From Methanomassiliicoccales archaeon (lineage in GTDB: Archaea; Thermoplasmatota; Thermoplasmata; RBG-16-68-12; SOIM01): a stretch of 64,000 nt of DNA. The stretch spans positions 10,999 through 74,998 of the forward strand of contig SOIM01000059.1 in the NCBI GenBank assembly GCA_004377185.1. The letters run 5' to 3'. The notes below the pieces were generated by a model. It did not search any database. It had not been told where the DNA came from and saw only the letters and a program-made list of their open reading frames with translations. Made by a program: the position numbers and the translations under genes. Of the stretch, positions 1 through 64,000 are shown piece by piece. Within the stretch, counting starts at the first letter, position 1; each line of letters opens with the position of its first letter.

Positions 1-942
1 GGCCATCAAGATGGAAGCACCGACCATCAGGTCCCCTTGACCAGCAACACACGCACCTATGGCGGCGCGGTAAGGCGCAATGAAGTTCATAACCGCATCC
101 AGAGTGAATTCATAGTCCTTGAGCATGAATATCCTCTCTCTTGGCACGAACACGTCCTCGAACAGGAGGTAGGACTGCGTTATCCCTCCCTTCTCGACCG
201 GAATGTCAAAGCCTTCCTCCAGCTCCCTCAAATCGCTTGGATGTCTTGTCTCAACGCATTTCAGCCCATCTATGTCCCTGGGTATGGCAAATGCCACCGC
301 CCAGTCTTTGTCCTCTTCACCGTATTTGGAACCGGGAAGCACGAGGACCTCATTCGCAGCTGCTATGCCGCAAATCATTATCTTGGCACCTTTCACCACA
401 ATCCCATCTTCCTTCTCCTCAATGATACGCAGGTTCATATCCGGGTCTTCTTGCTTGGATGGTGGGAGGGTTCTATCCCCTTTCGGGTCGGTCAAAGCCA
501 CAGATATCGTCACGTCCCTTTCCTGAGCACCTTTCAACCACTCCTTGAACCTTTCATGGTAGTCGGTGTCCTTTTTCTGGTCCATATCAAAGGTGGTCTT
601 CCACAACGCGTTGATTCCGTTCCAACCTCCGCACCTGCCCCCAGTACAAGTTCCTGTGACGTTGAACATGAACCTTTTCATCTTTGAGTTGGCAATCATG
701 TCCTCTGGGCTTTTCACAATGGAAAGATATCTGGAGACTCTCTCGCCAGTTAGAATCGAATCTGTCGTGACGAGTTCTTGATATTCCGAATCTTGCTGCA
801 ACCCGTAGATCTGGGCGTGGCCTTCCACTGTTCTTCTGGTTGCAGAATGTGTAGTGACGTCCTCAATCAACTCACCGAACTTGTACACGTTCGGCCTCAT
901 CTCTCTCAAGCTTTCTTTATACTCTTCGGGCGTTTTCAACAT
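1..942 (-). CDS. 4-hydroxybutyryl-CoA dehydratase / 4-hydroxyphenylacetate 3-hydroxylase (AbfD/HpaB) family protein, N-terminal 314 codons; C-terminus lies outside the window
   Basis: Absent from the ORF track because it runs off the window edge. My minus-strand translation from the ATG at 942-940 reads MLKTPEEYKESLREMRPNVYKFGELIEDVTTHSATRRTVEGHAQIY...FNVTGTCTGGRCGGWNGINALW...GASILMA and stays open to position 1. The N-terminal layout is typical of the HpaB/AbfD family. The Cys pair TCTGGRC resembles the Fe-S ligand region of AbfD-type dehydratases. Confidence 0.7.
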   Translation of the reverse strand, partial: MLKTPEEYKESLREMRPNVYKFGELIEDVTTHSATRRTVEGHAQIYGLQQDSEYQELVTTDSILTGERVSRYLSIVKSPEDMIANSKMKRFMFNVTGTCTGGRCGGWNGINALWKTTFDMDQKKDTDYHERFKEWLKGAQERDVTISVALTDPKGDRTLPPSKQEDPDMNLRIIEEKEDGIVVKGAKIMICGIAAANEVLVLPGSKYGEEDKDWAVAFAIPRDIDGLKCVETRHPSDLRELEEGFDIPVEKGGITQSYLLFEDVFVPRERIFMLKDYEFTLDAVMNFIAPYRAAIGACVAGQGDLMVGASILMA

Positions 943-1055
943 TAGAACCATCTCCGCTGGTGGTTTCCCCTTACCCCGAACCTGAGAATACGCTTTTCTC
1001 GTTTATACCTAACTAGAATCGAGAAGTGTAGACCGATGCAATTCGTACACAAACC

Positions 1056-1631
1056 TCATTCAGCGGGCTTGGCTCTTTCCAAGTGCTTCACTTCATACTG
1101 TGTCGGGAAGAGGTAGTGGTCGAAACCCAGATAGAGCGTGGGACTGACCTTCTCAAGTCTGATCATCTGCCTCTCATCGAACAACTCCCCGTCAAAATGC
1201 GTGAAGAGGACCTCTCCAACGAACCACTCATGGTCTCCGAACGTGTGATGGGAATGCAATTTGCACTCATATGCTGCATAGGCATCCTTCAGGATCGGCA
1301 AATCCAGTCCGCTTTCCTCTTCCAGGGCCAGACCGAATCTCTCGAACTTGTCCCCCTCTCTTCCGCTCACACCACCAGTCTGGGCGGATATCATGGCCTT
1401 CTCTTTGGGTATGAAGTTCAAGGCGAATTTCTTCCCTTCCAGAAGGAGGTCATATGTATGCCTTTTAGAGGCTATCGACACACCATAGAGGGGCGGACTA
1501 AAGGATATTGTGGAATGCCAGGCAGCCGCCATGGCGTCCTGCTCCTTCTCCGTCCTGGTGGTGACAATAGCAACATTCGCAGGATAATGTCTCGAGAACT
1601 TCCCTACACCGCTCATCATTGTTTTTGGCAT
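1056..1631 (-). CDS. flavin reductase-like (FMN-binding split-barrel) protein
   Basis: 191-aa ORF with ...VAIVTTR...AMAAAWHSTISFSPPLYGVSI...LNFIP..., typical of the flavin reductase domain. A strong SD (GAGGAGGTGA) lies just upstream of the ATG on the minus strand. It sits immediately upstream of, and co-oriented with, the HpaB/AbfD-family gene. Confidence 0.8.
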   Translation of the reverse strand: MPKTMMSGVGKFSRHYPANVAIVTTRTEKEQDAMAAAWHSTISFSPPLYGVSIASKRHTYDLLLEGKKFALNFIPKEKAMISAQTGGVSGREGDKFERFGLALEEESGLDLPILKDAYAAYECKLHSHHTFGDHEWFVGEVLFTHFDGELFDERQMIRLEKVSPTLYLGFDHYLFPTQYEVKHLERAKPAE

Positions 1632-2067
1632 TGTGATCTCACCTCCTCATCTCAGTCCAAATCGGTTGAGTTCCAATTCGCTGTATGATGAACACTTCTA
1701 ATAACTTTTCTCGCTTGAAGAAACGCTAGTCAAACCGGTCGAAACCTTCTGCAAAACACCGTTTCTGAGTGGAAAGACGAACGTCCCCAACGCTTTTGTC
1801 CAGAATCGTAGAGAAACATCAACAATTCAACACAGAAACTGCGAATTACGAAACAAATTATATATACATGGACTGCAGATAGTAATGGTGGTTGTAGGGG
1901 CATGTCACGACTCATAAGAACAAAAAGCGACACCCTCTCTCTGGTACTGCGCTGTCAGTATGTTGAGGAATGCTGGCAGATGGAGAATAGGTTTGCTGTT
2001 GAGGGAGCACCAGAACCTCCTGCACTAGAAGAGAGAGAAGAGACAGAAGAGTAGGATGGGTCGGGTT

Positions 2068-2262
2068 CTAGACGGTCCCGCCCCGATGAATTTCTTTAGC
2101 CCTGTTCTCATAATCTTTAGCTTTTGCCCTGAGCTTCGCTATCTTCGCTTCAAGCTTCTTGCACTTGAGCTCCAGCTTGGCCGATTTGGCTAGATACTTG
2201 GCTGCCTTCGCCCTGTTGACAGCAAGGCCCTTTGCCTTCTTCGCATCATCAACGGTGGTCAT
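2068..2262 (-). CDS. small Lys/Ala-rich coiled-coil protein (hypothetical)
   Basis: ORF 2068..2283. I prefer the internal ATG at 2262 (MTTVDDAKKAKGLAVNRAKAAKYLAKSAKLELKCKKLEAKIAKLRAKAKDYENRAKEIHRGGTV). It has heptad-like K/A periodicity. I recognise no family. Confidence 0.35.
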   Translation of the reverse strand: MTTVDDAKKAKGLAVNRAKAAKYLAKSAKLELKCKKLEAKIAKLRAKAKDYENRAKEIHRGGTV

Positions 2263-2345
2263 CGGACTTTGGAAATAATGCACAGAGCGTTCTTAAAAGT
2301 TGGGGTATGCTTACCGTCATTCTCAAATACCTTTCTTGGAATAGC

Positions 2346-3596
2346 ATGGCGATGCGCATATCGGTGGAAGCCTACGGTTGCACACTGAACCAGGGCGAGT
2401 CCAGGATAATGGAAGAACTGCTGGAGAACAAAGGGCACGAAATCGTCTCCCCGAACGAGGCGGATGCATCGTTGATCATGACCTGTTGCGTGATTGAGTC
2501 CACCGAGCGCAGGATGTTAAAGAGGATAGGGGATCTGGAAGCGAGAAAGAAGCTGGTGTTGGTTGGGGGATGCATGGCCTCGATCATGAAGGAGAAGGTT
2601 AGGAACGTTGCTCCCGATGCTGTGTTCGTCTCACCAGGGGACGTGAACAAGATTCTCAGCGAGATTGCAGGATCGGCAGACTTTGAACGAGAAGGGTCCG
2701 ATGAGAGAGCGATTCCGCGCGATTCGATCGACGCAATAGTACCCATAGGCCAGGGGTGCACGGAACAGTGCAGCTACTGCATAACCAGGCTTGCCAGGGG
2801 ATCTCTGAAGAGTTATTCGGAGGACAACATTGCGAACATTGTCTCAAGAAGACTCAAAGAGGGGTACAAGGAAATCAGGCTCACTTCACAAGACACTGCG
2901 GCATATGGGAAGGATATCGGGTCTTCTCTACCGGACATCATGAACAGGGTTGCCTCTCTTCGAGGAGAATTCAGAATAAGAGTGGGAATGGCCAACATCA
3001 CCAATCTGTTGCCGATTCTTCGAGAGACGATGGAATCATACAAATCCGAGAAGGTCTACAAGTTCCTCCATGTACCAGTCCAGAGCGGTGATGACGGGAT
3101 GTTGAAGAAGATGAGGAGAAGGTACAGTGTGGATGATTTCATCAATGTATTCAACGCCTTCAGAACTCAGTATCCTGATTCCACATTGTCCACGGACATC
3201 ATCACGGGCTTCCCAGGAGAGACGGAGGAGCAGTTCAAGGCCTCTCTTGAGCTGATGGAAAAGGTGCGACCGGATATCATCAATGTGACCAGATTCTCCC
3301 CCAGGGAGGGCACAGCTGCCTTCGAGATGGATGAGAAGGTCCCAGGATGGAAGTCGAAGGAGAGGTCAAGAGAACTGACCAAGCTCAGATCCAGGATATC
3401 CTTGGCAATCAACAACTCTCTGATCGGTTCGGTTTTCAACGTGTTGACAACGGAGCACGTAAAGAGCGGCACCACCATGGGGAGAATAAACAGCTACAAG
3501 CCAATCGTACTGCCAGAAGCCCTCCCCCTTGGTATCTTCTGTGATGCGAGCGTGATCTCGGCCACGGATGCGTACTTGATAGCTGAACTGGAATAG
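2346..3596 (+). CDS. archaeal MiaB-like radical-SAM methylthiotransferase (MtaB/CDKAL1-type, probable ms2t6A synthase)
   Basis: UPF0004 N-domain start MRISVEAYGCTLNQGES, radical-SAM cluster motif GCTEQCSYC, and a TRAM-like C-terminus. Start moved from the ORF-track 2232 to the ATG at 2346 (MAMRISVEAYGC). Confidence 0.85.
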   Translation: MAMRISVEAYGCTLNQGESRIMEELLENKGHEIVSPNEADASLIMTCCVIESTERRMLKRIGDLEARKKLVLVGGCMASIMKEKVRNVAPDAVFVSPGDVNKILSEIAGSADFEREGSDERAIPRDSIDAIVPIGQGCTEQCSYCITRLARGSLKSYSEDNIANIVSRRLKEGYKEIRLTSQDTAAYGKDIGSSLPDIMNRVASLRGEFRIRVGMANITNLLPILRETMESYKSEKVYKFLHVPVQSGDDGMLKKMRRRYSVDDFINVFNAFRTQYPDSTLSTDIITGFPGETEEQFKASLELMEKVRPDIINVTRFSPREGTAAFEMDEKVPGWKSKERSRELTKLRSRISLAINNSLIGSVFNVLTTEHVKSGTTMGRINSYKPIVLPEALPLGIFCDASVISATDAYLIAELE

Positions 3597-3616
3597 GGGA
3601 TTGAGACCAGAACCGC

Positions 3617-3805
3617 CTAGAGCTCTTCCTTTCTTGAGAACCGGTAGTACAGCCTTGCAATAATAACGGGAACCAGCACCCACAACATGAGGGTGAGAAT
3701 GACGCCAACAGATCCAAATGGAGACATTATCGAGAGGATGATCGTGGCAGGCAAAAGAGCTGCAACAGCGATGATTATTCCAACACTACTGAATTTCAGG
3801 GCCAT
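3617..3805 (-). CDS. small two-TM membrane protein (hypothetical)
   Basis: 62 aa with two hydrophobic helices (GIIIAVAALLPATIILSI / VGVILTLMLWVLVPVIIA). It begins 4 nt after the co-oriented nitroreductase gene ends. Confidence 0.4.
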   Translation of the reverse strand: MALKFSSVGIIIAVAALLPATIILSIMSPFGSVGVILTLMLWVLVPVIIARLYYRFSRKEEL

Positions 3806-3808
3806 TTC

Positions 3809-4327
3809 TCACCATTTCTCATAATGTATCAGTTCTTCCACAGGGATCCTCTTCCGGGCTTCGGGTTGGGACAGCGGTTCGCCTATGGGAAGGATCGCAA
3901 CCGGCCTGATGAAGTTCGGCAGGTTCAGGATTCGACTGACTTCCTCCTCATCAAAAGCACCAACCCATACGCAACCCAGACCTTTGTCATGTATCGCCAA
4001 AAGCATGTTCTGTATCGCGGCCGCGGCATCCTGGAGACAATAGAGAGTCACGCCTCTCACACCATAATGTGCGATCCTCTCGAAGTTGGCACACACCACG
4101 ACTGCCACGGGAGCTTCGGCTATGAAATCCTGATCAAGGGCAGCTCTGCCGAGTTTTCTCCTCGTATCCTGGTCCTCAACCACCACGAAATCCCTGGCTT
4201 GAAGATTCCCAGCTGAGGGAGCCATATGGCCAAGCTCGATGAGTTCGATAATGAATTCTCTCGGAACTTCCTTTTTTCCAAACCTTCGTATGCTCCTCCT
4301 GTCCTGGATGGCTTCCTTCAGTTCCAT
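3809..4327 (-). CDS. nitroreductase family protein
   Basis: N-terminus MELKEAIQDRRSIRRF...APSAGNLQ and a central GLGCVWVG motif. These are classic nitroreductase-fold signatures. Confidence 0.85.
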   Translation of the reverse strand: MELKEAIQDRRSIRRFGKKEVPREFIIELIELGHMAPSAGNLQARDFVVVEDQDTRRKLGRAALDQDFIAEAPVAVVVCANFERIAHYGVRGVTLYCLQDAAAAIQNMLLAIHDKGLGCVWVGAFDEEEVSRILNLPNFIRPVAILPIGEPLSQPEARKRIPVEELIHYEKW

Positions 4328-4402
4328 GGACCAAGGATAATCAAAACAGGGCTAAACCGTTTGCTATCATTTATTAGGTGAAGACACATTTGGGGGGGTG
4401 AT

Positions 4403-4624
4403 ATGAAAGTTGACTGCACACTCGAATTCTTCTACGAAAATGAGAAGAAAGCACAGAATGTCCTCAAATCAGTGGATGTGGACAATTATGGTTATGTTGA
4501 GGCGGATGTGGAAGAGAACAGACTTGTATCGAAGATCCAAGCCAAAAGCCTGCAGTCCCTGTTGCACACCCTGGAGGACTACCTCTCCTGCATATCAATA
4601 GCCGAGAAGATCGCGGAAAGCTAG
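4403..4624 (+). CDS. pcc1: KEOPS complex subunit Pcc1-like protein
   Basis: 73 aa. The size and the C-terminal pattern AKSLQSLLHTLEDYLSCISIAEKI resemble the archaeal Pcc1/CTAG family. A GGGGGGTGA SD lies upstream of the ATG. Confidence 0.55.
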   Translation: MKVDCTLEFFYENEKKAQNVLKSVDVDNYGYVEADVEENRLVSKIQAKSLQSLLHTLEDYLSCISIAEKIAES

Positions 4625-6561
4625 CTCTCTGGTATCCCTTCCCTCACTCTGGCCGCTATCCCTCTTGAGAAGCTTAACATCTCTTCCCTGTTCATGAGCG
4701 CTCTTGCAACAGCTACGAGCTCATCGTCCTCATTGACAACTAGGACCTCGTCCCTGGGTCTGATGCCTTCATCGCATTCCTTTACGAATTTCGCGAAGAC
4801 GTTCTTGCCCTCTCTATTGAACTGGCCCGGCTCATTCTCCACAATCACTCGCATCCTGGGAGAAGGGAATTCATCATGAAGTACCTTGGCGCCTTCGGCC
4901 CGGAGCGTGAACATACCGTCCCTTGCTCTAAGAGACAGGAGATGCTTGTCACCGAATAGAACGTTCCTTATCTTTCCGGTTCTCTTGGACTTCACCAGGT
5001 GCACGTCTTCTGCAATCAGAGCCTCTCCCGCACCTTTACCAAATTGCATATCCGCCAGAGCTCTGAGTCTGAGGATATCCATATTCCTTTCAACGGGCTT
5101 GGTGTCCAGTTCTCCCAGTTTCTTCTTCGATTCCTCGTCTGTCCAATGGACGATGTTCTCAAAACCTATATTCCTCAAGAACTCCGCGGTCCTATCTTTC
5201 ATAAGATTCTGGGTCTCGACATCCAGTGTCTCGGGTACTAGAGATTGTGCAAGGGGATACATCTCATCCAACTCAATGGGAACGGGACCGAGAACGGACT
5301 CCACAAGGAAAGCCGAGTCCACCATGCTGGAAATGTCCTTCAGTTCTTCCACGTAGGATCTTGAATAGGGTTTGCTGGCCTCCGGAAAGACAACCACGAG
5401 CTTCTTCGTAGGTGGGGAGTATCTCTCCAGCAGCCGGGAATTGTACCTCATGATAAGTGGTCTGTATAGGGACTCCACGGACGTGAAGTAGAAGGAACTC
5501 CTCTTGCTGGTTGATTCAAATCTCTCCAGGTATTCCCAATATTCCTTCAGTTTCCTGAGGGCGGAAAGCATGTCTGGATGAGAGCTGCATCTTCTTTCGA
5601 CCAGTTCCCACAGGCTGCCCTCGTGAATAGCTTGTTTGACCATGCGGATCTCATTGTAACATATGTGCAGATTGTGCTCTGCTATTGCAACCTCATCTTC
5701 CTTCAACTCCTCGGGAGTAAGGTCAGAACAGACAGGACAATGACATATCTGGTGGGCAAGGTCTTTCACTCTCCTGGTTCCATCGGGAAACATCATCCTT
5801 CCGTCCTTTGCGTACTTCGCGTAGGAGGAAGAGTCGAACATGTCGCATCCGAGTAGAGTGGCAAGGGCGAAGATCATGGGATGGCCCGCACCGTAGAGAT
5901 GAACTGGTCTGCTTGGGTCCAATCCTTTCTTACTGGACAATACCACATCCACTAAAGCTGAGAACTGGTAGTTTTCCATCAGAGGTACGACTCCTCCGAT
6001 AGCACTGATATCAATGCGAATCTCAGACATCTTCGATGCACATTCTTCTCTCAAATCTGGATACGTGGATCCTTGGATCCCTCCCGCCAATATCATTTTC
6101 CCTTTGATCTCGGAAGCCGCTACTGCCCTTTCCAAGGTTTCTTCAACCGCTTTCTTGGTCTTTTCCTTAGAGGCGAAGGGTTCGGAGAAAACGTCCAGTA
6201 TTGATCCGATGTCCGTGCCGATATCTCTCTGGAAGGCCACGATCTCTTCGTTCGTAACAGGAACTTCTCCATAAACGTGCGATTGAAAAGTCCCGGAGTC
6301 CGTCATGATTGGACCATCAAAATCCAGAAGGGAATGAACTCCTTCGGAAAGGGCCCTTTCTTTAAGGTCTGCTTTCTTGGAAATGATATACGCATTCGTG
6401 ATTATGATGGACGTTCCGAACTTCTTGCTCATCTCTTTTGGGGGGATCATGAGCTGATTGGGATTGATCACAGGGAGCAGATTCGGAGTCTCGACTGGAC
6501 CATGCTTGGTCTCCAATACGCCAATTCTGCCCAGACCGTCCCGAGACTTGAACTCAAACAT
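4621..6561 (-). CDS. tgtA: archaeosine tRNA-guanine transglycosylase (ArcTGT) with C-terminal PUA domain
   Basis: MFEFKSRDGLGRIGVLETKHGPVETPNLLPV start, a TIM-barrel TGT core, the zinc motif CHCPVC, and a C-terminal PUA-like region. Start moved to the ATG at 6561 (ORF track gives 6741). Confidence 0.9.
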   Translation of the reverse strand: MFEFKSRDGLGRIGVLETKHGPVETPNLLPVINPNQLMIPPKEMSKKFGTSIIITNAYIISKKADLKERALSEGVHSLLDFDGPIMTDSGTFQSHVYGEVPVTNEEIVAFQRDIGTDIGSILDVFSEPFASKEKTKKAVEETLERAVAASEIKGKMILAGGIQGSTYPDLREECASKMSEIRIDISAIGGVVPLMENYQFSALVDVVLSSKKGLDPSRPVHLYGAGHPMIFALATLLGCDMFDSSSYAKYAKDGRMMFPDGTRRVKDLAHQICHCPVCSDLTPEELKEDEVAIAEHNLHICYNEIRMVKQAIHEGSLWELVERRCSSHPDMLSALRKLKEYWEYLERFESTSKRSSFYFTSVESLYRPLIMRYNSRLLERYSPPTKKLVVVFPEASKPYSRSYVEELKDISSMVDSAFLVESVLGPVPIELDEMYPLAQSLVPETLDVETQNLMKDRTAEFLRNIGFENIVHWTDEESKKKLGELDTKPVERNMDILRLRALADMQFGKGAGEALIAEDVHLVKSKRTGKIRNVLFGDKHLLSLRARDGMFTLRAEGAKVLHDEFPSPRMRVIVENEPGQFNREGKNVFAKFVKECDEGIRPRDEVLVVNEDDELVAVARALMNREEMLSFSRGIAARVREGIPES

Positions 6562-6659
6562 GGGGAGTGAATCGGCATTTTGGTAATATGATTTTGCCTT
6601 CTCCAGCAAAGAAACGATTAAGTAAGACAAATTCGATTGATGGACAAGCAGGTTTTGAG

Positions 6660-7406
6660 ATGCTGAGAAGCACCTTTGTACACATTCCTGGCATAGGCTA
6701 CCAGACCGAGAGGAGGATTTGGGATGAAGGTATTCAAACATGGGACGATTTCTTGACCGGAAGAAAGGAAATATTCCTTGCCAGTCGCACTAGAGAATTC
6801 GTCCACAGCTACGTACGGGAATCCAAGAAACACCTCGATGACAAGAACCATCACTTCTTCGTGGACAAGATTCCAAGGAGAGAGCTTTGGAGGGCATATC
6901 ACGATTTCAAGGATTCAACAGCATTCCTGGACATAGAGACAACGGGGCTGGATTACGATCGGCATGAGATCACTTTGATAGGAATATACGATGGAAAAGA
7001 AGCAAGAACCTTCACCAGAGGGAAGAACCTTCACCAGTTCCCGCAGGAGATCAAGAAGTTCAAGAGCATAGTGACCTACAACGGAGCCCGGTTCGACCTG
7101 CCCTTCATCGCGTCAACCTTCCCAAGGCTGAGATTCAATCAGATACACATAGACATAATGTACCCTCTCAGAAGGCTGGGATACACTGGAGGGTTGAAGG
7201 CGATTGAGAAGAGTGTGGGAATAGACAGGAGCGAGGAGACTGTTGGGCTGAGTGGTTGGGATGCTGTGATCCTCTGGAAGAGACATCTCAGAGGGGATGA
7301 GAACGCACTCGATTTGCTCGAGAAGTACAATCTGGAAGATATCAAGAACCTCGAGACTCTTTCCGACCTTGCCTATGACGAGTTGAAGAGGGAGTGTTTT
7401 CCATAA
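6660..7406 (+). CDS. RNase H-like / DEDD-type 3'-5' exonuclease domain protein (YprB/COG3359-like)
   Basis: Exo I-like motif AFLDIETTGL, then YNGARFDLPF and YNLEDI motifs. Start moved to the ATG at 6660 (MLRSTFVHIPGIG). Confidence 0.7.
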   Translation: MLRSTFVHIPGIGYQTERRIWDEGIQTWDDFLTGRKEIFLASRTREFVHSYVRESKKHLDDKNHHFFVDKIPRRELWRAYHDFKDSTAFLDIETTGLDYDRHEITLIGIYDGKEARTFTRGKNLHQFPQEIKKFKSIVTYNGARFDLPFIASTFPRLRFNQIHIDIMYPLRRLGYTGGLKAIEKSVGIDRSEETVGLSGWDAVILWKRHLRGDENALDLLEKYNLEDIKNLETLSDLAYDELKRECFP

Positions 7407-8434
7407 ATCGAAAGGCGAGGATACTGACTATCGAGGAGATTCCGGAATCCGATCCAGATTATCTCAAGGAACTCGAGAAATGCAGGTTGTGCGAGTGGGA
7501 GTGCGATGTGAACCGCTTGGAAGGGGAAACTGGTGTTTGTGAGATCGGCATTCCAGAGGTGGGGCACTCATCTCTGCATCCAGCCCCCCCGGCATCATAT
7601 GACGCCTTCATGGTGGGCTGCAACTTCAGGTGCCTGTCCTGTCAGAACTGGACTCTGGCGCATTATCCAAAAAGCCCTCGTGGTGAGGTCGAGGGATACT
7701 ATTCTCCAAAGGACTGGGCAGCTATGGGTGTGGAATCTCTGAAGAGTACGTCCGCACACATGATAGCGGCGGACAGATTGTTCTTCACGGGAGGAGAACC
7801 CACTTGCTCTCTCCCTTGGGTTGAGGAGGTAGTGAAAGAAGCAAGGAAACTGGACACCAAGATGAGAGTGAACTACGACACCAATGGCTTCATGACGAAG
7901 GATTCATTGAAGAGAGTTCTGGAATTGGCAGATTCCATAACATATGACATAAAGGCCTACAATGACAAGACCTTCAACGCCTTGACAGGAGCTTTCGTCG
8001 AACCTGTTCTGAGGAATGCGGAGACCGTGGCAAAGCAAGCAAAGGGGAAGCTGTGGGAATTCCGCATACTCACCATTCCTGGCATTCACGAAGAGGAAGT
8101 GGAGGACATCTGCAGTTTCATCGCTGACATAGATGAGACGCTCCCTGTGGCATTTCTGGCCTTTCGCCCCAACTTTGTGATGGAGGAGCATCACGGCGCG
8201 CCTCTGGAACTGATGGAGTTCTGCGTGCAGACCGCTAGAAGATGCGGGCTTGAGAACGCGGAATGGTCAGGAAGACCTGGAATCAAAGGCAAGACAGTTG
8301 AAGAAACGGGTAGCGATCTGGGCATGAGATTTGCAAAAGGTGCGGGCTGTGTTTCTGATCCAAGAAGGTGCGGAGATTGTGAGAACGTACACGAATGCGA
8401 TGTGAAGAAATTCGTGGCATCGAGGCTTACATGA
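7394..8434 (+). CDS. radical SAM protein, PflX-like (pyruvate formate-lyase-activase homologue of unknown function)
   Basis: CxxxCxxC cluster motif GCNFRCLSCQNW and an N-terminal Cys-rich segment CRLCEWEC..GVCE. GTG start at 7394, overlapping the upstream gene by 13 nt. Confidence 0.8.
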   Translation: MFSINRKARILTIEEIPESDPDYLKELEKCRLCEWECDVNRLEGETGVCEIGIPEVGHSSLHPAPPASYDAFMVGCNFRCLSCQNWTLAHYPKSPRGEVEGYYSPKDWAAMGVESLKSTSAHMIAADRLFFTGGEPTCSLPWVEEVVKEARKLDTKMRVNYDTNGFMTKDSLKRVLELADSITYDIKAYNDKTFNALTGAFVEPVLRNAETVAKQAKGKLWEFRILTIPGIHEEEVEDICSFIADIDETLPVAFLAFRPNFVMEEHHGAPLELMEFCVQTARRCGLENAEWSGRPGIKGKTVEETGSDLGMRFAKGAGCVSDPRRCGDCENVHECDVKKFVASRLT

Positions 8435-9255
8435 AGGAATATCCTAGATTCCTGACAGAGGATTCCGAACCCTTCGACCCGGTGGAGCTGGCGAAAAAGA
8501 CCGAAGAGATAATATGTAAAGGTTCCAAGAGGAAATACACCGATTTCTATTGCGTGGGCGTGTACGGAGGCATATCCACGGGGTATACGGTCGGTTGCTA
8601 CCTTCGATGTGTCTTTTGCTGGGTGGACTGGTCAAGAGACTTCCCAGATAGGATTGGAGAGTTCTATTCCCCTCAAGAGGCATTCAATAACCTGAAGCAA
8701 GCCGCTGATGAGCGCCGGATAAGGAAAATGCGGATTTCTGGAGCAGAGCCAACACTGGGGAAGCAGCATCTTCTGGCACTGTTGGAACTCGTAGAGGACT
8801 CGGAGTTCCCCACATTCATTCTGGAGACTAATGGGGTATTGTTCGGGACCGACAAGGACTATGTATACAAATTGGGGAGATTCAAGAAACCTCACATACG
8901 CCTTTCTTTGAAAGCAGGTACACCCGAAACCTTCGAGAGAAAAACCGGGGCCAAGAGAGAATCGTTCGAGATTCCTTTCCGGGCCATCGAACACCTTAAG
9001 GACGCGGGGGTGAGCTTCCATGTCGCCGCCATGTCGGCCGATCCCAGGTTCATGGGGGATGAGGAGAGAGTCCAGTTGATCAAGAAACTGTGGGAGATCG
9101 ACAAAGAACTGGTCTACGACCTCGAAGAGGAAGTGGTGGACCCGTACGATACCACGCTCAAAAGACTGGAGCACGCTGGCTGGAAGGTGGACTTCCCTCT
9201 GAGGGAGAGATGGGATCCGGTGAGATCCGTTCTTAGGAATCTGCAAGAGGACTAG
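8431..9255 (+). CDS. radical SAM protein of unknown function (archaeal COG5014-like)
   Basis: Cluster motif GCYLRCVFCW followed by ISGAEPTL and ILETNG. The ATG at 8431 forms an ATGA overlap with the stop of the preceding radical-SAM gene. Confidence 0.75.
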   Translation: MKEYPRFLTEDSEPFDPVELAKKTEEIICKGSKRKYTDFYCVGVYGGISTGYTVGCYLRCVFCWVDWSRDFPDRIGEFYSPQEAFNNLKQAADERRIRKMRISGAEPTLGKQHLLALLELVEDSEFPTFILETNGVLFGTDKDYVYKLGRFKKPHIRLSLKAGTPETFERKTGAKRESFEIPFRAIEHLKDAGVSFHVAAMSADPRFMGDEERVQLIKKLWEIDKELVYDLEEEVVDPYDTTLKRLEHAGWKVDFPLRERWDPVRSVLRNLQED

Positions 9256-9629
9256 AGCCAGGCCTTGCCTTTCCACTCTTCCGCGGGGTATTTGCTCTCA
9301 TTCATCTTTATCTTCTCCATTACCGCGTCCGAGATGTCGATAGACGTTGCATTTGCCATACTTATGGCGTAGATGACGATATCGGCCAGTTCTTCCTTCA
9401 GTTTGTCTGCCATCTTCTCGTCCCTGATGTCCACATCCTTCAGGGTCTTCCATTGGAAAAGCTCCAGGAGTTCGCCACATTCAATGGACAATGATATCGC
9501 CAGATCCTTGGGGTTGTGAAATCTCTCCCAATCCCTTTTTGTCACGAAGTCCGAAACGGATTTCTTCAGGTCGGAAACAAGAGTGCTTTCGTCAGCCACG
9601 GACTGGAATACAACTTCAGTAATATGCAA
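9252..9629 (-). CDS. MazG-like nucleotide pyrophosphohydrolase (dCTPase-like)
   Basis: RDWERFHNPKDLAISLSIECGELLELFQW ... ELADIVIYAISMA, the typical all-alpha NTP-PPase EExxE/D signature. Confidence 0.8.
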   Translation of the reverse strand: MHITEVVFQSVADESTLVSDLKKSVSDFVTKRDWERFHNPKDLAISLSIECGELLELFQWKTLKDVDIRDEKMADKLKEELADIVIYAISMANATSIDISDAVMEKIKMNESKYPAEEWKGKAWL

Positions 9630-9663
9630 TTTTCCAACTGAAGATGGAAAACAGGGAGGACAA

Positions 9664-10566
9664 CTAGTCCATATCTATGTGGGGAAGCTCGCAAGGCTCA
9701 CAGGATTCACATGTCTCGCACTCAACCTGGAAGGTAGCGTGCTGGATTCTCCATTCCTCCGAGACAATCTTGTTCATCTCTCTTATTACTCGGTTTGCCT
9801 CTTGCATCAGCGGTGGCTGGACAACTACGTGGGCAGTCATGGCGTGCACATTCGAACATATGCTCCAAACGTGGAGATCGTGAATGTCGTCAACTCCGTC
9901 AACCGCCTTGAGCGCGGACCTGAGATCTTCCAAATCTACGTGTTTCGGAGTCTTCTCCATGAGGATGTCCCCAGACTCCTTCATGAGCCGGACGCAACGG
10001 AAGAGAATGATGGTGGCAATCAGAACACTGGCTGCAGGGTCAACCCAATATTGAGAGGTAAATGCAATAATCAGTGCGCCCATGATAACAGCTAATGAAG
10101 CTATGGTATCCCCGAAAACATGCAGGTATGCGGAACGCACATTCAAGTCCTCGTACCCGTGCAGGTTCCAGGCCACATATAGGTTCACGGCGAATCCCAC
10201 GGTTGCCACGATAAGCATCTCAGTGGATTTTACCTCCAGAGGGCTCGCGAACCTAAGAAAAGCGTTGTACAGGATGATTATTGAAATGACAAACAAAGCG
10301 CCAGCATTAATCAAGGCCACCACTATCTCGAACCTGTGATGTCCGAATGTGGCCTTGTGGGTGGCGGGACGCAGAGCGATCCCAAGAGCACCGAAAGTGA
10401 GAGCAAGAGCCGTAACGTCCATGAGGACGTGGCCCGCGTCGCTGAAAAGAGCCAGGCTGCCCGAGATCACTCCCCCATAAATCTCCACGAAGAAAATGAC
10501 GAGAGTGAGAACTATAGCTATCTTGAGTTTTGTCCAGATACCACCTGATTTTCTCTGTTTGGCCAT
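9664..10566 (-). CDS. cation diffusion facilitator (CDF) family metal efflux transporter
   Basis: Six predicted TM helices, with the signatures SLALFSDAGHVLMD and HVFGDTIASLAV, and a cytoplasmic C-domain. The tail is Cys-rich (ECETCESCEPCELPH). Confidence 0.9.
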   Translation of the reverse strand: MAKQRKSGGIWTKLKIAIVLTLVIFFVEIYGGVISGSLALFSDAGHVLMDVTALALTFGALGIALRPATHKATFGHHRFEIVVALINAGALFVISIIILYNAFLRFASPLEVKSTEMLIVATVGFAVNLYVAWNLHGYEDLNVRSAYLHVFGDTIASLAVIMGALIIAFTSQYWVDPAASVLIATIILFRCVRLMKESGDILMEKTPKHVDLEDLRSALKAVDGVDDIHDLHVWSICSNVHAMTAHVVVQPPLMQEANRVIREMNKIVSEEWRIQHATFQVECETCESCEPCELPHIDMD

Positions 10567-10590
10567 TGCAAATGTAGCAAATCAAACAGC

Positions 10591-12381
10591 CTATTTATCT
10601 TTTCCATCCGAGAACCAAGAAAGCCCCAAATCCGAAACTGTCTTCTCCGTGGGTATGCCCTCAGAGTCCCATCCCCTCTTCTCGTAATATGTTCGCAGGG
10701 AGAGCTCCATGTCCTCCTCTGAGACGAAAGAGGTGCAACCTTCCGCAACGCCCGATGGCAACGGTTCTGTTCTGAATCTATGGGGAAGACAGTCATCATC
10801 CTTGGTGATGCCTTCGCGGATGTTGTAAAGGCGGATCAACGTCCAAATACGATTGGCGACCTCGGTCTCTTTTTCTGCTGACAGTGAGTTCCCGGTTATC
10901 GCTTGGTAGGCATCTCTCCGCAATTGTCTGTCCATTGTGTCTCTGGCAAAGGTGCAATAAATGAAATTGTCCCTTATCACGTTCCTGTCCTGACCGCCGA
11001 TGAGGACCTCAATAACTTCCAATGCCGATGTGTTTGGGATTTTCTTGGTGGAGTAGAATTCCCTCAGATGAGAACCTCCGATGTCTGCCGTCATGTATGC
11101 CAGACCATGTCCCAGCTTCCCCCTCGGATCCCAGGCGGGTATTTCCAGACCCTTCACATGAACGGCCAACTTGTTCGAATCGTTACCGATCTTCTCAGCG
11201 GCAATCCTCACTCCGTCAGCCAGTATGTCTCCAATGCCCTCCCTGTAGGCAATCTTACGAATGAGTTCCAGCAACTGGTCCCCGTTCCCGAAATCATACT
11301 TCTCCTCCAACAAACCCAGCATCGAGCACTCCATGGCGAAACCTATGACGCCGCCTGTGGAGATCGTGTCCAAGCCCAGTTGATTGCAGAGAGCATTGGC
11401 CTCTATGATTGGTTCCAGATCATCGATTCCGCAATTGGACCCGAGCATGGCAAGTGTCTCGTACTCCGGCCTCTCACGACCGCCTGCGATGTCCCCCTGG
11501 CACTTGATGAGGCAGGGACAGCAACCCACCATATCGACCTCATACTTCTGGTAGAGAGCCTCTCCGGTGATTTTCTCGGTTGCTTCGAACTCGGCCAGTT
11601 GATAGTTCCTCGTGGGAAGCCTATCCTTTGCGCTGGCGTAGTCAACGGCGTTCGACGTTCCGTATTTGTAGAAGGCATATCCCTTCTCCCGCTCTTGCTT
11701 CACGTTATCTGCTATCTGGCGAATGACCTTTTTCAACTTCTTGCCGTCCGCCACCGGCACCTTCCTTGTTCCTTCCACGCACACGGCCTTGAGATTCTTG
11801 GAGCCGAAAACAGCCCCGCTTCCTCCGCGACCCGCGCTTCTTCGGTAGTCGCTCATCAGACAGGCGATTCTCACGAGATTCTCACCTGCTGGACCTGTTG
11901 AGATTACACGAACCTTCTCACCCTCCAGCTTCCTCAATAGAACCTCCATCTCTTTGGTGGTCTTTCCCCACAATTCCGAGGCGTCCTTGATCTGTACTTC
12001 ATCATCCTTGATCGATATGTAGCTCGGGCGTTCCGCCTTCCCTTCTATTATGAGCAAATCGTAACCACATCTCTTCAGGGAATGTCCGAACCATCCTCCG
12101 CAATAGCTGTCGAGGAAAATCCCGGTCAAGGGAGACTTGGCGATAACGGCAAACCGGCCCGTTGAAGGCACGTCCGTTCCTTGATATGGCCCAGTGGACA
12201 GAATCAAGAGGTTGTCAGGAGAGAGCGGTTCCGCTCCCTTCTCCATTTCCTTGCAGAAGTAATATGCACCGATCCCTTTGGCACCCAAATAGGAGGACAG
12301 GAGAGTCTCATCCAAATCTTCCGTGCCAATCTCCCTGTTCGTCAGATTGACTCTCAGAAGCTTTCCCCAGTATCCATACAT
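10591..12381 (-). CDS. aor: tungsten-type aldehyde:ferredoxin oxidoreductase family protein
   Basis: MYGYWGKLLRVNLTNREIG start as in AORs, and AOR_N/AOR_C signatures throughout (GGRG..A..FGSKNLKA, CCPC). Start moved to the ATG at 12381. Confidence 0.9.
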   Translation of the reverse strand: MYGYWGKLLRVNLTNREIGTEDLDETLLSSYLGAKGIGAYYFCKEMEKGAEPLSPDNLLILSTGPYQGTDVPSTGRFAVIAKSPLTGIFLDSYCGGWFGHSLKRCGYDLLIIEGKAERPSYISIKDDEVQIKDASELWGKTTKEMEVLLRKLEGEKVRVISTGPAGENLVRIACLMSDYRRSAGRGGSGAVFGSKNLKAVCVEGTRKVPVADGKKLKKVIRQIADNVKQEREKGYAFYKYGTSNAVDYASAKDRLPTRNYQLAEFEATEKITGEALYQKYEVDMVGCCPCLIKCQGDIAGGRERPEYETLAMLGSNCGIDDLEPIIEANALCNQLGLDTISTGGVIGFAMECSMLGLLEEKYDFGNGDQLLELIRKIAYREGIGDILADGVRIAAEKIGNDSNKLAVHVKGLEIPAWDPRGKLGHGLAYMTADIGGSHLREFYSTKKIPNTSALEVIEVLIGGQDRNVIRDNFIYCTFARDTMDRQLRRDAYQAITGNSLSAEKETEVANRIWTLIRLYNIREGITKDDDCLPHRFRTEPLPSGVAEGCTSFVSEEDMELSLRTYYEKRGWDSEGIPTEKTVSDLGLSWFSDGKDK

Positions 12382-12413
12382 AATACTCGCACATCGGATA
12401 GCTAGATTTCTAT

Positions 12414-12959
12414 ATGACTCTTGCCTTTGCACAAATGTCCAACACACGATTGGGAGAAGCCAGAGGTGAGGAGTTGCCCGAGAAGGAAAACAGCGTAACT
12501 GTCCGAATCATCGGTCATGTGAGGAACGAAGTGCCAAGCGGAAAGGTCGATGATTGGGGGGAGATAGCATCCGAGGTCGTACTAGATGAGGAATACAAAC
12601 CCTCACTGGAGGGCATTGAGCAGTTCTCTCACATAATCGTAATCTTCTGGATGCACCAAGTGGACGAATACAGACCAAAGGTTCGCCCCCAAGGGAGAAC
12701 GGACATTCCCGAACAGGGGACTTTCGCCACCAGAACACCGTTCAGACCCAATCCCATTGGCATCAGTGCCGTGAAACTGCTCTCCCGAAAAGGACCCATC
12801 CTCAAGGTCATCGGTTTGGACTGCTACGACAACACCCCCGTCCTGGACATCAAACCCTACAACGCGGTAGACAGGGGAAGGGTCGAAATCGAGATTCCAG
12901 ATTGGATGAGAAAACTCATGGAAGAGAGAGAAACGGATAACCCAAGATATTTATATTGA
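12414..12959 (+). CDS. TsaA/TrmO-like SAM-dependent tRNA methyltransferase (YaeB family)
   Basis: IGHVRNE..., FSHIIVIFWMH, RPNPIGISAVKLL and TPVLDIKPY are YaeB/TsaA hallmarks. The start is uncertain (ATG at 12414 or 12435). Confidence 0.8.
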   Translation: MTLAFAQMSNTRLGEARGEELPEKENSVTVRIIGHVRNEVPSGKVDDWGEIASEVVLDEEYKPSLEGIEQFSHIIVIFWMHQVDEYRPKVRPQGRTDIPEQGTFATRTPFRPNPIGISAVKLLSRKGPILKVIGLDCYDNTPVLDIKPYNAVDRGRVEIEIPDWMRKLMEERETDNPRYLY

Positions 12960-12978
12960 TAGTCAACTTTTCTTACCG

Positions 12979-13566
12979 ATGATTGACATCCTCCTGGTCC
13001 TGGTCGCAGCTTTTTTCTTACCGGGTTTCTTACTCGTGAACGCCCTTTTCCCCAGGAAAGGTGAGCTTGACAAGGACTATGATACTCTCTATCGGATAAC
13101 ATTGGGGATAGTGATGAGCGTTGTCATCGCGATCCTGGTGGGATTCGTCCTCAATGCCTTTGAACCGGATCCGGAAACGTCCAAGGGTTACTTCCGTGCT
13201 GAAATAATCTGGCCCATTCTGATTGTTCTTGCTGTGATCCTCTTCTTCATCGGCTGGTTCCGGGGCGCATACCCATCCATGGGGAAGATACATCCCTCCC
13301 TACTTCGCTTATCGAAAAGGGAGCCCCAGTCGGTGATCGTGGACCTGAAAGAGGACAAGGATACGCTCCTGGCCTTTCGAGACCTTTCAGAGAGAAGGGA
13401 GAAGGAGCGAAAGCGGCTGAAGAACTACGAAAGGAGGGCGAAGCTTCAGACGGGCGAGATGAGGAAACGGACGGAGAACAGGATACTCGAAATTCAGAAG
13501 GAACTGGAGGAGATTGACAAGGAACTTAGGATCTTGGAGGAGAAGAGGGCTGCAGAACTCTATTGA
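12979..13566 (+). CDS. membrane protein with C-terminal coiled coil (hypothetical; weak DUF1616-like N-terminus)
   Basis: Three hydrophobic helices, then a highly charged helical tail (RREKERKRLKNYERRAKLQTGEMRKRTENRILEIQKELEEIDKELRILEEKR). Confidence 0.5.
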   Translation: MIDILLVLVAAFFLPGFLLVNALFPRKGELDKDYDTLYRITLGIVMSVVIAILVGFVLNAFEPDPETSKGYFRAEIIWPILIVLAVILFFIGWFRGAYPSMGKIHPSLLRLSKREPQSVIVDLKEDKDTLLAFRDLSERREKERKRLKNYERRAKLQTGEMRKRTENRILEIQKELEEIDKELRILEEKRAAELY

Positions 13567-13575
13567 GGTTGTCAA

Positions 13576-13929
13576 ATGGACTACAAATTGGTGGTAGCTG
13601 TAAGAGAGGACCTGGACATGTCGAAAGGCAAGATGGCCGTGCAGGTTGCCCATGCCGCGGTGATATCAGCCATGAACTGCAAGAGAAAGAACGCAAAATG
13701 GTTCAGGAACTGGTATGACGAGGGGCAGAAGAAGGTGGTGGTGAGGACGGAGGACGTGGCCGGGCTTCATGAACTGAGTGAGGAAGCAGAGAAACTGGGT
13801 ATCTCGACAGCCACAATCGACGATGCGGGTCTGACGGAGTTGCCTCCTGGAACGACCACATGCTTGGGAATAGGCCCTGCTCCCAATTCGATTATCGACC
13901 AGGTCACCGGAAAACTCAAACTGTGGTAG
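13576..13929 (+). CDS. pth2: peptidyl-tRNA hydrolase, archaeal type (Pth2)
   Basis: 117 aa with KLVVAVREDLDMSKGKMAVQVAHAAV ... TCLGIGP, the canonical Pth2 pattern. Confidence 0.9.
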   Translation: MDYKLVVAVREDLDMSKGKMAVQVAHAAVISAMNCKRKNAKWFRNWYDEGQKKVVVRTEDVAGLHELSEEAEKLGISTATIDDAGLTELPPGTTTCLGIGPAPNSIIDQVTGKLKLW

Positions 13930-13930
13930 G

Positions 13931-14503
13931 ATGAAACCTCACATGAGGGTGCTGGGGATCGATGATTCTCCATTTACTTTCAAGGAAAAGGATGTAGCCA
14001 TCATAGGTGCTGCTGTTCGGTTGCCGAACTACTTGGAGGGCGTTCTCAGGACAAAGGTGGACGTGGACGGCACAGATGCCACGGACCGTTTGCGGGAGAT
14101 GGTGAGGCGGTCCAGATACATGGAGAATCTTGCGGCCATACTGATAGACGGCATTGCGGTCGGTGGATTTAACGTGATCGACATTGAGGCGCTGTACACA
14201 GACCTGGGGATACCGGTTGTTACCGTCACCAGAGATGAGCCGGACATCAAGTCCATCGAAGACGTTCTCAAGGCGAAATTCTCGGATTGGAAGAAAAGAC
14301 TGGATCTAATCACTGGAAGAGATCTCCATACTGTCAAAACGGAGCACAAACCCCTGTACGTGCAGTTCGTGGGGACGGAACTCTCGGACGTGGAAGAGCT
14401 GATTTCAAAATCCACCGTTCTGGGAGCCTTGCCCGAGCCCATCAGGATAGCGCACCTGATCGCTGCCGCAATCAGAACAGGGGAATCGCACGGAAGAGCC
14501 TAG
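13931..14503 (+). CDS. DUF99/UPF0215 family protein
   Basis: MRVLGIDDSPF...IIGAVVR-like start and the size match the archaeal DUF99 family. It starts 1 nt after the pth2 stop. Confidence 0.7.
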   Translation: MKPHMRVLGIDDSPFTFKEKDVAIIGAAVRLPNYLEGVLRTKVDVDGTDATDRLREMVRRSRYMENLAAILIDGIAVGGFNVIDIEALYTDLGIPVVTVTRDEPDIKSIEDVLKAKFSDWKKRLDLITGRDLHTVKTEHKPLYVQFVGTELSDVEELISKSTVLGALPEPIRIAHLIAAAIRTGESHGRA

Positions 14504-15540
14504 CTCCAGTCAACCTTGTACCTGAGTATCGCACCCAGTCCTCCCAATGACTTCAGTTTTCGGCCACCCTCATGCTTGGGGCTCACCACGACTATTCTCC
14601 CTTTTGCATTCTCGACTTGTTTGAGAAGACTCTCGATCTCTTCCTTTCTGATCAATTCGTTCGTGACCAAGAGCGTCAGCACGGCACCACGCTGGGTGGC
14701 ATCCCTGACTTGATCTGGGCCATAGGCGTATTTTCCCTCCTTCGATATCTCGGACAGCAACTCCTCGACCAGTTTCGTTTCCAACGCCACACGGGTCTTC
14801 TCCAGGATCTCGGACGCCATCCCCCCCTTCAAGGCTTCCTGGACTCCGAGCATTCCGGAATGACTCGTGGGGAACAAGCTTGTCTTCAAAGCGATTTCGG
14901 GAAGTTTCTCCCTGATGGTCTCGTAAAGGGCGTCCTTGTCAAAACCCGGTCCCAAGATGATCAACGCCTCCCCAACATCTGTTGACTTGATCTTGCCCGT
15001 GACCTCGTTGAAGAATTCCTCCCTTGCGCTTTTCTGGGGATACATCTTTCCAACTCTGGGGGACCTTATCTCGGCCAACTCTTCTATCCCGTATTGGTGA
15101 AGCTGTGCCATCAGTACGGACTCATCGTCGATCGCTAGGAATGTTATCAAAGGTTCATGGGTCGCTTCCACGGCCTCTTCTATCCTGGCCAATTGATGAC
15201 CCTTCCATTTCTTCACAATAGTCAGATTGTCCTTGACCGTCAGATTGAAGGTGTGATGTTCCCCGAGGTCTTGTGGAGCCTGCTCAATCACACCGTGAAT
15301 ACGAAGTCTGTCCGAGAAGTCATGGAACTCCACCTTCTCCACCACCAGACCTATCCACATCCTCTTCTTTTCCATCCTCTCGGGTCTCAGCTTGTCCCGG
15401 ACCTTTTCCTCTCTCCGGTAGGATGTTGCGAACACGGAGTCGCCCGGCTCCACCAGATTGTAGATGTGCCACAGGTCGTCAGGGGTCTGTATCAACAGCT
15501 TGATCTCCCCGGTCTTTTCATTCTTGTTCAATATCTTCAT
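14500..15540 (-). CDS. pelA: Pelota (Dom34 homologue, mRNA surveillance / ribosome rescue factor)
   Basis: MKILNKNEKTGEIKLLIQTPDDLWHIYNLVEPGDSV... plus eRF1-like domains 2 and 3. The length is 346 aa. Confidence 0.9.
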   Translation of the reverse strand: MKILNKNEKTGEIKLLIQTPDDLWHIYNLVEPGDSVFATSYRREEKVRDKLRPERMEKKRMWIGLVVEKVEFHDFSDRLRIHGVIEQAPQDLGEHHTFNLTVKDNLTIVKKWKGHQLARIEEAVEATHEPLITFLAIDDESVLMAQLHQYGIEELAEIRSPRVGKMYPQKSAREEFFNEVTGKIKSTDVGEALIILGPGFDKDALYETIREKLPEIALKTSLFPTSHSGMLGVQEALKGGMASEILEKTRVALETKLVEELLSEISKEGKYAYGPDQVRDATQRGAVLTLLVTNELIRKEEIESLLKQVENAKGRIVVVSPKHEGGRKLKSLGGLGAILRYKVDWS

Positions 15541-15766
15541 GTCAACTCTTTCTCGATGACTAGAGGGCTATTTCTTTTTGTCGCTTGGGGATTATCCAAT
15601 CACATAGGAACACATCTTGGTGTTCGAGTCAGCGGTTTTCTGACACAATCGCTCAATATCATATATGATAATCAAAACATCGTTTTTAAGAAGGGAACAC
15701 GCAAGTTTTGACTCTCTAGTCTGGCGAAAACCAGCGGGACTAGGGAAAAAAAGCGGAGGAACAAAA

Positions 15767-16063
15767 ATGGAAGACAAATATGTGACCTATATAGGCGTAA
15801 ACCTGTGCCCCGATGGTCCTTCACCGACGGAGGTTACCAAGATTCTTGAGCCTCTCGGATGGAGACCAGTGTACGGTGCATTCGACTATGCATACCAATG
15901 GGGCGACAACTGGGGAACAAAAGGGCAGAACTGGGAGGAGTACTTCTCCTACGTCGAGAGAGTGGTGCATCATGCCCTGAAGGGTTACAACCTGAACTAC
16001 TACCTGAGAACATTCAGGGAAGGAACCGAGGGAGAGCACTACAGGACCTACACAACCTACTAA
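15767..16063 (+). CDS. hypothetical small protein (98 aa, Trp/Tyr-rich)
   Basis: The internal ATG at 15767 is preceded by GGAGGA at 15755-15760. The gene is followed by a strong oligo-T terminator. I recognise no family. Confidence 0.5.
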   Translation: MEDKYVTYIGVNLCPDGPSPTEVTKILEPLGWRPVYGAFDYAYQWGDNWGTKGQNWEEYFSYVERVVHHALKGYNLNYYLRTFREGTEGEHYRTYTTY

Positions 16064-16065
16064 CC

Positions 16066-16096
16066 CTTTCCCCTTTTTTGTTTTTTTTGTTTTTTG
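16066..16096 (+). terminator. oligo-T archaeal-type transcription terminator
   Basis: Three T runs (T6 at 16074-16079, T8 at 16081-16088, T6 at 16090-16095) lie directly after the stop at 16061-16063. Confidence 0.55.
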
Positions 16097-16313
16097 TCCG
16101 GATCTCATCAGTCAGAACAATGGAGACAGGCAGTCACCACCCGATCATAGTCCCAGTTTCTTCCTGTCGCGTGCCACCTCCGATTACATATTTTGGGGCA
16201 CATATCGGAAATAACAGTGGGCATTGTTGGAGAATGGATTTATCCTACCCACCTCCGAAACAGGATATTTAGACAGAATCATCACAAATCTTTCGCAGCT
16301 GGACGGAAGCGCG

Positions 16314-17546
16314 TTATTGGATAACCCCGTACCCAATCAACCTCCACTTCCCCCCGATCCTCCTGCTAATGGCAATCCGCTGACCTTTATCCGCGCTAAC
16401 GGGAATCTTCAGAGCCATCTCGGCATAGTCCTCCCGAGCGCTCGTGACAACTCCAACCGTAGTTGCCGTGCCAACGCTCAGCATCAAAGGCTCGTTGGTC
16501 CTGATCTCATCGACCTCCAAATCCTCCACCGCACCCACAACCCGTTCCAGGAGATGGACTTGCACACTGAGCTCGAATAGGGCTGGGGGCAACGTTCCAG
16601 GAGAACCTACCACCCTGCCCGTGAGCGAATCGGATTTCGTCAGGAAGGGGTCCAACTTGGTGCCAATTGCGATCAAACCGCCGGACTTCGCCTCCTTCCG
16701 ATTCTTTCCTCCAGAAAAGAGAGACGTGACCTCGCTCTCGATGTCGGTCCAGACCTTGCGCCCTCCGCTCTCGGATTCCCTGCCAGGTGAGATCTCGATC
16801 TCATCGCCCACCTTCAGCTTCCCCTGGATAAGAGAACCGCCAATGACCCCACCCACGATTTTGTCGAGAGGAACTCCTGGCGAATTGACATCAAATGACC
16901 GTGCCACGAACGCTTTCGGAGGCTTCTTCTCATCCAGCTCGGGTGTCCTTATCCTATTCTCAATCTCCATTATCAGGACGTCCAAGTTCACTTCGTGGTG
17001 AGCGGACACTGGGATTATGGGGGATTCGCCTGCCACCGTTCCCTCCACGAATTCCTTAATCTGTTCATAGCTCTCCTTCACTTTCTCTTCATCAACGATA
17101 TCGATCTTGTTCTGGACGATGATGACGTTCTCCACACCCGAGATCGCAAGGGCCATGAGGTGCTCCTTCGTCTGGGGTTGAGGACATTTCTCGTTTGCAG
17201 CAATAAGAAGCAGAGCCCCGTTCATGAGTGCTGCTCCTGACAACATCGTTGCCATCAGCGTCTCGTGTCCAGGTGCGTCCACAAAACTCACCGCTCGCAG
17301 AAACTCGGTCTTCTCCCCGCAAACGGAGCATTCCTTCTTAGTGGAGTAGCACTGCGGTTCCTCGCATTTCGGGCATTTGTAGAGGGCCGCGTCCGCATAC
17401 CCCAGCCTAATGCTGATCCCTCGCCTCAGTTCCTCAGAGTGCCGGTCCGTCCATTCGCCAGTGAGGGCTTTGGTGAGGGTGGTCTTGCCGTGGTCAACGT
17501 GTCCAATCATCCCGATGTTGACCTCGGGCTGCCGGGGGACCTTCAT
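16314..17546 (-). CDS. eif2g: translation initiation factor aIF2 gamma subunit
   Basis: G1 motif [10 protein letters not shown], a zinc knuckle (CPKCEEPQC...CSVCG), and DAPGHE. The length is 410 aa. There is an ATGA overlap with the upstream S6e gene. Confidence 0.95.
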
Positions 17547-17938
17547 TTATCACCCTCTTTGGCTTTCAGGCTGTCCTTGATAGGCTTGGGTCCATGAGCA
17601 ACAATTCGCATGTTCAGTTGGATTATGTCCGGGGAAATCGTGTTCCCCCTGAGATTCCGTCTCTTCCTGACCCCTTTGTCTTTGGGATGGAAACCCACAC
17701 CTTTGGTGACGAGCATAGGCCTTCTTCGGGGGCCAGGCATATCCTTCCTCATTGGAACCCCGTCCCTATCACTCCCTCCGGTGATCACCAACTTGTACCC
17801 GGGAAGGTCCACGAAGATCCCGTCCACCTCTTCGCCTATCTTCTTTCCAATCAGAGAGTTAGCATGGTGACCCGAAACATCCTTGGGATAGGATTTTCCG
17901 GACTTTGGATCTGCAATAATCGCCTTGAACTCAACCAC
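17543..17938 (-). CDS. rps6e: 30S ribosomal protein S6e
   Basis: [15 protein letters not shown]...[11 protein letters not shown]...RKRRNLRGN is S6e-like. I place the start at the GTG at 17938, 5 nt after AGGTG, because the ORF-track N-terminal extension (to 18091) is not S6e-like and would overlap cysS. Confidence 0.85.
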
Positions 17939-18011
17939 TTCAGCACCTTTTCGAAGGCTGCTAATACTATGATGAGTTAAAAAGTTTAGCTTCAAGACCT
18001 GGAGCGGTGGA

Positions 18012-19235
18012 TCAATCGGAGACCGGAGTCTGAAAGAGTCCCAGAACCTCACTGAACTGAGATGCGGCATCAAGGATTCCGACAACATCATCTTTGGATA
18101 GGTTCTCCAGTTCGCTGTCAGACCATTCGATCAGTCCGAATAGAATGGGCAGTGCTTTTGGAGTATCCAAATCGTCATTCATGGCTTCCTCGAACCGGGA
18201 TCTCTCCTGATCTATCTTCTCTGAAAGGTCAGTTTCGGAACCGGACCCATATGTGTGACTTCTCAGCCTCTCCAGCCTCCTTCCCATCTCTTGGATCTCC
18301 TCTGACGCTTCTCTGATCTCGCCTTCATCATAGTCCAGAAGAGTGCGATAGTGGTGCTTGAGAAGGTAGAGCCTTATAGCTTCCCCTCCGTATTCTTCCG
18401 ACAGCTCTCTGACCGTCACGAAATTCCCCTTTGATTTGGACATCTTCTCTTTGCCGAGTGTCACGAAGCTGTTGTGGACGTAGTAGTTGCAGTGGCGTTT
18501 CTTCGAATGTGCCTTTGAGATCAACATCACGCTCTCATGGTGAGGGTATATCAAATCCAATCCGCCTCCGTGGATGTCGAAGGGTTCCTCGAGATGATTG
18601 GTGGACATCACGAAGCAACTCGTGTGCCAGCCGGGTTGTCCATCACTCCAAGGACTTGACCAAGAGGGCTCTCCTTTCTTTGCTCTCCGCCAGATGATGA
18701 AATCAAAGGGATTCTCTCTCCTATCGTCCGGTTGAATGTCATCCACAAGGGTGGTCGACAAATCCACGTGACTGAGACTCCCGAAATCGTCACTGCCAGT
18801 TCTCAAATAGACATTGCCGTCCCTCTCATAGGCCAGGTCGGAATCCAGAAGACCTTCCACTACCTCTATCATTCTCCCAATATTCTCACTGACATTCGGG
18901 TAATGGGTTGCCTTCTTCAGGTTCAAATGTTCGGCATCCAGAAAGTATTCGCGTGTGTATCTCTCAGTCACTTCGCTCACTGGCCCCCCCAATCCCTTGG
19001 CCTTCTTGGTGATGCTGTCCTCCAAGTCTGTGAAGTTCTGAACATGAACGACATCATATCCCGAGAACTCCAACCACCTTCTCAAGACGTCAAAAACAAC
19101 ATAGGACCGTGCATGTCCGATGTGGATCAAATCGTATACCGTCGGTCCGCATATGTACATTGTGACCTTTCCGGGAGTGCGAGGTTGGAACGTCTCGACT
19201 TTGCCTGATTCAGTGGAATATATCCTCAATGGCAT
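18012..19235 (-). CDS. cysS: cysteine--tRNA ligase
   Basis: Class I motifs: HIGH-type region (CGPTVYDLIHIGHARSY) and KMSKS. Start moved to the ATG at 19235 (MPLRIYSTESGKVE). Confidence 0.9.
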   Translation of the reverse strand: MPLRIYSTESGKVETFQPRTPGKVTMYICGPTVYDLIHIGHARSYVVFDVLRRWLEFSGYDVVHVQNFTDLEDSITKKAKGLGGPVSEVTERYTREYFLDAEHLNLKKATHYPNVSENIGRMIEVVEGLLDSDLAYERDGNVYLRTGSDDFGSLSHVDLSTTLVDDIQPDDRRENPFDFIIWRRAKKGEPSWSSPWSDGQPGWHTSCFVMSTNHLEEPFDIHGGGLDLIYPHHESVMLISKAHSKKRHCNYYVHNSFVTLGKEKMSKSKGNFVTVRELSEEYGGEAIRLYLLKHHYRTLLDYDEGEIREASEEIQEMGRRLERLRSHTYGSGSETDLSEKIDQERSRFEEAMNDDLDTPKALPILFGLIEWSDSELENLSKDDVVGILDAASQFSEVLGLFQTPVSD

Positions 19236-19387
19236 CTCAGCCCTCTGTCCGATTGCTGACCCTTCAAAACAAACCAATGCTTGAGGATAGTTAAACTTTC
19301 CCAAAGATGATGGACGCTTACACGTTTGAACAGAAATGGGCACAGGTCGAGGGGAGAAATCGAATGACCAGACGCTAGGACAAAACC

Positions 19388-19395
19388 TTATAAAT
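19388..19395 (+). promoter_or_regulatory. TATA-box-like element upstream of the giant subtilase gene
   Basis: TTATAAAT lies about 58 nt upstream of the ATG at 19453. An AAGGAGGAGG SD is at 19439-19448. Confidence 0.35.
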
Positions 19396-19452
19396 ATCGG
19401 ATTACTCTTTACAGCTAGTTTCCTTCTAGTGGCTTGAAAAGGAGGAGGAAAT

Positions 19453-22400
19453 ATGATACGAGGGCCTAGAAAAGTCTACGCAAGTGTGTTAGTGTTCCTG
19501 ATGCTTTTTTCTTCGTTTATCTCGCTAGGTGTAGCAGAGCAAGACACGGGACAGAACGAGATAGAACCTCTGATGGAGAACCCAACAGAACAGCCTTATT
19601 CTGAGGATAACGCGTACCAGGGAGAAGAAACCGCAGATATGGGAAAGGTCTCGCAGTCCTTGTTCCCTAGAATGAACTCCAAAGAGAAGATACCCATAAT
19701 CATCGCAACTAACGACATCTCGGAACTGTCTGCTGCCTTGCAGGGCGTTGATTTCGAAGGAACAATCGGTACCGAGAAGAGCAGCTTTGAAGGAATCTCA
19801 CTGCCGCTACTGAATGTACCCGGTTATGCCATCGAGAGAATCGCCTCCCTTCCATCTACCATATACATAGAAGAATTCGAGACCCCGATAAGGGACTATG
19901 CTCCCTCGTACGAGCCTCTCCGCTCCCGGAACATAATTGCGAACAACCTCAACTCAACGATAAATCACCAGGCGAACCTGGCTTGGGCGGAGGGATACAC
20001 TGGAAAGGACGTCCAGATAGCAGTTCTCGATGACGGCATAGATTTCGCCCACCCGGACCTCATGGAAAAGATGGCGCGGGTGGACTCGATATTCCAGGTG
20101 GAGAACGAGACGGTGGTTGACTCTATTGACTCGGGCCAGACCTTCGCAGCACTCCGCAACTTCGACATCGTGGACGGATCATACATATTCTACAGGAACG
20201 GAAACCCCATGACCCCCTTCACCGAATACTATCTCCACTTGTGGAATGGAACGGTACAGTTCAACCAATCACTCCCACCGGGTACGAACGTCAAGGCGAC
20301 GTACAAATTCTATTCTCCATACTATGGATGGCCCATCAGTTTTGATCCCGGTTCCCTGAGAACACTGATAGATACAAGATACCCAACGGACACATGGTAC
20401 GCGAACACCACATCCGATGACAGGAACGTCACTCATACGATAAAGATCGATGGAAGGTTCGACTTCTGGGATGACGGAAGTGAGCTGGTTGCGACAGATT
20501 CCAATGCGGACATGATCACACGTCCAGGTCAGCCCACCCATGAAGGGAATGACTACAACCTCATTTCGCTATATGTGACTCAAGATGCAGATTTCTGGTA
20601 CTTCGGCTTTGACAGTCTGGCAAATCAAACAACAATGAAATTCGGGCTCTACATAAACACAACGAGTTCTCCCCCATGGGATCAAGGTGGGACATACGAT
20701 CCTGAGAATACCTATGATGATGGGATGGTTAACCTGTCATTGGTTGGATCAATCCCTGAGCATCGACCTGAAGTTGTAGTGTACATCCCGCATCAGGGCG
20801 GAGAGGAGCGCGGGAACTGGAGCAAGAACGACACGATTGAAGATGCAACGGTCTGGATATGGGAAGACGACAGTCCCAATATGTGGAGCGGTTATGGCAT
20901 CAAGAGCATTGGGGGAGACATGAACTACGGGGGATGGGACTACGATGAGCTGAGAGGAGTGGTTGAGTTCAGCATCCCCAAGTCGGTACTGGGCTATCCC
21001 GAGAACATCTCTGTGGAACTGTTCACCACCGGGTTCAACGTGAGTCACGTGCAAGATACCGTGTACACTGACCCCAACATTCCTGTTTTCACCAATCCCG
21101 ATTGGAGCTTCATTCAGACAAACTTATCTGCCTTTGTCATTGTTGGAAAAGATATCGCAAACCAGAAAGGATTCTGGAGGCATACCTACACTAGAGTGGA
21201 CGACACTGTGGGTGGGGTTCCCAACACAAATATGACTTGGCCCTTGAAGTATATCCCAACAGGGACAAGCAAGAGCGGTAAATACTGGTACGGCGACCAT
21301 CCTGAGGAGAATTATCCTTTGACGAGGGTATTGGTCGTTGACGAGAGCGAGGCAGGGGTGTACGACACAGTCTACATGGACTTGGACCATAACAGAGACT
21401 TCCGAAACGACAAGCCGGTGAAGAAGTATGGCGTGTACGATGCTGAGTTGAAATGGCATCCTCCGAATTGGTCGGGTAACGGAACGATGTACGACGATGT
21501 GGGCTACGGGGACTTCTATGATCCCGCAAAGGGCGTGACATCCTTGGATTGGTCTCCGGACGGGACGTTGATTGCCAGCGGCTCTGACGATCACACAATA
21601 GTCATCTGGGAGTTGGGTCCGCCTGTCACCTATCAGAAGCAACTCCACGCACATTATGGAAGAGTGAAATCAATCAGATGGTCTCCCAACGGGACCTGGC
21701 TGGCTGCCGGATACGACGATCGTTCAGGTAATGGAGACTTCACGGTTGCCATTTGGGATGTGTCAAACGGAACAATATTCTACAACCTCACAGGGCACAC
21801 AGAAGGTGTTTGGGGAGTTGATTGGTCACCTACTGGTGACAGACTGGTCTCTGTATCCTTGGACAGCACACTGAAGATATGGGACGCGGTGACCGGTACT
21901 CTAGAGAAGACATACACCAACCACACTGGTCCGATATACGATGTCCACTGGGCTTCTGATGGAAGAATTGCGACAGCATCTCAGGACATGACGGCAAAGA
22001 TCTGGGATGCAAATGCAGCTCCGAGCGACCCAGTTGTCGCAGAATTCGTAGACCCGTCTTTCCCAGAACCTTTGACGGCAGTTTCCATTAATCCCACACG
22101 AGACTGGATCACATACGGATCTTCAAGGGGGTATATTACCATAGTCAACATATCCACAAGCGCCAGCGACCGGTTTCTGCCTCATAACGAGTTCCATAGG
22201 ATCTGGACTTTGAAATGGGCTCCTGATGGGGTCAGGTTACTTAGCACATCAGAGTCTTTCCCAACTTATACAAACGATCCTACCCTCGTAGTTCGGGATT
22301 GGTATGGCCTTGGCCTCGGGGAGTGTGGTGTTAAGAAGGTTACCGGTTCCCATAATGGAGAGTCTGTTCGAGCGGGAAGCTGGTCAACCAATGACACAAC

Positions 22401-25400
22401 ACTCCTTACGGGGGGAGACGACCAGTACGTCCAGATGTGGAGTGCCGGAAGACCGCTGATAAATATAGCTCCCAATGGCGAGGGATTCAAAGGTCACGAG
22501 GAAGGTTCCTTGGACTATACAAGATGGAACACAGGAGACGGTCTGCCTGATGTCTCGGGTGGCATGGTCTACTACATCGCACAGCATAGGTTCAATGATG
22601 TCTTGAACGAACTGCATGAAGTCCCCATCCCATACTCGGAGACGTACGTAGAAAGACTCGGTGGTGATGTCCAGAATTTCATAGCCGAGAACGGAACACT
22701 GGTCGCGATAACGGGCAATCTGGACATGGACATGAACCACGGTACATTGGTTGCATCCTCAATATCAGGACTTGGAAGGACCGAGTACTTCGATCCTTCG
22801 ATGGATGTTCCGACCGTCGGACACGTCATGGGATTCGCTCCGGACGTGAAGCTGGTTTCCGTGGCGAACATCTACTACAGCAACTACTACGATGGATGGT
22901 ACTTCGCCGTTGAAGGTTATGATGGAATACGCGACACAGGGGACGAACCTCAAATCGTATCCAACAGCTTCGGCTTCGCGAACATTGATTACGCTGGTTT
23001 TGATTTCAAGTCCAGATTCCTCGACTGGCTCGTGAACGAATATGCAGATAAGAAACTGACCTTCACTTTCTCGGCAGGAAACAGCGGCTATGGATACGGA
23101 ACGGTCTCCACACCGGCATCCTCTCCTGGAGTCATAACTGTGGGAGCTTCTTCCGACTTCTTCTACAGGCACCTCTCAGGCCTTGAAGATGGCGCCCATC
23201 CAACATACGGGGATGTGGCAGTAGAGTCCTCAAGAGGCCCGACCATGATGGGAGAGCCTGACCCTGACATACTGGCGAACGGAAGGATGGCCTTTGGAAG
23301 TACGGCCCTGAACCAAGTGACCTATCGTCCCTACGACGGATCGCAGGCGACGAACCTCTGGGCAGGAACGAGCCTCTCATCCCCTGGAGTGGCCGCAATG
23401 CTGGCCCTCGCGTTCCAGGCCTACAAAGAAAATCACGGTTACTATCCTAATGCCACTACTGCGAAGTCAATGGTGATGAGCTCGGGAGACGACATGAACT
23501 ACGACATCCTATCTCAAGGGGCAGGAATGCTCAATGCCAAGAGACTTACGGACATCGCGTCCGATACAGACGGGGTGCAGGTCTATCCCAACAACTGGGT
23601 ACCAGGAAACTACAAGGGAACCAGATACCAATCGTTCGCCAAACTGATGTATCCAGGTCAGCAGGATGACAACACAGAAACCTTCACAATAAGCAACCAC
23701 AACCCGAGCACTGCAAAGAACGTTGACATCTACGATGCTGTCTATCAAAAGGTGGACGAGGTTACCTATTCGTTCACAACTGTCGCGGAGGACAGGGCTG
23801 AATGGCAGTACATCCTAGCAACAGGCCGTTTCGCAATCAATGCAAGTCAGCCCGGAGTGTATGAGCCTGGTGTATATGACTTGGACCAGAACAAGCTGGC
23901 GGACATAAACCTCACCAATTGGCTGAACGCGGACCTGCTGCGGATAACCATGTACTTGAAGTGGACGGACTTGGATGACAACGCGGATGGGAATCCGGAC
24001 TACAGCTACTTCCTGGACGTATACGACTGGACCAAGAACCCGATCGACATGGAGGAAGAACCACATCCAGGAGACTACCGTGACATGAATAGAATGTTGA
24101 TTTCCTATCCTGATGCAAACATATTTGAAGGGAGGGTCCACAACCCAGCGCAGAGAACGCATGACGGATTGGTCATAGGGACCAGGCCGGGTATCCAAGC
24201 TGGCCGAATGGGAGCCGTCGGTGCACGCATCATGGTCTCTCTGGAGTTCTTCGAGAAGAGAGATTGGAACTGGCTCACCTTGGACAAGAACTCTGTGACT
24301 CTGCAACTGATAGGCGCCGGTGACAGCGACACGTTCACCGCCACAGTTGATGTTCCGGCCAACACCTCAGTTGGATCATACCAGGGAGGCATTTACCTCA
24401 GGACAGAGGGTGGCTATGAGAACGAGACGACTGTCGTGGAAAGCACGAGGGGCATGCGCTTCATTCGCCTGGAGAGATATCACGCGAAGTCCGCAACAGT
24501 ATATCTCAATGGTGGGCTGCAAACGGAAGGTGTCGACTATGTCCTCCATGCAGATAACGGGATCGTGGAATTCGTCAGCCCGTTGAACAACTTCGATCAG
24601 GTGATAGTCAATTACACCTACTATGATGTTACGACAATACCAGTACTTGTAAACGTACCTTCGGACGGAATAGAGTTCAGCTTTGGAGGAGTTGAGGCCG
24701 GTCAGGATGACCTGTATTCCAACAGAGTCAACGGTGGGTTTGGAAACGGGGCGAAATCAGGAGACTGGCGGTACTACTTCGTGGATGTGCCTGACCAAGG
24801 GATGTTCGATTCCGAGACGGGGGCCAAGTTCCTGGTGGATGTCTGGTGGGACATGCCCAGAACGGACATAGATGTCCTTGCCTATGGCCCAGGAGGTGCA
24901 AGAGGTGGCTTGGATCCCAAAGTGGTTCTCTCTCCTACTCTATACGGACCTTATGAGCTCTTCAGGTCAAATGGTGGAAGCGAGGAGACTGCCAACTTCT
25001 TCACGACCACAGGCGAGAACGAAGAGATAGTCGCACCCAAGATATCTGGTGGTCTCAACGTCATTGCGCTTCATCAAGTGAGGCTGAATGGAACGATACA
25101 CTGGGAGAATGTGTCAGGAAATGTCGCATCCATGTCCGTTGTGCCAGAGGAGATCAAGATCATCACGAACCAACTCGAAGGTAGGACGGACCTTCGCATG
25201 CATTCTACCATTCCCTGGTTCGGAATAGGTAGCCAATCGGCAGGTCCTTCGCCACCGGTCCGAGAAATCAACGTACCCATAAAACAGGACAATGTCGAGG
25301 GAGACAGCTTCATTAAACTTCTGGCACAGGGCGGCTACACCAAGGTCGTGAACGTCCTGCCGACCGCTTTGATCTTTGCGGTCAACATAACAAGTCTGGA

Positions 25401-27435
25401 GGAATGGACGGACAAACCATGTAAGGATTTGGACTTGGGCATCTTCTTGGATGGAAAGGGTCCCGACAACACACCAGATGGAGAAGCTACCGAAGACGAG
25501 TTCGTGGCCTATGACGCCGATCCGGATGCCGAGGAGGGCGTAAGGCTCATCAAACCTCCTGTTTTTGACGACCCGGACACGCCTCACATCAACGAGCAGG
25601 AAGTGGGTGTTCCCTACATCATCAAAGTGCTCGGATACACCGTTCCAGGCGGTCAAGGTACCTTCAACATCGATGTGACCCTTGTTCAGGGAGCTGGATT
25701 CAAGGTCGAGGGGCTGAAAGAGGAAGACGATGAATGGGGACCGTTAGAGCTCTCAAGGATAAACCTCACTTGGGACCTACCTGGAAACACTACAGACGGC
25801 AAGATGCTGGGAGCCTTGTACCTAGGACCATACAGGTCACCCTTCACCGTTCTGATACCCATCGAACTGATAGTGGACAGGGTGAAACCAGAGGTGACCG
25901 ATTTCGCTCTGAGGACGCCCGGCAAGGAAATAGATGTGGAAACAAACAGAACGACAAATCATAAACAGCCTGACATATCCTGCACTCTAAGGGACACAGA
26001 TAGGGGAGAACTGGACTGGAGAAGTGTCAGGGTATTCTTTGATGGAGAGAACGTAACCAGCATTGCTCTAATCGATATAGCATTCACGGAAAGCGGAGGG
26101 CAACAGGGCTATTTCGAAGGGAAGGTCATCTTCACACCACCGAACAGGCTTGCCGAAGGCTCTCACTCATTCGAGGTCTACGCTTCGGACATCGCTGGAA
26201 ACGAGAACTACGGCAAACTGGATTTCTTGATCGACAGCCAGGCCCCCGATCTCATTCTTGAGGGAGGCTTGGTGGAAGCCACTACAAGCCCTGTCGCCAC
26301 TGTGAGCGGTTGGACTGAACCTGACAAGACTGTGATCATCCGAGAGAAGACAGTGATATCGGATGGGGAAGGATATTTCGAGGCCGACCTGGACTTGGTT
26401 CCTGGCCAGAACCCAATCGATGTCGTTGTTGTGGACTTCTTCGGTATGACGAGCGGAGAGGAAATGGTCCGATCCAACTCCCGTGGCTTGCAGAAGGTGA
26501 TCATCTATGACACCATCTCACCCACACTGACCAGTCTGAGATTTGACAAATCTTCGCCAACCAGTGCGGACATCGCCTATCTCAGTGGAAAGGTTGAGGA
26601 CCTGATAGCCGAAGAAACACCCTATGACCCATCTGCGGTCCAGGTGACTGTGAACGGGGAGTCTGTGACTGTGGAGAGCGATGGCGTTTTCGGTCTGTTG
26701 GTCTCGCTGCAGGAAGGTATCAATACCCATTTCGTTGAAGCGACAGACATGGCAGGGAACTCGGTGAGCATCTACAGGAACATCACAAAGGACACGGTGG
26801 CACCTGCCCTTGACCTGGAAGATGTTCCATCGAGAACGGAGGAGGGAAGGGTTGTCATCCGAGGAACGGCTGAACCTGGAAGTCTCGTGACAGTCAACGG
26901 CAAGTTCGTCCATCTGGACGGTGCTACAGGCAGCTTCGAGGAAGAAATCGCGCTTGGCAGAGGTGCCAATCTAATCATAGTCGAAGCGGTGGATTCGGCC
27001 GGAAATCTCAGGGCCAGCAGGTTGGTCATTGAGATGAGTGTTCCGGACATCCTGCCGTACGCGCTCATAGCTGTGGGAATAATCGTGGGTCTTGTTGTGG
27101 GCTTGATTGTCGGCATGACTCTCCGCCCGAAAGAGGAGGAAGAGATGCTCGAAGAAGAGGAAATCTTCGAGGAGGAGGAAGAGATTCCGGAGGAAGTGCT
27201 AGAGGAGGAAGAGGAGATCTCAGAAGAGGTTCTCGAGGAGGCACCTGAAGAAGAAGTAGCTCCTGTTCCTGAGGAAGAAGTTGGCGAGCCCGAAGCAGAA
27301 CCGGAAGAACCCGAGGCCCCAGTGGTGGATATCGACAAGGAAGAAAGACTGGCAAGGCTTGAGAAAGCGTACAAAGAGGGCAAGCTCACCAAAGAGCTGT
27401 ACGAACTCAACATGAAGAAGATCCTCGGGAAGTAG
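19453..27435 (+). CDS. giant (2660 aa) membrane-anchored S8 subtilisin-like serine protease with an inserted WD40 propeller, Ig-like domains, a C-terminal TM helix and an acidic/SHOCT-like cytoplasmic tail
   Basis: Signal peptide MIRGPRKVYASVLVFLMLFSSFISLGVA. Catalytic triad motifs: Asp in VQIAVLDDGIDFAHPDL (D193, nt 20029), His in NHGTLVASSISG (H1096, nt 22738), Ser in AGTSLSSPGVAAMLAL (S1307, nt 23371). The oxyanion region is SNSFGF. The TM helix ILPYALIAVGIIVGLVVGLIVGM is at about 27049-27123. Confidence 0.85.
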   Translation: MIRGPRKVYASVLVFLMLFSSFISLGVAEQDTGQNEIEPLMENPTEQPYSEDNAYQGEETADMGKVSQSLFPRMNSKEKIPIIIATNDISELSAALQGVDFEGTIGTEKSSFEGISLPLLNVPGYAIERIASLPSTIYIEEFETPIRDYAPSYEPLRSRNIIANNLNSTINHQANLAWAEGYTGKDVQIAVLDDGIDFAHPDLMEKMARVDSIFQVENETVVDSIDSGQTFAALRNFDIVDGSYIFYRNGNPMTPFTEYYLHLWNGTVQFNQSLPPGTNVKATYKFYSPYYGWPISFDPGSLRTLIDTRYPTDTWYANTTSDDRNVTHTIKIDGRFDFWDDGSELVATDSNADMITRPGQPTHEGNDYNLISLYVTQDADFWYFGFDSLANQTTMKFGLYINTTSSPPWDQGGTYDPENTYDDGMVNLSLVGSIPEHRPEVVVYIPHQGGEERGNWSKNDTIEDATVWIWEDDSPNMWSGYGIKSIGGDMNYGGWDYDELRGVVEFSIPKSVLGYPENISVELFTTGFNVSHVQDTVYTDPNIPVFTNPDWSFIQTNLSAFVIVGKDIANQKGFWRHTYTRVDDTVGGVPNTNMTWPLKYIPTGTSKSGKYWYGDHPEENYPLTRVLVVDESEAGVYDTVYMDLDHNRDFRNDKPVKKYGVYDAELKWHPPNWSGNGTMYDDVGYGDFYDPAKGVTSLDWSPDGTLIASGSDDHTIVIWELGPPVTYQKQLHAHYGRVKSIRWSPNGTWLAAGYDDRSGNGDFTVAIWDVSNGTIFYNLTGHTEGVWGVDWSPTGDRLVSVSLDSTLKIWDAVTGTLEKTYTNHTGPIYDVHWASDGRIATASQDMTAKIWDANAAPSDPVVAEFVDPSFPEPLTAVSINPTRDWITYGSSRGYITIVNISTSASDRFLPHNEFHRIWTLKWAPDGVRLLSTSESFPTYTNDPTLVVRDWYGLGLGECGVKKVTGSHNGESVRAGSWSTNDTTLLTGGDDQYVQMWSAGRPLINIAPNGEGFKGHEEGSLDYTRWNTGDGLPDVSGGMVYYIAQHRFNDVLNELHEVPIPYSETYVERLGGDVQNFIAENGTLVAITGNLDMDMNHGTLVASSISGLGRTEYFDPSMDVPTVGHVMGFAPDVKLVSVANIYYSNYYDGWYFAVEGYDGIRDTGDEPQIVSNSFGFANIDYAGFDFKSRFLDWLVNEYADKKLTFTFSAGNSGYGYGTVSTPASSPGVITVGASSDFFYRHLSGLEDGAHPTYGDVAVESSRGPTMMGEPDPDILANGRMAFGSTALNQVTYRPYDGSQATNLWAGTSLSSPGVAAMLALAFQAYKENHGYYPNATTAKSMVMSSGDDMNYDILSQGAGMLNAKRLTDIASDTDGVQVYPNNWVPGNYKGTRYQSFAKLMYPGQQDDNTETFTISNHNPSTAKNVDIYDAVYQKVDEVTYSFTTVAEDRAEWQYILATGRFAINASQPGVYEPGVYDLDQNKLADINLTNWLNADLLRITMYLKWTDLDDNADGNPDYSYFLDVYDWTKNPIDMEEEPHPGDYRDMNRMLISYPDANIFEGRVHNPAQRTHDGLVIGTRPGIQAGRMGAVGARIMVSLEFFEKRDWNWLTLDKNSVTLQLIGAGDSDTFTATVDVPANTSVGSYQGGIYLRTEGGYENETTVVESTRGMRFIRLERYHAKSATVYLNGGLQTEGVDYVLHADNGIVEFVSPLNNFDQVIVNYTYYDVTTIPVLVNVPSDGIEFSFGGVEAGQDDLYSNRVNGGFGNGAKSGDWRYYFVDVPDQGMFDSETGAKFLVDVWWDMPRTDIDVLAYGPGGARGGLDPKVVLSPTLYGPYELFRSNGGSEETANFFTTTGENEEIVAPKISGGLNVIALHQVRLNGTIHWENVSGNVASMSVVPEEIKIITNQLEGRTDLRMHSTIPWFGIGSQSAGPSPPVREINVPIKQDNVEGDSFIKLLAQGGYTKVVNVLPTALIFAVNITSLEEWTDKPCKDLDLGIFLDGKGPDNTPDGEATEDEFVAYDADPDAEEGVRLIKPPVFDDPDTPHINEQEVGVPYIIKVLGYTVPGGQGTFNIDVTLVQGAGFKVEGLKEEDDEWGPLELSRINLTWDLPGNTTDGKMLGALYLGPYRSPFTVLIPIELIVDRVKPEVTDFALRTPGKEIDVETNRTTNHKQPDISCTLRDTDRGELDWRSVRVFFDGENVTSIALIDIAFTESGGQQGYFEGKVIFTPPNRLAEGSHSFEVYASDIAGNENYGKLDFLIDSQAPDLILEGGLVEATTSPVATVSGWTEPDKTVIIREKTVISDGEGYFEADLDLVPGQNPIDVVVVDFFGMTSGEEMVRSNSRGLQKVIIYDTISPTLTSLRFDKSSPTSADIAYLSGKVEDLIAEETPYDPSAVQVTVNGESVTVESDGVFGLLVSLQEGINTHFVEATDMAGNSVSIYRNITKDTVAPALDLEDVPSRTEEGRVVIRGTAEPGSLVTVNGKFVHLDGATGSFEEEIALGRGANLIIVEAVDSAGNLRASRLVIEMSVPDILPYALIAVGIIVGLVVGLIVGMTLRPKEEEEMLEEEEIFEEEEEIPEEVLEEEEEISEEVLEEAPEEEVAPVPEEEVGEPEAEPEEPEAPVVDIDKEERLARLEKAYKEGKLTKELYELNMKKILGK
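21531..22450 (+). other. WD40 repeat region (about 7 repeats) embedded in the subtilase, between catalytic Asp and His
   Basis: Repeats such as LDWSPDGTLIASGSDDHTIVIWE, GHTEGVWGVDWSPTGDRLVSVSLDSTLKIWD, HTGPIYDVHWASDGRIATASQDMTAKIWD and LLTGGDDQYVQMWS. Confidence 0.8.
27124..27432 (+). other. cytoplasmic tail of the subtilase: poly-Glu low-complexity segment plus a SHOCT-like terminal helix pair
   Basis: RPKEEEEMLEEEEIFEEEEEIPEEVLEEEEEISEEVLEEAPEEE... is followed by KEERLARLEKAYKEGKLTKELYELNMKKILGK. This matches the SHOCT pattern L..L..L...G.IT.EEY...K..LL. Confidence 0.5.
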
Positions 27436-27481
27436 CTTATTCGGAATCTATTTAGTTTGTATCTGTAATCTACCTAGCCAA

Positions 27482-27555
27482 GGGCCCATAGATCAGACCG
27501 GTAGATCGCTGCCTTCGCAAGGCAGAGGCCACGGGTTCGAGTCCCGTTGGGTCCA
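27482..27555 (+). tRNA. tRNA-Ala (anticodon CGC)
   Basis: Manual cloverleaf: acceptor GGGCCCA/TGGGTCC with a G3:U70 pair (Ala identity), D-stem GATC/GATC, anticodon stem CTGCC/GGCAG with loop TT-CGC-AA, T-arm ACGGG-TTCGAGT-CCCGT, discriminator A. No encoded CCA and no intron. Confidence 0.9.
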
Positions 27556-27696
27556 TCCCCATAAGGGTTCACAGCCTTTATTTACCTCAATGCCGACGTA
27601 GCTTGGAAGATTTGGGGCAAAGTGGGGGCTGGAGTACATGGAGGAGGCATTTATACTCTCACGGGAAAAATCATCACATTTTGGGGTTGACGACTC

Positions 27697-28086
27697 TTGG
27701 TGAACAAGACGGAACAGACAGTGAGACGAGAGATAGAGACACTGAAGCAAAAATGGGATGACTGGTTGAGAGAGGGCATGCCAGTACTAGACGAGACCGA
27801 CGACGACGAAATCTGGGACTTATTACATGACATCGACGAGCTAGGGGCTGAAGCATCGATATGGGTTGGAAGAGTATTGAAAGGAAGGAAGCACATATGG
27901 AGCCGGTCTAGGGGTAGATATCTTGAGAGGAAAATTCAGTCCCTACTAAAGCGAAAACCTGAGTATTCGGAAGCACTCGCAGAACTTAGTCGGATCTATT
28001 ATGAACTCAAAGAAATCCTGGTTCTAGTAGATATTGTAGGCAAGAGAAAACCTCGAGCAAGTGAAGACAGTTCGAAAATCGGCTAG
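27697..28086 (+). CDS. hypothetical acidic/helical protein (129 aa)
   Basis: TTG/GTG start at 27697/27700, about 40 nt downstream of ATTTATAC (27650-27657). I recognise no family. Confidence 0.45.
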   Translation: MVNKTEQTVRREIETLKQKWDDWLREGMPVLDETDDDEIWDLLHDIDELGAEASIWVGRVLKGRKHIWSRSRGRYLERKIQSLLKRKPEYSEALAELSRIYYELKEILVLVDIVGKRKPRASEDSSKIG

Positions 28087-28270
28087 ACTGGGACAGCAAC
28101 GCAGAATCAGAGAGTTCCTGTAGGTCAACTTCATTATTTCCACTGTCCTTCACTTGAGAATGAGACCTGAAAAGATTATGAGATTGCACCAATAGTCAGC
28201 ATTCCATTGACATAAACCTCGATCATGGACTTGTCACAACCAGCTGCAACCACGGAAATCCTCAGACAGA

Positions 28271-31108
28271 TTACACAACTATGCAGACTATTACAACCCA
28301 GTGTCCGCCATCGTCATCCTCAACTGTCAGTGCAACATAGTAGGTCCCGCTCCCAGTGAAAGCATGGTTCATACTCTCACTTATCTCCACAGGATATGTC
28401 GCATTCGCATTCAAATAGAAGCTTGTTGTGTTCGTTCCGTCCCCGAAGTCCCAATAGAAGGTCAGATCATCCGCACCAGGATCGAACGCAGTCGCCTGAA
28501 ATGTCAGGCCATGTATCAAAACTGCAGCGGTCAAATCCACTTCCCAGACATATGACTCAGGATGCTGAACATTGAATGTGTGATGTATCCAGAGCTCCTG
28601 TCCGTCGCTGAATGTGAGTATTATCCAACATGGATTGGCTCCGTTTGGTTTGCCGTTTATCGGATCCTCTTCAGGCGTGTAGCGGACTATCGCTGAGTAA
28701 CTCTTCGAAATATCTACCTGCAGATGCGTTAAGTCCCGCATTTGCTCATTGGGGCTTCCTGGGTAGCGAATGAGAGTCCCGTTTACTATGGGGATTCCAT
28801 CTTCGTACATCTCGATGGTCACATCGTGCCACTTCTCGCCTGCTATTCTGAGCGAAGCGTCAACCTCCACAGGGAGCACTTCCAGGGTCACGGTTGGAGG
28901 AACGTTCTTTACCAGTACATGGGCTGTATCTACTCCAACCCCGCCATCGTCATCCGTGACTCTCAGGGCCACATATCCATCAAAGTCGTCAATGTAAGTG
29001 TGAGAAACAGTCTGTCCAGTAGCATCAATATCGAAGGTCGACCCATCATAGTCGAAATCCCATTCAAAGGTGTGGGTGTCATTCGCTCCCGAATCATATG
29101 CACTGCCGTTGAAGATGAATATGGATACCTCGAATCCTTCCTTGTCCTCTCCCGCTTTCGCTATCGGAGGTACGTTCACTATCGTGACTGTAGTGACATC
29201 CAGGTCCCATCCGCCATCGTCATCCGTGACTCTCAGAGCTACGTTCCCAGAGTAATCATCGTGCCATGTCTTTGGATATGGGTTTCCTGTGGCGTCGGGT
29301 GTGAATGTGATTCCGTCGTAGTCGAAATCCCATTCGTAGGTGTGTGTATCCAGAGGTCCGGGATCGGTGTGGTCGCCCTTGAACTGGATTGGAATTCCTT
29401 CGAAACCGTGGTAGTGTCCGTTTGCGGTTGCGTCGGGTGGAACATTGTGCACTGTCACGTGAGTGACGTCCAGGTCCCAGCCTCCGTCGTCGTCGATGAC
29501 CTTGAATGCGACGTTCCAATCGAAGTCGTCAAGCCATTGATGAGTTGGGCTCTGTTGGGTTGAATCGACATTGAACGTGATGCCGTCAAAGTCGAAATCC
29601 CATTGGAAGATGTGTGTGTCCAAGATTCCAGAATCGGTGAAGGTTCCGGTGAATTGGACCGTGTGGGGCTCGTCCCCTTCGTACGGGCCGTCGGCGTTTG
29701 CGGTAGGAGCCACGTTGAGGACGGTTGCGATGCAGGTGTCGGTGTCCACTTGTCCTGAATCGTCTATGACCTTCAAAGTGACTACATAAACACCATTGTC
29801 ATAATATACATGGCTCGAAGTTGGCCCCGTTGCCTCATTGTCGTTTGTGTAATTGCCATCACTGTCAGAATCTACCAAGGAGTCGAAATCCCATGAATAG
29901 GATAGTATGGTTCCGTCGGGATCAAATGACCCAGTTCCATTGAATTCGGTCGAAGAACCCTCGGGGCCTTCTGTATCTACAGCGGCAACAGCTACTGGAG
30001 GCTTGTTTGCAGTCAAGTTGGTCTTTGTCGCATATTTGAGGACGTGATAGGCTTGAAAGCCCGCATAGGCCACATGGGGAATACCCTCATCATCTAGAGC
30101 CAGTGATGTGCCCCAGTAGATGTAGCTGACCGAATCGATTCTCTCAACATTCCATTTCGCTCCAGTCCAGTTCGCATACTTGAGTTCGCGGTTGAATCTG
30201 TCAAGGTACGTCACATGTGGATGCCCATTCTGGTCAAGAGCTATTGATGTGTGCCAGCCAACCTCGCCAGCAGAATCGATGGTTTCGAAGTTCCAGATGT
30301 TTCCTGTGAAGTTCGCATACTTCAGGCTGAAGCTGGACTCGCTGAAGTAGCTTATATGAGGAATGTCGAGCTCGTCGAGAGCAATAGATGTATATTTGCC
30401 GACATCCCCCGAAGAGTCGACAGTCTGGATGCTCCATTTGGTCCCAGTCCACTGTGCGTATTTGAGACTCTCACCAGTGGCATTGTGGTAACTGATGTGG
30501 GCATGGTTGTTCCTGTCCACACCTATTGAGGAGTAGTAGCCGACTTTACCACTTGAGTCGACTGTGTAGTTAACCCATTTGGTACCTGTCCACTTAGCAT
30601 ATTTGAGATCGTGGTTGGCATTGTCGTAGTAGCTGATGTGAGGGCGATCTTCAGTGTCAAGCGCCATGGATGTGAACCAGCCAACACTGCCCACAGAGTC
30701 GACAGTGTCGTTAATCCAGCCAGTTCCTGTCCACTTCGCGTATTTCAGATCATCGTGATTCCCATCGAAATAGCTGATGTGCGGATAATCGTTCTTGTCT
30801 AATGAGAGCGATATCATTCCCCCAATACTACCAGTATCATCAACTGTAGTCTTGGTCCAATTCGTACCCGTCCAATTTGCGTACTTTAGAACATCCTTAG
30901 TGTCATCCAGATATGCAATGCAGGGATAGCCATGTTTGTCCAAAGCTATTGAGGCAAATTTCCCGACATCGCCATTGGAGTCAACGACCACTATATTCCA
31001 ATCACTTCCTCCAAACGGAGAAGGGTCCAAACCTAGTTGAGGAAAAGCACTTGCTGACAGGTTAACTGCAACTAATAGAGAGAACATATTCTTGGCGAAT
31101 CCTTTCAT
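28271..31108 (-). CDS. secreted protein: 7-bladed beta-propeller (seven 47-aa repeats) followed by about five PKD domains
   Basis: I prefer the start at the ATG at 31108 (GGAGG SD upstream; signal peptide MKGFAKNMFSLLVAVNLSASA). Seven tandem repeats fit the pattern W...TVDS.G.VG...S+ALD....PHISY......LKYA.WTG. PKD signatures (WDFDFDGITF..., WDFGDGT...) fill the C-terminal half. Confidence 0.8.
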   Translation of the reverse strand: MKGFAKNMFSLLVAVNLSASAFPQLGLDPSPFGGSDWNIVVVDSNGDVGKFASIALDKHGYPCIAYLDDTKDVLKYANWTGTNWTKTTVDDTGSIGGMISLSLDKNDYPHISYFDGNHDDLKYAKWTGTGWINDTVDSVGSVGWFTSMALDTEDRPHISYYDNANHDLKYAKWTGTKWVNYTVDSSGKVGYYSSIGVDRNNHAHISYHNATGESLKYAQWTGTKWSIQTVDSSGDVGKYTSIALDELDIPHISYFSESSFSLKYANFTGNIWNFETIDSAGEVGWHTSIALDQNGHPHVTYLDRFNRELKYANWTGAKWNVERIDSVSYIYWGTSLALDDEGIPHVAYAGFQAYHVLKYATKTNLTANKPPVAVAAVDTEGPEGSSTEFNGTGSFDPDGTILSYSWDFDSLVDSDSDGNYTNDNEATGPTSSHVYYDNGVYVVTLKVIDDSGQVDTDTCIATVLNVAPTANADGPYEGDEPHTVQFTGTFTDSGILDTHIFQWDFDFDGITFNVDSTQQSPTHQWLDDFDWNVAFKVIDDDGGWDLDVTHVTVHNVPPDATANGHYHGFEGIPIQFKGDHTDPGPLDTHTYEWDFDYDGITFTPDATGNPYPKTWHDDYSGNVALRVTDDDGGWDLDVTTVTIVNVPPIAKAGEDKEGFEVSIFIFNGSAYDSGANDTHTFEWDFDYDGSTFDIDATGQTVSHTYIDDFDGYVALRVTDDDGGVGVDTAHVLVKNVPPTVTLEVLPVEVDASLRIAGEKWHDVTIEMYEDGIPIVNGTLIRYPGSPNEQMRDLTHLQVDISKSYSAIVRYTPEEDPINGKPNGANPCWIILTFSDGQELWIHHTFNVQHPESYVWEVDLTAAVLIHGLTFQATAFDPGADDLTFYWDFGDGTNTTSFYLNANATYPVEISESMNHAFTGSGTYYVALTVEDDDGGHWVVIVCIVV

Positions 31109-31700
31109 CAGACTCCTCCCCTCAATCCTTGTGTAGCTACCCTCGCAACAAACTCGCCTAGATTCAGGTTCGAGATGTATGGATGGACAATATATGCTTG
31201 CTCGTATTTGTTCTTTCTTCTTGAGGAGTTGAGCAACCAACACGCATGCTACATGAGTCTTCTTGTCCCCTGACAGCAAGATGCTCTTTAGTTCTCCCAA
31301 CTTGAGAAGGAACCTCACAAAGGGATTCCCAAGATAACCACATGAAGATATGCTAAAGGGTCGAGATCCGCAAAGTTCCCTTGCCAAGATATTCGAACTC
31401 AACCTCACCCCGACCTCAAATCCCGCCATTTCTGCGAGCTACGATGGGATGGCGACGATGAGGCTGTTTCCCACCTTTCGGATTTTGCGAGTGAGAGTCA
31501 TGCTTCCACTTGTGAATCTTCAAGGACATGGAGATGGATATGCTTTTCGACTGACAAATAGGTGTTATTTTGGGTTCTGAACCTATATTGGGTTAAATCC
31601 CGTGGGTCCACTTCGCTCCAAGACCAGGTTCACTGACCGAGGTGTTGCTGTGACGGGAACTGGCACATTGGGAAGAGGTCTGTAACCACACCACAATAGA

Positions 31701-31708
31701 TTTATAGA
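31701..31708 (+). promoter_or_regulatory. TATA-box-like element of the Ufm1-like operon
   Basis: TTTATAGA is centred about 34 nt upstream of the ATG at 31738, implying a very short leader. The alternative ATG at 31720 is too close to this box to lie within the transcript. Confidence 0.4.
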
Positions 31709-31737
31709 TAGCATTCTCTATGATACACGGGATTGAT

Positions 31738-31983
31738 ATGGCGCAAGTCACGTTGAGGTTCATATTCATCAGTGACGCGGACCGTCCGACTGTATCGCTA
31801 AAGGTTCCGGAGGACATGCTTTTTCAGGAAGCTCTTGTGATGGCAGCCAAGAAACAGGGGAAGGATTCCAGCATCGTGACCGCGACCTTTCCCGGCGGGT
31901 CCCCCATCGAGGGCGGGACGGTCAAGGAAGTGGCCGACAAGAGTCCGAACATACACGTGATCGATCCTTCTGTCGTCGGATGA
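31738..31983 (+). CDS. UFM1-like ubiquitin-fold modifier (81 aa, C-terminal Gly directly followed by the stop)
   Basis: MAQVTLRFIFISDADRPTVSLKVPEDMLFQEALVMAAKKQGKDSSIVTATFPGGSPIEGGTVKEVADKSPNIHVIDPSVVG*. From memory, human UFM1 is [40 protein letters not shown]...LRIIPRDRVG(SC). Shared features are the same length class, the SD...P...L.VPE...F...L..AA core and the terminal VG. It is the first gene of an E2/E1/JAB operon. Confidence 0.75.
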   Translation: MAQVTLRFIFISDADRPTVSLKVPEDMLFQEALVMAAKKQGKDSSIVTATFPGGSPIEGGTVKEVADKSPNIHVIDPSVVG

Positions 31984-31990
31984 GATACAG

Positions 31991-32458
31991 ATGCGAACTG
32001 AGGATGACCTGTTCTACTTTCTTCAGTGTGCAACAGTCGCTTCGCCCAGGGACGACGATTGGCTGTTCAGGGTGAAGGAAGAGAAGTATGCGTTGGAGAA
32101 GTTCAGCGAGTATCTGAGATTCCTGGAAGGGAACGAGTGGTTCACCCTCGGTCCCATAGATGAGAGAGCCACGCGCTGGAAGGGCGTGGTAAATGGGTGG
32201 GGGTATGAATTCGACATGGAGATGGTCCTGAAGGACGCGTATCCGACCACACCACCTGCAGTCCGAATACCTGAACTGATGAAGTACACCGACAGAAAGC
32301 TGGATGACAGCGTTCTCGGGCTGAGAATATGCGACATGCACATGGAACAGAACTTCTGGTGGGATGAACATTCGGGCATCGCCCTGTACCTGAAGAGGGA
32401 GGTCTCCTATTGGGTCCAGAGCGTGATTGAGTCCATGAAGGAGAAGGGCTGGATATGA
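31991..32458 (+). CDS. UFC1-like E2 (Ufm1-conjugating enzyme homologue)
   Basis: SPRDDDWLFRVKEEKYALEKF, RWKG..., YEFDMEMVLKDAYPTTPPAVRIPEL and GLRICDMHMEQNFWW. Remembered human UFC1 has [52 protein letters not shown] and GGKICLTDHFKPLW. The putative catalytic Cys114 is the codon TGC at 32330-32332. Confidence 0.8.
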   Translation: MRTEDDLFYFLQCATVASPRDDDWLFRVKEEKYALEKFSEYLRFLEGNEWFTLGPIDERATRWKGVVNGWGYEFDMEMVLKDAYPTTPPAVRIPELMKYTDRKLDDSVLGLRICDMHMEQNFWWDEHSGIALYLKREVSYWVQSVIESMKEKGWI

Positions 32459-33207
32459 CGGAAAGGTATGCTCGCCTCGGGCAATTCGAGTTCGCAGATT
32501 TCTCCAAGCTCAGGGACAAGAAGGCGATGGTCGTAGGCGTAGGAGGACTGGGAGCTCTCACAGCGGAGATCATGGCCAGAGTCGGGATAGGAGAGCTTGT
32601 GTTGATGGATTATGACAAACTGGAAGAGGCGAATCTGAATCGGTTGATATACAATGTTGACCAGGTCGGCATGCCCAAGGTGGACGCCCTCAAAGAGCAC
32701 TTGTTCAAGGCCAATCCAGATGTGAAGATCACAACCTATCCGTATGACATAACGGACGGAGAAGGTTACGACGCGTTCCTCAACGAGATAGCGAAATGCG
32801 ACATCATCTTTGGGTGTGTGGATACCTTTCAGGTAAGATTGTTCATCAACTCCCAGGCGGTCAAATCAAGGAAGACACTCGTCGATGGAGGAGCGTCGAA
32901 TGATGGCATCAACGGAAGCGTTCATGTCGTAATACCCGGGGAGACGGCATGCTACCGATGCAACAGACCTCTGGCAAGAGAGGAGAAAGCACAGACGCAC
33001 AGGAGCGATGGTTCGGGCCTTTGTCATTTTGCCTCCCTCCCCACGACAATGGCGATAATCTCCAGTCTGCAGTGCCAGGAAGGTCTGAAGTACCTCCTGG
33101 GATTCGGAGAGGTGGCCTCATATCTGATGTACTACGGTCTGGAAGGAAAGATGGAAAGGTACGATTGGAAAAGGGACCCGGACTGCCCCGTTTGCGGGAA
33201 GGTTTAG
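32455..33207 (+). CDS. UBA5-like E1 (ThiF/MoeB-fold adenylating enzyme, minimal 250-aa form)
   Basis: VGVGGLGALTAEIMARVGIGELVLMDYDKLEEANLNRLIY, CVDTFQVRLFIN, VIPGETACYRC, GLCHFASLPTTMAIISS and DCPVC. Remembered UBA5 has [63 protein letters not shown] and GVCAASLPTTMGVVAG. The putative catalytic Cys190 is the codon at 33022-33024. Two CxxC pairs form a Zn site. There is an ATGA overlap with the E2 gene. Confidence 0.85.
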   Translation: MTERYARLGQFEFADFSKLRDKKAMVVGVGGLGALTAEIMARVGIGELVLMDYDKLEEANLNRLIYNVDQVGMPKVDALKEHLFKANPDVKITTYPYDITDGEGYDAFLNEIAKCDIIFGCVDTFQVRLFINSQAVKSRKTLVDGGASNDGINGSVHVVIPGETACYRCNRPLAREEKAQTHRSDGSGLCHFASLPTTMAIISSLQCQEGLKYLLGFGEVASYLMYYGLEGKMERYDWKRDPDCPVCGKV

Positions 33208-33208
33208 C

Positions 33209-34210
33209 ATGAATGATTCCATTCTGATTCGTGAAGGCGCGATCGACTCCCTGCTGAGCCATGCTCTCAGGTCGGCAAAGGCTCACGGCAAAGAGGTCAT
33301 AGGCTGGCTGATGGGGTTCTTTCAGAAGGAAGGGGTATGCGTATCCGAGTCCGTTCCATGCACCAAATACAGATTCCAATCCCGGTTCGGGGCGGAAGCG
33401 GATCCGACCCAGGAGGCGGAAATCGCCAGTTTGTATCCAAGGAATGTTGGGATTGTGGGATTGTATCACTCTCATCCTTTTGCAATGAGATTGGAAGGGG
33501 GCCATTTCCGACGGATATCCAGCTTGGACGACATCTTTCACAGCAGTACGGACGACAGCATGCTCAGGGCCAGGTCCAGCAGAAGGAAGAACTACCTCTC
33601 CATCGTCACGAACGGGATCGACTACTCGTGCTATGTCATGAAGAAGGGCTCAAAAGAGATTGAACCCGCTTTGGTCGGAGAGATCCCCTACAAGAATTCC
33701 CTTCAATCCTACCACAGCAACTTCAGCATTCACTTGGAGGAGGAAATGGAGAACGTTGAGCTCAAGGACGCGATAAGGAAGATTAGCTGGGAGCTGATGG
33801 ACCGCGCCAAGAAAGACCTCAAGCAAGAGGGTCTGTCAATAGAGAAGGGGACGTTCAACAGGCATCGTTTCAGATCCAGACAAAAGAGTACGGAAATCAC
33901 TCCAGAGAACATGTTGAGTTTCGACAAAGGGAACGATTCCATCAAAGGCGAGGCACACATATCCCTCTCACCGGTCGTGTACACTGCCTTGGAGGACGAG
34001 AAGGAAATCAACATAGCCATGAAGGAAGAGATCTTGGATAACATCGCCTATCTCTTGTGGAAGCTCTCCCTTTCCAAGACGCCCGCAATGCGGAGGAGAT
34101 GGAGCAGGGTCGAAATCCACCTGGGCAACGTTGAGATTGACGAATCCGAGTCCCTTCCCAAGAAAAGGTTCCAAACACCGGAAAGAGAGATCACAATCAA
34201 ACGCTCATAG
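33209..34210 (+). CDS. JAB/MPN+ (JAMM) metalloprotease with a C-terminal extension of about 180 aa
   Basis: Glu in KEVIGWLMG, and HSHP at 33467-33478 (GLYHSHPF), followed by SSLDD / HSSTDD as candidate S..D elements. It starts 1 nt after the E1 stop. Confidence 0.8.
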   Translation: MNDSILIREGAIDSLLSHALRSAKAHGKEVIGWLMGFFQKEGVCVSESVPCTKYRFQSRFGAEADPTQEAEIASLYPRNVGIVGLYHSHPFAMRLEGGHFRRISSLDDIFHSSTDDSMLRARSSRRKNYLSIVTNGIDYSCYVMKKGSKEIEPALVGEIPYKNSLQSYHSNFSIHLEEEMENVELKDAIRKISWELMDRAKKDLKQEGLSIEKGTFNRHRFRSRQKSTEITPENMLSFDKGNDSIKGEAHISLSPVVYTALEDEKEINIAMKEEILDNIAYLLWKLSLSKTPAMRRRWSRVEIHLGNVEIDESESLPKKRFQTPEREITIKRS

Positions 34211-34627
34211 CTTGGTGCCACACTTCCCGCAGAACAAATCTTCGTCCTTGGCCTTGGTATCGCATTCTGAACATTTCTTGACGGTCGGTTTCCCGCATTT
34301 CCCGCAGAAGGCGTCATCCGGGCTCAAAGCGGCCCCACAGCCTCTGCACTCCTTCTTCGCTGTTTTGGCAGTCTTGTCATAACATTCCCTGCAGATGTAT
34401 TCTGTCACCCCTTGGCTTTCCATCTCGATGTACGCCGGCTTTGTCTTGCCACAGACCTTGCAGGCCTTCTCCTCTTGTGGCTTCTTGGCTCCAGAGAGCT
34501 CCACGATATGTATCTCTTCCTTTGGGGGCTGTGGTTCGGTATCTTCCTGTTCAGGTGAAGTCGGGGGGGGCTCCTCTTCCTGCACGTAAAGCAGATTCGG
34601 GATGTCAAATAAAAAGATTGCCTTCAA
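34205..34627 (-). CDS. triple zinc-ribbon protein with an acidic/Pro-rich N-terminus (hypothetical)
   Basis: Six CxxC pairs: CKVCG...CRECY, CRGCG...CGKCG, CSECD...CGKCG. It is convergent with the JAB gene and overlaps it by 6 nt. Confidence 0.6.
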   Translation of the reverse strand: MKAIFLFDIPNLLYVQEEEPPPTSPEQEDTEPQPPKEEIHIVELSGAKKPQEEKACKVCGKTKPAYIEMESQGVTEYICRECYDKTAKTAKKECRGCGAALSPDDAFCGKCGKPTVKKCSECDTKAKDEDLFCGKCGTKL

Positions 34628-35009
34628 CGAAGGAACTGAGCCGGGAGGGTCTTTGCCTGACCCTACTTTGTCAAAGGAATGCCTCTTACCACTGGCCTCT
34701 GACTGGAATCACGTTTTGAGAGATATGTCAAATAGCCAGAACCTACGTTGAGATGGAGGACCGTCACTTTCTCCAGATTGACCATTGACCTATGGTTCCT
34801 CATGTTCTTCCCTTCGGTACACTGTGTCCGTTACGTGTTTGGATTTGACGCCTATTAAAAGCCACGTTCTTGGTATCACTTTTGATAATTTTCGCACTGC
34901 CCGCCTATAAAGGCCATAAGCGAAAGCTGAGATCTTCCAGAATTATTACCAAACAACTAAATACGAGCAAAGACAGAATAATATACAAGATAGGGTGGGA
35001 GGCTAGCAG

Positions 35010-35363
35010 TTGATTGTGACTGTAGACCGACTGAAGAAAGCGGTAGCAAAGAAGTTCGACCTCGAAGAGCCCGAGGCAGGAGAGATGGCCGAGCGCGTGT
35101 TGAGCTATTTCGGTTTCACAAACGTCATTATCGATAACGTGCTTAACCCTGAGGACAGGAGGCTTTTCTACAAACTCAATGACGTGGGTCTGCTGCACAC
35201 GTACGCTGAGAGACTAATGCTTCCGAGCGGGAAGACGTGGAGGATCTTCTACTGGGAGATGTCCGACAACGAAATCGCAAGGGTTCTGAAGAAAAAGAAG
35301 GCCGCGAAGAAGACAACATATTCCTCTCTGCCTTCGGAATATTGGGCTAGCCTGAGCGCATAG
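35010..35363 (+). CDS. hypothetical protein (117 aa, basic C-terminus)
   Basis: The TTG start at 35010 lies 7 nt after GGGTGGGAGG. I recognise no family. Confidence 0.5.
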   Translation: MIVTVDRLKKAVAKKFDLEEPEAGEMAERVLSYFGFTNVIIDNVLNPEDRRLFYKLNDVGLLHTYAERLMLPSGKTWRIFYWEMSDNEIARVLKKKKAAKKTTYSSLPSEYWASLSA

Positions 35364-35418
35364 GTCTTGTTATCTGCCCGCCTTAGAGCTTTTGGTTCCA
35401 CCTGCACGTGACTCACTA

Positions 35419-35472
35419 ATGCACGACGTGATCGTCGTGGGGGCAGGCCCAGCTGGAGGCTGCACGGCATGA
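35419..35472 (+). pseudogene. 17-codon remnant of an FAD-dependent oxidoreductase N-terminus (geranylgeranyl-reductase-like dinucleotide-binding motif)
   Basis: ATG CAC GAC GTG ATC GTC GTG GGG GCA GGC CCA GCT GGA GGC TGC ACG GCA TGA translates to MHDVIVVGAGPAGGCTA*. This is a textbook DVxVVGAGPAG Rossmann start that ends abruptly. I could not follow a continuation in any frame. Confidence 0.45.
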
Positions 35473-35533
35473 GAATCAAGATGCTTCCAATGATGTGTAG
35501 CCAGCACATCTTGACGGATTTTAAATGAACAAA

Positions 35534-35541
35534 GTTTATAT
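35534..35541 (+). promoter_or_regulatory. TATA-box-like element upstream of the 1177-aa surface protein gene
   Basis: TTTATATA at 35534-35541. A GGAGG SD at 35604-35608 precedes the ATG at 35615. Confidence 0.35.
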
Positions 35542-35614
35542 AAGCCAAGAGCCTACCCGCAAAAGCTTTAGCCAATGGCTATAGAGGACATAGGAAAAGA
35601 ACGGAGGAAAAGCA

Positions 35615-38600
35615 ATGAAAAAGCGAGGAGTGAGCAGATGCGCGGCATTGTTAGTCGTACTGCTCATGATGATGAGCGCGGCAATAATGCTGCCGAGTCA
35701 GAACGTGACAGCGCAAGACCACATGATATGGGGAATCGTGAAGGATGAGAACTGTTTTGACAAAGTTGACGGCGCGGATGTCACACTGACTGATGTTCAC
35801 GGCTCCCCGTTCACAAAACCGACCGCTAATGGCGGTATCTACGAATTCACTGTCAATCCTGGTTTCTACGAGTTAACGGTCTCCAAGAACGGCCTGTTCT
35901 CAAACAAGACCGGACCTTTCAGGTTCAATGGAACGGAGGACCTGGAAATCACTGAATTCTGCATGGAGCCGACCCCCACGAAGGTCAACCATATCACCGG
36001 AACGGTTCTTTCGTCAATCACGAATCATGTCGATGACGAGCTTGTGGACTTTGTGACCCACTCAACCACTGAGAACGTGACCGGGAATTTCACGTATGGT
36101 CCCAACACAACACAACTTAGCCACTGGCCTGTTGTGGAAAACAGCTATAGAACTTGGTGGAATAACGATTCGGAGAAGAATTTCAATCTGACAGTAGGAG
36201 TGGACTACACTATTACATTGTGGTCAGGCGAGATAGAAATCCTAAATGATACGATTGCAACAGAGCTTAGGGACCAGCTCGGTTGGCTCAATTTCACCTA
36301 CGACTATTCTGAGACGGCCAGCGATCTCGAAAACACGTTTGTCATCGCCGGATACAACCTAATGAAGAATAACATTACCTGGAAGGAGAGTGGGAACTAT
36401 ACTCTCGACATGGATAGCGGGACAATCGAGATTGTTGGTCTCGAGAACTTCACGTTCGGCTTGGACGTGCTAACTGTAACATATGACTACCATCCAACAT
36501 GGATACAAGGCGCAACCCTAGCACTGTACAATACTACAAGAGACTATGAAGTGAGCGGTGACAATTCGGGCTCACTGGGTGAGTTCGAGCTTGATTCTTG
36601 GAGTGGAACATTTGAGATTAGGGTCACGGCAGACATGTTCCAGCCAAATGTCTCACAGATCCGGATAGACGAAGATCAGAACATCCGTGTATTACTGGAC
36701 CCACCTATCTGGGTGATCGGTTGGGTCTTCGATAGTGAATCTCAATCACCGATTACAGATGCGGATGTCAGAGCCCACATGTTCTGCATGGACGATGTTC
36801 CGAAGAGCAAGAGGAGCTTAAAGGGTTTTGTGGACGGTCCGCACTTTTGGTTCTATTCATACCCAGGCAACTTCACACTCATAGTTGACGCGGACGGATA
36901 CAAAGCACAAGAGATGCCCATTCTGGTTCAGACCACAAATCAGTCACACGATGTCTATCTGGACCTCTCTGAAGAGGAAATCTATGAAACCAGCATAGAG
37001 TACATAGACAACGACTGGAACAAGACAATTGTCAATGAAAGCTGGACCCTGAACATGGACAGTCATCTCCCGATACTCGGTACAGCCCAGCTGGGCAGTC
37101 TTCCTCTGGAGATTGATTTGGCAGTGGGAGATTCGAACGGTACGATGAGCGACCCTGAGTTCTACACCGATTTCAGAGACTGGCTGACGGAAAGAGGTCC
37201 AAAGTTCCTCAAGACAGCCGGCCTTTTCCTGACAGACGGTGAGGAGTACACCCTTGAGCTGGATGCAGGACAGGTCTCCAAGTACTACGTTGACGTGGAG
37301 AAGGGTACTGAGCACATTTGGATAAACACCAGCGCGTGGTACAACACATCAGAGCTCATTCAGGACCAGGAGGAATACAACCTTTGGCTGGAAGCCGTCT
37401 ATGATTCTGCGATAAACATTGACGGAGAGGACAGAATACTAGCCAATCGCACCTATCGGGTCACTCTGCCTTCATCCTACGAGCTCATAGCAAACACATC
37501 AGCCAACACAGATGTCATTGGTTTCACCAGCATCTTCATCGATTCCAAGAAGGGATCCGGCAAAGGGACAGTAACGCTGAGAGTACAGAAATCCGAGGGA
37601 GGAATCGCAAGGGCCGCGGTCATTGGACCGAAGGAAGAAGAAGGTGGCCTCTACTACAAAGTCCTCAGCTGGGACTGGGACAACTACTCGGCAGTCGTAC
37701 CAGCGGATGTCGCGATCAATTTCAGCGCTGCACAATCAACGGACAACAACAGCCTTCCAAACAACCAGGTTTCACCGTACTCGAATTTCAGTTGGAACTT
37801 CGGTGACGGTGGCGAGGGATGGGGAATAAGCCCAAGCCATAACTATTCAGATCCAGGCTCTGGTTCAGGGAACTACACCGTAAGACTGAACGTAACGGAA
37901 CCCGGTGGCAACGTAACCTACACGGAGATCAATGTGAAGGTGGACGCAAGAGTGCCTACAGCTCTGGCGGAATTCGACGAGAGAGATACTGAGGTCATAG
38001 ACTCAGTATTGCACGTGGATGAAGACGTTGTCCTTCGCATAAACGCCACAAGGGACGACCTTCTGTCGGAGGACCTGATGTGGGATGACAAAGAGGGCAA
38101 CATGACCTACTTCGACTGGGACTTTGACTCGGACGGCATAGTGGACCCCCCCTCTTCCACCGAAGGACAGATAGAAACCGATTTCTTCACCGAGCCAGGG
38201 GAGTACACCATCAACCTGACCATCACGGATTGGGTGGGCCACAAGAGCGAGAACTACTCGAAGAAGATCATAGTGGATGACACGACCCCTCCAGATGCGG
38301 TGTTCTTTATGCTGAACGAGACATTCGCAAGTGTGAACGTGATACTAGAGGGTACTTCGACCTACTTCAATGCGAGCGACACAACAGACAATTTCTCGAC
38401 CCTTGAGAACCTGACATTCAGATGGGACCTGGCAGGATACAACACCACAGGCGTGAACGTGACTCACAACTTCACGGAAACGGGAACGCTATGGTGCAAC
38501 CTGACTATTCTGGACGAAGCTGGCAACCCCGGGCACCACAACATAAGCTGCCAGGTGATCCCAAACCAGAAGATACATTCTGACCTGGCATTTGAGGAAG

Positions 38601-39148
38601 CTTGGACAGACAAGCCCATTCTCTTCGAACCCGGGAGTCCAGAGGTCGGAACGTCGGTCAAGATATCGGTGAACGTCACAAACTCGGACGTGGGTGTCGC
38701 GGCCGAAGGCGTACAAGTCAGATTCTGGATAGTGCAGGCAGACGATGCGACAACTGAGATTGCAGGTACCGTCAGGTTCTATGATGAGAACGGCACAGAG
38801 GTCGGGAACACCATTGCCGCGGGAGAGAAGCTGGTCGCGGTCATAACATGGAACCCCGGAGATCACGGAGTCTACACGATCAGAGCCAACTGCACGGCCG
38901 AAAACGAGATTTCCGGAGGGACCGACGACAATTTCATCGAGCACAAGATCACAGTCAAAGAAGCAGGATGGGTCACTCCCCTCATCACGGGTGTGCTCAT
39001 TCTACTGATCTTCATCATAGCGATCGTTCTTCTGCTACGCAGAAGGTTCGGTGGTAAGTTCCCCACGCTGAGGCGGAAGAAGAAGCCCGAGAAAAAGGAG
39101 AAAAAGAAGGAGAGAAAGAAGAAGAAAAAGAAGAAGGTCAAGAAATAG
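35615..39148 (+). CDS. large (1177 aa) membrane-anchored surface protein (CarboxypepD_reg-like, PKD and CARDB-like domains; poly-Lys cytoplasmic tail)
   Basis: Signal peptide MKKRGVSRCAALLVVLLMMMSAAIMLP. Further elements are IWGIVKDEN...GADVTLTD...GGIYEF (carboxypeptidase-regulatory-like), PKD signatures FSWNFGDGGEGWGISPSHNY and FDWDFDSDG, many N-x-S/T sequons, and the TM helix VTPLITGVLILLIFIIAIVLLL. The tail is RRKKKPEKKEKKKERKKKKKKKVKK. Confidence 0.8.
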   Translation: MKKRGVSRCAALLVVLLMMMSAAIMLPSQNVTAQDHMIWGIVKDENCFDKVDGADVTLTDVHGSPFTKPTANGGIYEFTVNPGFYELTVSKNGLFSNKTGPFRFNGTEDLEITEFCMEPTPTKVNHITGTVLSSITNHVDDELVDFVTHSTTENVTGNFTYGPNTTQLSHWPVVENSYRTWWNNDSEKNFNLTVGVDYTITLWSGEIEILNDTIATELRDQLGWLNFTYDYSETASDLENTFVIAGYNLMKNNITWKESGNYTLDMDSGTIEIVGLENFTFGLDVLTVTYDYHPTWIQGATLALYNTTRDYEVSGDNSGSLGEFELDSWSGTFEIRVTADMFQPNVSQIRIDEDQNIRVLLDPPIWVIGWVFDSESQSPITDADVRAHMFCMDDVPKSKRSLKGFVDGPHFWFYSYPGNFTLIVDADGYKAQEMPILVQTTNQSHDVYLDLSEEEIYETSIEYIDNDWNKTIVNESWTLNMDSHLPILGTAQLGSLPLEIDLAVGDSNGTMSDPEFYTDFRDWLTERGPKFLKTAGLFLTDGEEYTLELDAGQVSKYYVDVEKGTEHIWINTSAWYNTSELIQDQEEYNLWLEAVYDSAINIDGEDRILANRTYRVTLPSSYELIANTSANTDVIGFTSIFIDSKKGSGKGTVTLRVQKSEGGIARAAVIGPKEEEGGLYYKVLSWDWDNYSAVVPADVAINFSAAQSTDNNSLPNNQVSPYSNFSWNFGDGGEGWGISPSHNYSDPGSGSGNYTVRLNVTEPGGNVTYTEINVKVDARVPTALAEFDERDTEVIDSVLHVDEDVVLRINATRDDLLSEDLMWDDKEGNMTYFDWDFDSDGIVDPPSSTEGQIETDFFTEPGEYTINLTITDWVGHKSENYSKKIIVDDTTPPDAVFFMLNETFASVNVILEGTSTYFNASDTTDNFSTLENLTFRWDLAGYNTTGVNVTHNFTETGTLWCNLTILDEAGNPGHHNISCQVIPNQKIHSDLAFEEAWTDKPILFEPGSPEVGTSVKISVNVTNSDVGVAAEGVQVRFWIVQADDATTEIAGTVRFYDENGTEVGNTIAAGEKLVAVITWNPGDHGVYTIRANCTAENEISGGTDDNFIEHKITVKEAGWVTPLITGVLILLIFIIAIVLLLRRRFGGKFPTLRRKKKPEKKEKKKERKKKKKKKVKK

Positions 39149-39160
39149 CCTTCCAAGAAA

Positions 39161-39177
39161 TCTCTCTTTTTTCTTTA
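39161..39177. terminator. T-rich tract between convergent genes (possible terminator)
   Basis: TCTCTCTTTTTTCTTTA lies in the 44-nt gap between the stops at 39148 (+) and 39193 (-). Confidence 0.3.
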
Positions 39178-39192
39178 TAACGGGACTCACTA

Positions 39193-40428
39193 TCACTGCT
39201 GAGGCAGTTTGAATCTCAGAATCCCAGCCAGGCCTCCGAACGTTTTCAGAAAGAGTTGCCCTTCTTCGGACTCCTGGGAAATCATCTCAATCTTGGTGCC
39301 CACCTTCTCGGCCTGATCAAACAGATAATCCACCAAATCATTCTCTCCCCCATCTTTGAGGCTCGATCCGCATTCCGGGCAGGAGTCATTCCCAGGAGAG
39401 TTGTCCGCAAAGACATTCTTGGAGAAGTCACAGTCAGGGCAGGTCATGGTAACTACGGATTTGGACAGACCCTCGGAGACCAACAGCAAATCAATGGCTC
39501 CCATCTCCAAGGCCTTCTCCACCTGCGGTCCGTATGTAGCTAGCCCTCCGTCCGATTTCCTAATCTCATCCATGAGCTTCTGCACAAGGCTCTTCTCCCT
39601 CATCAGCTCCAGTCCAGAGAGCGTTTTCTGTGCCTTGTCAACCAGCTCCCTCAGTCCGTATTCGTCAGTGTAACCTGTATCAAAGGTGTCGATGATTTTC
39701 TTCTTCAGCTCGTGGTTCAGGTAGTCCTTCTCGGCGAAGAAGTCCTTCGTCGCTCCAGGACCCCCAATCAGGATTCCTTCCAGATCCTTTTCCGAGAGGA
39801 AGGCCTCGTTCGCTATCTTCGCCACTTTCTTGAAGTATTCGTGCGCGGCTATCTCGATCAACCTCTCGAATCTCCTGGCAGACTGTCCGCCCATCCTGTG
39901 CTTGCTTGGAACGAGGGACTGCAGGTTTTTGATGACTTCAATCCTCTTCCCCGCCAGTTTTCCAATCGTGGCCTCGCTCCTGTCAACGACTATGAGACCG
40001 TAATTGTCCTTCTCCACCAACATATCTTTGAGAGGGTCTATGAAGAAATCGGAATCGCACTTATAGAGAAATGTGACAATCGGTTCGGGAGGCTCAATGA
40101 CGAAGGCCACCATGTCGGTCTTGTCTGCGCCGACCTCCTTGTGACCCACGAAGAAGACCATGCCGTTCTCCGGAGGTTTCTTGAAGTACTTCAGTTTGTT
40201 CAATATGGATTCAATGGCGGCCGTTACGTTCTTCCTGGTCGTCTTGCTCTTTATGTTGGAAGACTGAGAGTATTCACTCCTCAGATGGTTCGCCACTTCA
40301 AATATCTGCCTCCCGGGTGGTACGTACAGCGAGATGAGCTCGGTACCCCGGCCGTGGCATTCTTCGATTTCGTCCAACTGTTTATTGAACTCGTATCTTT
40401 CCTTACTGGTTAATTCAACCATTGCCAT
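39193..40428 (-). CDS. prf1: peptide chain release factor aRF1
   Basis: NIKS motif (SSNIKSKTT, aa 57-60), GGQ motif (HRMGGQSARRF, aa 180-182), and an eRF1 three-domain layout. A CxxC...CxxC mini-domain is at aa 327-358. Confidence 0.95.
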   Translation of the reverse strand: MAMVELTSKERYEFNKQLDEIEECHGRGTELISLYVPPGRQIFEVANHLRSEYSQSSNIKSKTTRKNVTAAIESILNKLKYFKKPPENGMVFFVGHKEVGADKTDMVAFVIEPPEPIVTFLYKCDSDFFIDPLKDMLVEKDNYGLIVVDRSEATIGKLAGKRIEVIKNLQSLVPSKHRMGGQSARRFERLIEIAAHEYFKKVAKIANEAFLSEKDLEGILIGGPGATKDFFAEKDYLNHELKKKIIDTFDTGYTDEYGLRELVDKAQKTLSGLELMREKSLVQKLMDEIRKSDGGLATYGPQVEKALEMGAIDLLLVSEGLSKSVVTMTCPDCDFSKNVFADNSPGNDSCPECGSSLKDGGENDLVDYLFDQAEKVGTKIEMISQESEEGQLFLKTFGGLAGILRFKLPQQ

Positions 40429-40484
40429 ACCGATTTCTTTTTATGAGTTAAAGATGTTTGGGCTTATTAATGTAGGGGAATCAG

Positions 40485-41177
40485 ATGGATACCGTAGTTA
40501 TTTCCATCGGCGGTTCGGTTTTGGTGCCGGGTGAGAAGGATTTCGAGTACCTTTCAGAACTTGGAAGGCTGCTCACCGAGTTGTCCTCCCAACACAAGCT
40601 GTATGCCGTCGTTGGGGGAGGGAGGACCGCGAGATTCTATATCGAACTGGGCCGAAATCTGGGGGCGGACGAGATCTACCTCGATGAGATGGGAGTCCAG
40701 GCAACCAGGCTGAACGCCAGGCTTCTGATCTCCGCCCTCTCAGGACGTGCCAATGAGTATCCACCCGAGACGGTGGAAGAAGCTGTTGAGCTGGGAAACA
40801 GACACGAGATAGTGGTGATGGGAGGGACGACACCCGGACACACTACGGACGGGGTTGCAGCCTTGCTCGCCGAGAGCGTCAAAGCAGACAGGATCATCAA
40901 CGCGACTTCGGTGGACGGGGTCTACACGAAAGATCCCAAGAAATACGAGGACGCAGAGAGAATCGATGCCCTGACGTTTGAAGGGCTCCTGGAACTCTGC
41001 AGGACCTCGAGCTGGAAAGCCGGTCCGAGCAATGTCTTCGACCCTTTGGGCGCGGAAACACTGGTCCGGACGAAGATTCCTCTTCTGGTCCTGAACGGAA
41101 GGGATCTGCCCAACCTCGCAGCTGCCATCAGAGGTGAGCAATTCTCGGGCACGGTTGTGAGCGGGGAGGAGGAATGA
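40485..41177 (+). CDS. pyrH: UMP kinase (archaeal type)
   Basis: VVISIGGSVL..., AVVGGGRTAR and VVMGGTTPGHTTD, typical of archaeal PyrH in the amino-acid-kinase family. Confidence 0.9.
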   Translation: MDTVVISIGGSVLVPGEKDFEYLSELGRLLTELSSQHKLYAVVGGGRTARFYIELGRNLGADEIYLDEMGVQATRLNARLLISALSGRANEYPPETVEEAVELGNRHEIVVMGGTTPGHTTDGVAALLAESVKADRIINATSVDGVYTKDPKKYEDAERIDALTFEGLLELCRTSSWKAGPSNVFDPLGAETLVRTKIPLLVLNGRDLPNLAAAIRGEQFSGTVVSGEEE

Positions 41178-41740
41178 CGATGCCGTTCCGTGCCTTCATT
41201 GCTGTCGAAGTTGGACCTTCCGAGAAGATGGGGCAGTTTCATTCTTCATTGAGAGAGACAGGGGCGCCTCTGAAACTTGTGGACCTTGATAACTTACACC
41301 TGACCCTGAAGTTCTTGGGGAACACCGAAGAGGACTTGGTGCCTCGAATTGTCCAGATCATAGAGGATTCCTTGAAGGGGATGAGCCCTTTCTCAATAGG
41401 ATTCCAAGGCACGGGTGCCTTTCCCGGTTTGAAGCACATGAAAGTGGTTTGGGTTGGCGTGCGGAGTGCAGAAAGGCTGAAATCCATAGCGAGTTATTTG
41501 AATGATGAACTGGCCGGGTTAGGTTTCAAGAGAGAGAAAAGAAGGTTCTCTCCTCACCTGACTTTGGCTCGGGTCAAGGGCGCCAGGCACAAAGATAGGT
41601 TGGCAGAGGTCATCAGGAGTTGGAGCGACGAGGAGTTCGGGGATCTGCAAGTCAGTGGCCTCTTCCTCAAGAAGAGCGTGCTGAGCCCGAAAGGTCCCAC
41701 GTACTCGACCGTTCACGAAGCAAAAATGGAGAACCCTTGA
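41174..41740 (+). CDS. thpR: RNA 2',3'-cyclic phosphodiesterase (2H family, ThpR/LigT-like)
   Basis: Two HxTx motifs: HLTLKFLG and HLTLARV. There is an ATGA overlap with pyrH. Confidence 0.85.
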   Translation: MTMPFRAFIAVEVGPSEKMGQFHSSLRETGAPLKLVDLDNLHLTLKFLGNTEEDLVPRIVQIIEDSLKGMSPFSIGFQGTGAFPGLKHMKVVWVGVRSAERLKSIASYLNDELAGLGFKREKRRFSPHLTLARVKGARHKDRLAEVIRSWSDEEFGDLQVSGLFLKKSVLSPKGPTYSTVHEAKMENP

Positions 41741-41749
41741 GGACAGCTT

Positions 41750-42139
41750 CTATTCCTTCTTCTGAAACAGGAGCATATTGTCCCATTCAACACTGTGTTT
41801 CAGTCCCTCTTTCTTCAAGAGCTTGCTGATGAGCTCCGTGACGCGGGGCACTTCGGTGTTCGTTCCCCTGCCGTAGAGATAGAACTCCACATCCTCACTT
41901 ATCGGGAAGATCATCCGCATGCATCCCGACCTGTTGTATCCCTCGGGCTTGCGATTGTTCCTCAGGTCCATGAGATTCTGTTCCAGAAGAACCTCTGTAA
42001 ACTCGGGCTCCTCCTCAGGAATCTGTTCAGTTTCAACCAGGAATCTTTCAAAAATGTCCCGATAGATGGGCAGAAGGTCACCGTACTTCACCTTCTTGTC
42101 GAATTTTATATGACCGCTCTGCGCCTGCATCTGGACCAT
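41750..42139 (-). CDS. hypothetical protein (129 aa)
   Basis: I prefer the internal ATG at 42139 because the longer ORF (to 42304) would overlap the thiDN start. I recognise no family. Confidence 0.45.
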   Translation of the reverse strand: MVQMQAQSGHIKFDKKVKYGDLLPIYRDIFERFLVETEQIPEEEPEFTEVLLEQNLMDLRNNRKPEGYNRSGCMRMIFPISEDVEFYLYGRGTNTEVPRVTELISKLLKKEGLKHSVEWDNMLLFQKKE

Positions 42140-42211
42140 TGAACAGATGATTTTGATTCTATTTAACTCTTTTGAAGTGGGATTAATAGGCACATCTGAG
42201 ATGTAGTTTTG

Positions 42212-43510
42212 ATGAAGGTTGTGCTTTCGATAGCCGGGAGCGATTCGTCCGGAGGCGCTGGGATACAAACTGACGTTAAAGCGATTGCGTCTCTTGGAGT
42301 TCATCCTTGTACCGTTGTTACGTGCGTCACAGCCCAGAATACCGAGAAGGTGGACTCGATCTATCCACTACCCTCCACAGAGATTGAGAGACAACTAGTT
42401 TCCGTTCTGTCGGACATCAAGATAGATGCAGCAAAGACTGGCATGCTTTACTCTGCCGATATTGTCGAGTCCGTAGCCAAGGTCCTTGAGAGGAATGAGT
42501 TCCCTGTCGTGGTCGACCCGGTAATGGTCGCAACGACCCGGAGTTCCCTTGGAAGCGGGGACCTGACCAAGGCTTTGATCTCCAGACTTCTTCCTTTGTG
42601 TGAAATCGTCACCCCGAACATAATGGAAGCGGAGTCCCTCTCCGGATTGAGGATAGAGAATGACAGAGATGCCGAGGCTGCTTGTGAAAGAATGCACGAC
42701 CTGGGGGCGAAGAATGTTCTCTTGAAGGGAGGACATCTGGGAGAGAAGCCGGTGGATATTCTGCTGACAGACGGGGAGTTCAAGAGATTCTCTGCCGAAA
42801 GATTCAAAGAGGACGTTCACGGAAGTGGCTGTGCCTTCTCGGCCTTCATCGCAGGAGGCTTGGCCTTGGGGATGGAATTGGAGGAATGTGTTCGAGAATC
42901 AAAGAAGATGATAACTGCTGGTTTCTTCAATTCCTACAGAATCGGGAAAGGCTTTTCTGTGATTCAGAGCCGTTATTCGGAGGACCGATACTCGGTCTGG
43001 AAGGAGCTGGACCTCGCTTTGGAAGAGCTGAAAGGTTTCCTGCCTGCTGACCTGGTGCCTGAGGTCGGCATGAACATCGGATATGCCCTGCCATTTGCAT
43101 CGAAGCCCAGTGAGGTGGTAGCTCTCAAGGGGCGAATAGTGAGGGTCGGCGAGCGTATCGACACCCCATCCCACATGGATTTCGGGACTTCCATTCATAT
43201 TTCCAAGATAATTCTTACTGCGTTGGGATTCGACCACACATCCAGGGCGGCTTTGAACGTCAGGTTCTCGGAAGAGATCGTGGAAGGATTCAAGCATCAT
43301 GGGCTTTCAGTGTCAGAGTTCGACAGGTCCGAGGAGCCAGAGGGAGTTTCTACAATGGAATGGGGCACCGAAAGAGCCATTCTCGATCTGGGTCGGATAC
43401 CAGACGTGGTCTTTGACCGAGGATCTATTGGAAAGGAACCAATGGTGAGGGTCTTGGGGAAGTCACCCTCGGATTTATTGACGAAACTAAAGCTGGTATT
43501 GGCTGAATAG
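42212..43510 (+). CDS. thiDN: bifunctional hydroxymethylpyrimidine/phosphomethylpyrimidine kinase fused to a ThiN thiamine-phosphate synthase domain (ThiDN)
   Basis: ThiD signature SIAGSDSSGGAGIQTD.KA and GSGC near the kinase C-terminus. The C-terminal domain of about 170 aa is typical of archaeal ThiN fusions. ATG at 42212. Confidence 0.85.
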   Translation: MKVVLSIAGSDSSGGAGIQTDVKAIASLGVHPCTVVTCVTAQNTEKVDSIYPLPSTEIERQLVSVLSDIKIDAAKTGMLYSADIVESVAKVLERNEFPVVVDPVMVATTRSSLGSGDLTKALISRLLPLCEIVTPNIMEAESLSGLRIENDRDAEAACERMHDLGAKNVLLKGGHLGEKPVDILLTDGEFKRFSAERFKEDVHGSGCAFSAFIAGGLALGMELEECVRESKKMITAGFFNSYRIGKGFSVIQSRYSEDRYSVWKELDLALEELKGFLPADLVPEVGMNIGYALPFASKPSEVVALKGRIVRVGERIDTPSHMDFGTSIHISKIILTALGFDHTSRAALNVRFSEEIVEGFKHHGLSVSEFDRSEEPEGVSTMEWGTERAILDLGRIPDVVFDRGSIGKEPMVRVLGKSPSDLLTKLKLVLAE

Positions 43511-43647
43511 GACACATTGCTCCACCATTGCGAATATCTTTTTATATGAGAACCATCTAGCATCTGAGAGGAATGGGAATACGTCATCTTCAAGGGGTGC
43601 TAGTTAGAAAGGAACTATATGGCACCCAAAGACAATAGGGGCTCGAT

Positions 43648-44811
43648 ATGAAAATAGCTGTCCTGACGGATACCTACCTGCCAACCATTGATGGAGTGGT
43701 CAATTCCCTAATTACAACACGAAAGGCTCTCGAGAATCTCGGACACGAGGTCTTCATCATTGCCCCTGAGGACAGGAAGAATGGAAACCCCGAGGACCCG
43801 AACACCATCTATCTCAGAGCCAGGGAATTGAAGATGTATCCAGGATACCGTTTGGCTACTTTGTTGCCTGGCAAGGAGGTCAGGTTCTTCCGGGAACACA
43901 ATTTCGATGTTATTCACACTCACGGGTTGGCTGTGATGAGTGCAAAGGGAATCTGGGTCGCTCACACCCTGAAGCTCCCGCTTGTATTGACCTTCCATAC
44001 CATGGTGCTAGATGCCTTGAATTGGTACAATCCAACCGGCTTGAGACTCGGTTTTGTGGAGTTTATCACCAAGTGGTGGGTGAGGTACGTTCTCCACAGG
44101 TGCTACGGTGTGATTGCCCCCACCTCCGCCATACTGGAAGAACTCAAGGATCTGGCTCCCAAGATGAGAATGACCGACATAATCCCAACGGGCATAGACC
44201 AGAAACGCTTCAATCCTGGAATAGATGGGTCCCGGGTGAGAGAGAAATGGGGACTGGATGGAGAGGAAGTCATACTCCACGTCGGAAGAATCTCTCCTGA
44301 GAAGAACCTGGACATGCTCTTCGACGCCTTCGCATCTCTGAGGAAGAGGAGAGACTCTGTCAAGCTCATGGTTGTTGGAATGGGGCCAGCCGCTCAGGAT
44401 TGCAAGAGTTGTGTGAAGGAAAAAGGGATATCCGACGATGTGATTTTCACCGGCTTCGTCAGTGACGAGGAACTGCCAGAGTACTACGCCGCATGTGATA
44501 CTTTCGCGATAACATCCACATTCGAAACCCAGGGCCTGGTGGTGCTGGAGGCAATGGCAAGCGGAAAGCCAGTGGCGGGAATCAGATACAGGGCGATACC
44601 GGAGTTTGTCAAGGAGGACGTGACTGGATACCTGTTCGACCCTGATGACACTGAGGGATGCGCAGACGCTATTGAAAAGGCACTGGACCACCATGATGGA
44701 ATCGTCCAGAACGCGAGGACAATGGCTGAGGGCTATTCCATCAAGACATGTACCAAGAAACTGATTGACATGTATGAGAGAGTGATTGCCTTCAGAAAGA
44801 GCATTGGATGA
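43648..44811 (+). CDS. glycosyltransferase family 4 (GT-B, group 1)
   Basis: MKIAVLTDTYLPTIDGV start and an EX7E-type region (FETQGLVVLEAMASGKPV). Confidence 0.85.
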   Translation: MKIAVLTDTYLPTIDGVVNSLITTRKALENLGHEVFIIAPEDRKNGNPEDPNTIYLRARELKMYPGYRLATLLPGKEVRFFREHNFDVIHTHGLAVMSAKGIWVAHTLKLPLVLTFHTMVLDALNWYNPTGLRLGFVEFITKWWVRYVLHRCYGVIAPTSAILEELKDLAPKMRMTDIIPTGIDQKRFNPGIDGSRVREKWGLDGEEVILHVGRISPEKNLDMLFDAFASLRKRRDSVKLMVVGMGPAAQDCKSCVKEKGISDDVIFTGFVSDEELPEYYAACDTFAITSTFETQGLVVLEAMASGKPVAGIRYRAIPEFVKEDVTGYLFDPDDTEGCADAIEKALDHHDGIVQNARTMAEGYSIKTCTKKLIDMYERVIAFRKSIG

Positions 44812-44911
44812 GAATACCTGCCAACGAAAAGATTTTTAAGGTGGCTATTGTGTGGTCGCCACCACAATCGACACATTATCACTGCATGAAGGGAACTACT
44901 GGGAGATCAAG

Positions 44912-45529
44912 ATGATAGAAGAAGCGCTTTACGGTTTCTTCAAAGGACTTGGGCCTGTTGGAGGGCTGGTTGCCATTTTTCTAATCTTCTATATCGACGC
45001 CATGATTTTCCCCCTTCTCCCCGAGCTCTTTGCCGTCTTCATATTCACAGTCCATCCAACCTTGGAATGGGGATTGATAGTGATTGTTATCGCAGAAATA
45101 GGGACCGTCCTCGGCAATTCGACCTTGTATTTTGCAGTGAAGAAGATTGGGATGCCAAAATTCCTGGAGCGAGTGATGAACAAATATGTCAATTTCCTGT
45201 TCTTGAAGGACGAAAGACTGATCCTATCAAATCGAATCGCACCTGTTGTACCCTTTATTGGGGCGTTCATGGCCGCGTGCAACTGGAGTTACAAGAAATC
45301 GATGTTGTACATTGCTACGGGAGGCCTGATAAAATACTCCATCCTCTTGACACTCGTGGGCATCTTCCACCTCACCATTGAAGCGACTATGGCTCGAACC
45401 GTAACCTTGATAATGGTGGTCACAGTCATTGTCTTGAGTGTTGTCATGGCCTTTCTGAGAATCAGAAAAGAGAAGAAACGATTAGCGGAGATGGAGACAG
45501 AGAAGAAGGAAACTGAAGACGGGTGTTAG
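44912..45529 (+). CDS. DedA/VTT-domain-like integral membrane protein
   Basis: Multiple TM helices, with FPLLPELF and RIAPVVPFIGAFMA motifs reminiscent of DedA. The ATG at 44912 follows GGGAG. The ORF-track GTG at 44852 remains possible. Confidence 0.55.
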   Translation: MIEEALYGFFKGLGPVGGLVAIFLIFYIDAMIFPLLPELFAVFIFTVHPTLEWGLIVIVIAEIGTVLGNSTLYFAVKKIGMPKFLERVMNKYVNFLFLKDERLILSNRIAPVVPFIGAFMAACNWSYKKSMLYIATGGLIKYSILLTLVGIFHLTIEATMARTVTLIMVVTVIVLSVVMAFLRIRKEKKRLAEMETEKKETEDGC

Positions 45530-46827
45530 CTACGGCGATAGGCATTCTCGGAGGCGGTTTGACTGGGCTGACCTTAGGTTCATTACTCCCGGAATCCGAA
45601 GTCCTGGAGAGGGATGAGGTTGTGGGTGGCCTCTGCCGAAGCAGGACAACGAACGGATTCACCTACGACATCGGAGGGTCCCACGTCCTGTTTTCCAGAA
45701 ACAAGAGCACCATGAGATACATGGAAGAGGCCCTGGGAAACAACATAGAGAGGAGAGTCAGGAACACCAAGATTTTCTTCAAGGGGAAGTACCTGAAGTA
45801 TCCTTTTGAGAACGGCCTGTCCGACCTTTCGCCAGAGGACAATTTCGAATGCCTGACTGGTTACATCCAGAGCTACTATGCCAGGCACATGAATGAATCA
45901 CCCAGGCCTCAGAACTTCGAGGAGTGGATGTACTACCGTTTCGGCAAGGGAATCACCGAGAAGTATCTCCTCCCCTACAATGAGAAGATCTGGAAGATCA
46001 GAGCAAGAGAGATGAGCCTGAAATGGATAGAGGGCAGGATACCAGATCCCCCCATTGAAGACGTCATCAAGTCCTCACTGGGCATCCGGACGGAAGGATA
46101 TGTGCACCAACTGAATTTTCTCTATCCTAGGACAGGTGGCATCCAGGCTCTCACGGACAAAATCGCGGAGAAGTGCAGTTCCGTTAGAACGAATTGTGAA
46201 GTCAAGAGAATCTCGAAGGAAAGGAACGAATTCCTGGTTCAGCTTTCAGAATCCGAGATGTCATACTCCAAACTGGTTTCCACCATCCCGCTTCCGAGCC
46301 TCATCAAATGCCTGGATAATGTGCCAGAAGAGGTTGAAAGGGCCGCTGGCGAATTGAAGTACAATTCCCTAATCTCAATCATACTGGGAATGTCGGTCCC
46401 AAAGACCAAAGACTACTCGTGGGTGTATTTCCCGGGGGAGACGGGATTGTTCCACAGGGTCAGTTTTCCTTCGAACTACAGCCCGGAGGTCGCCCCCGAG
46501 GGCAACTGCAGCGTACTTGCGGAGATTACATGCCACCAAGGTGACAGGATATGGAATATGTCCGATGCAGAGCTTGTCGAGGATACCGTGAAGGGACTGG
46601 ACGAGCTTGAAGTCATCAGAAAAGATGATGTCGTCTTCTCAGATTTGACGAGAATGACGCCTGCCTACGTCATCTATGACGTGGAGTATGACAGAAACAT
46701 CAAGATTGTGAAAGACTTCATCAGACAGCAGGGAATAGAGATTTGCGGAAGATTCGGTGAGTTCGAGTACCTAAACATGGATGCCTGCATAGAGAGAGCG
46801 ATGTCATTGGCAGATGATATCAAGTGA
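45523..46827 (+). CDS. FAD/NAD(P)-binding oxidoreductase (amine-oxidase / UDP-galactopyranose-mutase-like)
   Basis: N-terminal dinucleotide-binding motif IGILGGGLTGLTLG. Embedded between glycosyltransferase genes. GTG start overlapping the previous stop. Confidence 0.7.
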   Translation: MLATAIGILGGGLTGLTLGSLLPESEVLERDEVVGGLCRSRTTNGFTYDIGGSHVLFSRNKSTMRYMEEALGNNIERRVRNTKIFFKGKYLKYPFENGLSDLSPEDNFECLTGYIQSYYARHMNESPRPQNFEEWMYYRFGKGITEKYLLPYNEKIWKIRAREMSLKWIEGRIPDPPIEDVIKSSLGIRTEGYVHQLNFLYPRTGGIQALTDKIAEKCSSVRTNCEVKRISKERNEFLVQLSESEMSYSKLVSTIPLPSLIKCLDNVPEEVERAAGELKYNSLISIILGMSVPKTKDYSWVYFPGETGLFHRVSFPSNYSPEVAPEGNCSVLAEITCHQGDRIWNMSDAELVEDTVKGLDELEVIRKDDVVFSDLTRMTPAYVIYDVEYDRNIKIVKDFIRQQGIEICGRFGEFEYLNMDACIERAMSLADDIK

Positions 46828-47543
46828 AAGAGATGAAGAGAATATCAGTTGTTGTTCCAACCTACGAAGAGGAGAGATCAATCGAGACCTTCCTCCAGCA
46901 ATTCGAAAGACAGACTGTCCCGAGATCAGAATATGAGATCATAATCGTGGATGGAGACAGCGAGGACAGGACCCGGGAAATCGCTGAGGGATATGTTGAC
47001 AAAGTTATCGTTCAGAAGGGGGAAGGAATTGGCGGAGCCAGAAACGACGGGGTGGATATCGCCAGCACTCCTCTCGTCGCAACCACGGACGCGGACACCA
47101 TCCTTCCGGATAGATGGCTGGAAATCATGCTGGATCACTTTGAGAACGATGAGAGTGTTGTGGCAGTAGTGGGTCCAGACGGTCCGATTGAGAGGTCGAT
47201 CAAGGCAAGAATGGTGTACTTCTTTCTCAGGAACATCATCCATCTTGGAACCTTCTTTGGGTTCTACACCACTGGAGGGACGAATTCAGGCTTTCGGAGA
47301 TCCGCCTTTCTGGAAGTGGGTGGCTACAAATCCCTTCCGCACTCGGACGACGTGGAGATTGGGTTCAGGCTGAAGAAGGTTGGAAGGATAGTGTACGACA
47401 GTGACTTGTACGTGAGACTGTCAGTCAGGCGCATGGAGAAGAATGGATACATGAAGACTCTCTTGACATGGCTTAAGGGCGATCTGAGAATCATGTTCGG
47501 CCTGGACGTGAGAGGAGAGGGATACGCAAGACAGAAATACTGA
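46824..47543 (+). CDS. glycosyltransferase family 2
   Basis: ISVVVPTYEEERSI, IIVDGDSEDRT and TDADT (DxD-like). The start is GTG 46824 (GTGA overlap) or ATG 46833. Confidence 0.85.
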   Translation: MKEMKRISVVVPTYEEERSIETFLQQFERQTVPRSEYEIIIVDGDSEDRTREIAEGYVDKVIVQKGEGIGGARNDGVDIASTPLVATTDADTILPDRWLEIMLDHFENDESVVAVVGPDGPIERSIKARMVYFFLRNIIHLGTFFGFYTTGGTNSGFRRSAFLEVGGYKSLPHSDDVEIGFRLKKVGRIVYDSDLYVRLSVRRMEKNGYMKTLLTWLKGDLRIMFGLDVRGEGYARQKY

Positions 47544-47557
47544 GGTAAGTCCCCTCA

Positions 47558-48502
47558 TTATCTCTTGACTATCTTCACCACCGTGACTTCATAAATAAGG
47601 CTCTTCCCAGCCTTTTCCGAGTTGAAATCCGCCACAAAGGTCCCTGCATCTTCATCGAGACCAACGAGGATGAACCAACCCTCACTCGGAGATTTGGCCA
47701 TCAAATTGTTAGCGTCCTCCGCGCTTATGAGATGTCTCAGAACGATTTCTCCTTTCCCTTCATTGGCCGCGCTATCTATTGAGACGACCTCAGATTCGAA
47801 GGTCTCGTATGGGGTGACTCTCTGACCCTCAGTAGGCGAATTTCTTATCGTGAGCTCTGCGATATCTCCGACATGTTCTTCCTTGATGATCCTGACATCC
47901 CAACCCCATGCAGGGTCATGATATGTTGCGTTCACGATAATCTCCACTTCTCCCATTCTCTGAAGGAATTCAATAGACGTCAAGACCTCAACTTGGTCCA
48001 ACGTTTCCATGAGGCTGAGCGTCACTATCTTCGAGGGATCTGGGTCACCAAAAGCCTCGAAAGACTTTAACGGGATATGCCTTGACTCACCCTCCCGCAT
48101 TCCAATCATTTCGTCTAATAGGATATTCCCATCGTTAATCATTCCAGTGAAGTTCACGAAGTCCAACGGGGATATGCCGTCTCCGATCGTCACGTTTATG
48201 GGCTCGAACACGTCAGTCTCAGGCCAACGAAAGGAGAGAGCCTTGGTATAGGTTTCATTGTCTATGGCCACATCATACATCGAGGTCTCAAACACCTTGC
48301 GAGTGTTCTCAAAACGCCCTACATACTCGAACTCAACGATATCGTCTTCGTCAATAACAACAGTCGATGGAGTGGTATGTGGAGACTTTGAGGAAATCTG
48401 GTAGAGCATGATGCCTAATCCTGCTGTGACGAGTATGAGCACAATGACTATCACAGCAAATACGTCTGCAGCGGATGCACGGTCCTTTTCCAGTCGGTTC
48501 AT
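47558..48502 (-). CDS. membrane-anchored extracytoplasmic FKBP-type peptidyl-prolyl isomerase-like protein (with a large insert)
   Basis: N-terminal TM helix (VFAVIVIVLILVTAGLGIML). Also DDIVEFEYVGRFENTRKVFETS, IGMREGESRHIPL..AFG, and the C-terminal GKSLIYEVTVVKIV. Confidence 0.55.
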   Translation of the reverse strand: MNRLEKDRASAADVFAVIVIVLILVTAGLGIMLYQISSKSPHTTPSTVVIDEDDIVEFEYVGRFENTRKVFETSMYDVAIDNETYTKALSFRWPETDVFEPINVTIGDGISPLDFVNFTGMINDGNILLDEMIGMREGESRHIPLKSFEAFGDPDPSKIVTLSLMETLDQVEVLTSIEFLQRMGEVEIIVNATYHDPAWGWDVRIIKEEHVGDIAELTIRNSPTEGQRVTPYETFESEVVSIDSAANEGKGEIVLRHLISAEDANNLMAKSPSEGWFILVGLDEDAGTFVADFNSEKAGKSLIYEVTVVKIVKR

Positions 48503-48637
48503 CGCGATTTTCGTGTTATGAGTACGGATTTAATAAACATTGTGGTCTGGAACTCGTGTTCAGCTGGTTTGATGGCCCTTTCCAACTGGACTGTTGGCGC
48601 GGTAGATTTATCACAGAAGTTGTCATTTGGACACATT

Positions 48638-48784
48638 ATGGTGAGGAAAGTCCTGACCTGCCCCCAGTGCGGATCAGATGATTTGTACTACGAAACGGCA
48701 TTGATCACTGGTTACAAATACCACTGCAAGAGATGTCACTACATAGGGGCCTTTGTCGTGGAAGTGGATGTGGAAGATGAGTGA
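48638..48784 (+). CDS. small zinc-ribbon protein (48 aa, hypothetical)
   Basis: MVRKVLTCPQCGSDDLYYE...YHCKRCHYIG contains CPxC...CxxC. I prefer the internal ATG at 48638 over the ORF-track start at 48518. Confidence 0.4.
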   Translation: MVRKVLTCPQCGSDDLYYETALITGYKYHCKRCHYIGAFVVEVDVEDE

Positions 48785-48851
48785 GTCTGCATTCTCTCCA
48801 GAGTTCTGGTCGGGTAAGAAAATCTATCCATGGGCGAGAATCCGAGCATAA

Positions 48852-50060
48852 CTAAGCGAACATGGCCCCAGGTTCTTCGCTCTTTTGCAGAGCTGTGGCC
48901 ATAACCTTTTCCGTAGATCTCTCGAAATCGGCCATGGTCACAACATATCTGTCCTCCCTAATGGCGAACATTCCAGCCTCTGTGCATATGGCCTTTATGT
49001 CTGCACCCGTAGCACCCTCGCACCTCGAAGCCAGTGTGCCGAAGTTTATGCTCTTGGATATGTTCATCTTCCGTATGTGGATCTCGAAGATGTCCAGTCT
49101 TCCCTCCTGACTGGGGATGGGGATCTCGATTATCCGGTCGAATCTGCCTGGCCTGAGGAGAGCCTCGTCCAGAATATCGGGTCTGTTGGTGGCCGCGATT
49201 ATCTTCACATTGCCAATCGGATTGAAGCCATCGAGCTCGGCCAGAAGTTGCATTAGCGTCCTCTGGACCTCTCTGTCACCTGAGGTGGCAACCTCCAGCC
49301 TCTTCGCACCTATGGCGTCTATCTCATCGATGAAAACGATTGTTGGGGCTTTCTCACGTGCCAGCTCGAAGAGTTCGCGAACAAGTCTGGCACCCTCCCC
49401 TATGTATTTCTGTACAAGCTCGGACCCTACGAACCTGATGAACACGGCATTGGTCTTGTTGGCAACGGCCTTGGCGAGCAATGTCTTTCCAGTGCCTGGA
49501 GGACCAATCAGAAGAACTCCCTTGGGGGGCTCTATTCCAACCTTCTTGTACAAGTCCGGCTTCAGGAGTGGATCCTCGACCGCTTCCTTCACATCCCTTA
49601 TCTGATCTTCCAAACCGCCAACGTCCTTATAGGTGGTCTCTGGCTTCTCCAAAAGCTCAGCACCCATGACCACCGGGTCCAACGATGGAGGAAGGACTCC
49701 CATGACGGCCAGGGTCTGCTTGTTGAGGGCAACCCGCGCACCTATCACCACGTTATCTTTCCCTATGTAGTCCGCAGTGTTGACAATGAAATCCGGGCCG
49801 GTGGAGCTCTTGACCACAACCCGTCCGTCCGCCAGGATGTCCTTTATGCTCCCAATGATCAACGGGGGAGTCTTCAAACGCTCCATTTCCGTCTTCAACC
49901 TCTTGATTTCCTTTTGTAGTCTGATGAGTTCCCCCTCGATGAACCTCTTCTCGCCTTCGATACGCCTAGAATTCTCGAGCAGTCTGTCATTCTTGTCTTC
50001 CAGATGGGAGATTCTCTCTGAAAGTTTCTGCGAAAACTCCTTGATTTGGTCGTTGTCCAG
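48852..50060 (-). CDS. pan: proteasome-activating nucleotidase (PAN, AAA+ ATPase); the 5' end is provisional
   Basis: Walker [16 protein letters not shown], Walker [11 protein letters not shown], and the OB region [29 protein letters not shown]. The ORF-track TTG at 49898 removes the coiled coil. The frame stays open to 50156 and encodes ...[53 protein letters not shown]. It contains no ATG/GTG/TTG. The 50060 boundary is a CTG 7 nt after GGGGG(TGA). Confidence 0.85.
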
Positions 50061-50144
50061 AAGGTCACCCCCTCGCTGGGTTTTTTCTATCGTTAGGTAT
50101 ATATTCGCTTCAGCGTATTTATGTGTTGCGTCGGTGGTCTGATA

Positions 50145-50624
50145 TTGCTTTGCGAATTATGCGGTGTGGAAGTGCCCAGGACGAGAAGAGTGATAGTCGA
50201 GGGGACGACTCTAAATGTATGCAGCAATTGCTCGAAGTTCGGAGTGGCTCCACAGAAAAGTGAGGATCGGAAAGCCCCTCCAATCGTGAGCAGGCTGGAG
50301 AGGGCCAAGAGGAGGTTCCGACCAAGGGACGTCTACGAGAAGGATGTGGACGTCCTAGTGAGCGATTACAGTTCCAGGATACAGGATGCCAGGACGAAGA
50401 TGGGGCTCAGTCAGGAGGAATTTGGAAAGAGGCTCAACGAGAAGTGGAGCGTGATAAACAGGCTCGAAACGGGTGACTTGCGCCCAGATGACAAACTGGT
50501 TGCCAAGCTGGAGAGAACACTGGGCATAAAGCTGAGGGAGAAGTTCACACCTCAGAAGGTCGAAAAAAAGAAGTCCGGACAGGCCCTGACCATAGGGGAC
50601 CTCATCCGAGAGGAGAAGGAATGA
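50145..50624 (+). CDS. archaeal multiprotein-bridging factor 1 (aMBF1: N-terminal zinc ribbon plus an XRE-type HTH)
   Basis: (M)LCELCG...VCSNCSKFG zinc ribbon, and the [27 protein letters not shown] prefer the TTG at 50145 (7 nt after GGTGG), which gives the usual MxCExCG start. The ATG at 50121 is the alternative. Confidence 0.8.
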
Positions 50625-50878
50625 AAAGGGCCCCGCTATACATTCTTGTCGTATCGGTTGCCATAATAGTTGTTTTTCTGGGCTACGCCCTCTATCTCAA
50701 TCTGACGGAACACCCAACAGGCCAATCTGGACTTGACCTGGTGTGCGCGATCGTTTTCATCGTATTTGCCTTCATTGCCATAGAATTGCTCTTCAAACCG
50801 CACCTGTTTCTGCGTCCGCGAGAGGAAGTTGCAGAACCTGAAGAAGAGCGTGAAGAGAGAAAGGAATCAGGACCCTGA
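50621..50878 (+). CDS. small two-TM membrane protein with an acidic tail (hypothetical)
   Basis: YILVVSVAIIVVFLGYALYL and LVCAIVFIVFAFIAIELLF helices. There is an ATGA overlap with the aMBF1 stop. Confidence 0.5.
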   Translation: MKRAPLYILVVSVAIIVVFLGYALYLNLTEHPTGQSGLDLVCAIVFIVFAFIAIELLFKPHLFLRPREEVAEPEEEREERKESGP

Positions 50879-51346
50879 CTTGAGCCTTTCCAGAATCTCC
50901 TTTTCCACTTCACCCAGAAAACCAGACATGTCCAAGCCCTGTTCTTCCCCCGCCAGCATGGTAGCAACCTCTATTTCGACCTCCATCTTCTCCTGGATGG
51001 CGTTAATCCTGGAAATGATGTCCTTCCTCTCAACGTCAATGTGCGAAAGCAGGTGATCCAGTATCTTTGCAAACAGTTCCTCTTTGGGTGGCATCTCAAG
51101 AATTGCAGGGGATGGGGTGAAATCCAACGGGATGTCTACGCCCGAAATCTCGAAATTGGGGGTTATCCGTCCATCCTGGACCGAGATGGCTCCCCTCGCA
51201 ATCGCTGTGTCCAGAAGCTTCTGAGAATCCTTTGGCGGGAACCATCTCATATCCATGGACGCGGAGAAAACGAACTCCTTCTCTGACATATGTGAGCGGC
51301 CTTTTCTTTTGAACAACAGTGCTATTGTTCTCTTCAGTTCATCCAA
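50867..51346 (-). CDS. conserved archaeal hypothetical protein (DUF2240-like)
   Basis: 159 aa. MDELKRTIALLFKRKGRSHMSEKEFVFSASMDMRWFPPKDSQKLLD resembles my memory of the DUF2240 family. It lies immediately downstream of the HisA/F-like gene. Confidence 0.4.
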   Translation of the reverse strand: MDELKRTIALLFKRKGRSHMSEKEFVFSASMDMRWFPPKDSQKLLDTAIARGAISVQDGRITPNFEISGVDIPLDFTPSPAILEMPPKEELFAKILDHLLSHIDVERKDIISRINAIQEKMEVEIEVATMLAGEEQGLDMSGFLGEVEKEILERLKSGS

Positions 51347-51347
51347 A

Positions 51348-51974
51348 TCAGATCAGCTCCTTGACATCAACGACAATACCACGAATCCCGGTCTCCGCAT
51401 ACCTCGCTGGGTCGGACCGGGTAAGAGTACCCAGATACAGTTCCAATCCATCCGAAAGACCGTGTAACATGCTTGGGTAGGGATCTCCTCTTCCTTCTTC
51501 CATGTAGATTCCCACGTCCAGGCCGATTTGCGCAGCCTCTTCAAGAAGGTTCCTGGGACTCCTCTCAAATTCTTCGGCCAAGGCGACGGTCTTTCCGTCA
51601 ATTGCGTCCACCTGAAAGACAAGCTGGTCTGACAGCTCGTTCGCTTTCTTGACTTCATCCATTCCAACCAGCGTCCTTGTGTTCATCACAACCTTCTCCG
51701 CTCCGGCCACGAAAATGTCTATCACGTTCTCTGCCAACCTCGCTCCAGCGTCAACCCATATAGGCTTGGTCTCGAATTCTTTGATGAATTTGAGCCGTGG
51801 CCTATTGTTGAAAACGCCCACCAAGTCCACGATCAGGGCTTTCCCATGTTCGTCCAGCATGCGATTTATCACCTGCAGTGCGTCAACATCCATTGAGAAA
51901 TACTCGTCCCCCTCTTGATAGACTATTTCTCCCTTGATAACCAGAATCCGGGGGAGAATGTCGATTTCGGCCAC
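51348..51974 (-). CDS. HisA/HisF-like (beta/alpha)8-barrel family protein
   Basis: 208 aa. The pattern ALIVDLVGV...VDAGAR...GAEKVVMNTRTL...GIVVDV resembles phosphate-binding barrel proteins of the HisA/HisF family. The assignment is tentative. Confidence 0.45.
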   Translation of the reverse strand: MAEIDILPRILVIKGEIVYQEGDEYFSMDVDALQVINRMLDEHGKALIVDLVGVFNNRPRLKFIKEFETKPIWVDAGARLAENVIDIFVAGAEKVVMNTRTLVGMDEVKKANELSDQLVFQVDAIDGKTVALAEEFERSPRNLLEEAAQIGLDVGIYMEEGRGDPYPSMLHGLSDGLELYLGTLTRSDPARYAETGIRGIVVDVKELI

Positions 51975-52058
51975 TCGGTTCCAAACGAAAAATGGGTAGA
52001 TAAACTATTTGGTGCGTCAGTAAGTTTTAATATCCAAGAACCAATAAATGTTACCAAG

Positions 52059-52925
52059 ATGGCGAAAAGAAGGAAAGTGGAAATCGAAGAAGGAATGGTC
52101 GAGTGCCACTACTGCAAGAAGATGGTCTTGGAGAGTGCTTGGAGATGTCCTAGTTGCAGGAAATGGTTCAGGGAAGGGAAGATCGGTATTCTTGGGATAG
52201 TTTTGATTCTTGCCCTCGTAATCGCATTGGTCTTGTACCTGGTCAAGCCTACTTTGCTCTTCGGGGAGGACGGAGAGACCACTGAGAAGGAATACAATGT
52301 GAATCTTTCTCTGGACACAGGCCCTCAAATGCACAAAGCGGGACAGGGAGGCTATACCGAATACGCAATTCGTGTCACAAACCTGGCAAATGCGGCTGAC
52401 ACCATCCAGTTCAGCTCTGAAGGAACCTCTCCACTGGTTGTGACGTTCGACGAGAGCATCCCCATGGCACCCGGAGATCAAGACATAACCATCATCAAGG
52501 TGGACGTGCCGAGCGTAACACCTTTGGGTTCATACGATTTCAGAATCTATGCGACCTCCAGATCGGATCCGGCCGCAAAAGATCTTGTCGATCTCACGGT
52601 AGAGGTTGTCACATTGAGCGAAAGATACGTGATTACTACGGACAAGGTTCAGGTTCACTACGCCCTCTGGCTATCGGAGGGAGATTTCTGGGAGAGCTCG
52701 TACCAAAGAGGGGAGACCCTCCTAGTCTCAGTGGACCCGGAAAACGAGGATGTTACATACATTGAAGTGATACCCGGGTTTTATGAGGGCCTTCCTGGCA
52801 TGAAGAGGGGAGAGATAAAAGTCGTAGTAGTGCCGCCAAGCAAAGGATATACGAATCCAGATGCCGAACTCTGGGGAAAAACCCTCATCTTCCAGATAGA
52901 ACTAGTCAGCATAGACACCGCTTGA
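52059..52925 (+). CDS. zinc-ribbon / TM / extracytoplasmic FKBP-type PPIase domain protein
   Basis: ATG at 52059. CHYCKK...CPSCRK ribbon, TM helix ILGIVLILALVIALVLYLV, and a C-terminal FKBP signature DKVQVHYALWLSEGDFWESS...VIPGFYEGLPGMKRGEIKVVVVPPSKGY...GKTLIFQIELVSI. Confidence 0.65.
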   Translation: MAKRRKVEIEEGMVECHYCKKMVLESAWRCPSCRKWFREGKIGILGIVLILALVIALVLYLVKPTLLFGEDGETTEKEYNVNLSLDTGPQMHKAGQGGYTEYAIRVTNLANAADTIQFSSEGTSPLVVTFDESIPMAPGDQDITIIKVDVPSVTPLGSYDFRIYATSRSDPAAKDLVDLTVEVVTLSERYVITTDKVQVHYALWLSEGDFWESSYQRGETLLVSVDPENEDVTYIEVIPGFYEGLPGMKRGEIKVVVVPPSKGYTNPDAELWGKTLIFQIELVSIDTA

Positions 52926-53338
52926 ACAGCAACACTTTTATCCTTGTTCTGCAGATATTCCTATTGCTCCAGTCGAAGACCGCAGGGATCAATGAACTGC
53001 GGAGCAAGCTGGAGCGGGTATCGAACAATGGGTCCCTCTATGATTTCCGCGCGACGCGGTTCAATGATTGGAGGACAACCCCGGTATCCAACAAACCCTC
53101 GGCAAGGGTCAGGGCGAGGAGATCGCGTTGCGTACCATGATTCGGGCTGTTACTGCCGAGGGAAATCCCACCCGGTTTTTGAGAGAACCATTTGCAACGT
53201 CCTCTTGTCCTACGACGCTCCGAGAATCCCAATCGTGAAAATCACTTTCGATAGTCGGACGCTCAATACCATATACACTCTTGATACAATTAACGCATAG
53301 TCGAATATCAGAACCTTAACCAACTCTAGGTAGGTTCC

Positions 53339-56300
53339 ATGCTTTCAGAACGAAACAGAGTAGCAAGCACGCTCTCCTCAGTGCTGGTCCTATCCCTGAT
53401 CACTAGCCTGGGCTTTTTCACAATCCAGGATTTCAACCAGATAGGATCCGCTGACCCTGTACTGATTCCGAATGGGAACTACACGAGTACTGTTATGTGG
53501 GACTTCCAGGATGCTAGCAATTACACAACAGCGAATGTTGACCTGACAAATCAGGAAGCCAAGCTTATCAAGGTCAATTCTAGTTGGGAGCAGACGACTG
53601 GATCGGATTTCAATAATGGAACTTTTGACAATTCGATAGCAACCCTGGATGGGAGAGTTGTTCTTTCCAATCTCACAAAGAATGTAATCGCGAATGGAGA
53701 TTTCTCATCTGACTCAGACTGGACTTTCCAGAACAGCTCAAAAGGGAACATATCATCGGAATGGTCTGCCACAGGTCAGAATGCTTGGATTCATCACAAT
53801 TCCCCTTGGAATCCACCATACTTCGGTAGTGCAGAAGTTGCTCTTGTGGTGGGAGATGGCAGAACAGAACCACCTGGCCTCAACGAAACTGATGTCCTCA
53901 GAAGCGACGACCAACAGTATTACCACGTGAGACCTGGCGAATACGTTCTCGTTGTGGGTTTCGATGCAAGCTCGATACAGGGAAAGGTCGAACGCGTTGT
54001 CTTATGGGCGCAGTACAGAGTGGAGGACAAATTCTACGATTCGCAGACATCCTTGATGTGTAAGAATGAGAGTGGAGTTTTTCAGAGGACCGATGTCATC
54101 CCAATGAACCAAGAGATGGTGGACGCAAACAAGTCCTCTGACATAACCTCCTTCTACTCGAGCTGGAATCAAACGGTGTTTTCATCACTGGAAGTGAGAT
54201 TCGACAACACTGATTCCGCACCCTTTGCCTATGTCGACTTCAACAGAATCTGGCTGGAAATCTACATTGCGCCAATAGACGAGACTGCATACGTCTATCA
54301 GGGTTTCGCCAGGGGAGAGAAAGTGGGTTACAAAGATACCAGAGAACTCGACTTTCTTTTCGCCAGAAACAGAACCAACCTGGAATTGCTTTTCGAACCG
54401 GGAAATGTGACACTGGCCTTCACCGGGGGGAGAAAAACGAAGACGATTTGGTCTGACCTGATTAGCGGAAAGGACTCATATATCGCTTCCGGTCCAGACT
54501 CAGGAAACAACTACGGAGGGACAAACACACTCGAAATGTTATCCATTGTCCAAGAAAAGAGAATTCTGATAGAATTCAACCTCTCAGCAATCCCCACTGA
54601 TGCCAGTGTTGAGAAAGCTGTCCTGTGGCTCCAAATGTCTCTGAACACAGGCCCTGATGAGAATGTGACGTTCTATCGGATAACGCAACAATGGGGCGAG
54701 ATGTTGGTGACGTGGGATAACCCCTGGCTGACTGGCGGTGGCGACTACGACCCCGCACCCTTGTCAACAAAGCTCATCAAGTATTCCTACGGGGACAGCG
54801 TGCTTGTTGGGTGGGACATGACAAGTAATGTTGACGACTGGCATACGTTGACTTACGCAAACTATGGAATGATAGGAATTGTGAGCGAAATAGATACCTT
54901 TCCCAACGAAAGGCATTTCCACTCGCGCGAGACTGGATTCTCTCCGTTTGCTCCGAGGTTAGAGGTCACATATTCAAACAAGACCTACGCTTCTCTGGGA
55001 AACCTAGAATCAAGAATACTTGACGCAGAACGGAATGTGACTTGGAAGAACATCAGCTGGACTCAGAGCGTCATACCTGGGACAACTGACCTGAGGGTTT
55101 ACACGAGAACGGGATGGATGCCCGATCCGTACATCAATCCAGAAGCATGGGGAAATTGGACACCTGGTTCGGCCTACCAGAACCCGAACGGGGAGCCTAT
55201 TCAGTCCTCCCCGAACAGATATCTGCAATACAAAGTGGAGTTCTTCACGAGTGACCAGAATTATTCTCCCGTTCTCTCTGACATTATGGTTCGCTGGTCG
55301 GATGTGAAACTGAACTTCGATTATAGAATGGAGAACGTCATAAGCATGAACAAAGCAACCTTGGTTGCCTGCATCGACGGTGAGGAGGTTTGGTCGGCAG
55401 ACCTGGCCACTATGATGAGCTGGGCCTCCGAAGAGGTTGAGATTAGTTCCGTTCTTGTTGACGAGTTGATGCATACTGTAAGGCTCGGGCTCTCATTGTA
55501 TTCCAATATCAGTGGCGCGACAAATGGCACGGCAAGGTTCGATAACGTCAGGATTACCAATCCGCTTTACGGCGAGTATTCCTCTCCTGTCCACAGTGCA
55601 GGGCTTCGTACGAAGTGGGAAAACATATCGTGGGTCGAGACAGTCACTCCAGGAACCAATGTGGAGATAAGAACCCGAGTCGGGAATACATCAATTCCAG
55701 ACTCGAACTGGACAGGATGGTCACCCCCATACACCGTCAGCTCAGGAGAGGACGTAGGGCAGCCACCCACTCCCTTCATTCAATACAAGATTGTGCTGAG
55801 TTCCACAGACCCAGACATCACGCCCGAGGTTGAATCGGTGAGAATTGAGTACAGCAACTTCTATGACTGGGGGATGCTGAAGACCTTCAACTTCTCTCCA
55901 GTCGGGATTCTGGAATGGGGGATCTTCAATGCGTCCGCAAACATTCCCAACGGCACGGACATCAAGTACTTCTACTCCACGAATAACGGGACATCATGGT
56001 TCGAAATGAGCCCAGGATTCAACATGAGTAGCGTGGCAATACCAGACATTCAGATAAAGGCTGAGCTCTTCACATCCTCCAACGAGTCCACTCCTGTCCT
56101 TTATGAAATGAGCCTCACCTTCATTCACCTGGAGCCACTGGCCAGTATAGAGATGTCGATCTCTTGGTGGAACGGGACGGCGGATGATACCCTGAACATC
56201 AACGCACTGGGTAGAGATATGTACGGAAAGACAGTGACGTTCGAGCAGTATTGGTCAACAACGGATCCGAACGGAACGGTAGATTCCATGGGTCTGTACA

Positions 56301-59300
56301 CCCCTGGAAGCGCGGGTATCTGGCGGGTATACTGCAACAATTCGGACAATAGCATCTCAAACTACACAACTGTCACAGTCTCCCCCGGCTTGATTGTGCA
56401 AATCGGAATCGACCCTTGGAACCCAGGAGTAGTCACGGCAGACGACAACATCACCTTCGGTGCGTATGGATGTGATTCCGACGGAAACAGAATTTCTCAG
56501 GCGACTGTGAACTGGAGTCTGACTGACATCATAGGAACGTTAGACCCTGGCCCGAGCTTCTCTGCCTTTTTCGACGCGACAACAACTGGCACTGGAAGAG
56601 TCATCGCGGACGATGGGCGGGGCAACATCAACGTGACTAGTGTGATCACTGTGGTTCCCGGTGCTACTGCTGACGTGGCAATTACGCCTTGGGATCCGGG
56701 CACCATCACGGCGGACGACACCATACTGTTCACAGCGTACGGAAAGGACAGCGACGGAAATGCCAAAGGCAACGTTTCGGTCAGTTGGTCGGTCGTCGGG
56801 GGCGTAGGAGATATTCCTCCAGGGCCAAATTCTTCTGCCCTCTTCGATGCAACAAGGATAGGAAACGGGAGAATCGTAGCTGATGACGGATTGGGACATG
56901 TAAACAGTACGAATCTGTTCTCGGTCCTGGCAGGAGAAATCTCAACGATAGAGATAACACCGTCCTATGCCGAAGTAGGAACTGGCGAGGAGCAGAATTT
57001 CACAGCCCAAGGCTTCGATGCAGATGGAAATCAAGCAACGTTGGTTACAACTATTTGGACAACGAACGTTGGCAACATCGTCCAGGCCACGGCAACATCT
57101 GCAACCCTCGTGGCACAGGACACCGATTACATAGGAGGTTGGGTAGAGGCGACTCACGGTTCGGCAGTGGGTTCAGCCACCGTTAACGTGACAGAGAATC
57201 TGCTTGCACCGGTAATCAACGGGACCATACCCTCCCAAGAAAGACCTGAGGACTACGGTAGCTGGAGCCTGGATCTCTCCGGTTTTGCCGACGACCCTAA
57301 TGAGGACCTAGACACTCTGATGTGGAATCTCAAGAATTATGATTCGGGTCTGTACACGGTCACTGGCACGAATATCGCCGGAAATCATGTGTTGGTTTTC
57401 TCAACGGTGCTCAATGCAAATGGCAATGATCTGGCCGAGCTGGAGCTGATGAATAGCTTAGGACTGGTGGACAGTCAGATGATTTGGATAAACATAACCT
57501 CCGTAAACGATGACCCGATTATATCAGGCGCCCCGGACTTGTTCGTCAGGTATGACGAGCCATATGACTTCGACTACTCTCCCTACGTTTGGGATATCGA
57601 CAACGACACCGCCGACCTGTCCCTCACAACGGACGACCCGACAAACACGACCGCCCAGGGGCTCAATGTGACATTCTCCTACCCCCAGAGCATGGTTGGT
57701 CACACCGCATTCGTCAGGATAACAGTGTGGGATGGAGCGGGCGGATGGGACAGTGACATCGTTGCGGTGAGGATTTCCTCCAACTATCCGCCCACTCTGG
57801 TAGGACTTCTCCCCGACATTAGGATCAATGAGAGCGAGACAAAAGAAGATGTCTTCGACCTCGATGATTACATAGTCGATCCAGACATGGACAGCCTCTT
57901 CTTCTCGTTCGGTTACACCCATCTCACAATCACCATAGATGATGAGAACAATGTGTCCATTACGGCGGAGCAAAACTGGATTGGGTGGGAAAATGTCACG
58001 TTCAGGGCGGTTGACCCAAATGGAGGGATAGCGGAAGACACGATCACGGTGGAGGTGGTTGCGGTCAACGACCCACCAGAGATATCAGGAGTGCCACCCC
58101 TCGTCATTCACTTTGAATATCCCTACACCTTCGACCTCACCCCCTACATATTGGATGTCGACAATGACACGTCCGAATTGACCATCTCGACCAACAATCC
58201 AGATAATGTGACCGTCAATGGTCTCAAAATCACTCTCCTGTATCCCGAGTACTGGGGTGGGAATCCCTATCCTTACTCAGTCCAGCTCACGATCTTCGTA
58301 TCTGACGGGTTGGATTCATCCTTCCAAGTGATAACGGTAACAGTAAACGACAACTATCCTCCAGAGATTCTGACACATCTGCCTGATCTGACCTTTGAGG
58401 AGGATTTTCAATACCAATACGCGTTCGATTTGGACGGCTATTTCAATGACACGGACAGTGATACATTGTTCTTCGTTTCCGGGCAAGAGATATTGATAGT
58501 CACTATACACGAGAATCACACGGTATCCTTCGAAGCTCCACTGGACTGGTATGGAGTTGAGAACGTCACATTCAGGGCGATTGACTCTGAGGGGGCGATT
58601 GTGGAAGATACGATCAGGGTGGAGGTGATACCGGTCAACGACCCGCCGGTTGTCCTTACCATCCCGAATCAATTCGTGGGCGAGAGGCAGTGGACACTTG
58701 ATATCACAGCATACATCAGCGATGTGGACAATGACATCTCGGAGCTGAATATCACTACGAATTCTCAGTATGTGACCGTGGAGTCCATGATATTGTTCTT
58801 CGACTATCCAGAAGGGGTCAGTGAGGAGAACATCACCATCAGGGTGAGCGACGGTATCTCGAACACCACGCGATCCATTCTGGTGGTCATAATCGGTAAC
58901 GAGCCGACGGACTGGCTTTCTGAGAACTGGCTAATGGTACTGATCTTGATTCTAACTATTATGGCGCTCATCGGTTCTGCAGGATACCTACTCTTGAGAA
59001 AAGCCCTGGTGATCGAAGACATATTCCTGATACACAACAACGGAATGCTGCTGGAGCATCACACGAGAAGACTGAAGTTGACAGTTGATCACGACATTCT
59101 GAGCGGTATGCTCACTGCCATCTTGGAGTTCGCCAAGGAGACATTCACCTACGGAGAGGGAGGTGGGCTCAGAAAGATGGACATAGGCGAGAGAATAATA
59201 TTGCTGGAGAGGGGCCGATTTGTGACAGTCGCAGTTGTGGTTAGAGGTGAAGAGCCCGAAGACATGACGGAAAGGATGGCAGAGCTGGTAGAGGACATTG

Positions 59301-59503
59301 AAGAGAAATACCCGGATGTTGAGAAGTGGGACGGAAAAGTGGGGGCCTACAAGGACTTGCCTGAGATGTTGGGCAGATTCAGCAAAGGAACGTACGAGAA
59401 GGGTTTCTGGAAGACCGGCCAGAAGAAGATAAGGTCCTTGCTCGACAGGAACCAGAAAAACAACAACTCCAAGAACAATTCCTCAAAGAGGAAAAAGGAC
59501 TAG
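53339..59503 (+). CDS. giant (2054 aa) type-I membrane adhesin-like protein (Ig-like/Big_2-like and cadherin-like repeats, TM helix, cytoplasmic alpha/beta domain)
   Basis: N-terminal signal/anchor VASTLSSVLVLSLITSLGFF. Three Ig-like repeats (IDPWNPGVVTADDNITFGAYGCDSDGN..., ITPWDPGTITADDTILFTAYGKDSDGN..., ITPSYAEVGTGEEQNFTAQGFDADGN...). Three or more cadherin-like modules start VNDDPIISG / VNDPPEISG / VNDPPVVLT. The TM helix WLMVLILILTIMALIGSAGYLLL is at 58928-58996. There are very many N-x-S/T sequons. Confidence 0.8.
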   Translation: MLSERNRVASTLSSVLVLSLITSLGFFTIQDFNQIGSADPVLIPNGNYTSTVMWDFQDASNYTTANVDLTNQEAKLIKVNSSWEQTTGSDFNNGTFDNSIATLDGRVVLSNLTKNVIANGDFSSDSDWTFQNSSKGNISSEWSATGQNAWIHHNSPWNPPYFGSAEVALVVGDGRTEPPGLNETDVLRSDDQQYYHVRPGEYVLVVGFDASSIQGKVERVVLWAQYRVEDKFYDSQTSLMCKNESGVFQRTDVIPMNQEMVDANKSSDITSFYSSWNQTVFSSLEVRFDNTDSAPFAYVDFNRIWLEIYIAPIDETAYVYQGFARGEKVGYKDTRELDFLFARNRTNLELLFEPGNVTLAFTGGRKTKTIWSDLISGKDSYIASGPDSGNNYGGTNTLEMLSIVQEKRILIEFNLSAIPTDASVEKAVLWLQMSLNTGPDENVTFYRITQQWGEMLVTWDNPWLTGGGDYDPAPLSTKLIKYSYGDSVLVGWDMTSNVDDWHTLTYANYGMIGIVSEIDTFPNERHFHSRETGFSPFAPRLEVTYSNKTYASLGNLESRILDAERNVTWKNISWTQSVIPGTTDLRVYTRTGWMPDPYINPEAWGNWTPGSAYQNPNGEPIQSSPNRYLQYKVEFFTSDQNYSPVLSDIMVRWSDVKLNFDYRMENVISMNKATLVACIDGEEVWSADLATMMSWASEEVEISSVLVDELMHTVRLGLSLYSNISGATNGTARFDNVRITNPLYGEYSSPVHSAGLRTKWENISWVETVTPGTNVEIRTRVGNTSIPDSNWTGWSPPYTVSSGEDVGQPPTPFIQYKIVLSSTDPDITPEVESVRIEYSNFYDWGMLKTFNFSPVGILEWGIFNASANIPNGTDIKYFYSTNNGTSWFEMSPGFNMSSVAIPDIQIKAELFTSSNESTPVLYEMSLTFIHLEPLASIEMSISWWNGTADDTLNINALGRDMYGKTVTFEQYWSTTDPNGTVDSMGLYTPGSAGIWRVYCNNSDNSISNYTTVTVSPGLIVQIGIDPWNPGVVTADDNITFGAYGCDSDGNRISQATVNWSLTDIIGTLDPGPSFSAFFDATTTGTGRVIADDGRGNINVTSVITVVPGATADVAITPWDPGTITADDTILFTAYGKDSDGNAKGNVSVSWSVVGGVGDIPPGPNSSALFDATRIGNGRIVADDGLGHVNSTNLFSVLAGEISTIEITPSYAEVGTGEEQNFTAQGFDADGNQATLVTTIWTTNVGNIVQATATSATLVAQDTDYIGGWVEATHGSAVGSATVNVTENLLAPVINGTIPSQERPEDYGSWSLDLSGFADDPNEDLDTLMWNLKNYDSGLYTVTGTNIAGNHVLVFSTVLNANGNDLAELELMNSLGLVDSQMIWINITSVNDDPIISGAPDLFVRYDEPYDFDYSPYVWDIDNDTADLSLTTDDPTNTTAQGLNVTFSYPQSMVGHTAFVRITVWDGAGGWDSDIVAVRISSNYPPTLVGLLPDIRINESETKEDVFDLDDYIVDPDMDSLFFSFGYTHLTITIDDENNVSITAEQNWIGWENVTFRAVDPNGGIAEDTITVEVVAVNDPPEISGVPPLVIHFEYPYTFDLTPYILDVDNDTSELTISTNNPDNVTVNGLKITLLYPEYWGGNPYPYSVQLTIFVSDGLDSSFQVITVTVNDNYPPEILTHLPDLTFEEDFQYQYAFDLDGYFNDTDSDTLFFVSGQEILIVTIHENHTVSFEAPLDWYGVENVTFRAIDSEGAIVEDTIRVEVIPVNDPPVVLTIPNQFVGERQWTLDITAYISDVDNDISELNITTNSQYVTVESMILFFDYPEGVSEENITIRVSDGISNTTRSILVVIIGNEPTDWLSENWLMVLILILTIMALIGSAGYLLLRKALVIEDIFLIHNNGMLLEHHTRRLKLTVDHDILSGMLTAILEFAKETFTYGEGGGLRKMDIGERIILLERGRFVTVAVVVRGEEPEDMTERMAELVEDIEEKYPDVEKWDGKVGAYKDLPEMLGRFSKGTYEKGFWKTGQKKIRSLLDRNQKNNNSKNNSSKRKKD
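58997..59500 (+). other. cytoplasmic C-terminal domain of the adhesin (roadblock/longin-like alpha-beta pattern by eye) plus a basic tail
   Basis: IEDIFLIHNNGMLLEHHTRRLKLTVDHDILSGMLTAILEFAKETFTYGEGGGLRKMDIGERIILLERGRFVTVAVVVRGEEP..MTERMAELVEDIEEKY. The beta-beta-alpha-beta-beta-beta-alpha periodicity is typical of Roadblock/LC7-like sensors. This is an inference only. Confidence 0.35.
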
Positions 59504-62500
59504 CACTCGTTCCTGGCTTTCTTTCTTCGCATTCTGGAGACCAGAGGTAAGAATAGCACAATGATCAGCGGTACGACTATTGTTCCGAATTCCGGAATGA
59601 GGGCCGTGAAATCCGTGAAGTCTGAGACACTCCCTACATCACCGCGATACGTCCAAGAACCACCTCCGTCCGAAGACCTGTACACCTCCCCCGTCGTCGC
59701 CACAACGTAGAGATAGGAGTCGTACCCCCATTCTATTGCGGTATACGTTTCCGAGCCAACATCCCCCTTGTACGACCATGAGGAACCACTGTCTTGAGAT
59801 TCGTTGACATAGCCAGAGGCAGTAATCACGTAGATGTAGTCTCTGTCATCTGCAGTTATGTCCTGATAGTCCGTGTCCAAACCAGCATCTCCCCGGTAAT
59901 TCCAAGTCGACCCACTGTCTGTGCTTCTGTAAATGGTTCCATTGGTCACCAACAGAAAGAGGTTATCTGAAGAGTTATAGGCGATGCCTATGAATCCACT
60001 GCTCGCGGACGGATCCGCATCCCCTTTGCTGTTCCAGTTCACCCCACCGTCCGTGGACTGATAGACTTCTCCTCCCTCTCTCACAGCATACAGATAATCG
60101 TTTCCGTCAATCGTGATGTCTATCAAATCCTGGTGGTTTCCGATGTCGCTCAGCTCCGTCCACGTGCTTCCTTCATCATCTGAACCATAGACCTCTCCGT
60201 TCTTACGCAATACGTACAAGTAACCTGAGTGGTTCGCAACGATTGCCCTGTAGCCTGCCCCGTTTCCCGCGTCTCCCTTCTGCGTCCAAGTCGCGCCTCC
60301 GTCCAGTGATTGAAAAACGTCCCCAACAGCTTCAAGGGCGAAAGGGTCTTCAGTGAGCTCGCCAAAGGGTGCGTCAGTACTGTCAGTACTCCTCTTGTTC
60401 CAGTCCGAGATTTCGAAAAGGACATCGAAGGTCTGGCCGTCATCTAGATCCAGTCGGTCTTTCTCGACCATCAGTTCGATCTGTGAGTACACCTCTGCAT
60501 GCCGAACGCTCCCCAGCTGTTCCCATTTATAACTCCAGATGCTCCCTTGGTGGGACATAAGTCTCGCGTCTCGGACGGAACCCTCCCTACCGCGGATTTC
60601 CACCAGATAGTCCGCCCCCAACCCTTTGCGGCTGTATCCGGTCGAAGGATCTTGATCCGAGTCAATGAAAACCCACAGGACATCATCTCCCCTGACAGCA
60701 GGCCCTTCCACTCTGCCTATGAAAACGCTCACCTTCGTTCCAGAGTAGGGTTCCTGAAAACCAAGTGGAATTGTGGCGTTTAGCCACATGTCTGGACCGA
60801 GTGGGTAATCAATCAGTCCATCTCCATCGACATCCCCGCTCTCAAACTCGTCGGGCGTCCCGTCATTATCGAAATCTCTGCTGTAATCAACCGATCCCAT
60901 GCGGTCATTCGGATCTGGAACACCGTCCCTGTCGGTATCAGGGAATGATGTGGAAGTGCCATCAACGATTCTGATCGAGCTCTGGGGTGCACTACACCCA
61001 GCCATGACCTGGCCGAGCGTGGAAAGATAAAAGAGAGCATACCGCTCATTCTTCACAGCGGAGTACTTGTCAATGTCGATATTTATGTTCCCTTTGGTAC
61101 TTGACTCTCTTATTTCATCGCTCTCCAGCATCCCCTTCCAATCAAGAAAAGCCCCATCGATTTCCATCTCTGGATTCGTGTGGCCGATGTAAGCGAGCCC
61201 ATTCGCGGATGGGAGGGTTTTGACCGTAATCCCGGCATTTGAAGAGCCGACTGCCCTTGAGTGTGCTATTCTGAGTCCGAAAGTTCTTCCGCTGTCTCCT
61301 GCAACATCCGCGTAGACTGTGAACATCTCAGTCTTGCCCTTGTGTATGACGACCTGGTTGAAATCGAGTCTCGTGGACACCCCATTTGAAAGCTTGTTTG
61401 ATATCTCCCTCCCGCTCGAATCTTCAACACGAATCCTTGATATCTCCGAGGGACGTGCGGTGCCGATAGGCTCGACCTCGAAGTATTCCACCTTCACGTT
61501 CCCTCTAATCGAGGCCAGACTCAGCTCAAGAACTGCCTGACTTGATTCGTCCAGAACGAAATTGTCCCCCAAGGCGCTCTTTTGGGTAACGCTGAGCAGA
61601 CCGTACTGGCTGCTCTGTACGAAATCGGAAGTGTCCATCTGACCGTTCCAGCTTCTCGCAAAGAACAGTACATCCACGTCCGACTTCTTCGAATCAATGG
61701 CCCTGGTTGGAACAACGGACTCAATTGATCTAGATGTAACTGAGGACCGAACACTCGATGCATGATTCCATTCATTCCAGCCACTCTCGTGCCCGTTTGA
61801 GGGGTAGCTCTTCATCTTGGAGGAGACCACCTTCCCATTCAGACCGGCGATCTCGACCATATAGTCAGCACCGATACCCTGGACGGGATATCCGGTCGAA
61901 AAATCCTGGTCCGAGTCGATGAAGACGCCCACCAAATCGACCTCGCGAGTCGAAGGGTTTCCCATCAACAGGTTCGAACCCGCCACCTTCAGGCAGAAAT
62001 ACAGGTTGTTTCCTCGCCGTCTGACATCCGTGGCCACTACATCGATGTTCGGATCCAAACCTTCGGTCCGATGGCTCTGAACTAGGTCCTCCGCGACCCA
62101 GTCATCAAGAAGTCCATCCACCTGTACGCCGATTCCAGCCTCATCTGCCGGGGGATTCACGAGCGGTACAAGAAGAATAAACAGAGCTACCACTGGTATG
62201 ACCCATATCCTCCAGGCCTTCGCTCTGCTTTCCCTCCTGAAGCGATAGACGCCCAATCCGTTCGTAAGACCGTTGCCGTTTGTGAGACCGTTAGTGACTC
62301 CCACGCGAGTCTTCTGTATTCTGTTCGCCAACCCGTTAGTTAGGCCATTCGTCAAACCGTTCGTCAAGCCGTTGGTTAGGCCGACCGTGATCGCCCTTTC
62401 CCTTGCCTTTTCCAGGGGCCGTTCGCCCCGGACACGTCCGTTTGTGAAGCCGACCGTCCGAACCTCTCTTCGGTAGAATTCCCTCTCAATCCAGCTGGTT

Positions 62501-63126
62501 AGACCATCCTCGCGTTTGGATTCATCGTGGTTGTTGATGACATCTTCGAGACCTGCTTGGATAGCCGTAAGTCTCTCCCAGGGCGCTTTGGCTCTCCTGA
62601 CAGAACGAAGCATCTCCTCATCAGGTGGTGGAGGAGGTGGTGGAGGCAGGGCCTCTTCTTCGATCTCTATCTTCTTGCCAGCAATCAGCAAATCCTCAAA
62701 TGAATCGACATCTCTCCTCTCTCCAACCAGTGTGAATCCGCAATTGATACATCTCGAGGCATTGGAATCGAGGTCAGTGGCACACAATGGACATGCTGTT
62801 CGAGAATCCCCAAGTCGAGGCTTCATCCCCATTACTCGCTGCCAGCAGAGTCGGGCTTTATCTCTATCCCCGAGTGCTGCATAGATCTTCGCCTTCAACC
62901 CCCAGACGCCTTCAAAATCGGGATCCAGTTTGGTGACTTCATTCAGTGCGAGAATTGCTTCGTCATATCTTTGGAGTCTGCAAAGTAGAATTGATTTCGC
63001 GAACCAGGCGCTCGCGTTTCTCGGATTTGCTTTGACCAGTTCATCCTGCTTCTCCAGGATGGTTTCGATCCTTCTGGCTTCTTCTTCCGAGTCATTCGAA
63101 CCGTACTTGATGTCTCTTTCCCCTAT
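59500..63126 (-). CDS. large bitopic surface protein: cytoplasmic TPRs, zinc ribbon, poly-Pro and GLTNG repeats; TM; two FIDSDQD modules; six-Asp-box BNR propeller; PEF-CTERM sorting signal. The 5' end is provisional
   Basis: ORF track: 59500..62898 (TTG). The frame is open to 63186 and encodes two complete TPRs upstream of, or across, that TTG. Further elements are CPLCA...CINCG, PPPPPPPPP, (G)LTNG repeats, the TM helix WRIWVIPVVALFILLVPLV, and Asp-boxes SLDGGATW, SDDEGSTW, STDGGVNW, STDSGSTW, SQDSGSSW and SSDGGGSW. The C-terminus is IPEFGTIVVPLIIVLFLPLVSRMRRKKARNEC. The 63126 boundary is an ATA 5 nt after GGAGG. Confidence 0.8.
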   Translation of the reverse strand: MGERDIKYGSNDSEEEARRIETILEKQDELVKANPRNASAWFAKSILLCRLQRYDEAILALNEVTKLDPDFEGVWGLKAKIYAALGDRDKARLCWQRVMGMKPRLGDSRTACPLCATDLDSNASRCINCGFTLVGERRDVDSFEDLLIAGKKIEIEEEALPPPPPPPPDEEMLRSVRRAKAPWERLTAIQAGLEDVINNHDESKREDGLTSWIEREFYRREVRTVGFTNGRVRGERPLEKARERAITVGLTNGLTNGLTNGLTNGLANRIQKTRVGVTNGLTNGNGLTNGLGVYRFRRESRAKAWRIWVIPVVALFILLVPLVNPPADEAGIGVQVDGLLDDWVAEDLVQSHRTEGLDPNIDVVATDVRRRGNNLYFCLKVAGSNLLMGNPSTREVDLVGVFIDSDQDFSTGYPVQGIGADYMVEIAGLNGKVVSSKMKSYPSNGHESGWNEWNHASSVRSSVTSRSIESVVPTRAIDSKKSDVDVLFFARSWNGQMDTSDFVQSSQYGLLSVTQKSALGDNFVLDESSQAVLELSLASIRGNVKVEYFEVEPIGTARPSEISRIRVEDSSGREISNKLSNGVSTRLDFNQVVIHKGKTEMFTVYADVAGDSGRTFGLRIAHSRAVGSSNAGITVKTLPSANGLAYIGHTNPEMEIDGAFLDWKGMLESDEIRESSTKGNINIDIDKYSAVKNERYALFYLSTLGQVMAGCSAPQSSIRIVDGTSTSFPDTDRDGVPDPNDRMGSVDYSRDFDNDGTPDEFESGDVDGDGLIDYPLGPDMWLNATIPLGFQEPYSGTKVSVFIGRVEGPAVRGDDVLWVFIDSDQDPSTGYSRKGLGADYLVEIRGREGSVRDARLMSHQGSIWSYKWEQLGSVRHAEVYSQIELMVEKDRLDLDDGQTFDVLFEISDWNKRSTDSTDAPFGELTEDPFALEAVGDVFQSLDGGATWTQKGDAGNGAGYRAIVANHSGYLYVLRKNGEVYGSDDEGSTWTELSDIGNHQDLIDITIDGNDYLYAVREGGEVYQSTDGGVNWNSKGDADPSASSGFIGIAYNSSDNLFLLVTNGTIYRSTDSGSTWNYRGDAGLDTDYQDITADDRDYIYVITASGYVNESQDSGSSWSYKGDVGSETYTAIEWGYDSYLYVVATTGEVYRSSDGGGSWTYRGDVGSVSDFTDFTALIPEFGTIVVPLIIVLFLPLVSRMRRKKARNEC
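62251..62457 (-). repeat. in-frame tandem 15-nt repeats encoding (G-L/V/F-T-N-G)n
   Basis: Protein segment TVGFTNG...TVGLTNGLTNGLTNGLTNGLANR...VGVTNGLTNGNGLTNGLG. On the + strand these appear as repeated CCGTT(A/C/G)GT(N)A(G/A)(G/A/T)CC units, for example at 62326-62385. Confidence 0.8.
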
Positions 63127-63449
63127 CTTCTCCTCCCCCTTCGTATCGAGACGTATCGGTCGAGAGACAGCAAATAGGCAGGCAACTCAAGTGGGGATCT
63201 CCTAGGATGCCTCTATCAGGCTTTGGCCATGCGACTGGCCACCTAGAATCCTAGCCCCCTCTGCAATCACTTAACTCGATATTCGAGCTGAGCTGTTGTC
63301 TTCCTATGCCTTCCTTTCGTCACTCTTCTTCTCTATTGCTAGCCCATTATCGGTCTCTCCCCCGGCTCTGAGCTTAAGTTTTGAATGGGTTTGTGGCTAT
63401 TTAAAAGTAATCGTGCTGGCTAATATATGGCTGTGACGTCCAGGGTTAT

Positions 63450-64000
63450 TCAGTAGGATATCTTCTTCCTTCTCCTAGTCTTCGATTTCCATCTGAGCAA
63501 TATCGGAGCCACAATGGCCAGACTCAGAGGAACGACCAGGGAATCGAATTCGGGAATGCAGAAGAAACTGACGAGGTATGGCATGTCGGTTCCCATTCCG
63601 CATTCCCAGCAAATGTTCCACTTGTTAGGTGTTGAGTATATTGAAGTCAAGTGCTTCTTCGCGGTTGTGTTGGCATCGATATTCGTAATGTTCGACCAGG
63701 AACTTCCTTCCCACTTGCTTCCCCAGACCTGGTTACTACTGTTGACCCAGAAAGCGTAGAGATAGTCATTTGTGGATTCTAGAGAGATTGTTGGATATGC
63801 ACCACCATCCAAGGAATCGAGCACTGTTGGTGATCCCCATGATGTGGTGTATTTCGTGTAGTTGACGGCTCCTGAACTGTTGCTATAGACGAGGTGAATG
63901 TTGCTCGACGAGTCCACGACTGCGGAGGGAGTCTTGTTGGTTACCGAGCCGGTGGTTGTCTCTATGGAGTCCACACTCCCCGACCACCCCGTTCCAGAGG
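63450..64000 (-). CDS. secreted repeat protein with PEF-CTERM sorting signal, C-terminal part (N-terminus outside the window)
   Basis: The frame is open from 63450 to the window edge (upstream of the ORF-track GTG it reads ...LWNGWSGS). It contains Ser/Thr/Trp-rich beta-repeat-like sequence. The C-terminus is CIPEFDSLVVPLSLAIVAPILLRWKSKTRRRKKISY. Confidence 0.7.
   Translation of the reverse strand, partial: SGTGWSGSVDSIETTTGSVTNKTPSAVVDSSSNIHLVYSNSSGAVNYTKYTTSWGSPTVLDSLDGGAYPTISLESTNDYLYAFWVNSSNQVWGSKWEGSSWSNITNIDANTTAKKHLTSIYSTPNKWNICWECGMGTDMPYLVSFFCIPEFDSLVVPLSLAIVAPILLRWKSKTRRRKKISY

Follow-up and report, generated by a model that had tools for sequence, protein, structure and literature searches.

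Tripeptidyl-peptidase II (TPPII; MEROPS S08.090; PDB 3lxu) is a cytosolic homo-oligomeric exopeptidase in which the loop joining an HPDL-like turn to strand beta2 carries an insert of about 200 aa that separates the catalytic Asp from the catalytic His. In the PA-domain subtilases (plant SBT3, cucumisin, C5a peptidase and lactocepin), a folded domain is nested in S8 near the substrate cleft; this PA domain, which is no propeller, spans about 120 aa between His and Ser. Prolyl oligopeptidase (S9) and tricorn are serine peptidases with a seven-bladed beta-propeller; in prolyl oligopeptidase, this propeller interrupts the catalytic domain in sequence and limits what can reach the active site. The large inserts of pyrolysin were reportedly put at about 150 aa or less by Gao et al. 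in 2017. The pyrolysin group of Siezen and Leunissen is recognised by a catalytic domain with large insertions, by a long C-terminal extension or by both (PMC9549277, PMC12838322); two of its subgroups, OSP and HMS, are represented by KP-43 and by S1P and Vpr, respectively (PMC9549277). A systematic survey of prokaryotic WD40 proteins associates them mainly with kinases and with caspase-like or STAND contexts, with no mention of S8 peptidases (PMC5587647). A limited literature search, from which absence is not provable, found no published description of a subtilase with a WD40 domain nested between Asp and His, in agreement with the preliminary description of the present locus, which knew of none.

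The window, a stretch of 64,000 nucleotides from an uncultured Thermoplasmata archaeon, contains a single continuous ORF without interruption (nt 19453-27435, plus strand, as are all features below) that encodes a pre-pro-subtilase of 2660 aa with a predicted C-terminal membrane anchor and that has full-length homologues (74% identity for P0001 and 47% for P0002). The S8 order of Asp, His and Ser, together with an oxyanion-hole Asn, was found in its translation: D193 (DDG; nt 20029-20031) in the motif VLDDGIDFAHPDL, which starts at aa 191 (nt 20023); H1096 (HGT; nt 22738-22740) in NHGTLVASS, which starts at aa 1095; N1210 (AGN; nt 23080-23082); and S1307 (GTS.S.P; nt 23371-23373) in GTSLSSPGVAA, which starts at aa 1305. 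D193, H1096 and S1307 thus lie where the preliminary description had placed them, and its estimate that Asp and His are about 900 residues apart around a WD40 region was borne out by a distance of 903 positions (a 902-residue gap).

The Pfam Peptidase_S8 profile (cut-off, 21.8 bits) matched the window protein in two stretches (E=5.1e-29, 101.9 bits). When aa 150-260 were scanned alone, profile positions 1-42 matched aa 184-220, the sole site of these positions, and positions 52-283 matched aa 1092-1354 when aa 1001-1420 were scanned alone. When the two pieces were spliced in silico, the match ran without a break from profile position 1 to position 283 (of 288), and its score rose to 119.5 bits from 91.2. 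The N-terminal S8 piece (aa 171-211, nt 19963-20085) was modelled at a pLDDT of 83-97 in both models, with a helix at aa 174-179 and a strand at aa 188-192; the C-terminal piece (aa 1091-1360, nt 22723-23532) holds H1096, N1210 and S1307. Each canonical subtilisin secondary-structure element was present exactly once in the AF2 models (aa 170-1369: pLDDT 79.3, pTM 0.75), with aa 171-211 supplying Asp193, the first helix and the putative central strand beta1, and aa 1083-1360 supplying strand beta2, the helices that bear His and Ser, and the oxyanion Asn. Foldseek matched the C-terminal piece to KP-43, SubHal, S1P and Tk-subtilisin (E down to 7e-14), and a WD40-deleted construct was still subtilase-like (KP-43 at 7e-14, S1P, Tk-subtilisin, and BPN' at a target TM-score of about 0.65). 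Collectively, the profile matches and models indicate a single S8 catalytic domain that is divided in sequence between aa 171-211 and aa 1083-1360.

If the WD40 region were merely upstream of a normal and intact S8 domain, one would have to read the N-terminal VLDDGID segment as a leftover or as belonging to a prodomain. The preliminary description had named a second, properly spaced Asp motif near His1096, with the VLDDGID segment not packed into the catalytic domain, as the finding that would point this way; the stretch from aa 683 to 1160 is free of D-x-G motifs, and such a second motif is hence absent. Entry of the C-terminal piece into the S8 profile only at position 52, with positions 1-42 confined to aa 184-220, and the gain in score on splicing likewise speak against this arrangement, as does the presence of the same Asp segment, followed by the same insert pieces in the same order, in relatives that have no WD40 repeats. 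All 38 sequences in the family alignment share D193. A subtilisin fold without strand beta1 would have a central parallel sheet without its middle strand, and the Asp segment, being modelled as a beta strand, requires partner strands. An upstream WD40 region is therefore highly improbable, and the split domain is the reading followed below.

Comparison with the non-WD40 relatives, which are mostly from Chloroflexota with some methanogen-related archaea, demonstrated that their Asp-His spacing is already 185-247 aa. The extra modules of the window protein were delimited by the colinear BLAST pieces that it shares with these relatives. By these alignments, the 902-residue gap is layered rather than one insert, and consists of a family-wide base insert plus three extra modules. 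The base insert amounts to about 170 residues in the window protein (aa 288-327, 600-660 and 1019-1090). Its first piece (aa 288-327, nt 20314-20433; SPYYGWPI.FDP...WY.DT), in which P, Y, G and W hardly vary within the family, aligns with the non-WD40 relatives directly behind their Asp segment. The second (aa 600-660, nt 21250-21432; GTSKSG.Y..G.HP...VLVVDE..GVYDTVY.DLD...DF.NDKP) aligns with all of these relatives and is the best conserved stretch among the orthologues (77% identity), and the third (aa 1019-1090, nt 22507-22722; ...GDG..D.SGG..Y.IA...P.P.S...NG.LVA; 60% identity among orthologues) aligns with them just upstream of their His.

Module A (aa 212-287, nt 20086-20313) is a beta module of about 75 aa with six strands (pLDDT 75-92) that is confined to a subclade (the window protein, L001-L003, P0001 and P0003), the other orthologues being without it. 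A second, paralogous copy is found at aa 1656-1724 (nt 24418-24624), within the C-terminal beta domains. Module B (aa 328-599, nt 20434-21249), which is beta-rich and about 270 aa long, is present in 18/18 orthologues (mean identity, 57%) and stands in place of a variable stretch of the base family. It had no match in the PDB or Pfam, and a profile search returned only fragments of the same family, with no outside relatives detected; its pLDDT was about 35-80, with low confidence also at aa 528-598. The earlier division of the gap into a WD40 region and about 490 unassigned residues thus holds for the WD40 region but not for the rest, in which about 170 residues are base insert and the remainder forms two lineage-specific modules.

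The third extra module, the WD40 insertion with its linkers (aa 661-1018, nt 21433-22506), contains seven blades at aa 693-1000 (nt 21529-22452). Pfam WD40 (PF00400; cut-off, 27 bits) matched aa ~690-1000 with five scored repeats (E=4.5e-39, 131.6 bits), and the AF2 model has 28 strands forming seven four-stranded blades, mostly at a pLDDT of 85-97, in agreement with the WD40 region first delimited at nt 21531-22450. Target-normalised TM-scores against seven-bladed WD40 structures were 0.8-0.9 (Foldseek), with values of 0.88-0.90 reached; for prokaryotic WD40 proteins such as PkwA of Thermomonospora (PDB 5yzv), they were 0.87-0.90 at about 25% identity. In the base family, the site of the propeller is contiguous (KP..KGDE..YRD..GDG) and has no WD40 repeats. 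The insertion is found in 18/18 orthologues at 40% identity, and the nearest sequence relatives of its blades are long repetitive WD40 proteins. Sequence and model both identify a complete seven-bladed WD40 propeller within the Asp-His gap.

A search of related genomes, as had been proposed, found the nested layout in 16 species-level Thermoplasmata or Thermoplasmata-type MAG genomes of GTDB and in several metagenome proteins, with an Asp-His spacing of 747-903 aa across the 16 genomes. The orthologous ORFs are uninterrupted. Asp, His, Asn and Ser are invariant in 19/19 aligned nested sequences, and the identities of individual modules among orthologues are 40-77%, with 63% in the His-Ser core. 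The contig comes from a metagenome-type assembly, in which very long ORFs are sometimes chimeric, and the architecture could in principle be a chimera, frameshift or fusion artefact. However, single ORFs encode the same architecture in the metagenome proteins and in 16 species-level genomes of independent origin, at 41-86% identity, and GC content is even along the whole gene, leaving an artefact with a negligible probability. Neither chance nor assembly error can account for the E-values together with the retention of the layout in so many independent assemblies. The nested layout is thus genuine, and a small archaeal clade of at least 16 species has kept it along with the catalytic tetrad.

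The comparison with TPPII that the preliminary description drew is valid for the position and size class of the insert, given the 185-247 aa of the relatives, but does not extend to homology by profile, Pfam or structure. A base-insert profile matched PDB chains at the Asp and His motifs only, and 3lxu was not in the best 60 of 142 matches. No TPPII-specific Pfam family was found in the window protein at E<=0.1, the match to TPPII was weak and confined to the His-Ser core (E 1e-7 to 8e-4), and 3lxu did not appear among the 50 best structural matches (Foldseek). We therefore rejected the window protein as a TPPII homologue, with no TPPII homology in its insert or elsewhere along its length; the resemblance of its family to TPPII is one of insert position and size only. 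The insert of the window protein is about four times as long as that of TPPII and includes a WD40 propeller, and the protein has a signal peptide and membrane anchor, in contrast to cytosolic TPPII. The nesting of a folded domain is shared with the PA-domain subtilases, but the site differs (Asp-His rather than His-Ser).

The best sequence and structure matches to the catalytic core were the oxidatively stable proteases KP-43 and SubHal, S1P (site-1 protease), Vpr and Tk-SP, none of which has a propeller or folded domain between Asp and His. SubHal and Tk-SP are proteins that we take to belong to the pyrolysin group. With its 900-aa insertion and 1300-aa C-terminal extension, the window protein has the layout that marks this group, and its nearest PDB matches suggest that it is pyrolysin-like.

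The protein begins with a predicted signal peptide (aa 1-28, nt 19453-19536) comprising a basic n-region, a hydrophobic stretch at aa 10-28 and a putative cleavage site at ...GVA|EQ. Behind the catalytic domain lie the family-wide C-terminal beta domains (aa ~1361-2140, nt 23533-25872), which are covered by BLAST pieces shared with the non-WD40 relatives (q1029-1662 and q1719-2140); the gap between these pieces is the second copy of module A. Ig-like stalk repeats follow (aa ~2221-2518, nt 26113-27006), with matches to Pfam Big_13 (5.6e-12) and Glucodextran_B (3.4e-24) and to NCBIfam Ca_tandemer (5.7e-11, below the curated cut-off). The only long hydrophobic stretch besides the signal peptide is a predicted transmembrane anchor (aa 2537-2557, nt 27061-27123), after which the sequence reads as an acidic, Glu-rich cytoplasmic tail (aa 2558-2660, nt 27124-27432) ending in a short basic helix-like segment. 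N-glycosylation sequons were in excess (38 observed vs 19.7 expected, z=4.5), including in the WD40 region and module B; the tail contained none, and the cytosolic neighbour proteins were not above expectation. The signal peptide, membrane anchor and sequon excess together predict a surface-tethered ectoenzyme, consistent with the extracellular, membrane-tethered protease first proposed. The WD40 propeller would accordingly be extracellular and glycosylated, unlike the kinase, caspase-like and STAND contexts of the survey. STABLE protease of Staphylothermus is likewise an archaeal cell-surface subtilase (PMC9549277).

The window protein is likely a surface-anchored, pyrolysin-like S8 subtilase with a split catalytic domain and a nested WD40 propeller, and is probably catalytically active. 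Throughout this protein family, the loop from the 'HPDL' turn behind Asp to strand beta2 contains a conserved module of about 200 residues. This base module served as a landing pad in the Thermoplasmata clade, receiving module B in one variable loop and the WD40 propeller in another, with the roughly 75-aa module A added in a subclade. The signal peptide would direct export, the C-terminal helix and Ig-like stalk would hold the protein outside the membrane, and the protein may be N-glycosylated. Environmental proteins or peptides would be degraded for a peptide-fermenting cell. If the topology is that of canonical WD40 domains, the chain would run into and out of the propeller at the top face. 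The ligand-binding face is therefore expected to look onto the protease body and could, beside the cleft, dock or select partner proteins or substrates.

A stricter role for the propeller, as a gate that covers the cleft so that nothing but short peptides or unfolded chains gets through, by analogy with prolyl oligopeptidase or tricorn, would spare the cell's own surface proteins from the tethered protease. Insertion in a loop adjoining the catalytic His helix, retention in every orthologue and the presumed position of both chain connections on the top face are compatible with a gate, and the pTM of the whole model points to a fixed arrangement, not a floppy one. However, the 32-residue N-terminal linker (aa 661-692) could permit distance from the cleft, and a paralogous lineage in three genomes both tolerates the WD40 domain in a different loop and retains it in a pseudo-protease (Ser -> Asp, oxyanion Asn -> Asp) with nothing to gate. 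We regard a gate as unlikely. Prolyl oligopeptidase is an alpha/beta-hydrolase with a non-WD40 propeller and its whole triad on one side of that propeller, in contrast to the S8 fold and WD40 propeller here; an S9 or tricorn catalytic fold was rejected for the window protein, and the likeness is an analogy at most.

Because the paralogue keeps the scaffold and WD40 domain yet has lost Ser and Asn, the architecture can persist for a non-catalytic purpose. The scaffold could mainly be a surface coat, adhesin or lattice, with the propeller and modules A and B as contacts and with proteolysis secondary; the insert of TPPII mediates assembly, and some Thermoplasmata are wall-less. Several further giant surface proteins in the window would also suit such a role. 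In the lineage of the window protein, however, the four catalytic residues are invariant over 40-86% divergence and few parts are better conserved than the His-Ser core, indicating selection for catalysis. A mainly non-catalytic scaffold is thus quite improbable, and an active protease remains the preferred reading.

The genes neighbouring the protease are housekeeping genes with no functional link to it. The window also encodes the other giant surface proteins and an aldehyde:ferredoxin oxidoreductase, the latter fitting peptide fermentation.

The region under study lies within an unbroken open reading frame (19453-27435, + strand) encoding a protein of 2660 aa, referred to here as the window protein. 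The three S8 motifs reported in the preliminary description were found at the positions claimed, with D193 in VLDDGIDFAHPDL, H1096 in NHGTLVASS and S1307 in GTSLSSPGVAA, and N1210 in SAGNSG was identified as the oxyanion-hole Asn. The domain search that had been proposed detected Peptidase_S8 (Pfam, 5.1e-29) and WD40 (4.5e-39). The S8 profile match was split in two; when scanned separately, aa 150-260 matched profile positions 1-42 and aa 1001-1420 matched positions 52-283. An in-silico splice joining aa 150-222 directly to aa 1085-1420 resulted in a single contiguous S8 match to positions 1-283 of 288, and the score rose to 119.5 bits. The refuting alternative named in the preliminary description was that the WD40 region merely precedes an ordinary S8 domain with its own, properly spaced Asp near H1096. 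A pattern search revealed no D-x-G motif between aa 683 and 1160, and a second Asp motif near H1096 was likewise absent by profile search, so that this alternative is not supported. Overall, the analysis shows that one S8 domain is divided by a nested, conserved, multi-module insert, and that the window protein has intact catalytic residues and a complete propeller.

The predicted structure was examined using an AlphaFold2 model of aa 170-1369, built from an alignment of 38 sequences (mean pLDDT 79.3, pTM 0.75). Residues 695-997 were modeled with high confidence as 28 strands forming seven four-stranded blades, and Foldseek matched this propeller to seven-bladed WD40 structures (designer WRAP-T, PkwA, WDR5 and RACK1) with target TM-scores of 0.8-0.9. 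In sequence, the blades resemble long repetitive prokaryotic WD40 proteins, with 35-45% identity over ~160 aa. The Asp segment, modeled with a pLDDT of 83-97, has one helix, at aa 174-179, and one strand, at aa 188-192. The other canonical subtilisin elements are each present once after the insert: strand beta2 (aa 1083-1087), the His helix (aa 1096-1105), three more strand-helix units, N1210 following a strand at aa 1203-1207, and the Ser helix (aa 1306-1328). Because Foldseek searches with the full model were dominated by WD40 matches, an artificial WD40-deleted construct was modeled instead (pLDDT 74, pTM 0.68). This construct matched KP-43, SubHal, site-1 protease, Tk-subtilisin, Vpr, Tk-SP and subtilisin BPN', with E-values down to 7e-14. 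At the level of the model, these matches confirm the S8 fold over a span that may or may not include the Asp segment.

A search of 5.8 billion proteins recovered two classes of relatives. Eight proteins carry both S8 and WD40 domains; seven (P0001-P0006 and P0008) are 35-74% identical to the query over 51-100% of its length, and P0010 matches over just 31% of the query in its best segment. More than 100 S8 relatives of 950-2200 aa lack WD40 and come mostly from Chloroflexota and Anaerolineae, with some from Methanotrichaceae, Methanosarcinales and other lineages. The spacing between Asp and His is 185-247 residues in the non-WD40 relatives, as compared with 781-903 in the WD40-bearing proteins. 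By BLAST, the non-WD40 relatives are colinear with query aa 172-211 (the Asp segment), 288-327, ~600-701 and 1029 onward. Thus, the family has a conserved base insert of ~200 aa, with the consensus SPYYGWPIAFDP...WY.DT...GTSKSG.YH.G.HPD...VLVVDE..GVYDTVYVDLD.D.DF.DEKP..KGDE..YRD..GDG.AD.SGGM.YFIADG...P.P.SDW...NG.LVAF. Relative to this base, the window protein has gained module A (aa 212-287), module B (aa 328-599), which stands in place of a short variable stretch, and the WD40 propeller with its linkers (aa 661-1018), which lies between ...DKPVKKYG and SLDYTRWNTGDG.

Module A (window 20086-20313) is a beta module of ~70 aa with a second copy in the window protein at aa 1656-1724 (window 24418-24624; 34% identity). 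By BLAST, this second copy is exactly the segment absent from the non-WD40 relatives, and both copies are insertions with respect to these proteins. In the relative P0003, an additional insertion of ~74 residues, similar in length to module A, occurs just after the catalytic Ser (alignment A2, columns 1443-1516). Judged by eye only, this insertion is a third copy; when module A was compared with P0003 by BLAST, the canonical-site copy alone was matched, and no similarity was detected for the insertion after Ser. It thus appears that module A spreads among the loops of proteins in this family. A weak Pfam match of module A to phage DUF2460 (E 0.034) was probably due to chance. Module B was modeled with a pLDDT of ~35-80, falling below 50 at aa 528-598. 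It had no Pfam match and no PDB match at E<=10, and a profile search of the 5.8 billion proteins returned fragments of the same family and nothing else. Its motifs I.IDG..DFW and LYV..D...WYFGF may bear some likeness to CBM9/DOMON-type sandwiches. A short homologue of 402 aa from a Candidatus Thermoplasmatota MAG (P0272) ends within module B and has ISQGTD where the VLDDGID Asp motif is expected; this could represent a member of the gene family that has been truncated or has degenerated.

Related genomes were then scanned, with one genome per GTDB species. The full nested layout was found in 16 genomes, all of them uncultured Thermoplasmata, Methanomassiliicoccales or "Methanobacteriota" MAGs, and the closest match was CP070767.1 (86% identity in the best segment). 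A single long ORF is present at each of the 16 loci, and the Asp-His spacing is 747-903 aa in the 14 loci where both motifs were located. Across 18 orthologues, mean identity to the query was 0.61 for the Asp segment; 0.60, 0.77 and 0.60 for base pieces 1 (aa 288-327), 2 (aa 600-660) and 3 (aa 1019-1090); 0.57 for module B; 0.40 for WD40; and 0.63 for the His-Ser core. Module A is limited to the subclade of the query. D193, H1096, N1210 and S1307 are unchanged in 19/19 sequences. The nested Asp-His region is common to only ~8 among the best 150 matches in 1.84 billion 50%-identity representatives, the others being repetitive WD40 proteins. The architecture is thus real and under purifying selection, yet rare and restricted to a single lineage. 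Together with the split S8 match and the complete propeller, its recurrence in 16 genomes confirms the original observation of a long, WD40-containing insert between Asp and His and supports the architectural reading placed upon it.

Few enzymes have been studied as well as subtilases, and inserts between their catalytic residues are known from tripeptidyl-peptidase II (TPPII), pyrolysin and PA-domain subtilases. The comparison with TPPII drawn in the preliminary description held for the topological position of the insert, which is the only point of likeness, but not for homology. Phmmer and profile searches of PDB sequences, using the spliced core, the natural non-WD40 relative P0023 and an Asp-His region profile of 17 relatives as queries, matched only the Asp/His motifs or the His-Ser core and never the TPPII insert, and the TPPII structure 3lxu was absent from the best 50 Foldseek matches of the WD40-deleted model. 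No TPPII-specific domains were found in the window protein, which is also not predicted to be cytosolic. In PA-domain subtilases, it is the His-Ser interval, not the Asp-His interval, that contains the nested domain, and prolyl oligopeptidase and tricorn are functional analogies with different folds. The pyrolysin group is defined by large inserts and long C-terminal extensions (PMC9549277, PMC12838322); the window protein, an S8 member, has both, and its best solved relatives belong to this group. No description of a subtilase with a nested WD40 domain was found in the limited literature searched, in agreement with the earlier impression, and S8 peptidases go unmentioned in a systematic survey of the WD40 proteins of prokaryotes (PMC5587647). 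The window protein is a subtilase with nested domains that is notable for the size of its insert, its entire WD40 propeller, its predicted extracellular setting and its pseudo-protease sister lineage. A full propeller and two other folded modules between Asp and His provide a measure of the tolerance of the subtilase fold, and indicate a recurrent "landing-pad" loop of possible use in engineering.

This sister lineage is paralogous and was found in three Thermoplasmata MAGs, at loci L063 (identical to P0010), L064 (71% identity in the best segment) and L065 (77%). At least two MAGs, EA_19 and CR_Sed_300A_bin.90, carry it alongside the canonical gene. Its WD40 domain lies within a loop of module B, with none at the canonical site, and is only ~25% identical to the canonical WD40, a value that, as a sequence comparison, is consistent with separate acquisition. 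Asp and His are retained in P0010 and L064, and L065 is truncated before both. The catalytic Ser is replaced by Asp in 3/3 sequences (GTD or GSD), and the oxyanion Asn by Asp in 2/2 sequences covering that position. These substitutions give the lineage the appearance of a conserved pseudo-protease. As the paralogue shows, selection maintains a propeller on this scaffold even where catalysis is absent, and the retention of the propeller there favors binding or scaffolding over gating alone as its role. The matched pair of a putatively active and an inactive paralogue constitutes a natural experiment on the role of the scaffold besides catalysis.

The N-terminus of the window protein reads as a typical signal peptide. 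The sole other hydrophobic stretch (aa 2537-2557) is preceded by Ig-like repeats and followed by a Glu-rich tail. N-x-S/T sequons are enriched ~2-fold in the ectodomain (38 observed vs 19.7 expected, z=4.5), including WD40 (6 vs 2.4) and module B (9 vs 2.8), and the tail and cytosolic neighbors show no such enrichment. These features suggest that the protein is exported, glycosylated and tethered to the membrane as an ectoenzyme. The predicted cytoplasmic tail (aa 2558-2660, window 27124-27432) is very acidic, with EEEE runs and repeated E/P/V units, and terminates in a short Lys-rich segment, KEERLARLEKAYKEGKLTKELYELNMKKILGK.

Such an enzyme would digest environmental protein endoproteolytically. 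Canonical WD40 topology would place both chain connections, the entry at strand A and the exit after strand D, on the top face, so that the ligand-binding face should point toward the protease body, where it could dock substrates or partners next to the cleft. Alternatively, gating, oligomerization or lattice formation may be involved. It is conceivable, though unlikely, that the top face lies above the subtilisin cleft or alongside it and serves as a gate or substrate receptor. The protein would then be a convergent, S8-based counterpart, on the outer surface of an archaeal cell, of the propeller-gated prolyl oligopeptidase and tricorn, and the paralogue, whose WD40 occupies another loop, would be a receptor or decoy that arose from this scaffold and lacks catalysis. 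If the propeller does control access or recognize substrates, propeller-assisted proteolysis would have been invented independently on another catalytic fold. A WD40 domain of the G-beta type would then also be at work outside an archaeal cell, and this would be relevant to how Thermoplasmata with little or no wall break down environmental protein and yet spare their own surface.

The gene is flanked by housekeeping genes (CysRS, S6e, aIF2-gamma, Pelota and aRF1) and by genes for a cation-efflux protein and an aldehyde:ferredoxin oxidoreductase, and no linked transporter or partner gene is evident in the window. The oxidoreductase gene (window 10591-12447, - strand; AFOR_N E 1e-76, AFOR_C E 1e-113) is consistent with amino-acid/peptide fermentation and hence with a nutritional role of the predicted surface protease. 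Giant proteins predicted to lie at the surface are unusually abundant in the window, with four more giant ORFs of 1052-2054 aa (28271-31429, -; 35615-39148, +; 53339-59503, +; 59500-62898, -) bearing PKD, CarboxypepD_reg, CBM96/Big_9 and BNR/sortilin-like domains. Three adjoining ORFs at 31991-34210 (+) encode a UFC1-like E2 (PF08694, 1.6e-14), a ThiF-type E1 (1e-51) and a JAB/MPN protein (2.6e-5). This trio looks like an archaeal ubiquitin/UFM1-like conjugation cassette, and a UFC1-type E2 in Thermoplasmata is possibly worth separate attention.
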